A DNA stretch of 64,000 nt, taken from NCBI GenBank assembly GCA_965279705.1, contig OZ257257.1, positions 2,715,113 to 2,779,112 of the forward strand, read 5' to 3'. This DNA is from Stagnimonas sp. GTDB taxonomy: Bacteria; Pseudomonadota; Gammaproteobacteria; Nevskiales; Nevskiaceae. The notes beneath the pieces are model-generated. The model did not search any database. It was not told the DNA's origin and saw only the letters and a program-made list of their open reading frames with translations. Below are positions 1-64,000 of the stretch, piece after piece; within the stretch, counting starts at the first letter, position 1; each line of letters begins with the position of its first letter. Position numbers and translations under genes: made by a program.

Positions 1-55
1 GGGCACTGTGCTGGCAGCAAAAGCGTGGTCTACCGCTGGCTCTGCCCGTAACGGC

Positions 56-1291
56 TCAAGCACATGCCCGGTTGATCGCCCCGATCAGTCGCAGCCATTG
101 GACTGCCCCCAAGGGCGACACCGACTTACCGCTGTTGAGCAGCGCGACCGAGATGTGCCGGCTGGGGTCGGCCCAGCACAGCACGCTGACAAAACCCAGG
201 TGCCCGAAGGCCTCTTGGCTACGCGGCCCAAACAGGCCGAAGGGCGTTTCGCCCAGCATGAAGCCGGCCGAGAACCGCATCGGCAGCATCAGCATGCCGT
301 CGTATTGCAGCTTGCCCACGGGGCGAATCGCCTCGGCCACCGTCTCTGGCTTGAGGATGCGCACGCCATCGAGCACGCCGCCATTGCGCAGCATCTCGAA
401 CACCTTGCAGGCATCGTCGGCGCTGGCAAAGATGTTGCCCGAGGGCACGATGGAAGACAGAAACCCCTCCTCGTTGGCGGCCTCCGCCGCCCGCTCGAAC
501 GACACGCCGATGATGCGTTTCACATACTGCGTCAGCGGCCAGATCGGCTGCGGGCCGGTGCCATGGCTGAGCGGCGCCAGCGCGCGGCGTTCGGGGCTCA
601 GGCCAAACGTCATCGAGTCCAGTTTCAGCGGACCGGTGAGCGTGTTGTGCAGCACCTCACGCAGCCCAAGGCCGCTGACGCGACGGATGATCTCGCCGAC
701 GATGAAACCCACCGTCAGCGCGTGATAGGCCTGCTTCACAAAGCGCGGATCGAACGGCGGCGCCATGCACAGCATGTGCACCAGTGCATCCCAGTGTTGC
801 AGCAGCGAGGGGTCTGGGTGCTTCACTGGCAGCGTCGGTATGCCCGCGCGATGCGCCAGCAGCTGGCGGATGGTGACGCTGCCCTTGCCGTGCGCGGCGA
901 ACGCCGGCAGGTGCTGCGCGACCCGATCGTCGAGACTGAGCTTGCCGTCTTCCACCAGCTTGTGCAGCAGCACGGCGGTGATGGCTTTCGAGGCCGAGAA
1001 CAGGCAGATCGGCGCATCCGGCAATAGCGGAATCTGCCGACCGGTTTCACCCGGCGCATTGCCGCGCAGGCAGCCGATGGCGCGCTTCATCACCACCTTG
1101 CCGTGACGGCGGATCACCAGTGTCATCGCCGGATGCACGCCGGTGCGATACAGACCTTCGGCGGCACTCCAGATGCGCTCGACGCCGCGCTCGCTCATGC
1201 CGGCATCCATCGGCCGGCACTCGGCAGCGTGGTCGATGCGAGTGATCGTCGACAGCTCGCTGGGTACGTTCACCCATTTGCCAAAAGCCAT
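56..1291 (-). CDS. Serine hydrolase, beta-lactamase/EstB-like esterase family
   Basis: 411-aa ORF with an S-x-x-K nucleophile motif ('FSASKAI') in the N-terminal third. Length and layout fit class-C beta-lactamase-fold esterases. Last gene of a co-directional minus-strand string. Confidence 0.7.
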   Translation of the reverse strand: MAFGKWVNVPSELSTITRIDHAAECRPMDAGMSERGVERIWSAAEGLYRTGVHPAMTLVIRRHGKVVMKRAIGCLRGNAPGETGRQIPLLPDAPICLFSASKAITAVLLHKLVEDGKLSLDDRVAQHLPAFAAHGKGSVTIRQLLAHRAGIPTLPVKHPDPSLLQHWDALVHMLCMAPPFDPRFVKQAYHALTVGFIVGEIIRRVSGLGLREVLHNTLTGPLKLDSMTFGLSPERRALAPLSHGTGPQPIWPLTQYVKRIIGVSFERAAEAANEEGFLSSIVPSGNIFASADDACKVFEMLRNGGVLDGVRILKPETVAEAIRPVGKLQYDGMLMLPMRFSAGFMLGETPFGLFGPRSQEAFGHLGFVSVLCWADPSRHISVALLNSGKSVSPLGAVQWLRLIGAINRACA

Positions 1292-1341
1292 CAGCGCAGG
1301 GCCCTCAGCATGGGCAGGGACATCACGATCGGCATCGGCAG

Positions 1342-2598
1342 TTACGCCGGTGGCAGCAGCGATTTCAGCGGCGTGGCCTCATCGGCCAGTGCTGCCTCGG
1401 GCAGCACCGCCCCATCGGCCACCCATTTCTTGGCAAGCATGAACTCTGCCGGGCGGCTCACCGCGTCAGCCGCGATCATCTTGCCTTCGCGCAGATAGAA
1501 CGCAGAGAAGCTGCGCTGGGTGGCAGGGTCACCGCGCAACACCAGCTGGTCATAGCCTTGCGACAGGCCGACCATCTGCAATTTCAGATCGTATTGATCC
1601 GACCAGAACCAGGGCACGTTCTGATAAGCCTCGCGCTTGCCGACCAGGCTGCGCGCGGCGATGCGGCCCTGCTCCATGGCGTTCTGCACCGATTCCAGCC
1701 GAATGCGACGACCGGCGAAGTTGCTGGGGTGATTGGTGCAATCGCCCGCAGCGACGATATCGGGGTCGGACGTGCAGGCGAACTCGTCGACGACGATGCC
1801 GTTATCCACTGCCAGGCCCGCCGCGGCGGCGAGCTCTGTGTTGGCGACCACGCCGATGCCGACGATGAGAAAGTCCGCTTCGATGCGGCTGCCATCGGCG
1901 AGCTTCACATGCGTCACGAGCGTGTCGTCCGCTTCTAGCGCCTCGACCTGCACGCCGGTGCGCAGGTCCACACCCGCCTCGCGATGTACGCGCTCGAAGA
2001 AGCTCGACACCTCGGGTGCAGTGACGCGCGCGAGCACGCGTGGCAGACCTTCGAGCACGGTGACGTGCAGCCCGAGCTTGACCAGCACGGCGGCGGTTTC
2101 CAGCCCGATGAAGCCGGCGCCGACGATTACCGCCTTTTTGCCTGCGACGGCGTGCGGCTGAATCTTCTTGGCGTCTGCGATGCTGCGCAGCGGAAACACA
2201 TTGGTCTTGTCGCCACCGGGTTGGCTGAGCAGACGCGCACGGCCGCCGGTGGTGAGTGCCAGCTTGTCGTAGTGCAGGCTGCGGCCATCGGCCAGCTTCA
2301 CCTGGTGTGCGGCGCGGTCAATACTTTCAACGCGGGCATCACCGATGAACTCGATGCTGAGCTTTTCCATGTTCGCCGGCTGCGAAACGAACAGCGATTC
2401 TTCCGCGACGGTGCCGGCCAGAAACCCCTTCGACAGCGGCGGACGCTTGTAGGGGATTTGCGATTCTTCACCCACAATCACCACGCGGCCGGTGAAGCCC
2501 TGCTTGCGCAGCTCGCTCGCCACTTCGCCCCCCGCCTGACCGCCACCGACGATGAGAAAGGTGAGGTCGCTCGGGGACTGCTCGGGGGTCTCGCTCAT
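1342..2598 (-). CDS. FAD-dependent ferredoxin/rubredoxin--NAD(P)+ reductase (pyridine nucleotide-disulfide oxidoreductase family)
   Basis: 418-aa ORF. FAD Rossmann motif 'FLIVGGGQAGGE', second dinucleotide fold 'AVIVGAGFIGLETA' and 'VAAGDC' motif, as in putidaredoxin/rubredoxin reductases. Confidence 0.8.
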   Translation of the reverse strand: MSETPEQSPSDLTFLIVGGGQAGGEVASELRKQGFTGRVVIVGEESQIPYKRPPLSKGFLAGTVAEESLFVSQPANMEKLSIEFIGDARVESIDRAAHQVKLADGRSLHYDKLALTTGGRARLLSQPGGDKTNVFPLRSIADAKKIQPHAVAGKKAVIVGAGFIGLETAAVLVKLGLHVTVLEGLPRVLARVTAPEVSSFFERVHREAGVDLRTGVQVEALEADDTLVTHVKLADGSRIEADFLIVGIGVVANTELAAAAGLAVDNGIVVDEFACTSDPDIVAAGDCTNHPSNFAGRRIRLESVQNAMEQGRIAARSLVGKREAYQNVPWFWSDQYDLKLQMVGLSQGYDQLVLRGDPATQRSFSAFYLREGKMIAADAVSRPAEFMLAKKWVADGAVLPEAALADEATPLKSLLPPA

Positions 2599-2690
2599 GG
2601 CAACGGCTCTTCAGTTTTCGGGGGTGCGCAGTTTAGGCGAGGATCGTCGCGCACCCCACACGTGCTGGCTTCGCCCGTTTGCAGTAAGGA

Positions 2691-3722
2691 TTACTGCACG
2701 TAAGGCTTCAGCGGTGGTTCCTGATTCACCAGATGCAGCGCTGGCACCCCATTGGCGGCTTCCTTCTGGAGAATGCCGAGCAACCCGGCCGCTGCGGTGG
2801 GCGCAATGATCTGGTCGGGAATGATGGCGGCCAGACCGCACAATTTCGTACCGCCCGCGCGTTCGATGTTGGCCGGGCCGGGGTTGGCAATGGCATCCAG
2901 CGCCAGCTCGAAGGTGAGGCGATCGGTGAGCCCGATGGTGATGTGATCGACGAAGCGCCCCGGGCAGAGATCCTGCAAGAGAATGTTGCTGACCTTAGGG
3001 TTGTTCAACTGCCAGTCCAGCACGGCCGAGGGCACGGGGCTGACGGGCTGCACCAGCTCGTCGAACAGGGTGTAGAGATTGGTGTAGTCGATATCGCCCG
3101 GGGTCTCGTCGCCCTTGTTGACGGCGACGGAGAACAGCGACGTGGGCGGGAACTGGTACAGCACTTCAGGCAGACCGGTCAGCGATGGCAGCAAGGGGAT
3201 GGTGGGCGCAACGGTGGTGCCGTGATTGGCACCGGCCTCCAGCACGAAGTCGGCAACTGCCGCACGCGCCGAGGGCCACCACTTCAATGCCCAGCGCGGC
3301 ATCGAGGCACCCTGGCTGTGACCGATCATCGCCACCTTGCGGCCGCTCTCGGCGTGCATGCGGCGCAGTGCGTACACCACATACTCGGCCGAGATCTGCA
3401 TGTCGCCAAAGCCGCGATCGGGATAGGTGATGGTGCAGACGTCGTAGCCGCGCGCGACCAGCAGCGGGATGTAGGTCCAGTCGTATTGCTCGAAACCCGA
3501 GGTGAAGGTGCCATGCACCAGCAGCACCGGCGGCTTGTCGGGGTGCGTGAAGCCCGTGCAGTTCAGCGACTTGGCCAGCAACGCCGGCGATGTCTCCAGC
3601 GGTGGGTCACCGGCTTCGGCCTTCAGACCGGCATCGGCCAGTACGCTGTCCTCGGTGACGCCGCCGCAGGCGGTCATCAGCAGGGCGAGCAGCGTCGGCA
3701 GCAGGTGGCGTGGGACGAACAT
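2691..3722 (-). CDS. Lipoprotein lipase homologous to Candida antarctica lipase B (CalB-like alpha/beta hydrolase)
   Basis: The listed ORF (to 4067) has an R/G-rich non-protein-like N-terminus. The internal ATG at 3722 gives 'MFVPRHLLPTLLALLMTAC', a signal peptide plus lipobox Cys. Blocks 'PVLLVHGTFTSG', 'GHSQG', 'TNLYTLFDELVQP' and 'FVDHIT' line up with CalB 'PILLVPGTGTTG', 'TWSQG', 'TNLYSATDEIVQP' and 'VIDHAG' (Ser/Asp/His triad). Confidence 0.75.
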   Translation of the reverse strand: MFVPRHLLPTLLALLMTACGGVTEDSVLADAGLKAEAGDPPLETSPALLAKSLNCTGFTHPDKPPVLLVHGTFTSGFEQYDWTYIPLLVARGYDVCTITYPDRGFGDMQISAEYVVYALRRMHAESGRKVAMIGHSQGASMPRWALKWWPSARAAVADFVLEAGANHGTTVAPTIPLLPSLTGLPEVLYQFPPTSLFSVAVNKGDETPGDIDYTNLYTLFDELVQPVSPVPSAVLDWQLNNPKVSNILLQDLCPGRFVDHITIGLTDRLTFELALDAIANPGPANIERAGGTKLCGLAAIIPDQIIAPTAAAGLLGILQKEAANGVPALHLVNQEPPLKPYVQ

Positions 3723-3823
3723 GAGTGTGCTCCGATGTGGTGTGGACAAACAGTACCTCATCAGCCTGGCAGCCGCCCCAAAACAGCCTTCGGCCGCCGC
3801 GATGGCCTTATTGATGACACGCC

Positions 3824-5719
3824 CTAAAAGCGATAAGTCACCGAGATGGAGGCATTGTCGCGGTCTGCGTAGGGCGTCTGGCGGAAGTTCGGCTCGCCGA
3901 AGAAGGCACTGTAGTTCACCCCCAGCGTCAGCTTTTGCAGGCGCGTGAAGTTGGCCCCGATGCTGGCCCTGCGATCGCCCTCGCCCGAAAGTGCACCTAA
4001 GCCACCCAGCAGTGACGACTGCCCGTTGGCGATGCCTGAAAAGCTGATGGGAATCTGCAAATCCCAACCCGAGAACACGTTGCGGTAATCGACGAAGCTG
4101 AGAAACGAATAGCCCCAGGCGTTGCGGTCGTAGGTGAGGTCTTTCGAGCAGCTGCTGGGCCCACAGGCTTCATTGACCTGGTTCACGTGGATGTAGCTGC
4201 TCTCGCCGACGATGGTGATCGCATCCCAAGCCACACCCGGCCCGATCACGTAGATGGCCGACAGCAGCAGCTGGGTGATCTTGGCGCGCGAGGGCGTGGG
4301 CACCGGGCCCAGCAGGCCGCCATCGACATCCACCAGCGTGTCGATGCCATCGCGGTAGATCAGCTCGCCCGCGATGTTGGCGCCGAACAAGGTGCTGGAA
4401 AAACTCAGCGCCGTCATGTCGATGCCGTCGAAGTAGCGGATGTTGTAGGTGACGGGAATCATCAGGTTCAGCGCTTGCGTCGTCAGCGGCGGCAGGCCGC
4501 CCACGCCCGGCAGCAGCAGGCCATACCCGTAGTTCTGTACCGGCGCTGGCGTGGTGTTGTGGTAGCGCAGGCGATACAGGCCCAGGTTGGTGTCCGAGGT
4601 GAGGCGATAGCGCACGCCCAGACCCCATTGCCCGAAATCGCTGGGGCGGATATCTGCCCCACGCTGCACGTTGATGTTGCGCGGCACACCCGGTTGCTGG
4701 ATGCCGCCCACCGGCAGATTCACATCCGGCAAGGCGCTATCTAGCCCGCCCAGCAGCCCGGCCAGCAAGCCAGTCACCTGCTCGGTAGGCAAGCCCGGTG
4801 CCAGCAGATCAACCACCAGTTGCAGCGCTTCGGGGATGTCATCCGACAGCAGATTGATGTCGCCATAGTTGGCGAGATACAGCGGGTTCTGAATGCCGTA
4901 GATGAACTCCGCGCCCGGCCCCACCACGTCGGCGATCGAGAAGAACTCGCCGACTGGATTCAGCTCGGTCTCTTTGTATTCAAACTTGTATTGGCCGAGC
5001 AGCGTGATGTCGTCGGTGAGTGTGAGCTGCATCGACACCTGATTGGTCGGCAGCAGAATGCTCTTCACATCCGCGCCCGGCACATTGGCCTTGGTGGCAT
5101 CGGCCGGGCCTTGCGCGAGTGCCACACCCGAGAAAAACAGGCTCTCGCCCCAGGCCACCACCTGCTGGCCGACGCGCAGGTTCAGCGCCATGGTGTCTCC
5201 GAAATACCAGGTGCCGAAGGCATAGGCATCGAGCAGACGCGTGCGGCGGCCATCGTAGTACTTCGCGTCATGGGTAAACGCGTTCACCGGCTGCTGCGTG
5301 GTGTTGATGGTGTCTGGCGAATTGTTGGCGTTGTTCATGCGCCGGTAGACGTCGTCGTAGAACGCATCGCCACGCACCAGCAGGCCAAAGTCGTTCTTCT
5401 GCAACTGCAACTCGCCGAGCAGCGTCAGGCGATTGTTGACCAGCGCGCCTTTCTTGAAATTACGGTCACCGTCGTCGTAGTTGTTCGACTCCGGCAGCTT
5501 GAGATAATCCGGGATGGGAATCTTCGGACTGGGCGGCGTATTGATGATGCCGTTGTCCGGTGACTCGGTGCGGATCGCCGCCGCATAACTGCCGATCAAC
5601 TGGTATTGGGCGTCGAGCCCAAACAGATCAAACGAGCCTGTGAATCCAGCTCCCGAAACCACCATTCCGCCGGTTAGCGTCAGCCACTGCGCTGCGCCCA
5701 CTCTGGTCATCAAACTCAT
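3824..5719 (-). CDS. DUF1302 family outer-membrane protein (copy 1)
   Basis: Beta-barrel-like alternating sequence, 'QVVAWGESLFFSG' block and C-terminal '...SVTYRF'. Clear paralogue of 27429-29882 and 63052-64000. Start set at ATG 5719, preceded by GGAGG; an alternative ATG lies at 5749. The N-terminal signal peptide is atypical ('MSLMTRVGAAQWLTLTGGMVVSGAG'). Confidence 0.75.
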   Translation of the reverse strand: MSLMTRVGAAQWLTLTGGMVVSGAGFTGSFDLFGLDAQYQLIGSYAAAIRTESPDNGIINTPPSPKIPIPDYLKLPESNNYDDGDRNFKKGALVNNRLTLLGELQLQKNDFGLLVRGDAFYDDVYRRMNNANNSPDTINTTQQPVNAFTHDAKYYDGRRTRLLDAYAFGTWYFGDTMALNLRVGQQVVAWGESLFFSGVALAQGPADATKANVPGADVKSILLPTNQVSMQLTLTDDITLLGQYKFEYKETELNPVGEFFSIADVVGPGAEFIYGIQNPLYLANYGDINLLSDDIPEALQLVVDLLAPGLPTEQVTGLLAGLLGGLDSALPDVNLPVGGIQQPGVPRNINVQRGADIRPSDFGQWGLGVRYRLTSDTNLGLYRLRYHNTTPAPVQNYGYGLLLPGVGGLPPLTTQALNLMIPVTYNIRYFDGIDMTALSFSSTLFGANIAGELIYRDGIDTLVDVDGGLLGPVPTPSRAKITQLLLSAIYVIGPGVAWDAITIVGESSYIHVNQVNEACGPSSCSKDLTYDRNAWGYSFLSFVDYRNVFSGWDLQIPISFSGIANGQSSLLGGLGALSGEGDRRASIGANFTRLQKLTLGVNYSAFFGEPNFRQTPYADRDNASISVTYRF

Positions 5720-5738
5720 GTCGCCTCCGTGCACGTAC

Positions 5739-5761
5739 TGAAATTTCATCCTGAAACTTCA
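5739..5761. promoter_or_regulatory. Two tandem 10-bp palindromes (TGAAATTTCA / TGAAACTTCA), candidate operator
   Basis: Read directly from the sequence in the divergent DUF1302/SDR intergenic region, 20-42 nt upstream of the preferred DUF1302 start. Confidence 0.3.
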
Positions 5762-5914
5762 GAGCCAAGATAAGTGGCGCACCGCCTGCAGGCGTCATCC
5801 AAAACAATGAGTTTTTTTGACGTGTGACTCACATCGTCACTGGCCCATTTTGCACACCCGCACTTCAGATACCCTGCCCGGCATAACAAACAGACTTCGG
5901 CAGGAGCGCAGGCA

Positions 5915-6844
5915 ATGAGCAAGAAATGGATGGCCTCGGACATGCCCCGGTTGCATGGCAAACTGGCGGTGGTCACTGGTGCCAACAGCGGGCTGGGGCT
6001 TGAAACCGCAGCCGGCCTCGCCGCCGCCGGCGCACAAGTCGTCATGGCCTGCCGCAACCCGGCCAAGGCAGAGGCGGCACTGGCAGCGGTGCGTCGCCGC
6101 GTGCCAGAAGCGCGGTTGCAGCTGATGTCGCTGGATCTTTCCGACCTCGGTTCGGTGCGCGCGTTTGCCGCCCAGTGTGCGCAGCAGTTCAGCCAGATTG
6201 ATCTGCTCTGCAACAACGCCGGTGTGATGGCACTGCCATACCAGAAAACTCGCGATGGTTTCGAGATACAGATCGGCACCAATCACTTCGGGCACTTCGC
6301 GCTCACCGGCCTCTTGCTTGATCAGCTCAAGGCCGCGCCTGCCGCCCGTATCGTCACCGTGGCCAGCGTCGCGCATCGCGGCACCAAAGGCTTTGATCTT
6401 GAAGACCCGCAGTGGCTGAAAAACCCGTACCGAAAGAACGAGGCCTACGCGCGCAGCAAGCTCGCCAACCTGCTGTTTACCTTCGAGCTGAGTCGGCGCC
6501 TCAAGGCCAGCGGTTCCCACGTGCTCGCCGTGGCATCGCATCCGGGTTATTCCGCCACCGGCATCGTCGATGCCGCCACCGCAGGCTCTTCACTCAAACG
6601 CTTTCTGGCGAACCTCGGCAACACACTGATCGCTCAACCCGCGGATCGCGGCGCACTGCCCAGCCTCTATGCCGCCTCGATGGCCGACATGCAGTCGGGC
6701 GAATACATCGGCCCGCATGGCTTCCTGCAATTCCGCGGCTGGCCCACGCGCGTCGACAGTAGTGCCGCCACCCTTGATATCGAAAAGGCGCGCGGCCTCT
6801 GGGCACTGTCGGAGCAACTCACCGGCGTGCGTTACCTCTCTTAG
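5915..6844 (+). CDS. Short-chain dehydrogenase/reductase (SDR)
   Basis: 309 aa. Cofactor motif 'VVTGANSGLGLE' and catalytic 'YARSKLAN' (Y-x-x-x-K). Shine-Dalgarno (SD) 'CAGGAG' upstream. Confidence 0.85.
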   Translation: MSKKWMASDMPRLHGKLAVVTGANSGLGLETAAGLAAAGAQVVMACRNPAKAEAALAAVRRRVPEARLQLMSLDLSDLGSVRAFAAQCAQQFSQIDLLCNNAGVMALPYQKTRDGFEIQIGTNHFGHFALTGLLLDQLKAAPAARIVTVASVAHRGTKGFDLEDPQWLKNPYRKNEAYARSKLANLLFTFELSRRLKASGSHVLAVASHPGYSATGIVDAATAGSSLKRFLANLGNTLIAQPADRGALPSLYAASMADMQSGEYIGPHGFLQFRGWPTRVDSSAATLDIEKARGLWALSEQLTGVRYLS

Positions 6845-8736
6845 CTGCGCGCGTGGCCTAGGCTGACCAATGCAAGGCGAATCTCGTCGAGCACCTTGGG
6901 ATCATCAATCGTTGCGGGCGGGTTGTAGGCCGCGCCATCGGCGATGGCGCGCATGGTGGCGCGCAACACCTTGCCCGAGCGGGTCTTGGGCAGCCGCGCC
7001 ACCACCACCGCCTGCTTGAACGCCGCCACCGCACCGATCTGCTCACGCACGCGCGCCACCAGCTCTTTGACAATCGTTTCGTGCGATGTGGTCACACCCG
7101 ACTTGAGCACCACCAGCCCCACCGGCACATGGCCCTTGAGCGCATCGACCACACCGATCACTGCGCACTCGGCGACATCGGCATGGCCTGACAGCACCTC
7201 TTCCATCGCACCCGTCGACAGCCGATGCCCGGCGACGTTGATGATGTCGTCGATGCGCGACATCACCCACCAGTAGCCATCGCTGTCGATGTAGCCGGCG
7301 TCACCGGCCAGGTAATAGCCGGGATAGCGCGCGAGATAAGTGTCGCGATAACCCTGCTCGTTGTTCCACAGTGTGGTCAGCGCACCCGGCGGCAGCGGCA
7401 GCTTGATGGCGAGGTTGCCGATGGTGCCGGCGGGCACTTCCACACCTTGCTCATCGAGCACGCGGATGTCATAGCCGGGCACGGCGACCGAGGCGGAACC
7501 CGGCTTCACCGGCAGCGCCTCGATGCCGCGGCAGTTAGCGATGGCCGGCCAGCCCAGCTCGGTCTGCCACCAGTTATCGACCACTGGCACCTGCAAATAC
7601 TGCTGCGCCCACAGGATGGTGTCGGGGTCGCTGCGCTCGCCGGCTAGATACAGCGCCTTGAGCTGCGAAAGATCGTATTGCTTCAGCAGCTCGCCACGCG
7701 GGTCTTCCTTCTTGATCGCGCGGAAGGCGGTGGGTGCGGTGAAGAAGGCCTTGACCTTGTGCTGTGCAATCACGCGCCAGAAGGCACCGGCATCCGGCGT
7801 GCCGACCGGCTTGCCTTCATACAGAACCGTCGTGCAGCCCTGCAACAGCGGGCCATAGACGATGTAGGCATGGCCCACCACCCAGCCGACGTCGGAGGCC
7901 GCCCAGAACACATCGCCAGGGTCGACGTCGAATACCGCCTTCATCGAATACTGGAGCGATACCGCATGACCGCCGTGGTCACGCACCACGCCCTTGGGCT
8001 TGCCGGTGGTGCCCGAGGTGTAGAGCACGTAGAGCGGGTCGGTAGCAGCCACACTCACGCAGTCAGCGGGTGCTGCCGCAGCAACGGCCGCCTGCCAGTC
8101 GACATCTCGATCAGCGACCAGCGCGGCCTTGCACTGCGGGCGTTGCAGCACGATGCAACGCGGCACCGCATGCGCGGCCATGGCAATGGCATGATCCAGC
8201 AGTGGCTTGTATTCGATGACGCGCCCGACCTCGATACCGCAGGAGGCCGAGACGATCAGCACTGGCTTCGCGTCATCGATGCGCTTGGCCAACTCCGGTG
8301 CGGCAAAACCACCGAACACCACCGAGTGCACCGCGCCGATGCGCGCGCAGGCCAGCATGGCAATCGCGGCCTCCGGCACCATCGGCATGTAGATGATGAC
8401 GCGCTCGCCGGTGCGCACGCCCTGTGCGCGCAAGGCCCCGGCAAAGAGGGCCACCGCATCGCGCAATTCGCGGTAGCTGTACGACTGCACTGTGCCCGTG
8501 ACCGGGCTGTCGTAGATCAGCGCCGCCTGATTGGCGCGACCGCTTTCCACATGGCGATCGAGCGCGTTATAACAGGTGTTAAGCCGCCCGCCGACGAACC
8601 AGCGGCTGCGGCCTTCGGCGTCAGTTTCGAGCACGCGATGCCAGCGCTGATCCCAGCACAGCGCCTCGGCCTGCTTCGCCCAGAACGCCTCTGGTTCTGC
8701 GACCGACCGGCGATGGCTTTCAGCGTAGTCCGTCAT
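6841..8736 (-). CDS. Acyl-CoA synthetase of the acetyl/propionyl-CoA synthetase (PrpE-like) family
   Basis: About 631 aa. N-terminus 'MTDYAESHRRSVAEPEAFWAKQAE', AMP-binding motif 'YTSGTTGKPKG' and C-terminal 'LPKTRSGKVLR'. A GTG at 8745 is an alternative start. Confidence 0.85.
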   Translation of the reverse strand: MTDYAESHRRSVAEPEAFWAKQAEALCWDQRWHRVLETDAEGRSRWFVGGRLNTCYNALDRHVESGRANQAALIYDSPVTGTVQSYSYRELRDAVALFAGALRAQGVRTGERVIIYMPMVPEAAIAMLACARIGAVHSVVFGGFAAPELAKRIDDAKPVLIVSASCGIEVGRVIEYKPLLDHAIAMAAHAVPRCIVLQRPQCKAALVADRDVDWQAAVAAAAPADCVSVAATDPLYVLYTSGTTGKPKGVVRDHGGHAVSLQYSMKAVFDVDPGDVFWAASDVGWVVGHAYIVYGPLLQGCTTVLYEGKPVGTPDAGAFWRVIAQHKVKAFFTAPTAFRAIKKEDPRGELLKQYDLSQLKALYLAGERSDPDTILWAQQYLQVPVVDNWWQTELGWPAIANCRGIEALPVKPGSASVAVPGYDIRVLDEQGVEVPAGTIGNLAIKLPLPPGALTTLWNNEQGYRDTYLARYPGYYLAGDAGYIDSDGYWWVMSRIDDIINVAGHRLSTGAMEEVLSGHADVAECAVIGVVDALKGHVPVGLVVLKSGVTTSHETIVKELVARVREQIGAVAAFKQAVVVARLPKTRSGKVLRATMRAIADGAAYNPPATIDDPKVLDEIRLALVSLGHARS

Positions 8737-8745
8737 TGGGCGCAC

Positions 8746-9747
8746 TCAGTTCGGGCGGATGTGCTGGCGCATGAACGCCACCATGTCCTGCCGCGCCAGC
8801 TTGGCCTTGGGGAACACCCGCTCGAACAGCGGAAAGGCATGCGGCAGCAGCGGCCAGATATCGAAGCGGGTCGGCACACCGGCGGCAATCGCGCGGCGCG
8901 CGAACAGCACGGTGTCGTCCAGCAGAATCTCGTTGTTGCTGGCCAGCAGAAACAAGGGCGGGAAGCCCTTGCAATCGGCATACAGCGGCGACACCTCGGG
9001 GTCCGAAGCATCCCAGTCGCCGACATACATCTCGGCGACCTGCGCCAGCGCCGCAATCGGCAGGATGGGATCGCGCTTGGCCCTCAACACCCGCGACGGC
9101 GGTGCGTGTGTGCGGCCCATCTCACCCGCCGGTGACACTGGAATCGCGCAGGCCGGCATCGGCAGGCCCGCCTTGCGGATGCGCTGCAAGACGCCCAGCA
9201 CCAGGTTGCCGCCGGCCGACTCGCCGCCGAGTACGATGCGGTCCGCCGAGAAGCCGATGTCGAGCAGCGCGCGATAGGCGTTTTCGCAGTCGTCGAGTGC
9301 CGCCGGAAACTTGTTGAAGGGTGTGAGCCGGTAGTCCGGCAAGAACCCGACTGCATCGAGATCGCGGCACATCTTGCTGACGATGTGCACATGCACCTCC
9401 GGTACGGCGGGCAGGATGAACGCACCGCCATGCAGCCAGAGAATCACCGGCTTGTGCGTGTCTGTAAGCCGGCCCAACACATGGCCCGGCACGATGCCGA
9501 CGATGTCGTAGTCCAGCGGCAACCCAGAGCTGTTCTTGCAGAGGCGGCTCGCCATCTGGATCTGGATTTTCGCGATGCGCTCAGGCGAGCCCCGCAGCGC
9601 GCGCGCGAGCCAGGGCCGCAGGAACCAGCGCATCAGAAACAGGATGACGTGGGTACCGAAGCCGAACTGCACATCGCGCACCTTGATCTCGCGCGCCTCG
9701 GTGGTCGGAAGCGCTTTGCGAAGACGGTCGGAGGTCTGAGGATTCAT
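8746..9747 (-). CDS. Alpha/beta hydrolase, hormone-sensitive-lipase-type esterase
   Basis: 333 aa. Oxyanion motif 'LHGGAF' and nucleophile elbow 'GESAGG'. Abuts the downstream synthetase with no gap. Confidence 0.8.
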   Translation of the reverse strand: MNPQTSDRLRKALPTTEAREIKVRDVQFGFGTHVILFLMRWFLRPWLARALRGSPERIAKIQIQMASRLCKNSSGLPLDYDIVGIVPGHVLGRLTDTHKPVILWLHGGAFILPAVPEVHVHIVSKMCRDLDAVGFLPDYRLTPFNKFPAALDDCENAYRALLDIGFSADRIVLGGESAGGNLVLGVLQRIRKAGLPMPACAIPVSPAGEMGRTHAPPSRVLRAKRDPILPIAALAQVAEMYVGDWDASDPEVSPLYADCKGFPPLFLLASNNEILLDDTVLFARRAIAAGVPTRFDIWPLLPHAFPLFERVFPKAKLARQDMVAFMRQHIRPN

Positions 9748-9756
9748 CGCAGCACC

Positions 9757-11364
9757 TTACATTCGGAACACGCCGTAACGCGGTTCCGCAATCGGTGAGT
9801 TGAGTGCGGCCGACAGCGCCATGCCCAGCGCGTTGCGGGTATCGACCGGATCGAGAATGCCGTCATCCCAGATCTCAGACGTGCTCCAGTACGCGCTCTG
9901 CTTGCGCTTGAAGTCGCCCAGCACCGGATCGCGGATGGCGTTGATGTCTTCCTGCGAGAGCTGCTTGCCCTGCTTGGCGAGCTGGCGAATCTTCACGTCG
10001 GCGAGCGTGTTAGCCGCCTGCTCGGCACCCATCACCGAGATCTGCGACTGCGGCCAGCCGAACAGGAAGCGCGAGTCAAAGGAGCGGCCGCTCATGCCGT
10101 AGTTGCCGGCGCCGAAACTGCCGTTGCACATCACCGTGAACTTGGGCACCTCGCTGCACGACACCGCCATGATCATCTTCGCGCCGTCCTTGGTGATGCC
10201 GCGCCGCTCGTATTCGCGGCCGACCATGAAGCCGGTGATGTTCTGTAGAAACACAATCGGTGTCTTGTTCTGGTTGCACAGCTCGATGAAGTGCGCGCCC
10301 TTGAGTGCGGAGTCATTGAGCAGCACGCCGTTGTTGCCGAGAATGCCGATCTTGTAGCCCCAGAGGTGCGCGTAGCCGCAGATCAGCGTCTTGCCGTAGT
10401 TGGGCTGGTACTCATGGAAGCGGCTGCCATCGACGAGACGGGCAATCACTTCGCGGATGTCGAACTGCTGCTTGATGTCACGCGGGATGATCCCGTACAG
10501 CTCCGCCGGGTCGTAGTGCGGTGCCTCCGGCTGCTGCCACTCGATATGGGTTTTCTGCGGCCGCTTGAACTGCGCGACGATATCGCGGGCGATGGCAATC
10601 GCCTCTTCCTCGCTGCTCGCCGGGTAGTCCGCCGTGCCCGAAACGCTGGTGTGCATATCGGCACCACCGAGTTCATCGACGGTGTTCTCCTCGCCCGTCG
10701 CCGCCTTCACCAGCGGTGGCCCGGCGAGAAAGATCGCGCCCGTGCCGCGCACGATGACGTTGTAGTCCGACAGCCCTGGCACATAGGCGCCGCCAGCTGT
10801 GCAGTGGCCCAGCACCACCGCCACCTGCTGCACGCCCATCTTCGAGAGGATGCACTGGTTACGGAAAATGCGGCCGGCGAAATACTTGTCGGCGAACAGA
10901 TCCGCTTGCAGCGGCAGAAAGCCACCAGCGGAATCGCAGAGATGCACCACCGGCAGACGATTCTCGATGGCGATGTCGAGTGCACGCACGGTCTTCTTCA
11001 CCGTCAGCGGATACCAGGCGCCGCCCTTCACACTCGCATCACCGGCATTGATGACGACCTCGCGGCCTGAGACGATGCCGATGCCGATCACGCAGGCCGC
11101 GCCCGGTACTTCGCCGTCGTAGGCATCGTTGGCGGCGAGCGAGGACAGCTCCAGAAACGGCGTGCCCGGATCAAGCAGCAGATTGATGCGCTCGCGCACC
11201 AGCATCTTGTTCTGCGCGCGCAGACGGTCGATGTCGCGCTGCGGGCGATCGTGCCGCACTTTGCGCTGCTTCTCGTGAAAGGCCGCGATGAGCGCACGGT
11301 TGTGGGCGGCGTTGGCCTGGAACTCGGCCGAGGCGGTGTTGATCTTCGATTCGATACGTTTCAT
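9757..11364 (-). CDS. Acyl-CoA carboxylase carboxyltransferase (beta) subunit, methylcrotonyl/geranyl-CoA carboxylase type
   Basis: 535 aa from ATG 11364 ('MKRIESKINTASAEF...'). The upstream extension to 11424 is R-rich and unlikely. Two crotonase-like CT halves typical of MccB/AtuC-type proteins. Confidence 0.85.
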   Translation of the reverse strand: MKRIESKINTASAEFQANAAHNRALIAAFHEKQRKVRHDRPQRDIDRLRAQNKMLVRERINLLLDPGTPFLELSSLAANDAYDGEVPGAACVIGIGIVSGREVVINAGDASVKGGAWYPLTVKKTVRALDIAIENRLPVVHLCDSAGGFLPLQADLFADKYFAGRIFRNQCILSKMGVQQVAVVLGHCTAGGAYVPGLSDYNVIVRGTGAIFLAGPPLVKAATGEENTVDELGGADMHTSVSGTADYPASSEEEAIAIARDIVAQFKRPQKTHIEWQQPEAPHYDPAELYGIIPRDIKQQFDIREVIARLVDGSRFHEYQPNYGKTLICGYAHLWGYKIGILGNNGVLLNDSALKGAHFIELCNQNKTPIVFLQNITGFMVGREYERRGITKDGAKMIMAVSCSEVPKFTVMCNGSFGAGNYGMSGRSFDSRFLFGWPQSQISVMGAEQAANTLADVKIRQLAKQGKQLSQEDINAIRDPVLGDFKRKQSAYWSTSEIWDDGILDPVDTRNALGMALSAALNSPIAEPRYGVFRM

Positions 11365-11467
11365 GCCTGCGCCCCTGACACGGTGCCGTGAGCGAAGCGA
11401 GCGTGGGTGCGGGAAGGGGCGCAAGTCGGCATGGCGGGTAGAACCTCAAAGGTTGTGCGATCTGTTT

Positions 11468-11977
11468 TCATGCCGACTTCGCCTCAAGAGCTTTCAGGCT
11501 GAGCAAGACCGCATCGCGGTCGAAGGTCTGGCCCTTGTCGTAAGTGATGGCCTCGACCACGCCATCGCGCGAGGCGGTGACGGTGGTTTCCATCTTCATG
11601 CTCTCCATCACCAGTAGGGTCTGGCCCTTGGTGACGGCATCCCCAACCTGCACCGACACCAGCACGATGCTGCCCGGCATGGGTGCGCGCACGCTGTCTT
11701 CAGCGGCACCGCCGCCCTGTGCGGCGAGGCGATCCAGCGGATGCTGATAGCGCAGCTGGTAGGCCTCGCCACCCACATGCACGAACACGTCGTCGCCGCG
11801 CGTGGCGATCACCACCGGCACGTGGCGCTCGCCGACGGTGAGCCAGGTCTTGCCGTCGGCAGTGGTCTTCAGATCAATGGCGACGACACCATCGGCGCCG
11901 TGCAGACGGTAGCTATCAGCACCACGAGAGAGTGCGAGGTTGTGCTCGGCTTCACCGAGCTTGAAGGCGTGTTGCAT
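11468..11977 (-). CDS. BT-domain remnant plus biotin carboxyl carrier domain (C-terminal part of a carboxylase alpha subunit)
   Basis: 169 aa with the biotinylation motif 'VMESMKMET'. Its ATG overlaps the upstream TGA by 1 nt (TGATG). Confidence 0.8.
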   Translation of the reverse strand: MQHAFKLGEAEHNLALSRGADSYRLHGADGVVAIDLKTTADGKTWLTVGERHVPVVIATRGDDVFVHVGGEAYQLRYQHPLDRLAAQGGGAAEDSVRAPMPGSIVLVSVQVGDAVTKGQTLLVMESMKMETTVTASRDGVVEAITYDKGQTFDRDAVLLSLKALEAKSA

Positions 11978-13482
11978 CAATTTCTCCAGTCGCCCATGGC
12001 GGCGTGCATATCGGGTACCGCATCGGCCACGTCGCGCATCGGCCGTGTGCTGAGTGCAGCCACGGCGAGCAGCGCTTGCAGCGTGGTGGTGGGCAATTCG
12101 GGTTCCGCAGCAATCTGCGGATTGGCATCGAGAAAGCCGGTGTGCACATCACCGGCAACGAAGGCCGGGTGTGCAATCAGCCGACGCAGGAAGGCCGTGT
12201 TGGTCTTGCAGCCGAGCAGCACCGTTTCCGCCAGCGCCTTGTCGGCCCGTGCGATGGCCTCATTGCGATCTCTACCGCGAATGATGAGCTTGGCAATCAT
12301 CGGGTCGAAGGCGGCGGTCACTTCACCACCCTGCAACACGCCCGAGTCCCAGCGCACGCCCTCGCCTTGCGGCGGCTGCAGCACCAGCACCGGGCCGGTG
12401 GTGGGCGTGTAGCCGCGCGCGGCGTCTTCGGCGTAGATGCGGAACTCGATGGCGTGACCCTGTGCAGTGATGTCCTGCTGCGCATAGCCGAGCTTCTCGC
12501 CGGCCGCGATGCGCAGTTGCTCCAGCACCAGATCCTTGCCGGTGATTTCTTCCGTCACCGGATGCTCGACTTGCAAACGCGTGTTCATCTCCAAGAAATA
12601 GAACTCGCCCTGCTGACCGAAGATGAACTCGACCGTGCCGGCATTGCGGTAGCCCGCCGAGCGCGCGATACCGGCTGCGGTCTCGCAGATTTTCTCGCGC
12701 AGTTCGGGGGTCAGCGCCGGTGACGGCGTTTCCTCGACGATCTTCTGGAAGCGACGCTGCACGGAGCATTCGCGCTCAAACACATGCACGACGTTGCCGT
12801 GGCTGTCGCCCAGCACCTGCACTTCGATGTGGCGCGGATTCTCGATATAGCGCTCGACGTAGAGGCGGCCATCGCCGAAGTAGCGCTGGCCTTCGCTGCG
12901 GGCGCGTTCGATTTCGGCATCGAGAATCGCGAGGTCACGGACGATGCGCATGCCCTTGCCGCCACCGCCCGCACTGGGCTTGATGAGTAGCGGCGTGCCG
13001 ACCTGGCGGGCACGTTCGTTGAAGGTGGCAGGGTCGTTGTCTTCGATCGCCGACGGCGCGACTGGGAAGCCGCCCTTCTCGACGAAATTGCGCGCCCGCA
13101 CTTTGTCGCCCATCAGGGTGATCTGAGCAGGCGTCGGCCCAATGAAGACCAGACCCGCAGCTTCCACCGCCGTGCAGAAGCCCGCGTTCTCGGAGAGAAA
13201 GCCGTAGCCGGGATGGATCGCGCCCGCGCCACTGGCTTTTGCCGCCGCGATGATCTGCGCACCATCGAGGTAGCTCGCCACCGGCGTGCTACCGGTGATC
13301 TCGATGGCCTCGTCAGCCATCTTCACAGCGAGCGTGCCCTTGTCGGCAGCGTGATAGACGACGATGCCGCGCAGGCCGAGTTTTTGCACGGTGCGCAGCA
13401 CGCGCACGGCGATCTCGCCGCGATTGGCGACGAGCACGCTGTTAAACGGCCAAGTAGATGTGTTGGACATGATGTGGCTCAT
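11977..13482 (-). CDS. Biotin carboxylase (N-terminal part of a carboxylase alpha subunit)
   Basis: 501 aa. 'VLVANRGEIAVRV', ATP-grasp 'GGGGKGMRIV' and 'EMNTRLQVEHPVTE'. Confidence 0.9.
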   Translation of the reverse strand: MSHIMSNTSTWPFNSVLVANRGEIAVRVLRTVQKLGLRGIVVYHAADKGTLAVKMADEAIEITGSTPVASYLDGAQIIAAAKASGAGAIHPGYGFLSENAGFCTAVEAAGLVFIGPTPAQITLMGDKVRARNFVEKGGFPVAPSAIEDNDPATFNERARQVGTPLLIKPSAGGGGKGMRIVRDLAILDAEIERARSEGQRYFGDGRLYVERYIENPRHIEVQVLGDSHGNVVHVFERECSVQRRFQKIVEETPSPALTPELREKICETAAGIARSAGYRNAGTVEFIFGQQGEFYFLEMNTRLQVEHPVTEEITGKDLVLEQLRIAAGEKLGYAQQDITAQGHAIEFRIYAEDAARGYTPTTGPVLVLQPPQGEGVRWDSGVLQGGEVTAAFDPMIAKLIIRGRDRNEAIARADKALAETVLLGCKTNTAFLRRLIAHPAFVAGDVHTGFLDANPQIAAEPELPTTTLQALLAVAALSTRPMRDVADAVPDMHAAMGDWRN

Positions 13483-14165
13483 GACTGGAGGGCTTTCCTT
13501 GCTGCAATGGGGCGGCGCACCGGCTTGATGCGGGCGACTGGCTTGATGGATTTGCTGGAAATGCCCTCGCAGAGCATCGCGGTCATCTGCTCGGCAATGC
13601 GGTCGATGTCGAGTGCGCCGCGGCCACAGACGTAGTTCCAGGTGTGGTGCTCGATGGCGCCATAGACCATGTCGCGCAGCAGCGGCAGCGGCACGTCGCG
13701 ACGAATCTCGCCGCTGCGCTGGCCTTCATCCAGCACCTGCACCAGCAGCTCGGTGTACTGGCGGTTGAGCTGGTGCAGGCCGCTGCCGTGATAGTCGGCT
13801 TCGGACCGAACTTCGCGGAACATCAGGCGACACAGCAGCGGGTAATCACGGATGGAGCGCAGGTGCCGCCACACCAGCAGACGCAGGCGCTCGCGACTGT
13901 TGCGGGCGGTGGCGAGGTCGCGGGCGTAGTCGCCAAACATTTCCTCGTACCAGTGCTCCAGCACCTTCAGCAACAGCTCGCGCTTGCTGGCGAAGTACTT
14001 GTAGACCGTGCCCTCGACCACGCCGATGTGCAGGGCAATCTCAGCGACCGCCGTCTGCTCGTAGCCCTTCTCGCAGAACACTTCGCGCGCGGCATCGAGA
14101 ATCTCGTCCACGCGCTGTTCGCGCGCGAGACGCGGGGCATGCAGGCGGGCGGGCTTGGCACTCAT
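13479..14165 (-). CDS. TetR family transcriptional regulator
   Basis: 228 aa. N-terminal HTH 'ILDAAREVFCEKGYEQTAVAEIALHIGVVEGTVYKYFASKRELL'. ATGA overlaps at both ends. Confidence 0.9.
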   Translation of the reverse strand: MSAKPARLHAPRLAREQRVDEILDAAREVFCEKGYEQTAVAEIALHIGVVEGTVYKYFASKRELLLKVLEHWYEEMFGDYARDLATARNSRERLRLLVWRHLRSIRDYPLLCRLMFREVRSEADYHGSGLHQLNRQYTELLVQVLDEGQRSGEIRRDVPLPLLRDMVYGAIEHHTWNYVCGRGALDIDRIAEQMTAMLCEGISSKSIKPVARIKPVRRPIAARKALQS

Positions 14166-15925
14166 ACTTTCAGCAGCGCAGTGGGCACGGTGAGCGGAAA
14201 ATCCATCAGGATCTGCGCCAGCATCTTGCCCTGCGGGTCGTAGCGCAGGCTGGCCATGCCGCCGCCGCCAAGCGCCTCGTGCAGCAGAAAGTTGAAGCCA
14301 TGCAGGCCGGGCAGCTCGAAGCGCTGCACCTCGCCCTCGACGAAGTGTGCGAAGTACTGCTTCACCGCATCGGCAGTGAGCTGCGCGCGCAACAGGGCCA
14401 CGAACTCAGGCTGGCGTGCCAGCACGCCGATGTTGGCGGCATTGCCCTTGTCACCGCTGCGGCCGGTGGCCAGCTCGATCAGCGGCACTTGGCGGGTTTC
14501 GCCGCCGGTGGCGAGCAGCGCGGCGGGCGGCTCTGGGGTGCTTGCCTGCACCTCGGCAAAGGCCACGGCTGGCAAGTCGAAAGCCTGTCCATCCACCGCG
14601 ACAGGCACGGCCGACTTGGGCACGAGGCACGAGAACAATCGCACCAGCGGCGTCGGCGAAGGGCGCCCACCGGAGAAACCCGTGATGCCCTGCGCCATCG
14701 CCGTCGCGGGTGGGATGAACTCGCGGCCGAAAATCTCCAGCGCGTTCTTGTCGGCGTGGTGCACCGACACCTTGAGGATCACTTCGCGCGTATCGCGGCG
14801 ACGGCCGTTGGCACCCCAGTTGCTCTCGCTGCCCAGCACCTCGACATCGGTGCGCAGGTAGTCGGCCAGGCCGCGCTGCTCGAACAGCCGGCGCGTGCGC
14901 TTGAGAATGGCTGTACCCACCGCCTCAGCTTTCTGCACGGCGTCGATGCCGCCGATCATCATCGTGCCGCTGCTGCGGAAGCCATCCTGGTACGTGGCCG
15001 ATACCTTGTAGTGCGCGGTGGGCGCATGACCGCGCGCGCCGGTGACTTCGACGCGGCTTTCGCCGACCTGTTCCAGCTTCACTTCACGCCAGTCGCAAAC
15101 GACATCGGGCAGCAGATAGGCGGCGGGATCGCCGATTTCGTAGACGATCTGTTCGGCCACGGTCGCTGGCACCACGCGGCCACCGGTGTGGGTCGGCTTG
15201 GTGGCAATGAAACTACCGTCCGGCTTGCAGATGGCAATGGGGAAGCCCATGCGATCCCAGTCCTCGACCACCGCCTGCCAATCGGTGCTGATGCCACCGG
15301 TGGCTTGCGCGCCGCACTCGACCACATGCCCGACCAGGCTGCCCGCCGAGAGCAGATCGTAGTCCGTCGCCTGCCAGCCGAACTCGTGAATCAGCGGCCC
15401 GAGTGCAACCGCACTATCGACACAGCGACCGGTGACCACGATGTCGGCACCGCTTGCCAGCGCGGCGGCGATGGGGAAGGCACCGAGATAAGCGTTCATG
15501 CTCCACAGCTTGGCCGGCATATCCGTACCGCTGAACATCTCTTTGATCCCTGAAAATTCGGCGGCGCGCGGCAGCAGATCGTCACCGGTGACGATCGCTA
15601 CCTTGAGCGTGATGCCGAGTGCAGCGAGCTTCTCGTCGATGGCCGCCTTGCAGGCCTGCGGATTGACGCCGCCGGCATTGGTGACCACCCGGATGCTGCG
15701 CGCCTTCAGTTGCGGCGCAAGTGCGACGATGACCGAAGGGAAGTCAGTCGCATAGCCGGCCGCAGGGTCTTTGACCCGCGCACGCGCCAGCAGCGACATG
15801 GTGATTTCGGCAAGGTAATCGAGCACCAGGTAGTCGATCTCGCCCGACTCGACGAGCTGCTTCGGCCCTTCAGCCGAATCACCCCAGAAGCCGGCGCCGC
15901 AGCCAATGCGAACTGTGCTCTTCAT
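14162..15925 (-). CDS. AtuA-family protein (acyclic terpene utilisation, DUF1446)
   Basis: 587 aa. The N-terminus 'RIGCGAGFWGDSAEGPKQLVESGEIDYLVLDYLAEITM' is the characteristic AtuA/DUF1446 signature. Confidence 0.8.
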   Translation of the reverse strand: MKSTVRIGCGAGFWGDSAEGPKQLVESGEIDYLVLDYLAEITMSLLARARVKDPAAGYATDFPSVIVALAPQLKARSIRVVTNAGGVNPQACKAAIDEKLAALGITLKVAIVTGDDLLPRAAEFSGIKEMFSGTDMPAKLWSMNAYLGAFPIAAALASGADIVVTGRCVDSAVALGPLIHEFGWQATDYDLLSAGSLVGHVVECGAQATGGISTDWQAVVEDWDRMGFPIAICKPDGSFIATKPTHTGGRVVPATVAEQIVYEIGDPAAYLLPDVVCDWREVKLEQVGESRVEVTGARGHAPTAHYKVSATYQDGFRSSGTMMIGGIDAVQKAEAVGTAILKRTRRLFEQRGLADYLRTDVEVLGSESNWGANGRRRDTREVILKVSVHHADKNALEIFGREFIPPATAMAQGITGFSGGRPSPTPLVRLFSCLVPKSAVPVAVDGQAFDLPAVAFAEVQASTPEPPAALLATGGETRQVPLIELATGRSGDKGNAANIGVLARQPEFVALLRAQLTADAVKQYFAHFVEGEVQRFELPGLHGFNFLLHEALGGGGMASLRYDPQGKMLAQILMDFPLTVPTALLKV

Positions 15926-15928
15926 GGT

Positions 15929-16711
15929 CTAGGTGCCGGTGAAGTTGGCGGTGCGTTTTTCCTGGAAGGCGCTCATGCCCTCCTTCGCGTCTTCGGTGGA
16001 CGACATGACCGGCACCATCACCTGCGCGAACTCCAGCGACTCGCGCAGGCTCATGTCGCGCATGGCGTTGAAGGCCTGCTTGCCGAGGCGAATCGCGGTT
16101 GGTGATTTATCGGTGATGCGGGCCAGCAACCAATCGAGCTTCGCATCCAGCTCAGCGCGTGGCACGGCATAGCTGACCACACCCCAGTCGAGTGCATCCT
16201 CGGCCGTGAACATCTCACCGGTGATGCACATCTCCTGCAACTTGCGCGGCGGCAGCACGCGCAACATGTAGGGCAGGATCATCATCGGCGTCACGCCGAT
16301 CTTCGACTCGGTGGTGCCGATGCGGATGTCGTCGGCCGCCACCGCCATGTCGCAGGCGCAGACAATGCCAAAGCCACCGGCCATCGCTGCACCATTCACC
16401 CGCGCGACGATGGGCAAGGTGCATTCCTGCATCTTCTTGAACAGATCGACGATGTAGTGGCGGGGCTGCGCGAAATCGACCGCGAAGGCAAAGCCCTTCG
16501 CACCCTTGGCGAGGTCGGCCCCGGCGCAGAAGGCCTTGTCGCCCGCGCCGGTGAGCACGATGGCGCGGCAGTCGGCAGATTCCATTGCCTGCGTGATGCC
16601 GGCATTGATGGCCTGCACCACCTCGGCATTGAGCGCATTGCGGCGCTCTTCGCGACTGATGGTGATCCACTGCACCGCCCCACGGCGCTCGACGATGACG
16701 GACTCGGACAT
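15929..16711 (-). CDS. Enoyl-CoA hydratase/isomerase (crotonase) family
   Basis: 260 aa. 'ISREERRNALN', 'VLTGAGDKAFCAGADL' and 'VNGAAMAGGFGIVCACDM'. Confidence 0.9.
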   Translation of the reverse strand: MSESVIVERRGAVQWITISREERRNALNAEVVQAINAGITQAMESADCRAIVLTGAGDKAFCAGADLAKGAKGFAFAVDFAQPRHYIVDLFKKMQECTLPIVARVNGAAMAGGFGIVCACDMAVAADDIRIGTTESKIGVTPMMILPYMLRVLPPRKLQEMCITGEMFTAEDALDWGVVSYAVPRAELDAKLDWLLARITDKSPTAIRLGKQAFNAMRDMSLRESLEFAQVMVPVMSSTEDAKEGMSAFQEKRTANFTGT

Positions 16712-16848
16712 GACTGGACTCGCTTCAGGAATGGCAGACCCGCAGGCTAGCCAGCGTCTGGTGAGTCGGCCTCACCCGTTTATGGGATAGCCGCTTTCCG
16801 ACGTATTAAGAAGCACTCCAAATCGGCCGCTTGGCTTCGGTCGTACTA

Positions 16849-17763
16849 CTAGCTGATTTGAAGCACGATCTTGCCACGAGTGCGCCCACTTTCCGAAAGC
16901 TCAAAAGCCTCTCTGATGTTCGCAAGCGGCAAGACTTTCGCGATATGCGCTTTGAGCTTTTCGGCTTCTACCAGTTCACGAATGGACAGGAGCTGCGCCG
17001 CGTTTGGCCTGCATTGCGCCCGTTCGACCCGCACGCCACGCTGCCGCCCGTCGTCCTTGGGAAACGCCACGACGGTCACCAGGAAGCCGCCCTTCTTCAG
17101 GGTTTGAAACGCTCGCTCGAAAGTGTCTGCTCCCACAGTGTCGAACACGACATCCATCTCGTGGGCCAGCTGTTCGAAAGGCTGCTTGGTGTAGTCAATG
17201 AACTCGTCGGCCCCCAGGCTGCGCACATAACTCTCGTTGCGTCCCGAAGCCATTGCGGTGACATGCACGCCCTTGGCCTTGGCAATTTGCACAGCCAACG
17301 AGCCGACGCCACCCGAACTGTTGGTGATGAGCAGGCGTTGGCCGCTGCTGAGCTTGGCGACATCAAACAGGGCCTGCCAGGCCGTGAGCGCGCCGAGCGG
17401 CACGGCCGCCGTCTGGATGAAATCAAGATTGGCCGGCTTGAGCGCCATGTCCTCTGCCTTGACGACGACATACTCCGCGAACCCGCCTGTTTTGATGATG
17501 CCAAAGATGGCGTCGCCCTTCGTGAAACCCGGAACACCTGCGCCCGTCTCTTCAACGGTGCCGCTGATTTCGCCACCCAAATGAATCGGCAGGGTCAAGC
17601 CCATGCGCTGACCCGCCCCACTTCGAATCTTCCAATCCACCGGATTGACGCCGGCGGCATGCACCTTCACCAGTAGTTCGCCGGCTTGGGGCTTCGGCCG
17701 ATCAACGTCAATGATCTGAACCACGCTGTTGTCGCCGTATTCATTGATGACCGCTGCTTTCAT
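16849..17763 (-). CDS. NADPH:quinone oxidoreductase / zinc-independent MDR family
   Basis: 304 aa. '[10 protein letters not shown]...[22 protein letters not shown]' and cofactor fold '[15 protein letters not shown]'. Confidence 0.85.
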
Positions 17764-17863
17764 TTCTGCGCTCCGTTTCGATGCTGTTCGATGATTAAGG
17801 CGCTAATGTTAGGAAAGCATTTCAACGATGTGATGCCATTCGGCATCGTGCAAAGGCCAATCC

Positions 17864-18640
17864 ATGCCGCAGAAATCTTTCAGCATCTATCGCGGCCTGA
17901 AGCAAAACGGCAGCACCTTGCCTCTGCATACCCACCGGGACGGACAACTGACGTTCGCTGCATCCGGCATGGTGCAGGTCTACGCGGGAGAGGGCCGCTG
18001 GTTGGTGCCCCCGCAACTCGCCGTCTGGATACCCGAAGGAGTCTCACATCGGGTCGAAGTGCTCACGGATGCCGAGCTCTGGATGGTGCATTGGAAGCCT
18101 TCTGCGGCTCGCGCATGGGCGCCTCAAGCGTCGCTGGGGCAAGCCTTCGCATTGAGAGTCACTCCGCTTCTGCACGCACTGCTGGTCACCCTGTTTGCAG
18201 CCGATACGGGGCCAGAAAAGGCCACCTTGGCCGCCAAGCTCATGCTGCACGAACTGACCAATATCGAGCATGCGCCTACATTTCTTCCCTTGCCCACCGG
18301 TGTTGCAGGGCGGCGCGTTGCCGACATCGCTCTTGGTGATCATCAACAGCGGTTGAGCGTCGGCGAACTGGCATCGCGCGCCGCGACTTCTATTCGCACC
18401 CTGAGCCGTATTTTCCCTGCCGAAACGGGATTGACCTTCAAGGCGTGGAGACAGCGCGCGCGCATCGTGCACTCGATGGATCTGCTCGGCAGAGGAGACA
18501 CGATCGCTCGGGTCGCTGCGAAGTGCGGTTTCGCCAGCACCGCTGCATTCTCTTTCGCCTTTAGGCAAGTGACGGCTATGACGCCGACGACGTTCATCGA
18601 ACGGCCGAAGGCGGCTACCCAACCAAAAGCGCAGAACTAA
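17864..18640 (+). CDS. AraC family transcriptional regulator (cupin + HTH)
   Basis: 258 aa. The C-terminal double HTH ends 'GFASTAAFSFAFRQVTAMTPTTF'. Divergent from the oxidoreductase. Confidence 0.85.
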   Translation: MPQKSFSIYRGLKQNGSTLPLHTHRDGQLTFAASGMVQVYAGEGRWLVPPQLAVWIPEGVSHRVEVLTDAELWMVHWKPSAARAWAPQASLGQAFALRVTPLLHALLVTLFAADTGPEKATLAAKLMLHELTNIEHAPTFLPLPTGVAGRRVADIALGDHQQRLSVGELASRAATSIRTLSRIFPAETGLTFKAWRQRARIVHSMDLLGRGDTIARVAAKCGFASTAAFSFAFRQVTAMTPTTFIERPKAATQPKAQN

Positions 18641-18852
18641 AGGGGCTGCGTCCCCTAACGATCCACACTGGCCATTCGCCGGATCAATGAGTGACCGCTT
18701 CTGGCGCTTTTGAGACCATCGCCCCACTCCATGAGCCGTGCGCGGTTGTTGAAAATGATCTGGCGGTGATCGGCTGGGATGGCCTGCTTCGAGTCGTTAC
18801 CGCTGACAGGTTTTCCCTTCGACAGGTGGCAGGCTTGGGTCGGAGAATGCGG

Positions 18853-20775
18853 CTACCAGCCACCGCCGCCGCCCCCTCCTCCACCGCCGCCCGAGCTACC
18901 GCCACCGCCGCCGCCACTCGATGAGCCCGAGCTGGACCCAGGCGCGGTCGAGGCGGAGGAAATCGAGTGCTTCAGGCTGTCGCTCAGTCCAGACACTAGC
19001 GAAGTCGGACTGCTGCTGGAGAAGCCGCCGTACGAGCGGTACCAGATCGGTTGAATCTCTTCGAACTTCTCCGGCGGCAGGGCGTCGGCAAAACGCTGCG
19101 CCCAGGCCTGTTCGATATCCAGCGCCAGCGCATAGGGCAGGTATTCGGCGAACAGCTCCGGCCGCGATTCCGGGCGATAGCGGCTGTCCAGCTCCTGCTT
19201 TTCGGCGACGCCGAGATACCAGCGAAAGCCGTCGATCTGGTCCAGCAGGCGCGCGCCTTCCGCGGTCGGCGCCTTCATCCAGTGGTAGAACGCGACGTTG
19301 GTGGCCAGCAGCAGCACCGTCACCACAGCGCCCAGACCGGTGGCTGAGAACATGGCCACGAGCAGAGCAATCTGGATCGCCAGGATGGGTAGCCCCAGAG
19401 CACCGCCGATCAGGCCCTTGAGCTTGCTCCACAGGCCGTTGCCGGTGAGTGATTTCCAGGCCGCAGACCAGATGCCGTATAGCGGTATCGTCAGCAGGCT
19501 GAGCGGGATGCAAACAAATACCGGCACCCAGGCAAATTCGTTAGCAACCACCAGCGCCGATGCGATCTGCGTCAGCACCGCCATCGCGACGCCAACCACC
19601 ACGGTCAGGCTGTTGGTCATGAAGTATTTTCTTTCGTACTCCACGGCCAAGGCCGATTTCAAGGCCGAATCGGCTGCGCTCATGAGCCTTGCAGTCGCCG
19701 CACTTTGGGCCAGGCGCAGTGGCGCATCGTTATCCAGCAAAGCGTCCAGCAGCTTGCCTTCACCCGGTGCCAGCCGCCTGCGGTCTGCGTCTTTCACCTT
19801 GATCAGGGTGATGACCTCGTCTTCGTCCTGCTCGATCTTCAGCAGACCCTTGGATGCCAACGAAAGCAGCGCAGCGGCGAAGCAGGTCTTGTCGTAGCCC
19901 ATGCGGCGGACGAAACGCAGCGAGGCGGGCGAGAAATTGGCGGGTGGCTCGTACAGCGGAATGCGTACGCCGTGTTTGGGGTCGCGACCCACGGCGCGCC
20001 AGCGCAGGCCGTACCAAACCCAGAGCGCCAGCAACCCCAGACCGCCGACCAGCAGGTTGAGGTTGTCCTGCAGCAGCCAGAGCAGCTTCTGGCGGGTATC
20101 GGGTGGGGTCACCACGCTCTTGGGGAACTCCAGGACCAGGCTCAGTCCCTCTGAAGGCGCCAGTCCCACGCGACTGGCATATCGGGCGCCGCCCTCGAAA
20201 GTCTCGGTCGTCAGAAAGGCATCGCGCGAGCCGCTGACGCCGGTATAGCCGGATGCCTTCAGCTGCGTCGTGGCCACCGGGCTCGGCAGCTGCACCGTGG
20301 CGGTCACGGTATCAATCGGAAACTCCCAGCCATTGCCGGTGACGTTCCAGTACAGCTCGTCGTGCTGCGCGAAGAACCCGAGCTGCCGCGTGGTGCGATA
20401 GCGGATTTGGTAGTTGTATTCGCCCGGCTCCAGCAGCACCTCGGCGCGACCGAGATAGATGCGCACACCATTGGCCTGGGCTTCGGCATGCCAGCTCTCG
20501 GGCTGGTCGTCTCGCAGCGCGTCGCGGAAATCGAAGGCGACGTGATAGCGGTTGCCGAGAGAATCCTTATAGTCGGTGGGGAAGTCGCGATAAATGCCGC
20601 GACGAATCCGGTCGCCCTCGGCGCGCACGCGGATGGTCTCGGTGACATCCATCGAGCCATCGCGGTGGATCGCGATCTGCGAGTCGTAGGCGAGGATGCG
20701 CTCATCGGCGAAAGCGGTGCCCGCGCTGAGCAGCCCGCCGACAAGCAGTAGCCAGCGCAACAGACCGAGCTTCAC
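18853..20775 (-). CDS. DUF2207 family membrane protein
   Basis: 640 aa. Signal peptide, large N-terminal soluble domain, several TM helices and a C-terminal Ser/Gly tail ending 'GGGGGGGGGGGW'. GTG start overlaps the LemA stop (GTGA). Confidence 0.7.
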   Translation of the reverse strand: MKLGLLRWLLLVGGLLSAGTAFADERILAYDSQIAIHRDGSMDVTETIRVRAEGDRIRRGIYRDFPTDYKDSLGNRYHVAFDFRDALRDDQPESWHAEAQANGVRIYLGRAEVLLEPGEYNYQIRYRTTRQLGFFAQHDELYWNVTGNGWEFPIDTVTATVQLPSPVATTQLKASGYTGVSGSRDAFLTTETFEGGARYASRVGLAPSEGLSLVLEFPKSVVTPPDTRQKLLWLLQDNLNLLVGGLGLLALWVWYGLRWRAVGRDPKHGVRIPLYEPPANFSPASLRFVRRMGYDKTCFAAALLSLASKGLLKIEQDEDEVITLIKVKDADRRRLAPGEGKLLDALLDNDAPLRLAQSAATARLMSAADSALKSALAVEYERKYFMTNSLTVVVGVAMAVLTQIASALVVANEFAWVPVFVCIPLSLLTIPLYGIWSAAWKSLTGNGLWSKLKGLIGGALGLPILAIQIALLVAMFSATGLGAVVTVLLLATNVAFYHWMKAPTAEGARLLDQIDGFRWYLGVAEKQELDSRYRPESRPELFAEYLPYALALDIEQAWAQRFADALPPEKFEEIQPIWYRSYGGFSSSSPTSLVSGLSDSLKHSISSASTAPGSSSGSSSGGGGGGSSGGGGGGGGGGGW

Positions 20776-21317
20776 AGCGCCACCTTGGGATTGGCCCGAG
20801 CATCGGTATCGGCCGCGAAGAATTCGGCAGCGCGGAAGGCGAAACTGCGGGCAACGAGCAGATCCGGAAACTGTTCGAGACGCGTGTTGTATTGGCGCAC
20901 CGAGCCGTTATAGAAGCGGCGTGCCGACTGCAGGCTGTTCTCCACCTCGGCCAGCTGCTGCGAGAGTTTCGAGAAATTCGCCGAAGCCTTCAGGTCGGGA
21001 TAGGCCTCGGCGAGCGCGATGAGACCCGACAGGTTCTGCCCGAGTGCGGTTTCGTGCTGGCCCTTGGCGTTGGCGCCCTGCGCGCGCTGACTGGCATTGC
21101 GCTCGGCCGCCACCTGCTCGAACACCGTGCGCTCATGGCCGGCGTAGCCCTTGACGATCTCGACCAGATTCGGGATCAGGTCGTAGCGCCGTTGCAGCTG
21201 CACATCGACATCGCTCCAGGCGGCGGCGACCTGGTTGCGGTCGCTGATCAGGCGATTGAACACCCAGATCACCAGGGCCGCGATGGCCAAGCTGGCAACA
21301 GCGGCTACCCATTCCAT
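20772..21317 (-). CDS. LemA family protein
   Basis: 181 aa from ATG 21317. Single N-terminal TM helix ('VAAVASLAIAALVIWVF'), then 'RRYDLIPNLVEIVKGYAGHE' and 'ARRFYNGSVRQYN', typical LemA blocks. Confidence 0.8.
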   Translation of the reverse strand: MEWVAAVASLAIAALVIWVFNRLISDRNQVAAAWSDVDVQLQRRYDLIPNLVEIVKGYAGHERTVFEQVAAERNASQRAQGANAKGQHETALGQNLSGLIALAEAYPDLKASANFSKLSQQLAEVENSLQSARRFYNGSVRQYNTRLEQFPDLLVARSFAFRAAEFFAADTDARANPKVAL

Positions 21318-21450
21318 GGTCGATCTCCGTCGAACTGCCTGCCCAGGAAGGCCGGCGATCAACGATAGCAAAGGCGGGTTGCGATCCGATCGAAGTGGAA
21401 AGACAAAATCCGTTCGCCCTGAGATTGTCGAAGGGCCTTGGCTCAGCGTC

Positions 21451-22338
21451 TCAGGACTTGGCCGGAACCGCTTCGCGGCTGAAAATGCCGATCATCGTCG
21501 TGCCATGGGCGCGCATGGCCGGCTCGATGCGCCGGTGCAGCGCGTGATAGTGATAGAACGGAACACGCGGAAACAGATGGTGCACCGAGTGCAGGTTCTG
21601 TCCCAGCCAGAACCACTCCAGCGGCTTCATCCAGGTCGGCATGATCAGGCTGTTGGTGTTGCGGTAACGCGCCGAATCCTCATAGGGGTGGTGCGGCCGG
21701 TAGGCGAACCAATACGCCGTGAAGAACGCGCCGATCAGATAACCCACCACGAGCAGCAGCACGGTGTGCTCACGCGCCACCATGAGCGCAAAGGCCAGTC
21801 GCCAGCCCAGGGCGAAGGTCACCTCCGCCACGTAGGCAGCGCGCTCGCGCCACGGTGCCGTCGGCCAGTAGTCGCGGAACAGGAAGGTGTTCTGCACCCA
21901 CAGGAAGCGCACGGCACTAGCGATGAAGGACAGCAACCCATGGCGCATGCCGCTGACAACGTGGTCCGGGTCCTTGTCTGGCTGATTCGTGTAGCGGTGA
22001 TGCGTGAAGTGCTCCACCCGGTGGGTGGAGAACGGCACCATGATCAAGGGTGCCACCAGGTAGCCGCAGAGGTCGTTCAACCATTGCAGCCGATCATGGC
22101 CGCCGTGGATGTTGGCGTGCGCCGCCTCGTGCAGCGGCGTGTAGGACATATAGGTCAATACGGCATAGACCGGGATCGCGCCCCACAGCGGCATGATGCC
22201 TTCTGCAAATAGCCAGAGGTTGGCGATGAAGGCTGCAATCACGCTCAGCGCCAGCACGACGGTTGGCCAAGCCAGCTCGCCGGTGTATTCCTTCGACGTA
22301 GCGATAGCCTGCTTGTTCAACGAGACGAGATCCTGCAT
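21451..22338 (-). CDS. Membrane fatty-acid-desaturase-family di-iron protein
   Basis: 295 aa with three His boxes ('HEAAH', 'HFTHHRY', 'HSVHHLF') and hydrophobic helices. SD 'CAGGAG'. Confidence 0.75.
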   Translation of the reverse strand: MQDLVSLNKQAIATSKEYTGELAWPTVVLALSVIAAFIANLWLFAEGIMPLWGAIPVYAVLTYMSYTPLHEAAHANIHGGHDRLQWLNDLCGYLVAPLIMVPFSTHRVEHFTHHRYTNQPDKDPDHVVSGMRHGLLSFIASAVRFLWVQNTFLFRDYWPTAPWRERAAYVAEVTFALGWRLAFALMVAREHTVLLLVVGYLIGAFFTAYWFAYRPHHPYEDSARYRNTNSLIMPTWMKPLEWFWLGQNLHSVHHLFPRVPFYHYHALHRRIEPAMRAHGTTMIGIFSREAVPAKS

Positions 22339-22409
22339 GGCTGACTCCTGCGCAAATAGTAAAAGGGCCTAGCTTTGTAGACCCAACAAAATGGATGACG
22401 TCGGTGGTT

Positions 22410-23375
22410 TTATTGCTGTGGAAGCGCCAGCTTCAAGACGCCCTTGTCGCCGCCCACAAGCATCAAATTGCTCGTCATCTGGATCGCCGCGAAGACCTGA
22501 TCGCGGTTCAGGCTCTTGGCCTTGATGACCGAGGCTTTCCTCTGGCTGCCGCTGATGCGAAGGATCACACCATCGGCACCGACCAAAATGGCGTCTTCGC
22601 CCGACAGCGCACCCGCGAACAGGCTGGACGTGGTGCCGGTTTCCACCTTCGTCCACTGGCCGGTTTCGGGGGCGTCGGAAACATAGACATTGCCGCGCAT
22701 GCCGAATACCACCATGCCGCGCTCGCCCAGCGGCAGCACGCCGAACAGCGAGCCCTCGTAGGGCAGTGCGATGCGCTGCCACTCGCTACCGTCGCTGGAA
22801 AGCCCTACTAGACCGTGCTCGCCAACAACGGCCATGCGGCCATCGTGCAGCCGGGCGATGGCATTGAAGTGGTACTTCTCGCCGTTGATGGCGGGGGCAT
22901 CGACATCGGCCCAAGTCTTGCCGCCGTCCGCACTGCTCTTGATGGTGCCGAAAGCACCAACCGTGATGATCTGCTGAGCACTCAGCGGCAGCACGGCGAA
23001 CAGCGGTGCGTTCTGGTCCGGCTGCCAGTTTTGCAAGGCCCAGGTTGCACCGCCATCGGCGCTGTGCAGAATCGCGCCGTCGTGACCCACGGCCCAGCCG
23101 TTGCGCGCATCGGCGAAGGCGAGGCCTGTGAGCGTGGAGTCCACGGGGCTCGCCACTTGCTTGAAGTTCTTGCCGTCTACCGCGCGTAGAATGACGCCGT
23201 TACCGCCCACGGCGACACGGCTCGTGCCTGCAGCCGCCAGCCCTAGCAGCAGGCCCTCAGTGGCTTTGGGGCTGATGAGCGCAGGTAACGGTTTGGATGT
23301 GGCGGCTTCGGCGAAGACGGGCGTGGCCTGTGCAAGCACCAAGGCACCGAGGGCGATCAGAGAGAGCTTGTTCAT
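22410..23375 (-). CDS. Ycf48-like BNR/Asp-box beta-propeller protein (periplasmic)
   Basis: 321 aa. Signal peptide 'MNKLSLIALGALVLAQATPVFA' and Asp-box repeats 'SADGGATW', 'SADGGKTW' and 'SSDGSEW'. ATGA overlap with the RND gene. Confidence 0.75.
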   Translation of the reverse strand: MNKLSLIALGALVLAQATPVFAEAATSKPLPALISPKATEGLLLGLAAAGTSRVAVGGNGVILRAVDGKNFKQVASPVDSTLTGLAFADARNGWAVGHDGAILHSADGGATWALQNWQPDQNAPLFAVLPLSAQQIITVGAFGTIKSSADGGKTWADVDAPAINGEKYHFNAIARLHDGRMAVVGEHGLVGLSSDGSEWQRIALPYEGSLFGVLPLGERGMVVFGMRGNVYVSDAPETGQWTKVETGTTSSLFAGALSGEDAILVGADGVILRISGSQRKASVIKAKSLNRDQVFAAIQMTSNLMLVGGDKGVLKLALPQQ

Positions 23376-25963
23376 GCGTGCGCACCGGCAGCGTTGGTTT
23401 TTGGAACTTTCATCAGCAGGCTCGCAAAGGCGGGCAGCATGACGAGGGCGGCGACGGCATTGGCGAGGAACATGATGGTGAGCAGAATGCCCATGTCGAT
23501 CTGGAATTGAAGATCAGACATCACCCAGGTCGCCACGCTCGCCGAGAGCGCGATGGCGGTGACCACCACCGCCTTGCCGGTCTGGTGCAGGGTGTCGGCA
23601 TAGGCCTCGCGCAGGGCCATCCCCTTCATCTTCACGTTTTCTTCGAGCACGCTGTAGATGTAGATGCCGTAGTCGACGCCAATGCCCGCTGCGAAGGCCG
23701 CCACTGGCAGGGTCGCCACCGTCTGGCCGATGCCGAGCCACACCATGATCGCGTAGGTGAACACCGAAACCGCCGCGAGCGGCACCACGATGCAGATGAT
23801 GCCGGTGAGGCCCCGGAAGCTCGCATAGACGCAGATGATGATCGCCGCGAACAGCCAGAACAGCACTTTGAACTCGGTCTCCGCAATCACCTCGTTGGTG
23901 GCCGCCATCACGCCGACGTTGCCGCCGGCGAGCGTGAACTTCACCGGGCTGTCGGGCCCCTGTTCGGCGTTGTAGCTTTTGATGGCCTTGAGGATGCCGT
24001 TGATGGTGGTGGCGCGATGGTCGGCGGTGAAGAGGTAGGTCGGCATCACCGAGCAGTCTTCGTTGAGCAGGCCCGTGGAGGTGGTGAACTGCTGGCCGGC
24101 GAGGATGAGGCCATCCTCCGAGCGTGGCAGCTGCGACCAACGCGGGTTGCTCTCGTTCATCTTGTTCCACACCAGCTTGTCCATGATCGGCATCGAGACC
24201 GTGGACACGATGCCCGGCACGCCTTGCATGTACCAGCCGAAGCGGTCGATCTGGTTCATCACGGCATAGTCGATGCAGCCGTTCTTCTTGGTCTCGGCGT
24301 AGATCTGCAGGATGTCCACACCGATGGCGTAGTTCTTCGAGACAAAGGCCGAGTCCTGGTTGTAGCGGGAGTCGGGCTTGAGCGCCGGCACACCGTCGTG
24401 CAACTCACCGATCTGCAAATCCCTGGCAACCGTCAAGGCACCGGCCGAGGCCAGACCCAGCACCACCAGCACGCCGACGGCCATTCGCGGATTGGTGAGT
24501 GCGGAGAAGCGCCACCACAAAGGTTTCAGCTTCTGGTCGCGGCGGCGCTGAAAGCTGCGAAAACGCTCAGGGTCGGGCAGCTTGGCGTACGAGAGCAGGC
24601 AGGGCAGCAAAATCTTCTTGCAGACGATGACGGCCAGCAGACCGAACATGGCGTTGATCGCCATCTCCTGCACGATGCCGATCGGGATCAGCAGAATGGT
24701 GCCGAAGCCGATGACATTAGTGACCAGCGCGGTGATACCGGGAATGACCAGACGGCGGTAGGTCGCACGCGAGGCATCGAAGCTGTTGAGGCCGCGATCC
24801 GCCACTTCCAATAGCCAGAAACTGGTGATCTGGATGCCGTGACTGACACTGATCGCGAGTACGAGAAACGGAACCAAGATCGCGAAAGGATCGAGCGCAT
24901 AGCCGGCGAGATGCAGAATGCCCATCTCCCACACCACCGCGAGCAGGCCGCAGCTCAGCGGGTAGAGCGCCACCACGAACGAGCCCATGTACCAGGCGAG
25001 CACAAACCACACGAGTAGCACCGTGATGCCGAAGAAGGTGACGACGCCGAGCGAGGCATTTGCGACGTCGCCGATGACCTTGGCGAAGCCGATGATCTGC
25101 ACGTCGATGTCGGGGTTGTAGTCGGGGTTCTTTGATTCGACCACTTCGAGATCGCTGCCGGAGAAGCGGCGGTCGATGGTCTCGCCATCGGCGGCAACGG
25201 CGGTGCCGTGGAAGCCCTTGTAGTTGAACAGCAGCCCGCGCGGGTCTTCATACAGGGCCAGCACGCGGGTGCCAGCGGCGAGCGGTGCGCTCTCGGCCTT
25301 GAGCTTCAGCTCATAGAGCATCGGTTGCGTCAGCCGCCCCCGAATGTTCTCGAACTGGTGTGCGGCGCGGATGGTGTCGAGCTTTTCCTGCGTGCGCGGA
25401 TTGGTCTCGACCAGCTCCGAGGCGACGATGGCCGAGCGTTGGTCGTTGGAGATGAGGCGGCCGATGATGCTCGCCTTGCGCACATTGTCCTTGATGGTTT
25501 CGAGCGCTTCGGGTGTGGGCTTGAAGCCCGAAGGCACCACGTTACCGCCCTGAAAACCGCCTTCCACCACTTCGAGATAGCGGGTGTTGGGCGTGAACAT
25601 GGAGCTGACGCGGGTGCGATCGACCCCCGGCAGATAAAACACCGCGTCGGTCGCGGTCTTGAGCGAGGCGAGGAAGGGGCCGTTGTAGATGTCGCCCTTG
25701 CCTTCTTTTTGCGAGACGGCAAGCAACACCGTGTTGCCACCGCCGAACTGCGCCTGATGCTGGCGCAGCACTTGAATATAGGGGTGATCCTTCGGCAGCT
25801 GCTTATCGAAGCCGGAGTCGAGCTTGAGTTGCGAAGCCTGCCAGCCGAGCAAGACCGTCATCAGGGAGATGACAGTGAGCGTGAGGGGGCGCTTCGAGAA
25901 AATCAGGGGTTCGGTGATCTTGACGAAAAAGGTCGAGAACCAGCCGCGGGGATCGCCGTGCAT
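23372..25963 (-). CDS. RND-superfamily transporter, MMPL/HpnN-like (about 12 TMS)
   Basis: 863 aa with two hydrophobic helix bundles, each preceded by a large soluble loop. The size and layout are those of MMPL-type lipid exporters. Confidence 0.75.
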   Translation of the reverse strand: MHGDPRGWFSTFFVKITEPLIFSKRPLTLTVISLMTVLLGWQASQLKLDSGFDKQLPKDHPYIQVLRQHQAQFGGGNTVLLAVSQKEGKGDIYNGPFLASLKTATDAVFYLPGVDRTRVSSMFTPNTRYLEVVEGGFQGGNVVPSGFKPTPEALETIKDNVRKASIIGRLISNDQRSAIVASELVETNPRTQEKLDTIRAAHQFENIRGRLTQPMLYELKLKAESAPLAAGTRVLALYEDPRGLLFNYKGFHGTAVAADGETIDRRFSGSDLEVVESKNPDYNPDIDVQIIGFAKVIGDVANASLGVVTFFGITVLLVWFVLAWYMGSFVVALYPLSCGLLAVVWEMGILHLAGYALDPFAILVPFLVLAISVSHGIQITSFWLLEVADRGLNSFDASRATYRRLVIPGITALVTNVIGFGTILLIPIGIVQEMAINAMFGLLAVIVCKKILLPCLLSYAKLPDPERFRSFQRRRDQKLKPLWWRFSALTNPRMAVGVLVVLGLASAGALTVARDLQIGELHDGVPALKPDSRYNQDSAFVSKNYAIGVDILQIYAETKKNGCIDYAVMNQIDRFGWYMQGVPGIVSTVSMPIMDKLVWNKMNESNPRWSQLPRSEDGLILAGQQFTTSTGLLNEDCSVMPTYLFTADHRATTINGILKAIKSYNAEQGPDSPVKFTLAGGNVGVMAATNEVIAETEFKVLFWLFAAIIICVYASFRGLTGIICIVVPLAAVSVFTYAIMVWLGIGQTVATLPVAAFAAGIGVDYGIYIYSVLEENVKMKGMALREAYADTLHQTGKAVVVTAIALSASVATWVMSDLQFQIDMGILLTIMFLANAVAALVMLPAFASLLMKVPKTNAAGAHA

Positions 25964-25974
25964 GGGAATGTCCG

Positions 25975-26020
25975 ATAAAAAAGGTGCCCTGCGCCGCAGC
26001 GGGGTGGCTGCGGCGCAGGG
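25975..26020 (-). terminator. Strong GC hairpin plus U-tract between DUF1329 and the RND gene (intrinsic terminator/attenuator)
   Basis: The minus-strand RNA reads CCCUGCGCCGCAGC-CACCCC-GCUGCGGCGCAGGG-CACC-UUUUUUAU. This is a perfect 14-bp stem with a 6-nt loop and a U6 tract after a 4-nt spacer. Confidence 0.5.
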
Positions 26021-26035
26021 TGAAGGTGTTGCGGC

Positions 26036-27403
26036 TTACTTCGAGGCGCGCTGCTGCACGGCGCTGTCGGTGAAGAAGCCGTCCGGGTAGTCCACGCTGT
26101 AGTCGTTGGGAGCACCCTGAGCTTGCAGTGCGGTCACGAAGTAGCGACCGGAGTCGAAGTGATAAACGATCTCAGGCACCGTGAAGTGGGTCAGCACGTT
26201 GGTCTGCGGTGTGCCCATGCCTTCCTGGAAGTTGAACAGCCCGCCCTGACCGTCGTAGAGGTCGACCATAAGGATGCTCCAGCTGTCTTCATCCACGTAG
26301 AACACGCGCTTGGCGTAGGTGTGGCGCTCGCCGGGTTTCAGCGTGGCTTCGACCACCCAGACGCGATGCGCTTCGTAGCGCGGCAGTTCGGGGTTGAGGT
26401 GGTTGGGCTTGGCGAGCGTGTCGTACTTGGCGCGGGCGATCTTGAAGTTGTTGTACGGCACGACCATGTCGCGTTTGCCGACCAGCTTCCAGGTGTAGCG
26501 CTCAAGCACGCCGTTGAACATGTCCACCTGGTCATAGAACAGCTGACCGTCGGTGCCCTCGTACGGGTTGTCGCAGCACACCGCCGGTGCGCGGCGAATG
26601 CGCTTCAGTGCCGGTGCATACAGCCAGGCCGCGCGGCCGGTGGCCCCGGTGCCGCCGCTCTCGTTGACGAGAATCATGGTGCCCGCGGTGCGCGAGGGGG
26701 CGATGATCTTCGAGAGGTAATACAGGAACAAACCCTTGCCATTGGTGAGCGGCACCGGGTTCTTCTCGTTGGCGTAGAGAAACTTCACATCCTCCACCAG
26801 CTGTGCGAGTTGAAAGCGGCCGCTGGCATCGACGTTCATCTGGTCGTTGTTGCGGCGCACGGTGTTGCCGCGCCACTTGATGCGGTGGTTCCAGATCACC
26901 TCAGCGCCCGTCTTCGGAATGGGATACGGGAAGCCCTGGACGCACTTGTCCGGGTTGTCGGTGCCGATCAACTCGCAGGTAGTGGCGTTGACGGCGGTGG
27001 ACTTGTAGATGAAGTCCGGCCAGGCCACGGTGCGGTGACTGGGGTAGACCTGCATCTTGTAGCTGGGGAAGGTCTTCAGCAGGTATTTGTGACCCTCGCT
27101 GAGCTTGCCGGCATATTTGGCGGCGTCAGCGCCGGCGATCGTGTAGAGCGGCTTGTCGGCTTCAATCTTGGGGTCGCTGGCGTACTCGCCCGTCAACTTG
27201 CCGGACTGCTTCGCAGGCGTCCACGCCGGGATGCTGCCGTCCTTGTTGGGGCCAGCCTCGGCCCCGATCGGCGTGAGCTGATTGCCGAGCTTGGCGGCTT
27301 CGGCCGCGGTGGCCTTGGCAAGCGCAGTATTCGAGAGCGGCAACAGTGCCGCCGCAATCAGAGCCAGTCTGAGCGCAGGGCTGCGCCAATGTGCTGGATT
27401 CAT
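26036..27403 (-). CDS. DUF1329 family periplasmic/outer-membrane lipoprotein-sorting-like protein (copy 1)
   Basis: 455 aa from ATG 27403 (SD GGAGGAAG). Signal peptide 'LRLALIAAALLPLSNTALA'. Blocks 'ERYTWKLVGKRDMVVPYNNFK' and 'YEAHRVWVVEATLKPGERH' are shared with 49591-50958. Confidence 0.75.
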   Translation of the reverse strand: MNPAHWRSPALRLALIAAALLPLSNTALAKATAAEAAKLGNQLTPIGAEAGPNKDGSIPAWTPAKQSGKLTGEYASDPKIEADKPLYTIAGADAAKYAGKLSEGHKYLLKTFPSYKMQVYPSHRTVAWPDFIYKSTAVNATTCELIGTDNPDKCVQGFPYPIPKTGAEVIWNHRIKWRGNTVRRNNDQMNVDASGRFQLAQLVEDVKFLYANEKNPVPLTNGKGLFLYYLSKIIAPSRTAGTMILVNESGGTGATGRAAWLYAPALKRIRRAPAVCCDNPYEGTDGQLFYDQVDMFNGVLERYTWKLVGKRDMVVPYNNFKIARAKYDTLAKPNHLNPELPRYEAHRVWVVEATLKPGERHTYAKRVFYVDEDSWSILMVDLYDGQGGLFNFQEGMGTPQTNVLTHFTVPEIVYHFDSGRYFVTALQAQGAPNDYSVDYPDGFFTDSAVQQRASK

Positions 27404-27428
27404 GTTCTTCCTCCGGGGGTGATGGTGA

Positions 27429-29882
27429 TTAAAACGAGTACTTCGCAAAGGCTTTGATCGTGTCGCGGTCACGGAACAAATTGGCATTGCCGGCACCGCT
27501 CCACAGCTGGTAGCCAATGTTGAAAGAGGTCTTGTCGCGGTAGCGCATCTCGATGTTGGTGTCCCACAGCGTGCGGCCCTCCACGTAGTTGGAGAGATAG
27601 CCCGGCGAGTGGCCGAACAGGTCGTGCTTGAAGATGATTTGCGGCGCGATGCTGATGTCCGGCAGCACGTTCTCCCAACGGATCAGCCAGACAAAACCCA
27701 CGCCACCGGAGAACTTGGTGGGGTAGAGATTCAGTGGTGCCTGGTGCGGGTTGAAGCGCAAGCCATCCGCGCCGAACACACAGGCCTGATTGCTGGAGCA
27801 AGCCTGCTGCGAGCCATCGGCACCCGAACCATCGGCACCGGCAGTGGGGCTGGTGAAAGTGCCGGGCACCGCGAGGGCCAGTTCTTCCAGATGCGGAATG
27901 CCCACATAGCGGAAGCCGATCTCTGGCAGCCAGATCACTTGGTCAGCACCGAGCAGGCGAGCCGTGAAGTCGGTATTGCCCTCGACGTAGGTGGCACCGA
28001 AATCCAGCGAAAGCGTCTTGAAGGTTTCCCAGCCGCGGATATAGCTATTGGCCGGGTTGGTGCCTAGCGTGCCGCCGCGGTACGGAATGATGAAGTTGGG
28101 GAAGGAACGCCCCGAACCTGGCAAATGGCCGACGACGAGATCGAAAGTGTCTGGAAAGGCACCTGCACCATTTGCCGTGGTGTAGTTGCTGGAGGGATAG
28201 AGTCCGGTCAACCCATTGGCCTGGGTTCCGCTGCCGGCGGTGCTGCCCGCGCAACCGGGTGCCAGATGGCAGTTGGTGAGCGTAGGCCCCAAGCCCGCAA
28301 AAACGAGATCGACGATGTCCACCTGCAGGGGGTCATGGGGCCGGTAGGCCGCCTCACCCTGAAACGAGACATCGCCGAAGCTGGTGTTGAAACTGAAGCC
28401 GAACATCTTGATGTTGCGCGGATACTCGAGCTGCACCTTCACCGAGTCCAGGGAGAGCGCGCTGTCGGTGGCCCCTGCTGGGTCGTTGGCCCTGTGCAGC
28501 AATGGGATGTCGGGGCAATCGCCCAGAAACTCGAGCGTGCTGGTGGAGTTCTTCGAGCAGGACTCGTCGGCAGAGAACACGCTCACCATCGGAATGCGTG
28601 AGGTGTAGTTGGCAAAGTAGAAGCCGAGGTTGGTGCCGTTGTTGAGCCAGTCGGCGGTGTAGGTGAGTTTGAGGCCGTAGTTGTTGTCGATGTCCTTGGG
28701 GTTGTCGTCCCGCAGCCGCTCGGCGCGCGAAGTGGTGTTGGTGATGAGCGTCAGCGGGTTGTCGATGAGCCTGCCCACGCCATCCTCATCCGGCGTGAGG
28801 TTGCCGAAACTGATGCTGACGTAGTCCGGCCCCTCGTTGAGCGTGCCGAGATTGACGGGTGAGTAGAAGCCGCCATAAGCCGGCAACTCGACGGGCCGAA
28901 ACTCCAGGGCATACCAGCCCGAGATGTTGGTGTTGTCGGTGGGATTGGTGCCGAAGCTGAAGGCATTGAGTGGCTGGTAGAAGTCATCCAGCCCGTTGCC
29001 GCCGACGCGGAAGAAGTTGTTGAGGTCGGGCGGGTTCAGCACGTTGATGGAGTCGAAGAACTGCAACGTCGCCTCGCCCCAGATCACCTGCTGCTTGCCG
29101 AGGCGCACCGCGACATCGAGCGTATCGAAGAAGTTGATCGAGCCCGTGACGTTGATGTCGAGCAGCTGGAGACCGAGCCCGATTTCGCGATCTACCCGAC
29201 CGCCACGCTGCCGCTCCACCCGGCCGCCCGGCCCGTAGACGATGCCGCAAGGCAGCAAGTTGCCGGGGTTGCGATTGGCCGGGCAAGGCGTGGAATCGGT
29301 GCGCGCACCAAGCGTCGGCAGTGCGACGCTGCCGGGGAATGTGGTGTAGCCCACATCCTGCAAGTTCTCATCGGTGATGAGGTTGGGATGGGTCTGTTTG
29401 AAGCGGTAGTTGACCGGGTCATAGATCGCAATGGCCTTGGCGAACACGAACCAGTCCTTCCAGCCGAAGGTGACATCCTGGTTGAGGCGGAACAGGCCCT
29501 GAGCGAGATCCCACTGCTCGTAGTTGATATTGCCTTGGTCGAAATTGGGACTGAAGGACCCTGGCGCTGCGGCGAGGTGCTCGGCGGCAAAGGTCTGCCC
29601 GGTGAACAGCCCCTGACAGGCTTGGTAATAGCTGCTGGTGCCAGTCCGCCCGCAGACTTCGGGGTCGAGATTGTTCTTGGAAATGGTGGACTTGTCTTGC
29701 GGTTCGGCGCGAACCGCCACACCACCGATGAAGGTGCTGTTGTAAACCAGATCAATCGGCTGGTCGCCGATGAAGGGGATCTTGACCTGACCAGCACCCG
29801 CACTCTGCACAGCAAGCCCTAACAACAGCGCGGCCAATCCCTGTGCTTTACGTGAACGCAATCCCTGCGACTTCTTCGCCAT
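27429..29882 (-). CDS. DUF1302 family outer-membrane protein (copy 2, long form)
   Basis: 817 aa. Canonical signal peptide 'GLAALLLGLAVQSAGA', 'QQVIWGEATLQFFDS' block and C-terminal 'FAKYSF'. A-rich leader with SD GAGAGGAGAG. Confidence 0.75.
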   Translation of the reverse strand: MAKKSQGLRSRKAQGLAALLLGLAVQSAGAGQVKIPFIGDQPIDLVYNSTFIGGVAVRAEPQDKSTISKNNLDPEVCGRTGTSSYYQACQGLFTGQTFAAEHLAAAPGSFSPNFDQGNINYEQWDLAQGLFRLNQDVTFGWKDWFVFAKAIAIYDPVNYRFKQTHPNLITDENLQDVGYTTFPGSVALPTLGARTDSTPCPANRNPGNLLPCGIVYGPGGRVERQRGGRVDREIGLGLQLLDINVTGSINFFDTLDVAVRLGKQQVIWGEATLQFFDSINVLNPPDLNNFFRVGGNGLDDFYQPLNAFSFGTNPTDNTNISGWYALEFRPVELPAYGGFYSPVNLGTLNEGPDYVSISFGNLTPDEDGVGRLIDNPLTLITNTTSRAERLRDDNPKDIDNNYGLKLTYTADWLNNGTNLGFYFANYTSRIPMVSVFSADESCSKNSTSTLEFLGDCPDIPLLHRANDPAGATDSALSLDSVKVQLEYPRNIKMFGFSFNTSFGDVSFQGEAAYRPHDPLQVDIVDLVFAGLGPTLTNCHLAPGCAGSTAGSGTQANGLTGLYPSSNYTTANGAGAFPDTFDLVVGHLPGSGRSFPNFIIPYRGGTLGTNPANSYIRGWETFKTLSLDFGATYVEGNTDFTARLLGADQVIWLPEIGFRYVGIPHLEELALAVPGTFTSPTAGADGSGADGSQQACSSNQACVFGADGLRFNPHQAPLNLYPTKFSGGVGFVWLIRWENVLPDISIAPQIIFKHDLFGHSPGYLSNYVEGRTLWDTNIEMRYRDKTSFNIGYQLWSGAGNANLFRDRDTIKAFAKYSF

Positions 29883-29965
29883 GTGCTCTCCTCTCTCATT
29901 TGTTTTTTGTTGTTTCCAGACTGGTCAGGTGTTACCCCTGGCTCAGGTGCCGCTCAAAGCTCGCT

Positions 29966-31363
29966 CTAGTGGATCGCCACGAAGTCCGGTTTCTCGCGCA
30001 CTGCGCAGTGCGGGCAAGGCCAGTCTTCCGGCAGGGCCTGCCAGGCGGTGCCTGCCGGGTAACCCTCGGCCGGACAGCCTTGCGCGCTGTCGTAGACGTA
30101 CTGGCAATTCGGGCACTGGTGCCGTGCGGCAAGCGCGCCGGCGGTGACCGGTTTGATGGGCGCACCGATGTGCGTGATGACCGCAGTCGAGCCATCGCCC
30201 CATTGCCGCAGCAGGCGTTCGCGCGCGGGCGGATGCAGACTGGCCTTGCTCAAATCACCGCCGTGGTGTGCGACCACCTTCGAGTCCATGAGCCAGTACC
30301 ACAGCGGTGGCAGATAGGCGGCGAGCACCATCGCCGCATAGCCGGAGGGCAGCTGCGGGCTGTCCTCGAAATGCCGCAGGGCCTGGTAGCGGCGCGTCGG
30401 GTTGGCGTGGTGGTCGGAATGTCGCTGCAACTGATACAGAAAGAGATTGCTGACGATGTGGTTCGAGTTCCAGGAGTGACGCGGCTGGCAGCGTTCAACG
30501 CGGCCGTTGGCGTCCTTCAAGCGCATCAGGCCGTAGTGTTCGAGGTAGTTCACTACCTCCAAGAGACTGAAGCCATAGACGGCCTGTGCGACCAGAAACA
30601 CCAGCGCCCAAGGGCCGAGCCAGACGGTGAGCGCGCCGAACATCAGCACCGTCATCACCCAGGCTTGCAGGTTCTCGTTCTTCACCGACCACACCGGCTT
30701 GCCCAAGCGCGCCAGCCGCTCGCGCTCGATACCCCAGGCAGATTTCACGCTGCCCACCACCGTGCGCGGCCAAAAGGCCCAGAAGCTCTCGCCCATGCGC
30801 GAGCTTGCCGGGTCATCGAAAGTCGCCACGTTTTTGTGGTGGCCCTTGTTGTGCTCGATGAAGAAATGACCGTAGGCCACGGGTGCGAGCGTGATCTTCG
30901 CCAGCCAGCGTTCGAGCGCGCTGGTCTTGTGGCCCAGTTCGTGGGCGGTGTTGATACCCACGCCATTGGCCATGCCGCAGGCCACGACCAGGCCGATCAG
31001 CGAAACCCAATCCAGGTTGCCCTGCACCGCGAGCCAAGCGCCCGCGATGGTGGCCACGTACTGGCTGGGGATATAGGCGATAACGATTCGCAGGTAATAG
31101 CGGTCGGCATCGAGCGCAGTGACGGCCGACTCCGGCGCATTGATCGGGTCTTCGCCGATGAACCAGTCGAAGAACGGTACGATGCCGTAGAAGATGAAGG
31201 GCAGCGACCACAGCAACCAGCCCGGTGCACCATTGGCCACCGCGACGATGGAAGCCGCGCCCACCAGTGGCAGGGCCGGGCTTAAAAGCCACAACCAACG
31301 TTTGCCGTCCACCCAAGGGGCAGCATTATTTGTATTCGGTGCGACGTTAGTGATCGTCGTCAT
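29966..31363 (-). CDS. alkB: Alkane 1-monooxygenase fused to a C-terminal rubredoxin domain
   Basis: 465 aa from ATG 31363 (SD GGAGGAG). AlkB His boxes 'HELGHK', 'EHNKGHH', 'NYLEHYGL' and 'LQRHSDHH'. The C-terminal rubredoxin 'HQCPNCQYVYD...PEDWPCPHC' has two CxxC pairs. Confidence 0.9.
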   Translation of the reverse strand: MTTITNVAPNTNNAAPWVDGKRWLWLLSPALPLVGAASIVAVANGAPGWLLWSLPFIFYGIVPFFDWFIGEDPINAPESAVTALDADRYYLRIVIAYIPSQYVATIAGAWLAVQGNLDWVSLIGLVVACGMANGVGINTAHELGHKTSALERWLAKITLAPVAYGHFFIEHNKGHHKNVATFDDPASSRMGESFWAFWPRTVVGSVKSAWGIERERLARLGKPVWSVKNENLQAWVMTVLMFGALTVWLGPWALVFLVAQAVYGFSLLEVVNYLEHYGLMRLKDANGRVERCQPRHSWNSNHIVSNLFLYQLQRHSDHHANPTRRYQALRHFEDSPQLPSGYAAMVLAAYLPPLWYWLMDSKVVAHHGGDLSKASLHPPARERLLRQWGDGSTAVITHIGAPIKPVTAGALAARHQCPNCQYVYDSAQGCPAEGYPAGTAWQALPEDWPCPHCAVREKPDFVAIH

Positions 31364-31422
31364 GGCGGGTCTCCTCCGCTGTGTAATGCAGCGCAGTGTC
31401 GCGGAAGCCCATCCCGTCAGGC

Positions 31423-31458
31423 CTGTCATTTCGCGCCTATTTGCTGTCATATTGCGCC
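31423..31458. promoter_or_regulatory. Direct repeat CTGTCATTTCGCGCC / CTGTCATATTGCGCC, 21 bp start-to-start (candidate AraC-type activator site)
   Basis: Read from the alkB/AraC divergent intergenic region. The repeat proximal to alkB ends about 60 nt upstream of the alkB ATG. Confidence 0.4.
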
Positions 31459-31481
31459 ACCGTGTGGCTTGAGGAGCTGGG

Positions 31482-32564
31482 ATGGATCACGCACTGCTGC
31501 GGGTGCCTGCGCGCTATTACGCACGGCTGGCCGATGTGCTCGTCGCCGAGCGGCTCGATCTCGCGCCGGTATTGCGCGAAGTGCGGTTGCCAGCCGATGC
31601 GCTGACCCGGCCCAACGCGATGCTGAGCCTCGCTCAGGTCGAGCGTCTGCTGGCAGGCTTGCGCGTGCGCAGCATGCGCACCGACCTTGGCTTCGAGGTC
31701 GGCAAGCTGCTCAGCGTCAGCGCTCACAGCTTTGTCGGATTCGGGATGCTCAACAGCCCCAATGTCGCGCAGGCCCTGCACTTCATGTCGCGTCACTTCC
31801 GGCTGATCATGCCGAGTTTCAGCCTGCGCTTTATCTGCAAGCCGGAGCATGGCGAGCTGCATTTTTCGCCGACGGTGGCCATGAGCCACGAGGCCCTGCT
31901 GTTTCACATCGAGGCCATCGGCATGGCGGCCGTGCGCGAGGTGCGCGACCTCTCGGATGGCCGCATGCTGGAGGCGCAGCTCGACCTCGCCATGCCGCCA
32001 CCGCCCCATGCGGATCGTTATCGCGCGCTGCCCAGGCTGAAAGTGAATTTCCACTCTGAACTTGGCCCTGCGGTATGCCTGCGGGTGAGCGGCAATCTCG
32101 ATGCCCTGCCGATCATCTCTGCCGACACCAGCGCCCTGCGCGTGGCGGAAGAACGCTGCCGCCTGTTGATTGAGCAGGCGACCGAGGCGCGCGGACTGGG
32201 TGAGCTGATCGCCATGACCCTGCGCCAATCTGGAGACGGGCTGCCTTCGGAGCAAGAGATTGCCCACATGTTCAACATCTCGCAGCGCACGCTCAACCGC
32301 TACCTGCAGCATGAGCAAACCAGTTTTCGCGAGATCAACCGCACCGTGCAGCATGCACTGGCGCAAGAGCGACTTGTGGCCGGGCGCATGACCATCAGCG
32401 AGATCGCCTACTCGCTGGGCTTCAGCGACGCCGCCAATTTCACCCGCGCCTTCCGCAACATCGAGGGCTGTTCTCCGAAAGCGTTTCAGCGAAGAGCCAT
32501 TGAATCTGCCGGTACCCATCGTACGACTGCGGCTGAAGCTGCTGCTCTTGTTCGTGGTGCCTGA
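31482..32564 (+). CDS. AraC family transcriptional regulator (AraC-binding-like N-domain + HTH)
   Basis: 360 aa. C-terminal HTH 'ISEIAYSLGFSDAANFTRAFRNIEGCSPKAF'. Divergent from alkB. Confidence 0.85.
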   Translation: MDHALLRVPARYYARLADVLVAERLDLAPVLREVRLPADALTRPNAMLSLAQVERLLAGLRVRSMRTDLGFEVGKLLSVSAHSFVGFGMLNSPNVAQALHFMSRHFRLIMPSFSLRFICKPEHGELHFSPTVAMSHEALLFHIEAIGMAAVREVRDLSDGRMLEAQLDLAMPPPPHADRYRALPRLKVNFHSELGPAVCLRVSGNLDALPIISADTSALRVAEERCRLLIEQATEARGLGELIAMTLRQSGDGLPSEQEIAHMFNISQRTLNRYLQHEQTSFREINRTVQHALAQERLVAGRMTISEIAYSLGFSDAANFTRAFRNIEGCSPKAFQRRAIESAGTHRTTAAEAAALVRGA

Positions 32565-32725
32565 CGGATCTACTCGGCAAACTGTGAATTGCTTTTGAGC
32601 GGCTCGTGCTAGGGCGTGTCATCAATAATCAGGCCATCGTCCCAGGCTCGCCGGATACTACGAAAGAGTGAGGGCGATACCCGGTGGCAGGCCGATACTG
32701 CGGCCATAAAATCGAGGAGAGCCCC

Positions 32726-34882
32726 ATGACATTTGTCGCCCAGACAAAGCACATCCACCGCCTGCTGCTGGCTGTTTCGCTCGCGGTCGCTTCAGCCTTC
32801 ACCGCGCAGGCCGCGAGCGAGATCGACAACGCCGCACTCGCCAATGAGGCCGATGGCAACAACTGGGCGGCGTGGGGACGCACCTTCAGCGAGCAGCGCT
32901 TCAGTCCGCTCGACCAGATCAACAAGCAAACCGTCTCGCGTCTGGGCCTCGCCTGGTCGATGGAGCTGCCGGATGTGTGGAACGTGTCGAGCGCGCCGGT
33001 GGCGGTTGATGGCGTACTCTATTTCGCGGTCGGTTACAGCGTGGTGCACGCGGTGGATGCCGTCAGTGGCAAGCTGCTGTGGAAGTACGACCCCAAGGTC
33101 AGCAGCCAGAAGATGCGCATGGCCTGGGGCATTCGTGGCCTCGCGTATTGGAAGGGCAAGATCTACACCGGCGTGCAGGACGGCCGCCTATTCGCGCTCG
33201 ACGCCAAGACCGGCACGCTGGTGTGGGAAACCCTCACAACCGAGCCCGGCGACAACCGCTACATCACCGGCGCGCCGCGCGTGTTCAACGGCAAGGTCAT
33301 CATCGGCCACGGCGGTGCGGACTTTGGCCACGTGCGCGGCTACGTCACCGCCTACGACGCCGAGACCGGCAAGCAGGATTGGCGCTGGTACGTGGTGCCG
33401 GGCAACCCCGCCGACGGCTTCGAGAACAAGGCGATGGAAGAAGCCGCCAAGACCTGGAGCGGCGAGTGGTGGAAGTTCGGCGGTGGCGGCACGGTGTGGA
33501 ATGCCATGACCTACGACCCCGAGTTCAATCGCATCTATATCGGCACCGGCAACGGCTCGCCGTGGAACGCCAAGCTGCGCAACCCCAAGGGCGGCGACAA
33601 CCTGTATCTCTGCTCGGTGGTCGCACTCGATGCCGACACCGGCGAATACCTCTGGCACTACCAGACCACGCCGAACGAGACCTGGGATTTCAACTCGACG
33701 ATGGACATGGTGACCGCCACCGTCGACATCGACGGCAAGCCGCGCAAGGTGCTGATGCACGCGCCGAAGAACGGCTTCTTCTACATGCTCGATCGCGAAA
33801 CCGGAAAACTTATTTCCGCAGAGAAACTAGGCAAGGTCACCTGGGCCGAGAAGGTCGACATGACCACCGGCCGGCCGGTGGAAGTGAAAGGCGCGCGCTA
33901 CGAAAACGGCGAGGCACTGACTTGGCCCGGCTCCGGCGGCATGCACAACTGGCAGCCCATGGCCTACAGCCCTGACAGCAAGCTGGTCTACATCCCGGCG
34001 CGCGAAATGCCGGGCTATTACAACGACAAGGAGATCAATCCCCGCACTTGGCAGATGGACAAGGACGGCCCGCTCGGTATCGCCGGCTTCTTTGACGATG
34101 TGCCAAAAAACGCCGGCAGCAGTTCGCTGTTGGCGTGGAACCCCGTGACCCAGACCAAGGCCTGGTCGCTGCCCACGCCGGGCGCGACTGCCGGCGGCGT
34201 GATTGCCACCCATGGCGGCCTGGTGTTTCAGGGGCAGGCCGACGGCAAGTTCGTTGCGCACGATGCCGACACCGGCGCGGAACTGTGGAGTGCCAATCTC
34301 GGTGTCGGCACGCAGGCGCCACCGATCACCTACATGGTCGATGGCAAGCAGTACGTCAGCGTGCTCGCCGGTTGGGCCGGTGGGCAGATGCTCTTGGGTT
34401 CGCTGTCGGCGCAGCACGGCTGGGTGGGGCGCGATCACCCGCGCCGCATGCTCACCTATGTGCTCGATGGCAATGCCGCGCTGCCGCCCTCGCCGCCCCC
34501 GACTGAGACCAAGGTGCTGCACGACCCCAGCTTCAAGATCGACCCCGAGCTCGTCGCTAAGGGCCGGTTGATCTATGCCAAGAACTGCACGATCTGCCAT
34601 GGCACCGGCGTGGTCGCCGGCGGCGCGGCGCCCGACCTGAGGGCTTCCGCTGTGCCGCTGTCGAAGGAGGCTTTTGCCGCCATCGTGCAAGGCGGTGCGC
34701 TGGAGAGCCGCGGCATGCCCAAGTTTGCGGAGTTCACGCCGGAGGAGCTGGATGCGATGCGCCACCACATCCGCGATCGCGCCGAATACGAGCCAACGCT
34801 GTGGTCGCAGGTCAGCGCCATCTGGGGCTTCATCGTGCTGATGGTCAAGATGCAGCTGGTGAAATACGGCTGGATCAGTTGA
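32726..34882 (+). CDS. PQQ-dependent quinohemoprotein alcohol dehydrogenase
   Basis: 718 aa from ATG 32726 (SD GAGGAGA). Signal peptide 'LLLAVSLAVASAFTAQA', PQQ propeller blocks ('GDNLYLCSVVALDADTGEYLWHYQTTPNETWDF') and a C-terminal cytochrome c motif 'CTICHG'. Confidence 0.9.
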   Translation: MTFVAQTKHIHRLLLAVSLAVASAFTAQAASEIDNAALANEADGNNWAAWGRTFSEQRFSPLDQINKQTVSRLGLAWSMELPDVWNVSSAPVAVDGVLYFAVGYSVVHAVDAVSGKLLWKYDPKVSSQKMRMAWGIRGLAYWKGKIYTGVQDGRLFALDAKTGTLVWETLTTEPGDNRYITGAPRVFNGKVIIGHGGADFGHVRGYVTAYDAETGKQDWRWYVVPGNPADGFENKAMEEAAKTWSGEWWKFGGGGTVWNAMTYDPEFNRIYIGTGNGSPWNAKLRNPKGGDNLYLCSVVALDADTGEYLWHYQTTPNETWDFNSTMDMVTATVDIDGKPRKVLMHAPKNGFFYMLDRETGKLISAEKLGKVTWAEKVDMTTGRPVEVKGARYENGEALTWPGSGGMHNWQPMAYSPDSKLVYIPAREMPGYYNDKEINPRTWQMDKDGPLGIAGFFDDVPKNAGSSSLLAWNPVTQTKAWSLPTPGATAGGVIATHGGLVFQGQADGKFVAHDADTGAELWSANLGVGTQAPPITYMVDGKQYVSVLAGWAGGQMLLGSLSAQHGWVGRDHPRRMLTYVLDGNAALPPSPPPTETKVLHDPSFKIDPELVAKGRLIYAKNCTICHGTGVVAGGAAPDLRASAVPLSKEAFAAIVQGGALESRGMPKFAEFTPEELDAMRHHIRDRAEYEPTLWSQVSAIWGFIVLMVKMQLVKYGWIS

Positions 34883-34898
34883 GGCAAACGCGTCTGCA

Positions 34899-35942
34899 AT
34901 GGGCGCATCATCTGCGCCCATGAACAGCTCGCCGACCCCGCTCCCGGAATTGCTGGCCGCCGCACAAGCGGGCGAACCGGCTTTTGGATTTGCAACACCC
35001 GCAGAGCAGCCCGCGCTGTTGCTGGATGCCGACTGGCGCGCGCAAGGCCTGTCACTCGCGCAAGCAGCGGAGCTGGCGGCGTGGCTGCGGCAGCAATCCT
35101 GCCCCACCATTGCCATAGCCGGTACAGAAGCCGATGCGGTCCTCGCCGCCGCGTGCGATGTGCAGGTCGCGACTGCACACGAAGCCACAGCACTCGCTGC
35201 CCACATCGCCCACAGCCCCTTGGCCGCCACGGTGCTGGTGCAATTGCTGCGCATCACCGACGCGATGCCGCTGGCGGATGCGCTGATCGCCGAATCGCTG
35301 GCCTATTCCACGCTGCAAGCCGGGCCCGAGTTCCGCCGCTGGCTCGCTGCACACCCACCGCAACCTGTTCCCGCCGACGACGAGGGCGCTGCCGTGTTGA
35401 TGCAGCGCGACGACGACACCCTGCGGCTGCAACTCAATCGTCCAAGTCAGCACAACGCGATGTCGGTGGAAATGCGCGACGCGCTGATGGAGGCGCTGCA
35501 ACTGGTGCTGGCCGACGACAGCATCGCCAAGGTGCAGATCAGTGGCTTGGGCAGATGTTTTTCCACCGGCGGCGAACTCCGCGAGTTCGGCACCGCGCCC
35601 GACCCCGCCACCGCGCACTGGGTGCGCGGCCTGGCGCTGCCGGGGCGTCTGCTGGCGCGTTGTGCGGCGCGGGTGGAGGTGCGCGTGCATGGCGCCTGTA
35701 TCGGTTCCGGCATCGAGTTTCCGGCGTTTGCCGGGCGCTTGATCGCAGCGCCCGATGCCTACTTTCAATTGCCGGAACTCAAGTTCGGGCTGATTCCCGG
35801 TGCGGGTGGCTGTATCAGCATCGCGCGTCGCATCGGTCGGCAGCGCACAGCCTGGCTGGCGCTGTCGGGCCAGCGCATCAACGCGCAAACCGCACTCGAC
35901 TGGGGTTTGGTCGATGCCATCGAAGCACGAACCACCGCGTGA
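34899..35942 (+). CDS. Crotonase-superfamily protein with atypical domain order
   Basis: 347 aa. Residues about 165-347 carry the crotonase spiral core ('LNRPSQHNAMS', 'GRCFSTGGEL', 'HGACIGSGIEF', 'GLIPGAGG'). Residues about 60-150 resemble the normally C-terminal helical domain. Confidence 0.65.
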   Translation: MGASSAPMNSSPTPLPELLAAAQAGEPAFGFATPAEQPALLLDADWRAQGLSLAQAAELAAWLRQQSCPTIAIAGTEADAVLAAACDVQVATAHEATALAAHIAHSPLAATVLVQLLRITDAMPLADALIAESLAYSTLQAGPEFRRWLAAHPPQPVPADDEGAAVLMQRDDDTLRLQLNRPSQHNAMSVEMRDALMEALQLVLADDSIAKVQISGLGRCFSTGGELREFGTAPDPATAHWVRGLALPGRLLARCAARVEVRVHGACIGSGIEFPAFAGRLIAAPDAYFQLPELKFGLIPGAGGCISIARRIGRQRTAWLALSGQRINAQTALDWGLVDAIEARTTA

Positions 35943-36520
35943 ATTTTCTCGCCCATCTCTGGCTAGCCGAGCAAAGCGACACCTCGATGGCCGGCGCGAT
36001 TCTCGGCGACGTGGTGCGCGGTGCCGATCTCTCGGCTTACCCCGATGAGATCGCTGCCGGCATCCGTCTGCACCGACGGCTCGATGCGTTCACCGATCGC
36101 CATCCGCACATCGTCGCCCTTCGCAACGCGCAAGCCGATGGCGTGCGGCGCTACAGCGGCATCGTGCTCGATCTGGTCGCCGACTATTTGCTGATCGAAG
36201 AGTGGCAGCACTACACCAGCGAGCCGCTGCCCGCGTTCTGCGCACGTGCCGGTGCGGCGATCGAAGCCGCAAGCCCATGGTTTCTGCTGGCCGGCGGCCG
36301 CAGCAGTAGCGCTGATGGCTTTGCCAAGCTGCTGCTTTCCTACGGCACTGCTGCGGGCATCGAGCGCGCCCTGTGGCGTACGGCCCAGCGCCTGCGCCAG
36401 CCGCAGCCGCTGCTCGATGCAGGCCAGCACTGGTCACAGATGGCCGATGCACTGCGCCCGCAGTTGCCCGATTTGCTGCATGACCTGCGTGCCGCTGCAC
36501 TCGCGCCCGTCAACCCTTGA
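35939..36520 (+). CDS. acpH: Acyl carrier protein phosphodiesterase
   Basis: 193 aa from GTG 35939 (GTGA overlap). 'NFLAHLWLA', 'GAILGDVVRG' and 'AAGIRLHRRLDAFTD' match the E. coli AcpH N-terminus ('MNFLAHLHLA...GNLLADFVRG...VAGIHMHRRIDVMTD') and its length. Confidence 0.8.
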   Translation: MNFLAHLWLAEQSDTSMAGAILGDVVRGADLSAYPDEIAAGIRLHRRLDAFTDRHPHIVALRNAQADGVRRYSGIVLDLVADYLLIEEWQHYTSEPLPAFCARAGAAIEAASPWFLLAGGRSSSADGFAKLLLSYGTAAGIERALWRTAQRLRQPQPLLDAGQHWSQMADALRPQLPDLLHDLRAAALAPVNP

Positions 36521-36549
36521 TTCAATCCACCCTGCCCCGGAGCCTCTGC

Positions 36550-37611
36550 GTGAAACTGTTCGACCCCTACCAGCTGCGCGACATCACTTTTCGCAATCGC
36601 ATCGCGGTGTCGCCGATGTGCATGTACTCGGCAGTGGATGGCAGCGTCACGCCCTGGCATCTGGTGCATCTTGGTAGCCGCGCCGTTGGTGGTGCGGGGC
36701 TGGTGATTGCCGAAGCGAGTGCCGTCAGCGCCGAAGGCCGCATTTCACCCAGTGATGCCGGCATGTATCGCGACGAGCACATCGAGGCCTGGTCGCCGGT
36801 CGCAGTCTTTATGCGCGAAGCCGGTGCCGTGCCCGCCATCCAGCTCGCCCATGCCGGCCGCAAGGCCAGCACCGACTTGCCATGGCAGGGCGGCAAACCA
36901 GTCACGCCCGCCGAGGGCGGCTGGCAGCCGCTGCTCGCGCCGAGCGCCATTGCCTTCGATGACAAATCTGCCACGCCGGAAGCGCTCGACAGCCAGGGCA
37001 TCGCCAAAGTCATCGCCGACTTTCGCAGCGCTGCACAGCGCTCGCTGGCGGCTGGGTTTCAGGTCGTCGAGTTGCACGCCGCACATGGCTATCTGCTGCA
37101 CGCCTTTCTGTCGCCACTGAGCAATCAGCGCACCGATGCCTACGGCGGCAGCTTTGACAACCGCACCCGCTTGCTACGTGAAGTGGTCGCGGCCGTGCGC
37201 GAAGTCTGGCCCGAGCGGCTGCCGCTGTTCGTGCGCCTCTCTGGCACCGACTGGGCCGAGGGCGGTTGGGATATCGAGCAGAGCATCGCCCTCGCCCGTC
37301 AGCTCAAGCCGCTGGGTGTGGATCTGATTGATGTCTCCTCCGCCGGCTCGCTGCCGCGCGTCGCGCTGCCGTACGGGCCGGGCTTTCAGGTGCCTCTGGC
37401 GCGCCGCATTCGCCACGAGGCGGGCATTGCCACCGCCGCCGTTGGTGCCATCACCGACCCGATGCAGGCCGAGCAGATCGTGCATACCGGCGATGCCGAT
37501 CTGGTGCTGCTGGCGCGCGAGATGCTGCGTGACCCGTACTGGCCGCTGCATGCGGCCCGCGCGCTCAAGGCCGAGATCACCGCGCCGCTGCAGTACCAGC
37601 GTGCCTGGTAG
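36550..37611 (+). CDS. NADPH dehydrogenase / NADH:flavin oxidoreductase (YqjM-type old yellow enzyme)
   Basis: 'KLFDPYQLRDITFRNRIAVSPMCMYS' matches the YqjM N-terminus, and 'VELHAAHGYLLHAFLSP' is present. A GTG at 36550 after GGAG is preferred over the TTG at 36517. Confidence 0.85.
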   Translation: MKLFDPYQLRDITFRNRIAVSPMCMYSAVDGSVTPWHLVHLGSRAVGGAGLVIAEASAVSAEGRISPSDAGMYRDEHIEAWSPVAVFMREAGAVPAIQLAHAGRKASTDLPWQGGKPVTPAEGGWQPLLAPSAIAFDDKSATPEALDSQGIAKVIADFRSAAQRSLAAGFQVVELHAAHGYLLHAFLSPLSNQRTDAYGGSFDNRTRLLREVVAAVREVWPERLPLFVRLSGTDWAEGGWDIEQSIALARQLKPLGVDLIDVSSAGSLPRVALPYGPGFQVPLARRIRHEAGIATAAVGAITDPMQAEQIVHTGDADLVLLAREMLRDPYWPLHAARALKAEITAPLQYQRAW

Positions 37612-37708
37612 TGGTTAAGCACAGCGATCTCGTCAAATCGGACGAAGCCCGGCGAGGGCCGGCTGCCTAAGCTGGCGGCTGTCCCTTTCACACTACCGTG
37701 CCCCTCCC

Positions 37709-38917
37709 ATGACCATCATGTCCAGCGCCGAGCGCCCCAGTGTTCTGCAGGCGTTTTCAGGCCTCTCCAACGACGAGATCGAAGTGCTTGGCAACGCCGA
37801 CCGCTTCGCCCAGAACGAGCTGTATCCGCTGTCGCAGAAAATGGACGACGAGGAATGGTGGCCGAAAGACATCTTTCCCAAGATTGGCGCCACCGGCTAC
37901 TTCGGCGTCACCGCGCCCGAGCAGTACGGCGGCTCCGGCATGGACGTGTTCACTTCGGGCCTGATCCTGCAAGGCTTCAGCCGCTGGAACCACGCGCTGG
38001 CACTCAGCTGGGTTGCGCACGAGAATCTCTGCCTGCACAACATTCTCCGTAACGCCAACGAAGCGCAGAAACAGAAATATCTGCCCGACATGTGCAAGGG
38101 CACTTCGATCGGTGCACTGGGCTTGACCGAGCCGGGTGCGGGCTCTGATGCGCTGGGCGCGATGCGCACCACGGCGCGGCGCGAGGGCGGCCACTATGTG
38201 TTGAACGGCAGCAAGCTCTACATCACCAATGGCCCGGTGGCCGACGTGCTGCTGGTCTACGCCAAGACCGACAAGGACAAGGGCCCCAAGGGCATCTCGG
38301 CCTTCATCGTCGAAAAGGATTTTCCTGGCTTCAAGGTGGCGCAGAAGCTGACCAAGATGGGCTTTCGTGGCAGCCAGACCGCCGAGCTGGTGTTCGAGGA
38401 GTGCAAGGTGCCGGTCGAGAATCTCGTCGGCATCGAGAACAACGGCGTGAAGGTGGTGATGTCCGGCCTTGATCTCGAGCGCGCGATGATCTCGCCGATC
38501 TGCCTTGGCATTGCCGAGCGCGCATTTCAGCTGGCCCTCGACTACGCCAAGCAGCGCAAGCAATTCGGCCGGCCGATCAGCGACTTCCAGATGATTCAGG
38601 CCAAGCTCGCCGATATGTACACCTGGGTCGAGTCGATGCGCCTGTTCACCTATCAGACGCTACGTGCGGCCAACGTGATCGGCGAAGACGATGGCGGCCG
38701 CGGCGAGATTCACAAGCTCACCGCCGCCGGCGTGCTGTATGTGGCCGAGACCATGAACAAGGTGCTCAACGATGCCGTGCAGGTGCATGGCGGCACGGGT
38801 TACATCTGGGAGAGCGAGATCAATCGCCTCTATCGTTCGATCAAGCTTTTGGAGATCGGCGCCGGCACCAGCGAAGTGCGCAAGATGATCATCGCCAAGG
38901 AACTGCTCAGCGCCTGA
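37709..38917 (+). CDS. Acyl-CoA dehydrogenase (isovaleryl-CoA dehydrogenase-like)
   Basis: 402 aa. 'GALGLTEPGAGSD', 'YITNGPVADV' and 'QVHGGTGYIWESEINRLYR'. Confidence 0.85.
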   Translation: MTIMSSAERPSVLQAFSGLSNDEIEVLGNADRFAQNELYPLSQKMDDEEWWPKDIFPKIGATGYFGVTAPEQYGGSGMDVFTSGLILQGFSRWNHALALSWVAHENLCLHNILRNANEAQKQKYLPDMCKGTSIGALGLTEPGAGSDALGAMRTTARREGGHYVLNGSKLYITNGPVADVLLVYAKTDKDKGPKGISAFIVEKDFPGFKVAQKLTKMGFRGSQTAELVFEECKVPVENLVGIENNGVKVVMSGLDLERAMISPICLGIAERAFQLALDYAKQRKQFGRPISDFQMIQAKLADMYTWVESMRLFTYQTLRAANVIGEDDGGRGEIHKLTAAGVLYVAETMNKVLNDAVQVHGGTGYIWESEINRLYRSIKLLEIGAGTSEVRKMIIAKELLSA

Positions 38918-38920
38918 GCC

Positions 38921-39775
38921 ATGAGTACCGACGTCGCCACGCTGAACTCGCCCGAACATCTCTGGACTACCGAAACCGTTTACCGCAGCGATTTGTTCGC
39001 GGGCAAGGTGGCGCTGGTCTCTGGCGCGGGCAGCGGCATCGGCCGCGCCTGTGCCCTTCTGTTCGCAAGACTCGGCGCCAAGCTGGTGATCTGCGGTCGT
39101 ACGCCGGCCAAGCTCGAGGTCGTCGCCGACTTCATCCGCGCCAAGGGTGGCGAGGTGCTGGTGGTGCCCACCAATGTGCGCGAGCCCGAACAGGTGGATG
39201 CCTTGTTCGTCGCCGCACAGGCGCATTACGGCCGCATCGACTACACCGTCAACAATGCCGGTGGGCAGTTTCCGCAGGCGGCGATCGACTTCGCACCCAA
39301 GGGCTGGAACGCGGTCATCAACAACAACCTCAACGGCACCTGGCTGATGATGCAGCGCGCTGCCCAGCACTGGCGCGACCAGAAGCTGCCGGGCTCCATC
39401 GTCAACATCGTGGTGGTGGTCGATCGAGGCATGCCTGGCGTGGCACACACGGTAGCGGCACGCGCCGGTGTGATTGGTGTGAGCAGCACCGTGGCAATCG
39501 AGTGGGCGCCGCTCGGCATCCGCGTCAATTGCGTCGCACCGGGGCTCACAGCCACCGAGGGGCTGGAGGTGTATCCACCCGAGGCGCAGAAGGAGTTTCC
39601 GCTCGCCAACCCTATGAAGCGGCCGGGCACGCCGATGGAGATTGCCGAAGCCTGCGTGTATCTCAGTGCTTCATCCGGCAGCTTCATCAACGGCGAGGTG
39701 CTCACCGTCGATGGCGGCGGCAAGCTGTGGGGCGAGTTGTGGACGGCAGGGCGGCCGGACTACTTCAAGCTGTAG
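38921..39775 (+). CDS. SDR family oxidoreductase (enoyl/dienoyl-CoA reductase-like)
   Basis: 284 aa. 'VALVSGAGSGIGRA', 'NNAGG' and a glycine-rich C-terminal 'VLTVDGGG'. Confidence 0.8.
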   Translation: MSTDVATLNSPEHLWTTETVYRSDLFAGKVALVSGAGSGIGRACALLFARLGAKLVICGRTPAKLEVVADFIRAKGGEVLVVPTNVREPEQVDALFVAAQAHYGRIDYTVNNAGGQFPQAAIDFAPKGWNAVINNNLNGTWLMMQRAAQHWRDQKLPGSIVNIVVVVDRGMPGVAHTVAARAGVIGVSSTVAIEWAPLGIRVNCVAPGLTATEGLEVYPPEAQKEFPLANPMKRPGTPMEIAEACVYLSASSGSFINGEVLTVDGGGKLWGELWTAGRPDYFKL

Positions 39776-39797
39776 CGCGCACTCGTTTTACCGGGGC

Positions 39798-40535
39798 TCA
39801 GTTGGCGCAATCGCCGCTGCACAGCTCAGGAAACACTTCATTGCTGATGCGTTCGATGAGGGCATCCAGTGCCGCGTCATCGGCTAGATCTGCCAGAGGC
39901 TTCCAGCCATAGCCATTGAGCATGGTTTGCAGGTGCCGGCACAGCAAACGATAGGGATTGCTGACGTTGAAATCTTCCATCACGCCCTCGGCATGCACCA
40001 GATTGTGGGTGCCGATGGCGAGCGACCACAGCCCGATCGAAACCTGCTCGGGCGTCAGACCGTGCAACTGCAATTTCTTGCTGGCGACCGCATCGTTGAT
40101 GATGCCGGTGACGATCTCGCCAATGGGGTCGTTGGCATCAATCAGCGCCTGACGACGCTCGGCTGAGGCCGCACCCCAGACCACCTCGGTGAACACGTAC
40201 TGGCCGATGCGAAAGTGCTCGGGATGGCGACGTACGAACAGCATGTCGGCCACGCCAATCGCAAACATGCGATCCCTTGGCGAGGCCTGCCAGCGCGCCA
40301 CCCGCTGAAACAGCTCGACGTGGATGCGCGCATCTTCAACCGTCAACGCCAGCAGCAGGTCTTCCTTGGAGGCGAAGTGCAGATACAAGGTGCCTACGGC
40401 GTACTCGGCGCGCTCGGCGATGCGCGTCATCTGCAGGCTCAGAAGGCCGGTCTCGTGGATCAGCTCGCGCGCCGCCACGAGGAAGCGCTGTTCACGCTCC
40501 GCGAATTGTCGCTGCCGTCTTTCTTTGGTTCCCAC
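39798..40535 (-). CDS. TetR family transcriptional regulator
   Basis: 245 aa. HTH 'LVAARELIHETGLLSLQMTRIAERAEYAVGTLYLHFASKEDLL'. Divergent from the RND efflux operon. Confidence 0.9.
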   Translation of the reverse strand: MGTKERRQRQFAEREQRFLVAARELIHETGLLSLQMTRIAERAEYAVGTLYLHFASKEDLLLALTVEDARIHVELFQRVARWQASPRDRMFAIGVADMLFVRRHPEHFRIGQYVFTEVVWGAASAERRQALIDANDPIGEIVTGIINDAVASKKLQLHGLTPEQVSIGLWSLAIGTHNLVHAEGVMEDFNVSNPYRLLCRHLQTMLNGYGWKPLADLADDAALDALIERISNEVFPELCSGDCAN

Positions 40536-40590
40536 AGGATTTCGTGCTGATCCAACTGTCGTGATGCGTTGTAATAAAAGAATTCGGTTT

Positions 40591-40616
40591 CAATCTTGAA
40601 TTAGATTCACAGATTG
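40591..40616. promoter_or_regulatory. Imperfect 26-bp palindrome CAATCTTGAAT-TAG-ATTCACAGATTG, candidate TetR operator
   Basis: Located in the only AT-rich stretch of the TetR/OMF divergent intergenic region. Inner arms TGAAT/ATTCA and outer arms CAATCT/AGATTG are perfect, with a 1-nt bulge between them. Confidence 0.45.
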
Positions 40617-40681
40617 GTCAATAATGCCTTCATTCGAGATTCCCCAAGCCGCCCAAAATCGGCTCCAAGCCCGAGACACCC

Positions 40682-42193
40682 ATGCGCCTGGCCCCATCAA
40701 AAACTGCTTTCAATCCCAACGCCGCTGCGCCCCTGCTGCTCGCGCTGGCCGTTTCGGGATGCGTGCTCGGCCCGGACTACAAAGCTTCGCAAACGCCGGT
40801 CGGCGACCGTTACGGCGCACAGCCCACTCCGGCTCAAACGGTCGCCACACCCGTTGCAGGCGGTGAAGCACAGAGGTTTCTCGCCGGCCGCGACGTGCCA
40901 CAGCAGTGGTGGACGCTGTTCGGCTCCGACAAGCTCAACGCCATGGTCCAGCAGGCGCTGGTCGCCAGCCCCAGCGTGCTATCGGCGCAGGCCGCACTGC
41001 GGCAGGCCCAGGCCACACTCAAGGCACGCGGCGCTGATCTGTATCCCACCGTCGATGCCAACGCCGGCGGGACCCGTCAGAAGACTGATAGCCGCAGCTT
41101 CGGCAACCCCAATGGCAGCAGCAGCATCTACAACCTCTACAACGCCTCGGTCGATGTCTCTTACGGTATCGACCTGTTCGGCGGCACCCAGCGCGGTATC
41201 GAGGCCGCAGTGGCGCAAGCCGAATTTCAGCGTTTTCAGAGCGAGGCCGCCTACCAGACGCTGATCGCCAACGTCGTGACCGCCGCCGTGCAGGAAGCAC
41301 AGCTGCGTGCACTCATTCAAGGCCAGGATGCGATCCTCGCCGACCAGGGCAAAACGCTGGCACTGACGCGTGCGCAGTTCGAGCTGGGTGCGATCAGCAA
41401 GTCGGATGTGCTGGTGGCGCAATCGTCATTGGCGGCCGAGCGCGCCAAGCTGCCGCCGCTGCAATTGCAGCTCTCGCAGGTGCAAAACCAGCTGGCGGTG
41501 TATCTCGGCAAGCTACCCAGCGAGCAAGTGGCCAGTAATTTCGAGCTCAACGAGCTGATGCTGCCGAAGGATCTGCCGGTGACGCTGCCCTCGACCCTGG
41601 TGCGCCAGCGGCCGGACGTGCTCGCCGCTGAAGCCTCGCTGCGCACGGCCTCGGCCAATGTCGGTGTGGCAGAGGCAGATCGCTTTCCCAAGCTGGCGCT
41701 GTCGGCCAGCTATGGCACACAGTCATCGAAGGTCGGCGATCTGTTCAGTGCTGACGTCTGGAGCCTCGGTGCGAACCTGACTGCGCCCATTTTCAACGCC
41801 GGCTCGCTGAGTGCCTTGCTGGGCGGTGCGAAGGCGGCTTACGAGCAGTCGGCGGCGGACTATCAGCTCACCGTGCTCAATGCCTTCCGCAACGTGGCCG
41901 ATGCCCTGCGCCAGATCGAAACCGATGCCGAACGGCTGAATGCCGAGAACGATTCAGCCATCGCAGCAGCCGAAGCGCTGAAACTGGCCCGGCTGCAATA
42001 CCAGTTGGGTGCGGCCAGCTATCTCACGCTGCTCACCGCGCAGCAACAGGACATTCAGGCACGGACCGGGCTGATCCAGGCCCAGGCCGCTCGCCTCCAA
42101 GACACCGTCGCGTTGTTCCAGGCGCTGGGCGGCGGCTGGAACACCGCCGAAGCCGGTGCACCGCAGGCCGTCTCGACCACCGCGACGCCGTAA
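40682..42193 (+). CDS. RND efflux outer-membrane factor lipoprotein (NodT/OprM family)
   Basis: 503 aa. Lipobox 'LALAVSGC' and two TolC-like repeat halves. Confidence 0.85.
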   Translation: MRLAPSKTAFNPNAAAPLLLALAVSGCVLGPDYKASQTPVGDRYGAQPTPAQTVATPVAGGEAQRFLAGRDVPQQWWTLFGSDKLNAMVQQALVASPSVLSAQAALRQAQATLKARGADLYPTVDANAGGTRQKTDSRSFGNPNGSSSIYNLYNASVDVSYGIDLFGGTQRGIEAAVAQAEFQRFQSEAAYQTLIANVVTAAVQEAQLRALIQGQDAILADQGKTLALTRAQFELGAISKSDVLVAQSSLAAERAKLPPLQLQLSQVQNQLAVYLGKLPSEQVASNFELNELMLPKDLPVTLPSTLVRQRPDVLAAEASLRTASANVGVAEADRFPKLALSASYGTQSSKVGDLFSADVWSLGANLTAPIFNAGSLSALLGGAKAAYEQSAADYQLTVLNAFRNVADALRQIETDAERLNAENDSAIAAAEALKLARLQYQLGAASYLTLLTAQQQDIQARTGLIQAQAARLQDTVALFQALGGGWNTAEAGAPQAVSTTATP

Positions 42194-42253
42194 AGACGCT
42201 CCGCCGCATTTTTTCCATCCCTTCAAACTCTCTTCCTACCCAAGCATCCCGCC

Positions 42254-43564
42254 ATGCAAACCTTCGACCAAAAAAAGAAAGCCCGTGGCATCAAACCCTG
42301 GTTGCTGATGATCGGCCTCGTCGTGCTGCTGCTGCTGCTGATCGGCGGCATCAAGGCCTACAGCACCAAGAAGATGATCGATGGCTTCGCGGCGCAGGGC
42401 GAGCCGAAGTCGACCGTGTCGACCGTCAAGGTGGCCTACGACCAATGGCAGCCAACGCTGGCCGCCGTCGGTTCGCTGCGCGCCGTGCGTGGGGTCGATC
42501 TCGCCGCCGAGGTCTCGGGTCTGGTCGATTCAGTGGCGCTGCGCTCGGGTGCTGAAGTGCAACAGGGAACAGTCTTGTTACAGATGGTGGTGGATTCGGA
42601 CCTCGCCCGGCTGCGTGCCCTGCAGGCCGACGCTGAGCTGGCCCGCAGCACTTCGCAGCGCGCGCAAAAGCAGCTCGAAGCCGAGGCCATCAGCCAGGCG
42701 CAGGCCGACTCTGAAATCGCGAAGCTCAAGGGTGCAGAGGCTGCCGTGGCTGAGCAGCAGGCGCTGATCCGCAAGAAGGCGATTCGCGCACCGTTCTCCG
42801 GCCGGCTGGGCATCAGCACGGTCAATCCGGGCCAGTATCTGAACCCCGGCGACAAGCTGGTGAGCTTGCAGCAGCTCGACCCGATCTACGTCGATTTCAC
42901 GGTGCCGCAATCGGCACTGGCGCAGATCAAGAATGATCTCGAAGTGACCGCCACCACCGACAGCTTCCCGGGTGAGAACTTCCGCGGCAGCATCAGCGCG
43001 ATCAACCCGGTGGTGGATACCAGCACCCGCAACGTCAAGGTGCAGGCGACCATCAAGAACCCCGATCGCAAGTTGCTGCCCGGCATGTTCACCAACCTGG
43101 TGGTGGCCACCGGTGCCTCCAACCGCTACCTGACGTTGCCCGCCAACGCGGTGGCCTTCAACCCCTACGGCGAGACCGTGTTCATCGTCGTCAAGCGCGG
43201 TGAAGAGAACGCGACCGACCCGAACGAGCCGGCTGATCTCAAGCAGACCGTCGCTCTGAAGAAGGCCGATGCCGAATTGAAGGCAGCCGACGAGGCCGCC
43301 GCCAAGAAAGACAAGGAGGGCGAGCCCGCGAAGCCCGCAGCACCGGCGGCCACCGAAGGCCAGGCGCCGCAGCTGGTGGCCCGACAGCTGTTCATCAAAA
43401 CCGGCCCGACCCGCGGCGACCAGGTGGCGGTACTGAGCGGCCTGAAGGAGGGCGACGAGGTCGTCACCAGCGGCCAGATCAAGCTCAAGAACGGCACGCT
43501 GATTGTCATCAACAACGAGCTACAGCCCTCCAGCAATCCGGACCCGCGTCCGGTCGACGAGTAA
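42254..43564 (+). CDS. RND efflux periplasmic adaptor (membrane fusion protein)
   Basis: 436 aa. N-terminal TM anchor, coiled-coil hairpin ('ARLRALQADAELARSTSQRAQKQLEAEAISQAQ') and a beta-barrel/MP domain ending 'GLKEGDEVVTSGQ'. Confidence 0.85.
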   Translation: MQTFDQKKKARGIKPWLLMIGLVVLLLLLIGGIKAYSTKKMIDGFAAQGEPKSTVSTVKVAYDQWQPTLAAVGSLRAVRGVDLAAEVSGLVDSVALRSGAEVQQGTVLLQMVVDSDLARLRALQADAELARSTSQRAQKQLEAEAISQAQADSEIAKLKGAEAAVAEQQALIRKKAIRAPFSGRLGISTVNPGQYLNPGDKLVSLQQLDPIYVDFTVPQSALAQIKNDLEVTATTDSFPGENFRGSISAINPVVDTSTRNVKVQATIKNPDRKLLPGMFTNLVVATGASNRYLTLPANAVAFNPYGETVFIVVKRGEENATDPNEPADLKQTVALKKADAELKAADEAAAKKDKEGEPAKPAAPAATEGQAPQLVARQLFIKTGPTRGDQVAVLSGLKEGDEVVTSGQIKLKNGTLIVINNELQPSSNPDPRPVDE

Positions 43565-43589
43565 AGCGCTCGCGCTTGAGAACAGCCCC

Positions 43590-46500
43590 ATGAACTTCAC
43601 AGATACCTTCATCAAGAAACCCGTGCTGGCCCTCGTGGTCAGCGCGCTGATTCTCGTGCTCGGCCTGCGCGCCGTGTTCCAGCTGCCGGTGCGCCAGTAC
43701 CCGGAGTCGCAGATCGCCGCGGTGACCGTCACCACGACCTACTTCGGTGCCGATTCCGACGTCATCGCCGGCTTCATCACCGCGCCGCTGGAGGCCGCGA
43801 TCGCCCAGGCGCAGGGTATCGACTACATCTTCTCAACCTCGCTCAACGGCGCCAGCGTCATCACGGTCAACTTGAGACTCAACTACGACGCCACCAAGGC
43901 CCTGGCCGAGATCAGCGCGCAGGTGAACTCGGTGTTGAACCAGCTGCCAGAGGGTGCGCAGCAGCCGAGCCTGAAAATCTCCACCGGCGAGAGCACGGCC
44001 TCGATGTATCTGGGCTTCACCAGCGACCAGCTGGCGGCAAACCAGATCACCGACTACCTGCTGCGTGTGGTGCAGCCCAAGCTGCAGGGCATCGCCGGCG
44101 TGCAGAACGCCGAAATTTTCGGCGCCCGGCAGTTCGCGTTGCGCGTGTGGATGGACCCGCAGCGGCTCGCCGCCTACGGGCTCACTGCGGCGGATGTCTA
44201 CACCGCGCTCGGCAACAACAACTACATTTCGGCCATCGGCTCGACCAGGGGCGAGATGGTGACGGTGGATCTCACCGCGCGCACCGATCTGCACTCGCTG
44301 GAAGAGTTCCGCCAGTTGGTGGTGAAGACCAACGAGGGCGGCATCGTGCGGCTCGCCGACATCGCCAACGTCACGCTGGGTGCCGAGCAGTACGACTTCA
44401 ATGCCCGCTCGGATGGCCGCCGCGCCTTGTTCATCGGCGTGCGCGTGGCACCCGATGCCAACGTGCTAACCGTGATCGGCGCGGTGCGCGATGCCTTCCC
44501 CGGCATCGTGGCACAGCTGCCCAAGGGCCTGACCGGCGAGATTGACTACGACGCCACCGACTACATCCGCAGCGCCATCAGCGAGGTGCAGACCACCCTG
44601 CTCGAAGCGCTGTTCATCGTCTCGGCGGTGATCTTCCTGTTTCTCGGCTCGCCACGGTCGGTACTGATCCCGGCAGTGGCGATCCCGCTGTCGCTGATCG
44701 GCGGCTTCATCTTCATGCTGGCGCTGGGCTACTCGATCAACCTCTTGACCCTGCTGGCGCTGGTGCTGGCCATCGGTCTGGTGGTGGACGACGCAATCAT
44801 CGTCGTCGAGAACGTCGACCGACATATGAAAGACGGCATGACGCCACTGCAGGCGGCCTTGCAGGGCGCGCGCGAGCTGGCGGGGCCGATCATCGCGATG
44901 ACGGTCGTGCTGATCGCGGTCTACGTGCCGATCGGCTTCCAGGGTGGCCTCACCGGCACGCTGTTCTCCGAGTTCGCGTTCACGCTGGTGGGCGCGGTGG
45001 TGATCTCCGCAGTGGTCGCATTGACGTTGTCGCCGATGATGGCGGCGTACTTCCTGAAGCCGGGCGAGCATGAGGGCAACCGCTTCATGCAGATCATCGA
45101 CCGCAACTTCGAGTGGACGCGTGCGAAGTACGAGGGCCTGCTCGGCAGTGCGCTCGGCAGCTGGAAGACCGTGGTCGCGTTCGGCTTCGTCATCTTCGCG
45201 CTGATCGGCGTCATGCTGGCCCTGCCCTCCTTCATCGGTTTCAAGAAGGAACTCGCACCGCAGGAAGATCAGGGCTTCGTGATCGGCTTCGGCTACGCAA
45301 TGCCGAATGCCTCGGTGGACCAGATGGGCGTCTACTCGCGGAAGATGTTCGAGTTCGTCAAGAACACGCCCGAGGTCGAACAGGCCTTCACGCTCGACGG
45401 TATCAGCACGCCCAACACCACGCTCACCGGCATGATCCTGAAGCCCTGGGCCGAGCGCTCGCGCAGCAGCTTCACCTTGCAGAAAGACCTGCAGGAGAAG
45501 TTCAACACCATTTCCGGTGCGACCATCTACGCCTCGCAGCCGTCGCCCCTGCCGACCAGCAGCGGTGGTGCAAACACCTCGGTGGTGTTCGTGATCGGCA
45601 CCACGGACTCTTTCGTGAACCTCGACGAAGTCGCCAGCGACATGCTCGCGGAGGCACAGAAGAGCGGCAAGTTCTACTACATCGACACTGATCTCAAGCT
45701 CAACAAGCCGCAGGTCTCCGTGCATGTCGATCGCGACAAGGCGGCGGCCATGGGGCTTTCGATGCGCGACATCGGCTCCTCGCTCGGCGCGATGCTGGGC
45801 GGCGGTTACGTCAACTACTTCAGCATTGCCGGCCGCTCCTACAAGGTGATCCCGCAGGCGCAGCAGGTCAGCAGGCTTACCTCCGACCAGCTCAGCAATT
45901 ACTACATCCGCGCGGCCAGCGGCGACGTGGTGCCAGCCTCGACGGTGGTGACGCTGAAGACCGAGGCGATACCCACCCGCATCAGCCGCTTTCAGCAGCT
46001 CAATGCGGCAACCTTCAGCGGCGTGCCCTCGGGCACGCTGGGCGATGCGCTCGACTACCTGAAGAAGCTCGCCGATCGCAAGATGCCGGCCGGCTATACG
46101 GTGGATTACGGCGGCGAGTCGCGGCAGTTCGTGCAGGAGACCTCGGCCTTCGCGCTGACGATGGGCATGGCGCTGGTGATCATCTTCCTGACGCTGGCCG
46201 CACAGTTCGAGAGCTTCCGCGACCCCCTGATCGTGCTCACCTCGGTGCCGATGGCCATCTTCGGCGCGCTGGTCTGCATCTTCCTGGGTGTGATGGACTC
46301 GACCATCAACATCTATACCCAGGTGGGGCTGGTGACGCTGGTTGGCTTGATCGCCAAGCACGGTATTTTGATCGTGCAGTTCGCCAACGACGAGCAGAAG
46401 GCGGGCAAGAACAAGCTGGAGGCAATCATGGCCGCTGCCGGCGTGCGTCTGCGGCCGATTTTGATGACCACCGCGGCGATGGTGCTGGGCGTGATGCCGC

Positions 46501-46691
46501 TGGTGCTGGCTGAGGGTGCGGGTGCCGTCGGCCGCAACCAGATGGGCCTCGTCATCGCCTCGGGTATTTCCATCGGCACGCTGTTCACCTTGTTCGTGGT
46601 GCCAGCGATGTATCTGCTGCTGGCCAAGGATCACAGCAAGGACCAGCCGCATGAGCAGCAACGCGAAACGCCTCCGGCGTCCGTGCATTAG
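43590..46691 (+). CDS. RND multidrug/hydrophobe efflux permease (AcrB/MexB family)
   Basis: 1033 aa from ATG 43590. 'MNFTDTFIKKPVLALVV', 'VVDDAIIVVENV' and a duplicated 6-TMS plus large-loop layout. Confidence 0.9.
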   Translation: MNFTDTFIKKPVLALVVSALILVLGLRAVFQLPVRQYPESQIAAVTVTTTYFGADSDVIAGFITAPLEAAIAQAQGIDYIFSTSLNGASVITVNLRLNYDATKALAEISAQVNSVLNQLPEGAQQPSLKISTGESTASMYLGFTSDQLAANQITDYLLRVVQPKLQGIAGVQNAEIFGARQFALRVWMDPQRLAAYGLTAADVYTALGNNNYISAIGSTRGEMVTVDLTARTDLHSLEEFRQLVVKTNEGGIVRLADIANVTLGAEQYDFNARSDGRRALFIGVRVAPDANVLTVIGAVRDAFPGIVAQLPKGLTGEIDYDATDYIRSAISEVQTTLLEALFIVSAVIFLFLGSPRSVLIPAVAIPLSLIGGFIFMLALGYSINLLTLLALVLAIGLVVDDAIIVVENVDRHMKDGMTPLQAALQGARELAGPIIAMTVVLIAVYVPIGFQGGLTGTLFSEFAFTLVGAVVISAVVALTLSPMMAAYFLKPGEHEGNRFMQIIDRNFEWTRAKYEGLLGSALGSWKTVVAFGFVIFALIGVMLALPSFIGFKKELAPQEDQGFVIGFGYAMPNASVDQMGVYSRKMFEFVKNTPEVEQAFTLDGISTPNTTLTGMILKPWAERSRSSFTLQKDLQEKFNTISGATIYASQPSPLPTSSGGANTSVVFVIGTTDSFVNLDEVASDMLAEAQKSGKFYYIDTDLKLNKPQVSVHVDRDKAAAMGLSMRDIGSSLGAMLGGGYVNYFSIAGRSYKVIPQAQQVSRLTSDQLSNYYIRAASGDVVPASTVVTLKTEAIPTRISRFQQLNAATFSGVPSGTLGDALDYLKKLADRKMPAGYTVDYGGESRQFVQETSAFALTMGMALVIIFLTLAAQFESFRDPLIVLTSVPMAIFGALVCIFLGVMDSTINIYTQVGLVTLVGLIAKHGILIVQFANDEQKAGKNKLEAIMAAAGVRLRPILMTTAAMVLGVMPLVLAEGAGAVGRNQMGLVIASGISIGTLFTLFVVPAMYLLLAKDHSKDQPHEQQRETPPASVH

Positions 46692-46713
46692 GCCCTCGTG
46701 ACTGCATCAAAAA

Positions 46714-46740
46714 AGCCCGGGTACTGCCCGGGCTTTTTTT
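46714..46740 (+). terminator. Rho-independent terminator
   Basis: AGCCCGGG-TACTG-CCCGGGCT (8-bp stem) followed by T7 and preceded by an A-run, 23 nt after the RND stop codon. Confidence 0.85.
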
Positions 46741-46865
46741 GTGCCGAATTAGCAACACATCGCAGGAATAGCGTCAAGCCGTAATCCGGGTATTCGCCCG
46801 CAGGAGTTTCGCGAGACAGTTCTCGAAATTGCCGTACTTGTACTTGCGAAACACAGGAGACCCTC

Positions 46866-48230
46866 ATGTCCGCTACAGAATCCGTCGCCACCCGCGAAAC
46901 ACCGGTTATTCCAGGCCTGCCGCTGATCGGCAGCCTGCTGGGCATGGCCAAGGACCCGGCGCAGTTCTTCGTCGACATGTATCGCAAGTACGGCACGGTG
47001 GCGCGGCTGTCGATCCTCGGTCAGAAGTACGTGCTGATCTCGGGCATCGAGGCCGCCAATTTCATGGGCACGCGCGAAGGCCGTGACTGCCTGCGCTCCA
47101 AGGAGTTCTGGCAGGGCCTGGTGGCCGAATACGGCGCCACGCGCATCCTCACCGGCGAAGACGGTGAAGGCCACAAGCAGCTGCGCGACATCATGCGTCA
47201 CGGCTACTCGAAGGAATCCATCAAGGGTCGCTACAACGAGCTGGTGGAGATCACCGACGGTGCGCTCCAGCGCGACTGGCCGGTCGGCAAGGAGGTACCT
47301 GTCGTCGAGGCCATGCAGTACATGGTGGTCGACCAGCTCGGCACCATTCTCACCGGCGCTGCGCCGCTGGAATATGTGAAGGACATTCGCACCACCATCC
47401 TCTACATCCTCAACGTGCTGGTCACGCGCCAGCGGCCGAAGTTTCTGCTCAAGCGCCCGCAATACAAGAAAGCCAAGGCCCGCGTGTTCGAGCTGGGCGA
47501 AAAAATGATCGTGGATGCCAAGGCCCGCTTCGGCAAGATCGCCGAAGAAGATCGCAACCTCATCGACGACGTCTACGCCGCACACATCAATACGCCGGAG
47601 ATCATGCCCGCCAGTGATCTGATCGTGACCATGACCGGCCCTTATGTCGCCGGGCTCGACACCGTCGCCAACACCACCTCGGCCATCGTCTACACCGTGC
47701 TCAAGTATCCCGGCGTCAAGGACCGCATCTACGCCGAAGTCGATGCGCTGTTCGCCGAAGGCCCGGTCGATGAAGACGGCCTGCTCAAGCGCCTGCCCGC
47801 ACTGAATGGCGCGATCATGGAGACCATGCGGCTCTACCCGATTGCGGTGGCACAGATGCGCACCGCCACCAAGGACTTCGTGTTCGACGGCCACCAGATC
47901 AAGGAAGGCGAGATGGTCTACCTCGGCACCAGCGTGCCGCACTTCATGGACGAGTACTACCCCGAGGCCAAGAAGTTCGACATCGACCGCTACCAGAAGC
48001 CTCGCGCCGAACATCTGAAAGCCGGTGCCTACTCCCCCTATGGCCGCGGCCCGCACACCTGCCTCGGCAAGAGCCTGGCCGAGGTGCAGATCGCGCTGTC
48101 GATGGCGCGCCTGTTCTACAAGCTGGATCTGGAACTGGAATCACCCGGCTACGAACTGAAGACCAAGACCGCGCCCACGCCCGGCCCGGCGATGGATTTC
48201 AAGGTGCGGGTCAAAGGCGTGCGGCACTGA
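46866..48230 (+). CDS. Cytochrome P450
   Basis: 454 aa. I-helix 'AGLDTVAN', 'ETMRLYP' (ExxR) and heme loop 'YGRGPHTCLG'. SD AGGAGA. Confidence 0.9.
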   Translation: MSATESVATRETPVIPGLPLIGSLLGMAKDPAQFFVDMYRKYGTVARLSILGQKYVLISGIEAANFMGTREGRDCLRSKEFWQGLVAEYGATRILTGEDGEGHKQLRDIMRHGYSKESIKGRYNELVEITDGALQRDWPVGKEVPVVEAMQYMVVDQLGTILTGAAPLEYVKDIRTTILYILNVLVTRQRPKFLLKRPQYKKAKARVFELGEKMIVDAKARFGKIAEEDRNLIDDVYAAHINTPEIMPASDLIVTMTGPYVAGLDTVANTTSAIVYTVLKYPGVKDRIYAEVDALFAEGPVDEDGLLKRLPALNGAIMETMRLYPIAVAQMRTATKDFVFDGHQIKEGEMVYLGTSVPHFMDEYYPEAKKFDIDRYQKPRAEHLKAGAYSPYGRGPHTCLGKSLAEVQIALSMARLFYKLDLELESPGYELKTKTAPTPGPAMDFKVRVKGVRH

Positions 48231-48901
48231 TGTTCACGGTTCATCACCTCAACAACTCCCGCTCGCAGCGCGTCCTCTGGCTGCTGGAGGAACTGGGCGT
48301 CGAATACCGGGTACAGCATTACGTCCGCGACCTCAAGACCATGCTCGCGCCGCCGGAGCTGCTCAAGGTGCATCCGCTCGGCAAGTCACCCGTGATTACC
48401 GATGGCGACCACACCGTGGCCGAATCCGGCGCGATTATCGACTACATCGTCGAGCGTTATGGCAAGGGTCGCCTGCAACCCGCATTGGGGACGCCAGAGC
48501 GCCTGCGCTATACCTACTGGATGCACTACGCCGAAGGTTCGGCAATGCTGCCGATGATCCTGAAGCTGATTTTCAGCCACATGCCCAGACAGCCGATGCC
48601 GTTTTTCGTGCGCCCTCTGGTGCGTGGCATTGCAGACAAGGTGTGCAGCAGCTTCGTCGACCCGCAGCTGAAGCTGCATCTCGACTTCATGGAAGGCGAG
48701 CTGGCCAAGACCGAATGGTTTACCGGCAGCGACTTCAATGCAGCGGATATCCAGATGAGTTTCCCCATCGAAGTCGCCGCCGTGCGCGGCGGGCTCGATG
48801 CGAGCTGGCCAAGGCTGTTCGCCTTCCTGCAGCGCATACAGGCGCGTCCTGCCTACCGAAAAGCGCTCGAAGTAGGCGGCCCCTACGAGTTGATGAGCTG
48901 A
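48230..48901 (+). CDS. Glutathione S-transferase family protein
   Basis: 223 aa. '[17 protein letters not shown]' and '[23 protein letters not shown]'. Its ATG overlaps the P450 TGA (TGATG). Confidence 0.85.
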
Positions 48902-48950
48902 TGAAATTGGCAGAATCGGTGTCGATACCCACACGCGGAGCAATGACGAT

Positions 48951-49571
48951 ATGACGCAGCAGAAAGCCACCAATGTGGTCTGGCACGACGGCGAAGTCAG
49001 CCGTACCGATCGCTATCGCATGCTGGGCCAGAAGGGCGTCACGCTCTGGTTCACCGGCCTTTCGGGCAGCGGCAAGAGCACCGTGGCGGTCGCGCTCGAA
49101 CACGAGCTGATCCGTCGTGGCCGCATCTGCTACCGGCTGGATGGCGACAACATCCGTCTCGGCATCAACAAGAATCTCGGGTTTTCAGCCGAAGACCGCA
49201 CCGAGAACATTCGTCGTATCAGCGAGATCGCAAAGCTGTTCGTCGATACCGGCGTGATTGCCTTGACCAGCTTCATCAGCCCCTATCGCGCCGACCGTGA
49301 AGCCGCACGCGCGCTGCATGTGCAGGCCGGCATGGAGTTCATCGAGGTGTACGTGGATTGCCCCCTGGCCGAGGCCGAGCGGCGCGACCCCAAAGGTCTC
49401 TACAAGAAGGCCCGCGCGGGTGAGATCAAGAACTTCACCGGCATCAGCGACCCCTACGAAGCGCCCGACAAACCGGATCTGGTGCTCAAGACTGCCGAGA
49501 TGGACCTGGCATCTGAAGTGCAGGCCTTGCTCGCACTGCTGGAAGCACGCGGTTTTCTGCTGGCTGTCTAG
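48951..49571 (+). CDS. cysC: Adenylyl-sulfate (APS) kinase
   Basis: 206 aa. P-loop 'GLSGSGKST', 'YRLDGDNIR', '[14 protein letters not shown]' and 'SFISPY'. Confidence 0.9.
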
Positions 49572-49590
49572 GGTCTGCGCCGCAGCCGGC

Positions 49591-50958
49591 TCAATGCCCG
49601 CTGCGGGTCGCGGCTTCCGGGCTGAACATTTTCGCATTCATGTCGGTGCGATTTAGCCGCCACCAGTCCTTGCCGGCCTCGTTGACCAGATAGCCTGCTT
49701 CGTAGGCATCGGTGTTGAGGTCCTGATACACCGACACGCCGCGATGAAACGCCTGCGCATCCGGTGCATAGCGGTAGTTCACGAAAGCGGTGCGCCAGAG
49801 TTGCCCGCGGCTGTCGTAGTTGTCGGCCCAGTGCGCCAGCCAGGTGTCTTCATCGGTGTAGATGATGCGGCGACCGTAGATGTGGCGCACGCCGGTTTTC
49901 ACGGTGGCCTCGATCACCCACACCCGGTGCAACTCGTAGCGCATGTAGTCGGGATTCATGGTGTTGGGCGTCAGCAGCGTGCTGTATTTCACAGCTGGAT
50001 CGTTGATGCGGAAGTTGTTGTAGGGGATATACAGCTCCCGCTTGCCGATCAGCTTCCAGTTGTAGCGCTCAGGCGAGCCGTTGAAGAGGTGATCGTCGTC
50101 CACCGTGCGCAGGCCCGAGGGCGGCACGGCGTAGTCGAAAGCGATATCCGGCGCCTGCCGCAGCCGTCGCGTGCCGGGGTTGTAGGCCCAGACGCGGGTA
50201 CTGCCATCGCTGAAGTCCACCGGCTGAAAGCCGACCCCAATCGTGCCCTTGTCGCGCTGCGGCAACAGCGTGACGTTGTAGAAATACGCGCCGACGTTGT
50301 CGGTCACCTTGCCATCTCCCTTCGGGTCGGCAGCGGGTGCGAGCGTCAGATACTTCTGCTTGCCCCAGGCGATCTTGCCATTGGGGAAGACATCGGCGAT
50401 GTCGATGGTGGCGGTCTCGTTCCAGACATGGCGCGTGGTCAGCACATTCCAGATCGCCTGCAAGCCGTCGCTCGGTAGCGGGAACGGCACCGCACCGATT
50501 ACGGCGTTCGCAAGACCAAGGCCGTTACTGACCAGCACTGCATCCGCCGCATTTTTCTTCGCCGCCGCGCAGGCTGCATCGGGGAAGCGAAAATCCCGAT
50601 GGCTCGCATACACCGGCATGCGAAACGCCTTGGGGTATTTCTTCAAAAGCGCTTTCTGCCCTTCGCTCAGACGATCCGCGTATTGCGCGCTGTTGTCGGT
50701 AGTGATGGTGAACAGCGGCTTCTCGGCCGCGTATGGGCCAGGGCTGTAGACCTTGGGGTCTGCAAGGCCCGGCCAGGTCTCCAGCCACTGACCCGAATAC
50801 GGCGCGACACCGTTTTTGCTGCCCGCTTTTTCGGCACCGATGCAGGTCAGCTTGTCGCCGCCAAGCTGTGCAATCTGTGCCGCACTGGGCTTGGCTTGTG
50901 CGGCAGACGTCAACACCAGCAGCAGCACGGCCATGCGTGCCAGAATTTTTGTTTTCAT
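49591..50958 (-). CDS. DUF1329 family protein (copy 2)
   Basis: 455 aa from ATG 50958 (SD GGAGGAGAG). Signal peptide 'MKTKILARMAVLLLVLTSAAQA'. Blocks 'ERYNWKLIGKRELYIPYNNFR' and 'YELHRVWVIEATVKTGVRH' are paralogous to copy 1. Confidence 0.75.
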   Translation of the reverse strand: MKTKILARMAVLLLVLTSAAQAKPSAAQIAQLGGDKLTCIGAEKAGSKNGVAPYSGQWLETWPGLADPKVYSPGPYAAEKPLFTITTDNSAQYADRLSEGQKALLKKYPKAFRMPVYASHRDFRFPDAACAAAKKNAADAVLVSNGLGLANAVIGAVPFPLPSDGLQAIWNVLTTRHVWNETATIDIADVFPNGKIAWGKQKYLTLAPAADPKGDGKVTDNVGAYFYNVTLLPQRDKGTIGVGFQPVDFSDGSTRVWAYNPGTRRLRQAPDIAFDYAVPPSGLRTVDDDHLFNGSPERYNWKLIGKRELYIPYNNFRINDPAVKYSTLLTPNTMNPDYMRYELHRVWVIEATVKTGVRHIYGRRIIYTDEDTWLAHWADNYDSRGQLWRTAFVNYRYAPDAQAFHRGVSVYQDLNTDAYEAGYLVNEAGKDWWRLNRTDMNAKMFSPEAATRSGH

Positions 50959-50978
50959 GTGCTCTCCTCCAACAGATT

Positions 50979-52559
50979 TCAATGCGCTGCGCTGCTGACC
51001 CCCGCTTTCGGTTTGGCCAGCAAGGGCACGATCAGCAAGGTCATTGCCACTGCCGCAGAAAGCAGCAGATACATGTCGTTGTAGGCCATGGTCAGTGCTT
51101 GTCGCTTGGCCAGCCGCGCCAGCATGACGAGACCCACAGGCGAATCGCTGCCTGCACCGGGCGCCATCAACTGGCCCGTATTGGCAATGAACTCACGCAC
51201 CACCGGACTGCTCGATTGCACGGATTCGCTGATCGACTGCCAGTGCAGCGCGTAGCGGTCGTTGAGCAAGGTGGCCACCAGTGCCAAGCCGATCGCGCCC
51301 CCGATGTTGCGCATCAGGGTATACAAGCCGCTGGCGTTGTTGACCTCTTCAATCGCCATGGTGCCGAGCGCCAGATTGGTCATGGGGATGAACGCGAAGA
51401 TCATCCCCACACCGCGCAGCACCTGCGGCAGGATGAACTCGTGATGACCCCAGTCAGCCGTCATGTGGCCATTGAACCAGGAGCCCGTGGCAGCCAGTGC
51501 CACACCGATGGCAATGACGATGCGCGGGTCCATGCGGCGTGACAAGCGAGAGACGATGGGGGCGGCCAAGAACATGCTGGAGCCTTGGATCATCAGCACC
51601 TCGCCGATCTGCAGCGAGTCGTAGCCGCGCACGCGGCCGAGGAATAGCGGCGTGAGGTAGTTGAGCGTGAACATGCTCATGCCGAGCAAAATCGACACCA
51701 TCGAGGTCAGGGCAAAATTGCGGTTGCGAAACGCACGCAGGTCGACGATGGGATGATCGCTGGTGAACGCGCGCCAGAAAAACAGCATGCCGCTCACCAT
51801 CGCCAGCGTGGCGCACACCGCCACGCTGCGGTCTGCAAACCAGTCGGCGCGCGGGCCTTCGTCCAGCGAGTAGGTCAGCCCACCCAGAAACAGCGCCATG
51901 AACAGCAGGCCGGCCCAGTCGGTGAGCTTGAGCATTTCGGGTTTCGGGCGGTCGATATCGACCAGCGTCCAGACCCCAAAGGCGCAGACGAGGCCCGGCA
52001 CCAGGTTGACCAGAAACAACCAGTGCCAACTGGCGATGCTGGTGAGGTAGCCGCCAAAGCTCGGCCCCAGCGAGGGCGCCAGAATCGCCATCAAGCCGCC
52101 GACCAGCTGCGGCAAGGCGCGGCGATCAGCCTCTCGAAACAGCAGGAACATCGCGGCAAACGCGGTGGGGATCATGCCGCCACCGAGAAAGCCCTGAAGG
52201 ATGCGGAAGCACACCATCGAGGGCAGATCCCAGGCGCAGGCGCAGAGCAGGCTCGCCAGCGTGAAGCCCAGCGCCGACAGGGTGAAATACACCCGCGTGG
52301 AGAGCAGTCGCGCCATGTAGCCAGACAGCGGAATCGCGATCACCTCGGCGATCAGGTACGAGGTCTGCACCCACTGGATTTCGTCGGCACTGGCCGAGAG
52401 CCCGGCCTGGATCTCGTTGATCGAGCTGGCAACGATCTGGATATCGAGTATGGCGATGAAACTGCCCATCGAGATCGCCAGAAAACCCAGCCATTCGCGC
52501 CGCCGCCGGATGCGTTCGGCGTCGTCCAGCGGTGCGATGGTCGTCAACACCTCAGCCAT
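50979..52559 (-). CDS. MFS transporter, DHA2 (EmrB/QacA-like, 14-TMS) family
   Basis: 526 aa, uniformly hydrophobic with about 14 helices, and a motif-A-like 'PLSGYMARLLSTR'. Confidence 0.75.
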   Translation of the reverse strand: MAEVLTTIAPLDDAERIRRRREWLGFLAISMGSFIAILDIQIVASSINEIQAGLSASADEIQWVQTSYLIAEVIAIPLSGYMARLLSTRVYFTLSALGFTLASLLCACAWDLPSMVCFRILQGFLGGGMIPTAFAAMFLLFREADRRALPQLVGGLMAILAPSLGPSFGGYLTSIASWHWLFLVNLVPGLVCAFGVWTLVDIDRPKPEMLKLTDWAGLLFMALFLGGLTYSLDEGPRADWFADRSVAVCATLAMVSGMLFFWRAFTSDHPIVDLRAFRNRNFALTSMVSILLGMSMFTLNYLTPLFLGRVRGYDSLQIGEVLMIQGSSMFLAAPIVSRLSRRMDPRIVIAIGVALAATGSWFNGHMTADWGHHEFILPQVLRGVGMIFAFIPMTNLALGTMAIEEVNNASGLYTLMRNIGGAIGLALVATLLNDRYALHWQSISESVQSSSPVVREFIANTGQLMAPGAGSDSPVGLVMLARLAKRQALTMAYNDMYLLLSAAVAMTLLIVPLLAKPKAGVSSAAH

Positions 52560-52624
52560 TTTTTTGCTGCACTCGCATCATCGTGCCGTCCTTGGCGCGA
52601 CTGCATCCTATTGATCCGGCCCCT

Positions 52625-52688
52625 GCCCGGGCATCCATGCCCGGGCGTTCGCAGCCAATGCGAGCAGTGCTCGCAAGCGCTTGGCTCC
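52625..52688. repeat. REP-like double-hairpin element, copy A
   Basis: Hairpin 1 is GCCCGGGCA-TCCA-TGCCCGGGC. Hairpin 2 is GCAGCCAA-TGCGAGCA-G-TGCTCGCA-AGCGC-TTGGCTCC. It abuts the ACAD stop codon and shares the cores GGGCATCCNTGCCCG and GCGAGCAGTGCTCGC with copy B. Confidence 0.7.
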
Positions 52689-53879
52689 TCACCCCAGTAC
52701 AGACCTGGAAATCAGTTCTTTCATGATCTCGTTGGTGCCGCCGTAAATGCGCTGCACGCGCGCATCGGCAAACATGCGGGTCACCAGGTACTCGTTCATG
52801 TAGCCGTAGCCGCCGTGCAGTTGCACGCACTCGTCGATCACCTGCTGCTGCACATCGGTGACCCAGTACTTGGCCATCGAGGCGGTGGCGTTATCGAGCG
52901 TGCCGTCCACCACTTGCTCGATACAGCGGTCGACGAAGGTGCGCGCCACGCGAGTGATGGTGGCGGCCTCGGCCAGCTTGTATTTGGTGTTCTGGAACTC
53001 GGCGATGCTCTTGCCGAAGGCCTTGCGCTCGCGCACGTATTTCACCGTCTCGGCCACCGCACCTTCCATCGCCGCGACACCGCCGAGTGCGACGATGGCG
53101 CGCTCGTACGGCAGGTCGCTCATCAGCTGGATGAAGCCACGGCCTTCAGCACCACCCAACAGGTTTTCAGCGGGGATGCGCACATCCTCGAAGAACAGCT
53201 CGGCGGTGTCCTGCGCCTTCATGCCCATCTTGTCGAGAATGCGGCCGCAGCGATAACCCTTGAGGTCCTTGGTCTCCACCAGCAGGATCGAAATGCCGCG
53301 CGAACCCGCCACCGTGGTGTCGGTCTTGGCGACCAGAATCAGGAACTCGGCGAGGTAGCCATTGGTGATGAAGATCTTCGAGCCGTTCACCACGTAGTCG
53401 TCACCGTCGAGCACGGCCTTGGTGCGGATGCCCTGCAAGTCCGAGCCCGCGCCCGGCTCGGTCATGGCGATGGCACCCACCATTTCACCGGCGGCGAGAC
53501 GCGGCAAGAACTTCTGCTTTTGCGCCTCGGTGCCATGGTTCAGCACATAGTGCGCAGCAATGGAATGCACGCCCTGGCCAAAGCCGGTGATACCACGCCG
53601 CAGGCACTCTTCGTAGACCACCGCCTCGTGGCGAAAATCACCGCCGGCGCCGCCGTATTCAGCGGGGATATCGGTGCAGAGCAGACCCATCGCACCGGCC
53701 TTGCGCCAGATTTCATGACCGACATGGTGCTGTTCGCGCCAGCCTGCTTCGTACGGCACCATTTCGCCCTCCACGAAACGCGAAACCGCGTCGCGGAACT
53801 GCTCCAGATCGGAGTCCATCCAGGGCGAAACGTAAGGCTTGTTCGGCGGGCTGACGCGTGCGTTCATGACTGGAAACAT
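52689..53879 (-). CDS. Acyl-CoA dehydrogenase
   Basis: 396 aa. 'GAIAMTEPGAGSD', 'FITNGYLAEF' and 'QLHGGYGYMNEYLVTRMFADARVQRIYGGTNEIM'. Confidence 0.9.
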   Translation of the reverse strand: MFPVMNARVSPPNKPYVSPWMDSDLEQFRDAVSRFVEGEMVPYEAGWREQHHVGHEIWRKAGAMGLLCTDIPAEYGGAGGDFRHEAVVYEECLRRGITGFGQGVHSIAAHYVLNHGTEAQKQKFLPRLAAGEMVGAIAMTEPGAGSDLQGIRTKAVLDGDDYVVNGSKIFITNGYLAEFLILVAKTDTTVAGSRGISILLVETKDLKGYRCGRILDKMGMKAQDTAELFFEDVRIPAENLLGGAEGRGFIQLMSDLPYERAIVALGGVAAMEGAVAETVKYVRERKAFGKSIAEFQNTKYKLAEAATITRVARTFVDRCIEQVVDGTLDNATASMAKYWVTDVQQQVIDECVQLHGGYGYMNEYLVTRMFADARVQRIYGGTNEIMKELISRSVLG

Positions 53880-53900
53880 CCATTAAGAAAATGAGGTGAG

Positions 53901-53935
53901 AAAAAGCGCTGCGCCTACGATAAATCAGGGCGCAG
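53901..53935 (-). terminator. Weak hairpin plus U-run after the SnoaL-like gene (possible attenuator)
   Basis: The minus-strand RNA reads CUGCGCC-(13 nt)-GGCGCAG-CGCUUUUUCUC. The 7-bp stem overlaps the stop-codon region. Confidence 0.3.
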
Positions 53936-54425
53936 GAAGGCGTCCGATCACCAGAGCCTGCACAGCATCGGCTGCGAGCTTGAGCGAGAGCATCGAAGTC
54001 ACCACGCATTTGGTCGCGCTCATCTTCCAGCCGGCGGCCGTCTTGCAGTACTCGTCCTCGTAATACGCGCCGAGCTGTGTCAGCGTGTTGTCGTTGGTGT
54101 TGATGAGCTGGTAGTGCAGGCCCCAGCGGCCTTCGGCATGGTCGGCGCTCTTCAGCGTGATCTGCGGATTGACGCCGTGGTGCATCTCCACCATGTGGGG
54201 ATGGCAGCCGATCTGCTTGAAGATCTCGACCAGCGCATCGGCGCGGTCGAAGGTACCGAGTGCGCCGTAGTCGATCTTCACCGGCCCGTCGGCAAAGCAG
54301 GCGCGCATGCCCACTGAATCTTTCGCATCGCAGCAGGCGAGGTAGTGCGCTTTCAGCGCGCGGATGGCTTCGATGCTTTCGAGCACGCCGAGGCGGGCTT
54401 CCAGCGCTGTGGTCGACATGGTCAA
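53925..54425 (-). CDS. SnoaL-like / NTF2-fold protein
   Basis: 166 aa. N-terminus 'LEARLGVLESIEAIRALKAHYLACCDAKD' and the size are typical of SnoaL_4-type proteins. This is motif-level evidence only. Confidence 0.5.
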   Translation of the reverse strand: MTMSTTALEARLGVLESIEAIRALKAHYLACCDAKDSVGMRACFADGPVKIDYGALGTFDRADALVEIFKQIGCHPHMVEMHHGVNPQITLKSADHAEGRWGLHYQLINTNDNTLTQLGAYYEDEYCKTAAGWKMSATKCVVTSMLSLKLAADAVQALVIGRLPAP

Positions 54426-54643
54426 TCCAGTTTCAAAAATGGGGAGGCCGAGTTCACCTCAAAGCCGCACGGCTGTAATCCCCCGTTTGGCTGAGACGAC
54501 TCATGCAGTCGGACGAGGTTAGGCCGGCAGGGATCGTAAATGCTTGGCTGCGCTCTACGGATGCTTCATCAGCAGCGCGGCATAAAAAGTAGAGACGGGC
54601 GCCGCAACAGCGAGCCCCCGCACACAAGGAGAGTGGATCGCGC

Positions 54644-56428
54644 ATGAAACTCAAACAGCTGCTGCCCGCGCTGGCCGTCGGCATTGCCATCGGCGTGCTG
54701 GTTTTTCTGGTGAAGATGACCCAGACCGTGGATGGCCGACTGCACGAAAAACGCCTCGCCAACCTTCGCACGGTGAACAACCTCGATGTCGATCTCAACC
54801 GCGGCTTCACGCAGACCCGCGCCAGTTCGCTGAGCGACGCGGCCGGCGACCGCGCCAAGATCAGCAAGGACATCGGTGCCGCGCTCGACCAGCTGGACAA
54901 GGGCGAGCAGTCGCTGCACGGCCTGAGCGCCGAGCTGGATCAGGCGCTGGATCGCCTGCTGACCACCATCGACGACAAGTTTGGCCTGGGTTTCGACTTC
55001 GAGATTCGCAACACCCAGTTCACCCAGCGGCTGGTGACCAGTATGGATGCCGTGCCCGTACACGCCAACACGCTGATGACCCTGGTGCCGCCCGAACAAC
55101 AGGCCGCCACCGGGCTGCTGGTGACACAGCTAAAAGCCGAGATCGTCGCGCACGGCGTTTCGCCCTCGCCTGGCAATGCCGAGGCGATCAAGCTGCTGCT
55201 GACCCAGCTGGATGCCACCGCCGAGGGCCAGAGCGATGCCTATCTGCAGGCCCTAGCCGCCCTGAAAACCAGCTCGGAGGAAGTGCTGACCGACAAGAAC
55301 GAACTGGTCAGCCGACTGAACAAGTTTCTCGACGAACCCACGGGCGAACAGCTGCAACTCGTCGAGCAGGCCTACACGCGCTGGTATCAGGCGCAGGCCG
55401 CCATCGCCAATCAATATCGGCTCTATCTGGCCGCCTTCTCGGCCTTCCTGCTGCTGGTGCTGGGCTGGCTGGGGCTGCGCCTGCGTTTGAGCCATGCCGA
55501 ACTGGACCGCGCCAACGCCGGGCTGGAAGATCAGGTACAGACCCGCACCAAGGACTTGCAAGGCGCGCTGCTCGATTTGCGCGAATCGCAGGCGCAGCTG
55601 GTGCAATCCGAAAAAATGGCCTCGCTCGGCCAGATGGTCGCGGGCGTGGCACACGAGATCAACACGCCGCTGGGCTATGCGCGCAGCAATGCCGAAATCG
55701 TGCGTAACGCCCTGCCCGACATCCGCAGCCTTTGTTTGGCGCAGAACAAGGCACTGAGCCTGCTCGATGCCGCCAACGCCAGCGACGAAGAGGTGGCCGC
55801 GGCACTTGGTGCCGCATCCGAACAGCGCCAGAACACCAACGCCACCGAGATACTGGACGATCTCGAAACCCTGTTGCAGGACGCCGACCACGGGCTGGAG
55901 CAGATCACCGACCTAGTGGCCAGCCTCAAGGATTTCTCGCGCGTCGATCGTTCGCGCACTGATCTCTTCGACCTCAATGCCGGCATCGAGTCGGCGCTGA
56001 AAATCTGCAACAGCCAGCTCAAGGGTCGGGTCGAGGTGGAGCGCGTGTTTGGCGTGCTGCCAGAAATCGAATGCTCGCCCTCGCAGATCAACCAGGTCTT
56101 TCTCAACCTGTTCAACAATGCGGCACACGCGATCACCGGCGAGGGCCTCATCACCATCGCCACCAGCGCCGATGCACAGGGCGTGACGGTGCGGGTGCGC
56201 GACACCGGCAGCGGCATGAGCGAGGACGTGCGGCAGCGCATCTTCGAGCCGTTCTTCACCACTAAATCGGTCGGCCAGGGCACGGGCCTGGGGCTCTCCA
56301 TCGTGTTTCGCATCATCGAGGATCACGGCGGCCGCATCTCGGTGAAGTCGGAGCCGGGCGAAGGCAGCGAATTCATCATCCATCTGCCGCTGAAACAGGC
56401 GCCGCACGAAACCCTGCTGGCGGCCTGA
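54644..56428 (+). CDS. Sensor histidine kinase with large helical periplasmic domain
   Basis: 594 aa. Two TM helices flank about 260 aa. H-box 'GVAHEINTPLGY', N-box 'LNLFNNAAHA' and G-boxes 'RDTGSGM' and 'GQGTGLGLS'. Confidence 0.9.
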   Translation: MKLKQLLPALAVGIAIGVLVFLVKMTQTVDGRLHEKRLANLRTVNNLDVDLNRGFTQTRASSLSDAAGDRAKISKDIGAALDQLDKGEQSLHGLSAELDQALDRLLTTIDDKFGLGFDFEIRNTQFTQRLVTSMDAVPVHANTLMTLVPPEQQAATGLLVTQLKAEIVAHGVSPSPGNAEAIKLLLTQLDATAEGQSDAYLQALAALKTSSEEVLTDKNELVSRLNKFLDEPTGEQLQLVEQAYTRWYQAQAAIANQYRLYLAAFSAFLLLVLGWLGLRLRLSHAELDRANAGLEDQVQTRTKDLQGALLDLRESQAQLVQSEKMASLGQMVAGVAHEINTPLGYARSNAEIVRNALPDIRSLCLAQNKALSLLDAANASDEEVAAALGAASEQRQNTNATEILDDLETLLQDADHGLEQITDLVASLKDFSRVDRSRTDLFDLNAGIESALKICNSQLKGRVEVERVFGVLPEIECSPSQINQVFLNLFNNAAHAITGEGLITIATSADAQGVTVRVRDTGSGMSEDVRQRIFEPFFTTKSVGQGTGLGLSIVFRIIEDHGGRISVKSEPGEGSEFIIHLPLKQAPHETLLAA

Positions 56429-56441
56429 CGGAGACCACCCG

Positions 56442-57389
56442 ATGAATATCACCCCCGCAAAACCCCGCGTGCTGTTCGTGGACGATGAGCCGCGCGTGCT
56501 CACCACCATGCGCATGCTGTTCCGCAACCAGTACGAGCTGTTCTTCGCCGAGGGCGGCCAGCAGGCGCTCGATCTGCTCAGGACCACCTCGGTGGATGTG
56601 ATCGTCAGCGACCAGCGCATGCCGAACATGACCGGCATCGAGATGCTGCGCACCGCACGCGAACTCAACCCGCATGCAATGCGCATCCTGCTCACCGGCT
56701 ATTCCGATCTCAATGCCATCATCGGCTCGGTGAACGACGGCGAAATCTTCCGCTTCGTCAATAAGCCCTGGTCGAACGAGGTGCTCAGCAGCACCGTCGC
56801 CAATGCCGCCGTCGCCGCCCGCGCCAGTGCCGCCGTGGCGCTGTTGCCGCCGTCGGCAATGACGACCCACGCCGACACCACCGCGCCCGGCGTGCTGGTG
56901 CTGGATGACGATGCGCAGATGCCCGCCAAGATTCAGCTGATCCTCGGCAATGGCTACCGCGTGTTCGGGGCCACCAGCATGGACGAGGCGGTGACCCAGC
57001 TGGAGCAGGAGCGCATCGGTGTGGTGATCTCCGACACCCGCGTACAGAACCACCCGGTGGTGAGCCTGATCGGCACGCTCAAGCAGCATCACCCGGAGCT
57101 GGTGTCGGTGATTCTCACCGCGCGTGCGGATGCCGGGGCCGCTATCGACCTCATCAACCAGGGCCAGATCTACCGCTTGATCACCAAGCCCATTCAGGAC
57201 GTGGCCTGCCGCATCACCGTCAACTCCGCACACAAGCAGCACCAGCGCCTCGCGCAGAACCAGCTGCTGCACCAGCGCTACGAGGTGGAGAAGCCAGTCG
57301 CGTCTGCGCCCGGTGCCACGCCGCTGCCGACGCTGAAGCTGATGGATCGCATCCGCTCCTTGCGCAACTGGGTGACGGGCCGCGCTTAG
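56442..57389 (+). CDS. Response regulator with two receiver domains and no output domain
   Basis: 315 aa. REC1 has 'VLFVDDE...VIVSDQRMP...LLTGYSD...NKPW'. REC2 has 'VLVLDDD...VVISDTRV...ILTARAD...TKPI'. Confidence 0.85.
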   Translation: MNITPAKPRVLFVDDEPRVLTTMRMLFRNQYELFFAEGGQQALDLLRTTSVDVIVSDQRMPNMTGIEMLRTARELNPHAMRILLTGYSDLNAIIGSVNDGEIFRFVNKPWSNEVLSSTVANAAVAARASAAVALLPPSAMTTHADTTAPGVLVLDDDAQMPAKIQLILGNGYRVFGATSMDEAVTQLEQERIGVVISDTRVQNHPVVSLIGTLKQHHPELVSVILTARADAGAAIDLINQGQIYRLITKPIQDVACRITVNSAHKQHQRLAQNQLLHQRYEVEKPVASAPGATPLPTLKLMDRIRSLRNWVTGRA

Positions 57390-57452
57390 CTGTCGTTGCA
57401 GAGGGAGCATTTGCCATCCCTGGCGCGACCTCCTCCTCTTTTTCCACCCACG

Positions 57453-57519
57453 CGTCGGGCATCCCTGCCCGACGGAGCAGCCACGGCGAGCAGTGCTCGC
57501 CTACAGCCGTGGCTGCTCC
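57453..57519. repeat. REP-like double-hairpin element, copy B
   Basis: Hairpin 1 is CGTCGGGCA-TCCC-TGCCCGACG. Hairpin 2 is GGAGCAGCCACGGC-GAGCA-G-TGCTC-GCCTACA-GCCGTGGCTGCTCC. It lies between the response regulator and the DUF1214-like gene. Confidence 0.7.
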
Positions 57520-57588
57520 TACACCAAACAGGTGAAGGCGCATCCGCCACGGCGCACTAAGGTGCAGGCTTAGTGCAAGGAGAACGCC

Positions 57589-58707
57589 ATGGCGCTCGAT
57601 CAAGAAGCGCGGAACGCTGTGATATCGGGCGAAGCCTGGGATGCCTTTTGTGATGCGCTGAAGCGCGCCGGCCAGCAGGTGCTGCGGCCCGAGGCCCCGG
57701 CTGATGAGCTGACGCGTGCCGAAGGCTATCGCTATCTCACACGGCTGCTGCGCATTGGGCTGGAGATGCACCTGGAGTTCGCCGATCCGGACTTCCCCGG
57801 CTTCTTTCTGCCCAGTCACGAGACCGGCAAGATCGGCGCCGACAACCCGGACAACCTCTACTACTTCGCCAAGATCAACGGCGCCAACGAGTACGTGATT
57901 CGCGGCACGCGCGGCACGGTGAGCTACCTCACCATCGGCACGCAGAAGGGCGGCTACGAAACCGACGGCAAGATGGAGCAGACCGGCTTTATCGACGCGC
58001 AGAGCTTGCAACTGGATGCCGAGGGCCGCTTCGAGATCACGCTGAGTGCTGCGCAGAAGCCGGGCAACTGGTTGCGCGTGGAACCGGCGAGCAACGCCGT
58101 GATCGTTCGCCAGACCTTTCTCGACCGCAAGGTGGAGCGCGCAGCACAGCTGAAGATCGAGCGCGTCGGCAGCGGTGCCACGCCCGCGCCATTGACGGCG
58201 CTTCGCCTGAGCAACGGCCTCAACAACGCGGCGCGCTTCGTCGAAGGCACGGCCACTTTGTTCGCCAATTGGTCGCAGAGCTATCTCAAGCACCCCAACG
58301 CGCTGCCTCCCGCCGATCAGCTACTGTGCCAGCGCGTCGGTGGCGACCCGAACATCTTCTACTACCACTCGTACTGGCAGCTCGCCGATGACGAGGTGCT
58401 GGTGGTGCATGTGCCGCGCATCCCGCAATGCCGGTTCTGGAACCTGCAACTCAACAACTGGTGGATGGAATCGCTCGACTACCGCTTTCACCGCATCCAT
58501 CTCAACCAGCATTCGGCACAACTCGATGCCGATGGCGGCGTGACGATGGTGCTGGCGGCGAGCAATCCAGGCCACGCCAACTGGCTCGATACCGCAGGCC
58601 ACACGGAGGGCACCTGGTGCTTCCGCTGGGTGGGTGCCACCGAGCACGTCCACCCGACCACGCGCGTCGTGAAGTGCACTCAATTCATTCAGGGACTTCA
58701 AGCATGA
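57589..58707 (+). CDS. Conserved hypothetical protein, DUF1214-like
   Basis: 372 aa. 'AEGYRYLTRLL', 'GADNPDNLYY', 'GNWLRVEPASNAVIVRQTF' and a second 'ANWLDTAGHTEGTWCFRW' resemble DUF1214 repeats. SD AAGGAGA. Confidence 0.45.
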   Translation: MALDQEARNAVISGEAWDAFCDALKRAGQQVLRPEAPADELTRAEGYRYLTRLLRIGLEMHLEFADPDFPGFFLPSHETGKIGADNPDNLYYFAKINGANEYVIRGTRGTVSYLTIGTQKGGYETDGKMEQTGFIDAQSLQLDAEGRFEITLSAAQKPGNWLRVEPASNAVIVRQTFLDRKVERAAQLKIERVGSGATPAPLTALRLSNGLNNAARFVEGTATLFANWSQSYLKHPNALPPADQLLCQRVGGDPNIFYYHSYWQLADDEVLVVHVPRIPQCRFWNLQLNNWWMESLDYRFHRIHLNQHSAQLDADGGVTMVLAASNPGHANWLDTAGHTEGTWCFRWVGATEHVHPTTRVVKCTQFIQGLQA

Positions 58708-59870
58708 GCATCACCTTCGATCCCGCAGCACTCGAAGCAGCCGCCATCACGCAATCAGGCGGCCTGAAAAACTTCGGTGATGCCAGCTACCGCATCGCGC
58801 TGGAAAAACTCTGCGCCTCGCTGGAAGCCGAGGCCAAGCTCTCAGACTTCGGCCGCCAGCTTTTGCACCACAAATTCGTCGAGATGCTGGTGAACCGCCT
58901 GCGTATGGAGGAGTTCTTTCGCCTGCATCCCGAGATCAACGACGAAGTGCTGGCAGCACCTGTATTGATCGTCGGCCTGCCGCGTACCGGCACCACGCTG
59001 TTGCAGCGGGTGCTGGCCTGCGACCCCAGCTTCTACTCCATGCCCTGGTGGGAATCGCGCTACCCGGTCCCCTTCCCCGGCGAAGATTTGAAAGCCCCGA
59101 TAGAGCGCATCGAGCGAGCGCGCGGCGAGGTCAAGGTGATGGTCGAGGCCATGCCCAAACTCATGGCGATTCATCCCATGAATGCCGACGAGGCGGACGA
59201 AGAAGGCATGCTCACCGAGCACTCCTTCCGCGCCTCGTTCAACGCTTATGCAAACGTGCCGAGCTACATGGAGTGGCTGCACTCGACCGATGAGACGCCG
59301 ACCTATGAGTTCCTCAAGCGCGGTCTGAAGTTTCTGCAATGGCAGAAGCGCCAGCGCGGCATCGTCGCCAACCGCTGGGTTCTGAAAGCGCCGCACCATC
59401 TGCTGCGGATGGAGCTGGTGCTCAAGATGTTCCCCGGCATTCAGGTCATCCAGACCCACCGCGATCCGGTCGATACCATTCCCTCCATCGCCAGCTTCAT
59501 CGATACGCTGTGGCACATCTACAGCGGCGCCGTGGACTCTAAGGCCGTCGGCCAGGAATGGAGTGCCTTGATGGCGCGCGCCTTCCGTCATGCCCTGAAG
59601 GCGCGCGAAAAAAGTCCGCAGTCGTTCATGGATGTGCGTTTCATCGACACAGTGAAGAAACCGCTCGAAGTGGTACGTGCGATCTACGCCTTTGCCGGCC
59701 GCACGCTGACGCCCGAGGCGGAAGCGCGCATGACGCACTGGATCGAAGACAACCGCCGCGAGAGCCGTGCCTCGCACGACTATCAACCCGAACAATTTGG
59801 CTTGAGCGAAGCGCAGCTCAAGCAGGACTTCGCTGATTACCGCAGCAAATACATCGAAACCTCGATATAG
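58704..59870 (+). CDS. Sulfotransferase family protein (PAPS-dependent)
   Basis: 388 aa from ATG 58704 (ATGA overlap). 5'-phosphosulfate loop 'GLPRTGTTLL' and 3'-phosphate motif 'THRDPVDTIPS'. Confidence 0.75.
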   Translation: MSITFDPAALEAAAITQSGGLKNFGDASYRIALEKLCASLEAEAKLSDFGRQLLHHKFVEMLVNRLRMEEFFRLHPEINDEVLAAPVLIVGLPRTGTTLLQRVLACDPSFYSMPWWESRYPVPFPGEDLKAPIERIERARGEVKVMVEAMPKLMAIHPMNADEADEEGMLTEHSFRASFNAYANVPSYMEWLHSTDETPTYEFLKRGLKFLQWQKRQRGIVANRWVLKAPHHLLRMELVLKMFPGIQVIQTHRDPVDTIPSIASFIDTLWHIYSGAVDSKAVGQEWSALMARAFRHALKAREKSPQSFMDVRFIDTVKKPLEVVRAIYAFAGRTLTPEAEARMTHWIEDNRRESRASHDYQPEQFGLSEAQLKQDFADYRSKYIETSI

Positions 59871-59929
59871 CGCGATACCTCTTCGCTCCTTGCGCGAGAG
59901 AGAACAAGAACAGTCCACGGAGAAAGAAC

Positions 59930-60721
59930 ATGCTGCTAAAAAACAAGATCGTCGTCGTATCCGGCATCGGCCCCGGCCTGGGCGTGAAGCTGGCGATTGA
60001 AGCCGCGCGTGAAGGCGCCACCGGTATCGTCGCAGCCGCCCGCAGTGCTGCAAAACTCGATGACGCCGAGCAGCGCGTGAAAGCCATCAACCCCGACTGC
60101 AAGGTGCTGAAAGTCGTCACCGACATCACCGACCGTGCCTCCTGCGAGGCGATGGCCGCTGCTGCCGTCAAAGCCTTCGGCCGCATCGACGCACTGGTCA
60201 ACAGCGCCTTCATCCACGGCGAAATGGACTACGCCTCCACCGCCGAACTCGACGGCTGGATGAGCGTGATGAATACCAACCTCATCGGCACACTGAAGAT
60301 GACGCAGGCCGTCATCCCGCAGATGAAGGCGCAGAAGAGCGGCGCGATCGTGATGGTCAACACCATGGCGGTGCGCACCATCCCCTCGCTCGGCGAAGCC
60401 GGCTATGCGGCCTCGAAAGCCGCGCTCGGTAACAGCGCCAAGTGGCTCGCCAAAGAGCTTGGCCCCAGCGGCATCCGCGTCAACACCATCCACATGGGCT
60501 GGATGTGGGGCGCGCCGGTACAGGGCTACATGGAGTGGCAGGCGAATGAATTGAAGATGCCGCTCGAACAGCTCAAGGGCACAGTGGAAGCCAGCATTCC
60601 GCTCGGCCGCATGCCCACCGACGACGAGTGCGCGCGTGCTGCGCTGTTCCTCGTTTCGGACTACGCGAGCGCCGTCACTGGCGCGGCACTCGATGCCAAC
60701 GGCGGCATGTACATGCCCTGA
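59930..60721 (+). CDS. SDR family oxidoreductase
   Basis: 263 aa. 'VVVSGIGPGLG', 'YAASKAAL' and 'ALDANGG'. SD GGAGAAAG. Confidence 0.85.
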   Translation: MLLKNKIVVVSGIGPGLGVKLAIEAAREGATGIVAAARSAAKLDDAEQRVKAINPDCKVLKVVTDITDRASCEAMAAAAVKAFGRIDALVNSAFIHGEMDYASTAELDGWMSVMNTNLIGTLKMTQAVIPQMKAQKSGAIVMVNTMAVRTIPSLGEAGYAASKAALGNSAKWLAKELGPSGIRVNTIHMGWMWGAPVQGYMEWQANELKMPLEQLKGTVEASIPLGRMPTDDECARAALFLVSDYASAVTGAALDANGGMYMP

Positions 60722-60730
60722 GGGCGCGCC

Positions 60731-61435
60731 ATGGAAAAAGTCATCTATGTGGTGTGGCGCGACGCGGCTGTGGGCATCGATGCCTTCGGCCAGCAGTTGC
60801 GCGAAGTGCTGGCACCAAAGCTGAAAGCACTCGGCGTGAGGAGCCTGCGCATCAATGTCGCGGACTTCCAAGTCGCCGCCGCAACAGCCATCTGGCAGAA
60901 GCACAGCAACCCGCCGGTGGAAGCCATCGTGCAGGTCTGGCTGGACAGCGCCATCACGCTGCGGCGTGCGCCGGTGGATGCTGCCGTTGCCTCGGTGAGT
61001 GCGCGGCATGCGGCCTATCTCGTCACCGAGTCGGTGCCTATCCTCAACACGCTGCATCCGGCACGCCATGGTCAGCGCACCGAAGGCTTCGCGCAGATCG
61101 CCTTGTTCCCGCATCATGCCAGCCTGACGCACGAGCAGTTCTTGCAGGTGTGGCAGGAGTCGCACACCACGGTCGCGATCGAAACGCAGGCCAACTTCGA
61201 ATACGTGCAGAACCGCGTGGTGCGCGCGCTCACACCCGGCGCGCCAGAGATTCACGCGATCATCGAAGAAGGTTTCCCGGCGGCCGCGATGACCGATCCG
61301 TATGCCTTCTTCGATGCGGTAGGCGATCAGGCGAAGTTCGACAGGAATCTGAAATCGATGATGGACAGTGTCGGCCGCTTCATCGACATGGGTCGCATCG
61401 ATGTGGCGCCGACCAGCCAGTACCCGATGTTCTAG
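60731..61435 (+). CDS. Hypothetical protein, tandem EthD-like (dimeric alpha/beta-barrel) domains
   Basis: 234 aa. Each half starts with a beta-strand plus helix pattern ('KVIYVVWRD...FGQQL' and 'FAQIALFPHHASLTHEQFLQVWQESH') reminiscent of EthD. Low-certainty call. Confidence 0.4.
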   Translation: MEKVIYVVWRDAAVGIDAFGQQLREVLAPKLKALGVRSLRINVADFQVAAATAIWQKHSNPPVEAIVQVWLDSAITLRRAPVDAAVASVSARHAAYLVTESVPILNTLHPARHGQRTEGFAQIALFPHHASLTHEQFLQVWQESHTTVAIETQANFEYVQNRVVRALTPGAPEIHAIIEEGFPAAAMTDPYAFFDAVGDQAKFDRNLKSMMDSVGRFIDMGRIDVAPTSQYPMF

Positions 61436-61521
61436 TGCAGATTTATCTTCGTATCGCGAAGCAGTCAGCGCGATTCACCCCGGTGAGTGCCTCACGCGTG
61501 CAGCCCGAGCTGCCGTGCTGC

Positions 61522-61923
61522 TTACGGGGGCAAAGTTTCAAAAGCGGGGACGTCTGCCAAATCATGATCCCAAAGCGCTTTGCTTGCTAAAAAAATATGC
61601 GCATCGGGCTTGTTCGCAGGATCCGTATCAAGACAGCCCGCCGGCACGACAATCATCTTTTCGGCGACATGCGGCATTGCCGAGCCGCAGATCGAGCAAA
61701 AACACCGGGTGTGTCGCGTTTGGGGGAGGTTGTAAGTACTTAGCTTCTCTTGCCCGGAAATCCATTCGACGTTCGCCGTCGAAGAGAAAAGATTGGCCGC
61801 GTGAGCCGAGCCGGTATCTTTTCGGCAATGCGCGCAGTGGCAGAGAAAGAAGCGGTCGAAATTGCCTTCAAGCTTGAAGCGAATTTCGCCACACAGGCAC
61901 GAGCCCAGATGCTGCTGATCCAT
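61522..61923 (-). CDS. GFA (glutathione-dependent formaldehyde-activating / CENP-V) family protein
   Basis: 133 aa. Zinc-binding Cys clusters 'CLCGEIRF', 'CHCAHCRK' and 'CFCSICGS'. Confidence 0.8.
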   Translation of the reverse strand: MDQQHLGSCLCGEIRFKLEGNFDRFFLCHCAHCRKDTGSAHAANLFSSTANVEWISGQEKLSTYNLPQTRHTRCFCSICGSAMPHVAEKMIVVPAGCLDTDPANKPDAHIFLASKALWDHDLADVPAFETLPP

Positions 61924-62017
61924 GTCTATCCTTGATCGCGCGGCGTTGTTAGAGGCAGGTCCAATGGGCGGAATGATTGATGCCCATCGTTGCCAAGGTG
62001 AGGCGGGTGAAGTCCCT

Positions 62018-63037
62018 CTAAGCCGTCCAGCCCGATCCCGGAATCTTGCCCGCGCTCAAGCTCGGGTCGTCCCACAGCACGGACGCATCGGGGTCGACCA
62101 CGCCGAGGAATCGCTTGAGCAGCGATTTCAGGATCGCACCGTCTTCGGCCCCCATGCGTTCGAGAATCTCCAGCTCCACCGCCTTGGCGGCGGCGATCAA
62201 GCGCAGGGCGGTGTCACGGCCCTGTTCGGTGAGACGGTATTCGTCGGCCAGAGTTTCGGCAGCCATTGCGAGCTGCACCACCAGACCGCGCTCCGTGAGC
62301 GCCTGCAGCGTGGTTGCACTGGGGCGGTTCAGCACGGCAGCCATTGCCGCATCGAGCACGGCGGCAGTCATCACCGGCTTGAGCGTGAGTGTGCAGAGCA
62401 GATAGAACTCGTCGTCGTTCAAGCCCTCGCTGGCGAGCAGCGTGCGGATCTGGCCGAACAGCTGAAAGTGGCTACGGCCCAGCAGATAGCCCAGAAAGCC
62501 TTCGTTGAAGCTGCCGGAGAGAAAGGCATCGCGCGGCTTGTCATTGAGCGCTTCGCGCCGGGTGGCATGAGCGTATTTGCCACCGTGAAACAGCAGCGGT
62601 GCGGATTCGCTGCGATCGAAATCCATCACTTCGCCGACGAAGATCACATGGTCGCCGCCCTCGTACTGGAAGGCGTTGCGGCACTGAAAGCGCGCGGTGC
62701 AACCCTTGAGCAAGGGTACGCCGCCGATACCGGTTTCGAAGTCCAGACCGGCAAACTTGTCCAGCCCGCGCCGGGCGAAACGGCCTGACAGCTCTTCTTG
62801 ATCGGTCGCCAGTACATGCACGGCCCAATGCGGCGACTCGCGGAAAATCGGCAAGCTGAGCGCGGTTTCGGCAAGGCTCCACAGCACCATCGGCGGATTG
62901 AGCGAGACCGAGTTGAAGCTGTTGGCGGTCAGGCCCACGAGAGTGCCGTCGGCAGCCTTGGTGGTGATGATGGTGACGCCGGTTGCAAACGCGCCGAGGG
63001 CCTTGCGGAACTCGGCAGCATCAAAGGCAGTACTCAT
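62018..63037 (-). CDS. Flavin reductase domain fused to a MarR-like winged-helix domain
   Basis: 339 aa. N-terminal 'FRKALGAFATGVTIITTKAADGTLVGLTANSFNSVSLNPPMVLW' is the flavin reductase signature. The C-terminal 170 aa have a MarR-like pattern ('LLCTLTLKPVMTAAVLDAA...LQALTERGLVV...YRLTEQG'). Confidence 0.65.
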   Translation of the reverse strand: MSTAFDAAEFRKALGAFATGVTIITTKAADGTLVGLTANSFNSVSLNPPMVLWSLAETALSLPIFRESPHWAVHVLATDQEELSGRFARRGLDKFAGLDFETGIGGVPLLKGCTARFQCRNAFQYEGGDHVIFVGEVMDFDRSESAPLLFHGGKYAHATRREALNDKPRDAFLSGSFNEGFLGYLLGRSHFQLFGQIRTLLASEGLNDDEFYLLCTLTLKPVMTAAVLDAAMAAVLNRPSATTLQALTERGLVVQLAMAAETLADEYRLTEQGRDTALRLIAAAKAVELEILERMGAEDGAILKSLLKRFLGVVDPDASVLWDDPSLSAGKIPGSGWTA

Positions 63038-63051
63038 GAGGGCGATTGGAT

Positions 63052-64000
63052 TTAGATGTTGTATTTCACGTTGAGCGCAATGTAGTCGCGATCGGAGTAC
63101 GGATTTTGCGACAGGTTGCTGCCGCCTGCAGGGCTTTCGTTGGCGCCTGCGCGTTGCACGGCCTTGGGATCGCCAAAAAACTTCTGGTAGCTGATGCCGA
63201 CTTCGAGATTTTGCAGATACTGGGTCGAGAACCCGATACCCATGCGGCGATCGCCTTCGCCATAAATAGGGCCAAAAGCGCCACTCAGCGAGGGGTTTCC
63301 TTTTTCAATCGCGCCCCAGGACAAGGTGGTCTTGAAATCGAAACCCGGCACGATGTTGCGCTTGTTGAGGTAGGACAGGAACTGGTAGCCCAGCGAGTTG
63401 CGGTTGGTGAACAGCTCATCGCCGTTGCCCACAGGGATGATGCCTGGCTCTTCGGGGAAGGGGTCCACATCGTAGACGTGCACAAAACCCACCTCGCCCA
63501 CCACGACCAGCTCGTCGAAGAAAATCTGCGGGTTGAATACCGTCAGCCCCGAGATGAGGATCTGGCCGACATCGCCACGAGTGAATACCGGCACCAGCAC
63601 CTTCGAGATGACCGCCTTGGTTTGCAGATCGGAGCCTTGGCGATAGTTGAACTCACCGCCGAGGTTGAACTTGCCGATGGCGGTGGAAAACGTGAGGCTG
63701 GTGAGGTGAATACCGTTGTAATACTGGGCTTGGTAGGTGGTGGGCACCAGCTGGTTGATAACGCTGGTGGTAATCACCGGGCCCACTGCCTCACCCGTGA
63801 CCGGATTACGCAGCTGGCCGATGGGTGCAAAGCCGGGGTTGAGCTTCACCGTCGGGTTCGCATCGGCGTAGCGCAGGTGATACAGGCCCAGGGTGGTGGT
63901 GGAGGTGAATGGATACTTCACGCCCACGCCCCATTGCCCCCAGTTGCTGGGCCGGATGTCTGGCCCGCGCTGCACATTGATAGTGGGGTTGGTGACCAGC
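63052..64000 (-). CDS. DUF1302 family outer-membrane protein (copy 3, N-terminus beyond window end)
   Basis: The ORF is open to the window edge. 'GQWGVGVKYPFTSTTTLGLYHLRYADANP' parallels copy 1 'GQWGLGVRYRLTSDTNLGLYRLRYHNTTP'. The C-terminal beta-strand ends 'NVKYNI'. Confidence 0.7.
   Translation of the reverse strand, partial: LVTNPTINVQRGPDIRPSNWGQWGVGVKYPFTSTTTLGLYHLRYADANPTVKLNPGFAPIGQLRNPVTGEAVGPVITTSVINQLVPTTYQAQYYNGIHLTSLTFSTAIGKFNLGGEFNYRQGSDLQTKAVISKVLVPVFTRGDVGQILISGLTVFNPQIFFDELVVVGEVGFVHVYDVDPFPEEPGIIPVGNGDELFTNRNSLGYQFLSYLNKRNIVPGFDFKTTLSWGAIEKGNPSLSGAFGPIYGEGDRRMGIGFSTQYLQNLEVGISYQKFFGDPKAVQRAGANESPAGGSNLSQNPYSDRDYIALNVKYNI

What the first reader, a model, noticed from the sequence alone, without database searches (positions are those of the whole stretch)
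21451..31481. AlkB-rubredoxin followed on the same strand by DUF1302, DUF1329, MMPL-type RND, Ycf48-like and desaturase-like genes: candidate trans-envelope alkane/lipid handling system
On the minus strand, an alkane hydroxylase gene with its divergent AraC regulator is followed after only 83 nt by four further genes. These are a large outer-membrane DUF1302 protein, a periplasmic LolA-like DUF1329 protein (25-nt gap), an MMPL/HpnN-like inner-membrane RND transporter and a BNR/Ycf48-like beta-propeller (ATGA overlap). A membrane di-iron desaturase-family gene follows 71 nt later. The DUF1302/DUF1329/RND/BNR set recurs as a neighbourhood in proteobacteria but has, to my knowledge, no established mechanism. 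Here its components span every envelope compartment (OM barrel, periplasmic carrier-like protein, IM proton-driven transporter, propeller). They are also physically, and probably transcriptionally, tied to the first enzyme of alkane oxidation. That arrangement points to a dedicated machine that moves very hydrophobic substrates (alkanes, waxes, lipids) across the envelope, or exports a surfactant lipid. The direction of transport cannot be inferred from sequence.
Basis: partly seen in the sequence, partly recalled or inferred. Interest (0 to 1): 0.75.

Follow-up and report, generated by a model that had tools for sequence, protein, structure and literature searches.

The report
Alkane hydroxylase operon with envelope transporter
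A hydrocarbon-degrading bacterium has joined its alkane-oxidising enzyme gene to a four-protein, envelope-spanning transporter of an already described but poorly understood type, which gives a testable lead on how oily molecules are moved across the bacterial envelope.

Summary
All family calls, gaps and overlaps were reproduced.

On the minus strand lie alkB-rubredoxin, DUF1302, DUF1329, an HAE3/MMPL-type RND, a Ycf48-like propeller and a small di-iron "desaturase". A divergent AraC regulator sits upstream.

The four middle genes are not an unknown neighbourhood. They match the AmeABCD-type "tetrapartite RND" cassette of Castellaniella defragrans. The same four families are cofit in RB-TnSeq and were proposed in 2024 to form a transport system.

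What I could not find in the searchable literature is the link to alkB:
- All 19 orthologous cassettes in Nevskiales genomes have a membrane di-iron oxygenase gene within about 6.5 kb. It is alkB-Rd directly upstream in 11.
- A second cassette lineage with a different gene order (RND-DUF1329-DUF1302-BNR) also follows alkB, 51 nt away in one metagenomic contig.
- About 50 solitary DUF1302 paralogue loci almost never have alkB nearby.

A strong hairpin, conserved in position but not in sequence, separates the outer-membrane pair from the RND-propeller pair. The "single operon" is therefore probably attenuated there.

Best reading: an alkane-regulated, proton-driven hydrophobe conduit. Transport is probably outward, but direction is unproven.

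Verdict: a new member of a known kind, of moderate interest.

The parts
31482..32564 (+). AraC-family regulator (Arabinose_bd + HTH_18), divergent from alkB; the presumed alkane-responsive activator
   Evidence: Pfam hits. The best NCBIfam hit is CypR, far below its cut-off. The divergent AraC/alkB pair is conserved in all Nevskiales loci examined, including those without the cassette.
31423..31458 (-). Two direct repeats GGCGCRAWATGACAG (31444-31458 and 31423-31437), 21 bp apart; the presumed AraC operator of the alkB promoter
   Evidence: Two matches in the window against 0.04 expected. The repeats are conserved in alkB upstream regions of 11 loci from different genera. No copy lies upstream of DUF1302, the RND gene or the desaturase-like gene.
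29966..31363 (-). AlkB-rubredoxin fusion, an alkane 1-monooxygenase
   Evidence: E 3.4e-192 to PDB 8F6T, the Fontimonas thermophila AlkB-AlkG fusion. Motifs HELGHK, EHNKGHH, NYLEHYG and LQRHSDHH and two CxxC pairs are present.
27429..29882 (-). Long-form DUF1302 outer-membrane beta-barrel, 817 aa
   Evidence: Pfam E 1e-126, with about 270 residues more than the 541-position model. It has a signal peptide and a C-terminal ...KYSF. The AF2 model has pLDDT 81 and pTM 0.82. Its best PDB folds are 16-18-strand barrels: chitoporin, AlgE, OccAB and MOMP, target-normalised TM about 0.5. Eight Cys residues are invariant.
26036..27403 (-). DUF1329, a LolA-like periplasmic protein with a type I signal peptide and no lipobox
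   Evidence: Pfam DUF1329 E 3.5e-118 and LolA_like 43 bits. The only weak PDB matches are LolA-like proteins.
25987..26020 (-). Intercistronic hairpin (14 bp, 12 G-C pairs) followed by T6, between the OM pair and the IM pair; a likely attenuator or mRNA-stabilising element
   Evidence: -35.4 kcal/mol, z = -7.5. It is the strongest intergenic hairpin in the window and is not a repeated element there. A comparable hairpin with an unrelated stem sequence sits at the same position in every locus analysed where DUF1329 directly precedes the RND gene.
23372..25963 (-). HAE3/MMPL-type RND transporter, 863 aa
   Evidence: Pfam MMPL hit. TIGR00921 (HAE3) 114 bits and HpnN 44 bits, both below their cut-offs. 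In a profile search of the PDB the best match is HpnN 5KHN, E 8e-7. Hydropathy shows two transmembrane clusters, with large loops at about 46-300 and 513-690. D764-Y765 is invariant.
22410..23375 (-). Ycf48-like BNR beta-propeller with a signal peptide, translationally coupled to the RND gene by an ATGA overlap
   Evidence: PSII_BNR E 3.8e-15. PDB Ycf48 8AM5, E 1e-16. The same overlap is seen in L003, L005 and L016.
21451..22338 (-). 295-aa membrane di-iron enzyme of the FA_desaturase family, substrate unknown; an accessory, mobile member
   Evidence: Pfam E 1.5e-38. His boxes HEAAH, HRVEHFTHH and HSVHH are present. CrtR scored 88 bits against a 475 cut-off. Its position varies in relatives and is inside the operon in L048. 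No PDB match was found by sequence or fold.

Best explanation
This is an alkane-regulated module with three parts.

1. An AraC-type activator binds two direct repeats and drives alkB-rubredoxin. The product is a genuine inner-membrane alkane 1-monooxygenase. In the solved homologue the substrate tunnel opens inside the bilayer.

2. The same transcript most likely reads on into DUF1302 and DUF1329, the outer-membrane sub-module: a porin-like barrel and its LolA-like periplasmic partner. A conserved hairpin then lets only part of the transcription through, or stabilises the upstream segment. Beyond it lie the inner-membrane sub-module (an HpnN-like RND translationally coupled to a Ycf48-like propeller) and an accessory di-iron enzyme.

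3. The four envelope genes are a member of the AmeABCD-type tetrapartite RND cassette. I think it works as a proton-motive-force-driven conduit. [quoted passage not shown] Transport is therefore outward, as in every characterised RND.

In this context the cargo is most likely the alkane or its alkanol. The cell can then set how much hydrocarbon sits in the membrane that houses AlkB.

What is shown: gene content, family membership, conserved linkage to hydrocarbon oxygenases, and the conserved hairpin.
What is inferred: co-transcription, physical assembly, cargo and direction.

I put about 0.8 on 'a hydrophobe-handling envelope system functionally coupled to alkane oxidation'. I put about 0.4-0.45 on the outward hydrocarbon or alkanol version specifically.
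For: Family calls.

Linkage:
- In 19 genome loci whose DUF1302 is at least 61% identical, alkB(-Rd) is directly upstream in 11. It lies 2-6.5 kb upstream, with inserted genes, in 3.
- The other 5 carry a different PF00487-type oxygenase gene beside the cassette. These are an AlkB/XylM-like gene with a Fer2-FAD-NAD reductase (L015 also has a FadL/TodX gene; L020 also has a MalT-type regulator), or the small desaturase-like gene, with a MalT/AlkS-type regulator and a ferredoxin/rubredoxin reductase in L008.
- A second cassette lineage (DUF1302 about 40% identical, order RND-DUF1329-DUF1302-BNR) follows AraC/alkB-Rd by 51 nt in L076 and by 410 nt in L081. A third layout has alkB divergent from AraC-...-DUF1329-DUF1302 (L111/L112).
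- About 50 solitary DUF1302 paralogue loci have no alkB in their flanks, apart from L111/L112.
- The window and a Stagnimonas MAG share the four-gene cassette at 85-97% DNA identity, while alkB/AraC are 48-87% identical and the outer flanks are unrelated. Yet an alkB sits at the junction in both.

Regulation:
- Distant cassettes and plasmid copies have a MalT/LuxR-type regulator (PMC13499233).
- I found no MalT-type regulator in the window and no second AraC operator.
- The 83-nt alkB-DUF1302 spacer has no strong hairpin.

Direction and mechanism:
- The best PDB relative of the RND is HpnN.
- C. defragrans lacking ameABCD is less tolerant to limonene and accumulates more Nile Red (PMC6394551).
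- Co-folding predicts RND-BNR, DUF1329-RND and DUF1329-DUF1302 contacts (PMC10866462). DUF1302-DUF1329 gave ipTM 0.84 (PMC13499233).
- The AlkB tunnel entrance lies within the membrane (PMC10113152).
Against: - No expression, binding or transport data exist for this organism or for any Nevskiales cassette.
- Long-chain alkanes are barely toxic, so an efflux or 'relief' role is less compelling than it is for monoterpenes.
- P. putida mutants in all four families fail on Tween 20 and butyl stearate as carbon sources. Delftia DUF1329 mutants grow poorly on phenanthrene. Both fit substrate acquisition at least as well as efflux (10.1101/2020.07.04.188060; PMC13101534, citing Shetty et al.).
- The window holds three DUF1302 and two DUF1329 genes but only one RND-BNR pair. 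That ratio resembles uptake receptors sharing one engine more than efflux pumps sharing one channel.
- The hairpin with its T-tract could be a full terminator. The RND half would then be a separate unit.
- Much of the alkB adjacency within the Nevskiaceae may descend from a single ancestral event.
- AlkB orthologues in Flagellatimonas, Algiphilus and one other genome lack the cassette next to them.
Confidence: 0.45

Rival explanations
1. Uptake machine. DUF1302 is the entry channel for alkanes at the cell surface. DUF1329 carries them across the periplasm. The RND-propeller complex receives or releases them at the inner membrane next to AlkB, or acts as a shared inner-membrane engine for several substrate-specific outer-membrane modules.
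For: - The cassette sits in the same unit as the first catabolic enzyme, as uptake genes such as alkL usually do (general knowledge).
- In L015 the cassette is followed by a FadL/TodX channel gene and an AlkB-like oxygenase.
- Outer-membrane modules outnumber the inner-membrane module in this window and in Pseudomonas (10.1101/072470).
- P. putida needs all four genes to grow on Tween 20 and butyl stearate (10.1101/2020.07.04.188060). This was interpreted as a 'novel substrate transport system' (PMC10866462).
- In Thalassolituus an MMPL+LolA-like fusion was induced 42-fold on solid, non-toxic C28, and the adjacent porin was detected only on C28 (PMC6304351).
Against: - To my knowledge no RND-superfamily transporter is known to import.
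- Alkane partitioning into the inner membrane is downhill and needs no energy.
- The C. defragrans mutant is less, not more, tolerant to limonene when acetate is supplied (PMC6394551).
Confidence: 0.25
2. Endogenous lipid exporter. The cassette moves a cell-made lipid (a membrane lipid, a surfactant-like lipid or vesicle material) to the outer membrane. This remodels the cell surface for contact with oil. Alkanes themselves are not the cargo.
For: - Price et al. found pleiotropic, cofit phenotypes and proposed 'export of a cell wall component' (10.1101/072470).
- The closest solved relative, HpnN, moves hopanoids to the outer membrane (PMC6394551).
- DUF1302 and DUF1329 are components of Delftia nanopods and outer-membrane vesicles (PMC3110197).
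- The family is near-universal in P. aeruginosa, including non-degraders (PMC13499233).
- A lipid-modifying di-iron enzyme gene travels with the cassette.
Against: - Orthologous cassettes are specifically next to hydrocarbon oxygenases of different types. They are not next to lipid-biosynthesis genes.
- Many paralogues sit in substrate-specific catabolic islands, which argues for xenobiotic cargo.
Confidence: 0.2
3. No functional link. The alkB-cassette adjacency is inherited synteny in one family of bacteria, and the cassette has a general housekeeping role.
For: - Most alkB-adjacent cases belong to one clade.
- AlkB orthologues in three other Nevskiales genomes have no cassette beside them.
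- The plasmid and Pseudomonas cassettes sampled have no alkB.
Against: - There are three different architectures (alkB-A-B-D-C, alkB-D-B-A-C, and alkB divergent from AraC-...-B-A), using cassette lineages only about 40% identical.
- Where alkB-Rd is absent, another membrane oxygenase takes its place.
- Flanks differ between close relatives while the block is kept.
- The usual MalT-type regulator has been lost here.
Confidence: 0.07
4. DUF1302/DUF1329 are esterases that hydrolyse fatty esters (the original suggestion from P. putida fitness data).
For: Mutants fail on Tween 20 and butyl stearate (10.1101/2020.07.04.188060).
Against: - The DUF1302 model is a porin-like beta-barrel.
- DUF1329 matches LolA-like carriers.
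- I saw no hydrolase family hit for either.
- The same research group later reinterpreted them as transport components (PMC10866462).
Confidence: 0.02

Closest known systems
AmeABCD of Castellaniella defragrans 65Phen (tetrapartite HAE3-type RND; Puentes-Cala & Harder 2018, PMC6394551)
   Same: It has the same four families: a DUF1302 outer-membrane protein, a DUF1329 LolA-like protein, a COG4447/Ycf48-like protein and an HAE3-type RND. They are clustered, embedded in a hydrocarbon-catabolic island and induced with the pathway. It has no HlyD-type adaptor and no TolC-type channel.
   Different: - The gene order here is A-B-D-C, not A-B-C-D.
- The barrel is 817 aa against 605 aa, with disulfide-rich extra loops.
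- The cassette lies directly behind alkB under an AraC regulator rather than in a monoterpene island.
- A conserved hairpin splits it into two halves.
Pseudomonas putida PP_0765/PP_0766 plus PP_2018/PP_2019, and the Shewanella, Kangiella and P. stutzeri homologues (RB-TnSeq: 10.1101/072470, 10.1101/2020.07.04.188060; co-folding: PMC10866462)
   Same: The same four families are involved. The OM pair and the IM pair behave as two sub-modules that are cofit. Predicted contacts are RND-BNR (strong), DUF1329-RND and DUF1329-DUF1302.
   Different: In Pseudomonas the two pairs are at separate loci and controlled by a MalT/LuxR-type regulator. The phenotypes are on fatty esters and detergent, with no link to alkB. 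Plasmid-borne Pseudomonas homologues are 35% (RND) and 42% (DUF1329) identical to the window proteins.
HpnN (hopanoid RND transporter, PDB 5KHN) and MmpL3
   Same: HpnN is the best solved relative of the RND by profile search. It has the same overall RND layout, and an Asp-Tyr pair in the C-terminal transmembrane bundle is invariant here (D764-Y765). I recall this pair as the MmpL3-type proton relay. These are lipid-type cargo exporters working from the inner membrane.
   Different: Similarity is very weak (E 8e-7, C-terminal bundle only). A single-sequence search found nothing. HpnN works without dedicated outer-membrane or periplasmic partners (PMC6394551).
FtAlkBG, the natural AlkB-rubredoxin fusion of Fontimonas thermophila (PDB 8F6T; PMC10113152)
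   Same: The alkB gene here is a close homologue over its full length (E 3e-192). It has all the His motifs and the fused rubredoxin. Both organisms are Nevskiales.
   Different: This applies only to the first gene of the finding. The structural papers I read do not mention an adjacent transport cassette.
Thalassolituus oleivorans TOL_3187/TOL_3188 (PMC6304351)
   Same: An MMPL-type RND with a LolA-like domain, plus an adjacent outer-membrane 'porin', is strongly induced on a long-chain alkane. The functional logic is the same: RND, LolA-like element and barrel, tied to alkane growth.
   Different: The LolA-like part is fused to the RND. No Ycf48-like protein is reported, and the porin has no recognised domain. 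Homology to this cassette was not tested.
Known alkane uptake proteins: AlkL/OmpW-type, FadL-type (AltL, AupA with AupB) (PMC5989066)
   Same: These are outer-membrane proteins encoded with or induced with alkane oxidation genes.
   Different: They belong to different folds and families (FadL/Toluene_X or 8-strand barrels), use no RND and use no energy source. The DUF1302 protein gave no Toluene_X hit, and its model resembles 16-18-strand porins.
HAE1 tripartite efflux pumps (AcrAB-TolC, TtgABC)
   Same: These are proton-driven RND pumps that span the envelope and expel hydrophobic solvents.
   Different: They need an HlyD-type adaptor and a TolC-type channel. A complete set of that kind is present separately in the window at 40682-46691. 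The cassette studied here has neither component.

Membership tests
AmeABCD-type tetrapartite HAE3 RND cassette | Outer-membrane protein of family DUF1302 (PF06980) with a signal peptide | tested here: met
   Pfam E 1e-126. Signal peptide and C-terminal Phe present. The model is a beta-barrel.
AmeABCD-type tetrapartite HAE3 RND cassette | Periplasmic LolA-superfamily protein of family DUF1329 (PF07044) | tested here: met
   Pfam E 3.5e-118 plus a LolA_like hit above its cut-off. Type I signal peptide present.
AmeABCD-type tetrapartite HAE3 RND cassette | Periplasmic COG4447/Ycf48-like BNR protein | tested here: met
   PSII_BNR 56 bits against a cut-off of 27. PDB Ycf48, E 1e-16. Signal peptide present.
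AmeABCD-type tetrapartite HAE3 RND cassette | Inner-membrane RND of the HAE3 family, with 12 TMS and two periplasmic loops | tested here: inconclusive
   The best NCBIfam model is TIGR00921 (HAE3), but it scored 114 bits against a cut-off of 352. The best PDB profile hit is HpnN. Hydropathy shows the two-cluster, two-loop pattern, but TM1 fell below my threshold. No phylogeny against TCDB families was made.
AmeABCD-type tetrapartite HAE3 RND cassette | All four genes clustered on one strand | tested here: met
   Gaps are 25 nt, 72 nt and a 4-nt overlap.
AmeABCD-type tetrapartite HAE3 RND cassette | Gene order DUF1302-DUF1329-BNR-RND, described as conserved in the Ame lineage | tested here: not met
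   The order here and in all close relatives is DUF1302-DUF1329-RND-BNR. A sister lineage has RND-DUF1329-DUF1302-BNR. Plasmid copies have the canonical order.
AmeABCD-type tetrapartite HAE3 RND cassette | Required for growth on, or tolerance to, unfunctionalised hydrocarbons; induced by them | not testable with these tools
   This needs expression and deletion experiments.
AmeABCD-type tetrapartite HAE3 RND cassette | Sequence homology to AmeA-D themselves | not tested
   The Ame sequences were not retrievable here. As a proxy, canonical-order Pseudomonas plasmid cassettes are 35% (RND) and 42% (DUF1329) identical.
AlkB-type alkane 1-monooxygenase fused to rubredoxin (FtAlkBG type) | The conserved His motifs of the di-iron site, and a C-terminal rubredoxin with two CxxC pairs | tested here: met
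   HELGHK, EHNKGHH, NYLEHYG, LQRHSDHH, CPNC and CPHC are present. Full-length match to 8F6T, E 3.4e-192.
AlkB-type alkane 1-monooxygenase fused to rubredoxin (FtAlkBG type) | Alkane hydroxylation activity with a rubredoxin reductase | not testable with these tools
   A candidate reductase gene (Pyr_redox_2 + Reductase_C) lies at 1342-2598. Activity is unknown.
HAE1 tripartite efflux pump (AcrAB-TolC type) | HlyD-family membrane-fusion adaptor and TolC/OEP channel encoded with the RND | tested here: not met
   None of the cassette proteins hits HlyD or OEP. Those families occur only in the separate pump at 40682-46691.
FadL/TodX or AlkL-type hydrocarbon uptake channel | Toluene_X (PF03349) or OmpW-type barrel | tested here: not met
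   There is no such Pfam hit. The fold search gives 16-18-strand porin-like barrels, not FadL.
Fatty-acid desaturase / CrtR-type hydroxylase (for the 295-aa gene) | Three His boxes of membrane di-iron enzymes | tested here: met
   HEAAH, HRVEHFTHH and HSVHH are present. PF00487 E 1.5e-38.
Fatty-acid desaturase / CrtR-type hydroxylase (for the 295-aa gene) | Membership of a named equivalog (CrtR, DesA and similar) | tested here: not met
   CrtR scored 88 bits against a cut-off of 475, and DesA 21 against 500. No PDB relative was found by sequence or fold.

The most novel reading that the evidence does not exclude
The RND-propeller pair is a shared inner-membrane engine. It serves several substrate-specific outer-membrane modules (DUF1302 barrel plus DUF1329 carrier), in the way TonB-ExbBD serves many receptors. 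In this operon it drives net delivery of alkanes from the cell surface to the membrane-embedded tunnel of AlkB. To my knowledge this would be the first RND-superfamily system working in acquisition of a substrate, and a dedicated energised alkane import route in Gram-negative bacteria.
Probability: 0.15. Interest if true: 0.85.

Novelty: new member of a known kind. Interest (0 to 1): 0.45.

Why it matters
How water-insoluble alkanes cross the Gram-negative envelope and reach AlkB is still poorly understood. Only passive FadL/AlkL-type channels and a few accessory proteins are known.

The DUF1302/DUF1329/Ycf48-like/HAE3 cassette is widespread. It is near-universal in Pseudomonas aeruginosa and common on catabolic plasmids and islands. 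It has mutant phenotypes but no biochemistry.

Nevskiales genomes place this cassette directly behind alkB, or beside other membrane hydrocarbon oxygenases. That gives the family a concrete candidate cargo. It also gives simple test organisms and one clear experiment on transport direction. The result would matter for bioremediation and for engineering whole-cell alkane oxidation, where substrate supply and product toxicity limit yield.

The conserved hairpin between the two halves also offers an entry point for studying how the stoichiometry of the envelope components is set.

Tried and rejected
The nearest named relative is a Stagnimonas MAG.
A PDB profile search was used instead.
- Single-sequence PDB searches for the RND and the desaturase-like protein: no hits.
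- AF2 model of the desaturase-like protein (pLDDT 78.6): no meaningful fold match, best E 0.9. Its function stays open.
- NCBIfam: no family for DUF1302 or DUF1329, and nothing above cut-off for the RND, BNR or desaturase-like proteins.
- Sigma-70 promoter scan: no site in any of the cassette's intergenic gaps, and the total was no more than the shuffled expectation. This neither supports nor excludes internal promoters.
- Rfam and tRNA scans of the window: nothing.
- Is the hairpin a repeated REP-like element? It is not repeated in the window.
- Is ORF 2691-4067, downstream of the second DUF1302, a DUF1329? It is not. It is an alpha/beta hydrolase.
- Plasmid collection: 43 records carry DUF1329 homologues. 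None of the five inspected has alkB nearby.
- The esterase hypothesis for DUF1302/DUF1329 was rejected on fold grounds.
- A HAE1-type pump was rejected because there is no adaptor or TolC-like gene in the cassette.

Full report
**What is there.**
The window is 60-66% G+C. Its closest relatives are Nevskiales gammaproteobacteria. The best named match is a Stagnimonas MAG. An identical DUF1302 protein is on record from an unnamed 3.6-Mb contig.

On the minus strand lie:
- alkB-rubredoxin, 29966-31363. The ATG at 31363 has a GGAGGAG ribosome-binding site.
- DUF1302, 27429-29882, after 83 nt.
- DUF1329, 26036-27403, after 25 nt.
- An RND transporter, 23372-25963, after 72 nt.
- A Ycf48-like BNR propeller, 22410-23375, with an ATGA overlap.
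- A 295-aa FA_desaturase-family gene, 21451-22338, after 71 nt.

An AraC regulator (31482-32564) is divergent from alkB.

**The individual proteins.**
AlkB-Rd is a full-length homologue of the solved Fontimonas thermophila AlkB-AlkG fusion (8F6T, E 3e-192). It has all the His motifs and both CxxC pairs. [quoted passage not shown]

DUF1302 has a signal peptide and a terminal Phe, and is about 270 residues longer than the Pfam model. An AF2 model (pLDDT 81, pTM 0.82) matches 16-18-strand outer-membrane barrels such as chitoporin, AlgE and OccAB. This agrees with a 2026 report on the family (PMC13499233). Eight Cys residues are invariant in the long-form subfamily.

DUF1329 also hits LolA_like.

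The RND shows two transmembrane clusters with two large periplasmic loops. It has an invariant Asp-Tyr pair (D764-Y765). In a profile search its best solved relative is the hopanoid exporter HpnN. It scores below NCBIfam's HAE3 cut-off.

The propeller matches Ycf48 structures.

**What is already known.**
The four-gene set is not uncharted.
- In Castellaniella defragrans the same four families are AmeABCD. They are induced on monoterpenes. Deletion impairs growth on unfunctionalised monoterpenes, lowers limonene tolerance and raises Nile Red accumulation. The authors call it a tetrapartite HAE3 RND exporter (PMC6394551).
- RB-TnSeq found the four families cofit in Shewanella, Kangiella and Pseudomonas, and proposed export of a cell-wall component (10.1101/072470).
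- In P. putida all four are needed on Tween 20 and butyl stearate (10.1101/2020.07.04.188060).
- Co-folding led to a 'novel hypothesized substrate transport system', with DUF1329 contacting both the barrel and the RND-propeller complex (PMC10866462).
- Related clusters are noted in a P. aeruginosa almA island (PMC7145413) and in an anaerobic benzene degrader (PMC13101534).

None of the papers my searches returned links the cassette to alkB.

**Is the alkB link real?**
I fetched 33 genome loci and 80 metagenome loci around DUF1302 relatives. I then mapped the window's proteins onto them.

Among 19 genome loci with DUF1302 at least 61% identical, spanning Stagnimonas, Hydrocarboniphaga, Nevskia, Solimonas and Stenotrophobium:
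- 11 have AraC<->alkB(-Rd) directly upstream of DUF1302-DUF1329-RND-BNR.
- 3 have alkB 2-6.5 kb upstream, with inserted genes.
- The remaining 5 have another PF00487-type gene beside the cassette:
  - L008: a MalT/AlkS-type regulator and a ferredoxin/rubredoxin reductase upstream, and the small desaturase-like gene downstream.
  - L015: a FadL/TodX gene, an AlkB/XylM-like gene and a Fer2-FAD-NAD reductase downstream.
  - L020: an AlkB/XylM-like gene with such a reductase, divergent upstream, plus a MalT-type regulator.
  - L021 and L022: a desaturase-like gene downstream.

A more distant cassette lineage matters most here. Its DUF1302 is about 40% identical and its order is RND-DUF1329-DUF1302-BNR.
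- It is also found directly behind AraC<->alkB-Rd, 51 nt away in L076 and 410 nt away in L081.
- L111/L112 show a third layout, with alkB divergent from AraC-...-DUF1329-DUF1302.
- By contrast, about 50 solitary long-form DUF1302 paralogue loci have no alkB in their flanks, apart from L111/L112. Many of those contigs are short.
- AlkB orthologues in Flagellatimonas, Algiphilus and another genome keep the AraC partner but have no cassette.

The association is therefore specific to the full cassette, recurrent and lineage-restricted.

**Modularity.**
Against the Stagnimonas MAG, DNA identity is 85-97% from just after the DUF1302 start codon to the BNR stop. It is only 48-87% over alkB/AraC. Beyond both ends there is no homology.

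The four genes therefore behave as a discrete unit, and an alkB is kept at its head even where alleles have been exchanged.

Distant and plasmid-borne cassettes carry a MalT/LuxR-type regulator. I found none in the window. The only AraC operator-like repeats (GGCGCRAWATGACAG x2, 21 bp apart) lie upstream of alkB. They are conserved across genera.

This points to regulatory capture of the cassette by the alkane regulon.

**Operon structure.**
The alkB-DUF1302 spacer in this genome has no strong hairpin (-11 kcal/mol in the best 44-nt window). More distant relatives have moderate hairpins there.

Between DUF1329 and the RND gene lies a 14-bp, 12-G-C hairpin followed by T6.
- Its energy is -35.4 kcal/mol, z = -7.5.
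- It is the strongest intergenic hairpin in the window and is not a repeat element.
- A comparable hairpin with an unrelated stem sequence occupies the same position in every locus analysed where DUF1329 directly precedes the RND gene.

I read it as a conserved attenuator or stabiliser that sets a higher output for alkB and the outer-membrane pair than for the inner-membrane pair. A full terminator cannot be excluded.

**Mechanism.**
The anatomy suggests two sub-modules bridged by the LolA-like protein. One is the barrel with its LolA-like partner. The other is the RND with its propeller.

To my knowledge every characterised RND moves cargo away from the inner membrane. The only direct experiment on this cassette type shows reduced hydrocarbon tolerance in the mutant. 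I therefore favour outward, proton-driven movement of alkane or alkanol (about 0.4-0.45).

The rivals are uptake (0.25), endogenous lipid export (0.2) and no functional link (0.07).

Three points favour acquisition:
- Long-chain alkanes have low toxicity.
- The P. putida and Delftia phenotypes appear on poorly soluble substrates.
- Outer-membrane modules outnumber inner-membrane ones here: three DUF1302 and two DUF1329 genes against one RND-BNR pair.

**Verdict.**

The finding is a new member of a known kind of system, with variant features: a permuted gene order, a long-form barrel and an alkB head. It also has a newly documented and well-supported association with membrane hydrocarbon oxygenases. 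Interest is moderate. It offers a clean experimental handle on an open question, not a surprise in kind.

Noticed in passing
window 3824-5749 (-), 49591-50982 (-), 63052-63975 (-): There are three further paralogues of the outer-membrane module. One is a short-form DUF1302 (641 aa). One is a DUF1329 that is 35% identical to the cassette copy and overlaps an MFS transporter gene (50979-52559) by 4 nt. One is a DUF1302 C-terminal part running off the window end. Only one RND-BNR pair is present in the 64 kb.
   Followed up: partly
window 1342-2598 (-) and 2691-~3800 (-): Downstream of the short-form DUF1302 lie two genes. One is an alpha/beta-hydrolase ORF with a GHSQG motif. The other is a Pyr_redox_2 + Reductase_C ferredoxin/rubredoxin-NAD+ reductase, a candidate electron donor for the AlkB-rubredoxin fusion.
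   Followed up: partly
window 21451-22338 (-); L040, L041, L042, L048, L002: The 295-aa di-iron 'desaturase' is unusually conserved, 73% identical between this genome and a Pseudomonas. Elsewhere it occurs as a two-gene module with its own divergent AraC regulator, next to FadL/TodX, P450/ALDH or FMO genes. In L048 it lies between alkB and DUF1302. It has no named equivalog and no PDB fold match, so its substrate is unknown.
   Followed up: partly
window 22350-29842 compared with L016: The four-gene cassette shares 85-97% DNA identity with a Stagnimonas MAG. alkB/AraC are only 48-87% identical, and both outer flanks are unrelated. The breakpoints fall in the alkB-DUF1302 spacer and just after the BNR stop, which suggests exchange of the cassette or of alkB by recombination.
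   Followed up: partly
window 27429-29882 (-): The long-form DUF1302 subfamily has eight invariant cysteines (C77, C89, C442, C456, C538, C544, C695, C701). They lie in the regions inserted relative to the Pfam model, which suggests four disulfide-stabilised loops. Whether the loops face outside or the periplasm was not determined.
   Followed up: no
window 31423-31458 (-): Two direct repeats GGCGCRAWATGACAG, 21 bp apart, lie upstream of alkB. They are conserved in alkB promoters of many Nevskiales genera and are a likely operator of the AraC-type alkane regulator.
   Followed up: partly
window 32684-34882 (+) and 34899-35942 (+): Next to the AraC gene lies a quinohaemoprotein alcohol dehydrogenase (PQQ propeller plus a cytochrome c domain). 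An enoyl-CoA hydratase-family gene follows. These are plausible next steps for alkanol oxidation. This neighbour is not conserved in the closest relatives.
   Followed up: no
window 8746-16711 (-): This is an acyclic-terpene-utilisation-like cluster: AtuA, a TetR regulator, biotin carboxylase, a biotinyl carrier, carboxyltransferase, enoyl-CoA hydratase and an alpha/beta hydrolase. It suggests branched-chain or isoprenoid catabolism close to the alkane genes.
   Followed up: no
window 39798-48901: A TetR regulator is followed by a complete HAE1-type tripartite efflux pump (OEP, HlyD-type adaptor, AcrB-type RND). A cytochrome P450 and a glutathione S-transferase come next. This is a separate, classical solvent/drug pump in the same neighbourhood.
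   Followed up: no
window 18853-21371 (-): A LemA and DUF2207 membrane-protein pair lies immediately downstream of the desaturase-like gene. The DUF2207 protein ends in a long Gly/Ser-rich tail. No relation to the cassette was seen in relatives.
   Followed up: no
window 17764-18852 and 58708-59929: My G+C-third-position gene caller found no clear gene in these two stretches of more than 1 kb. The first holds a 258-aa AraC-type ORF (17864-18640, +). The second has overlapping ORFs on both strands (58428-59870 + and 58842-60053 -) that I did not resolve.
   Followed up: no
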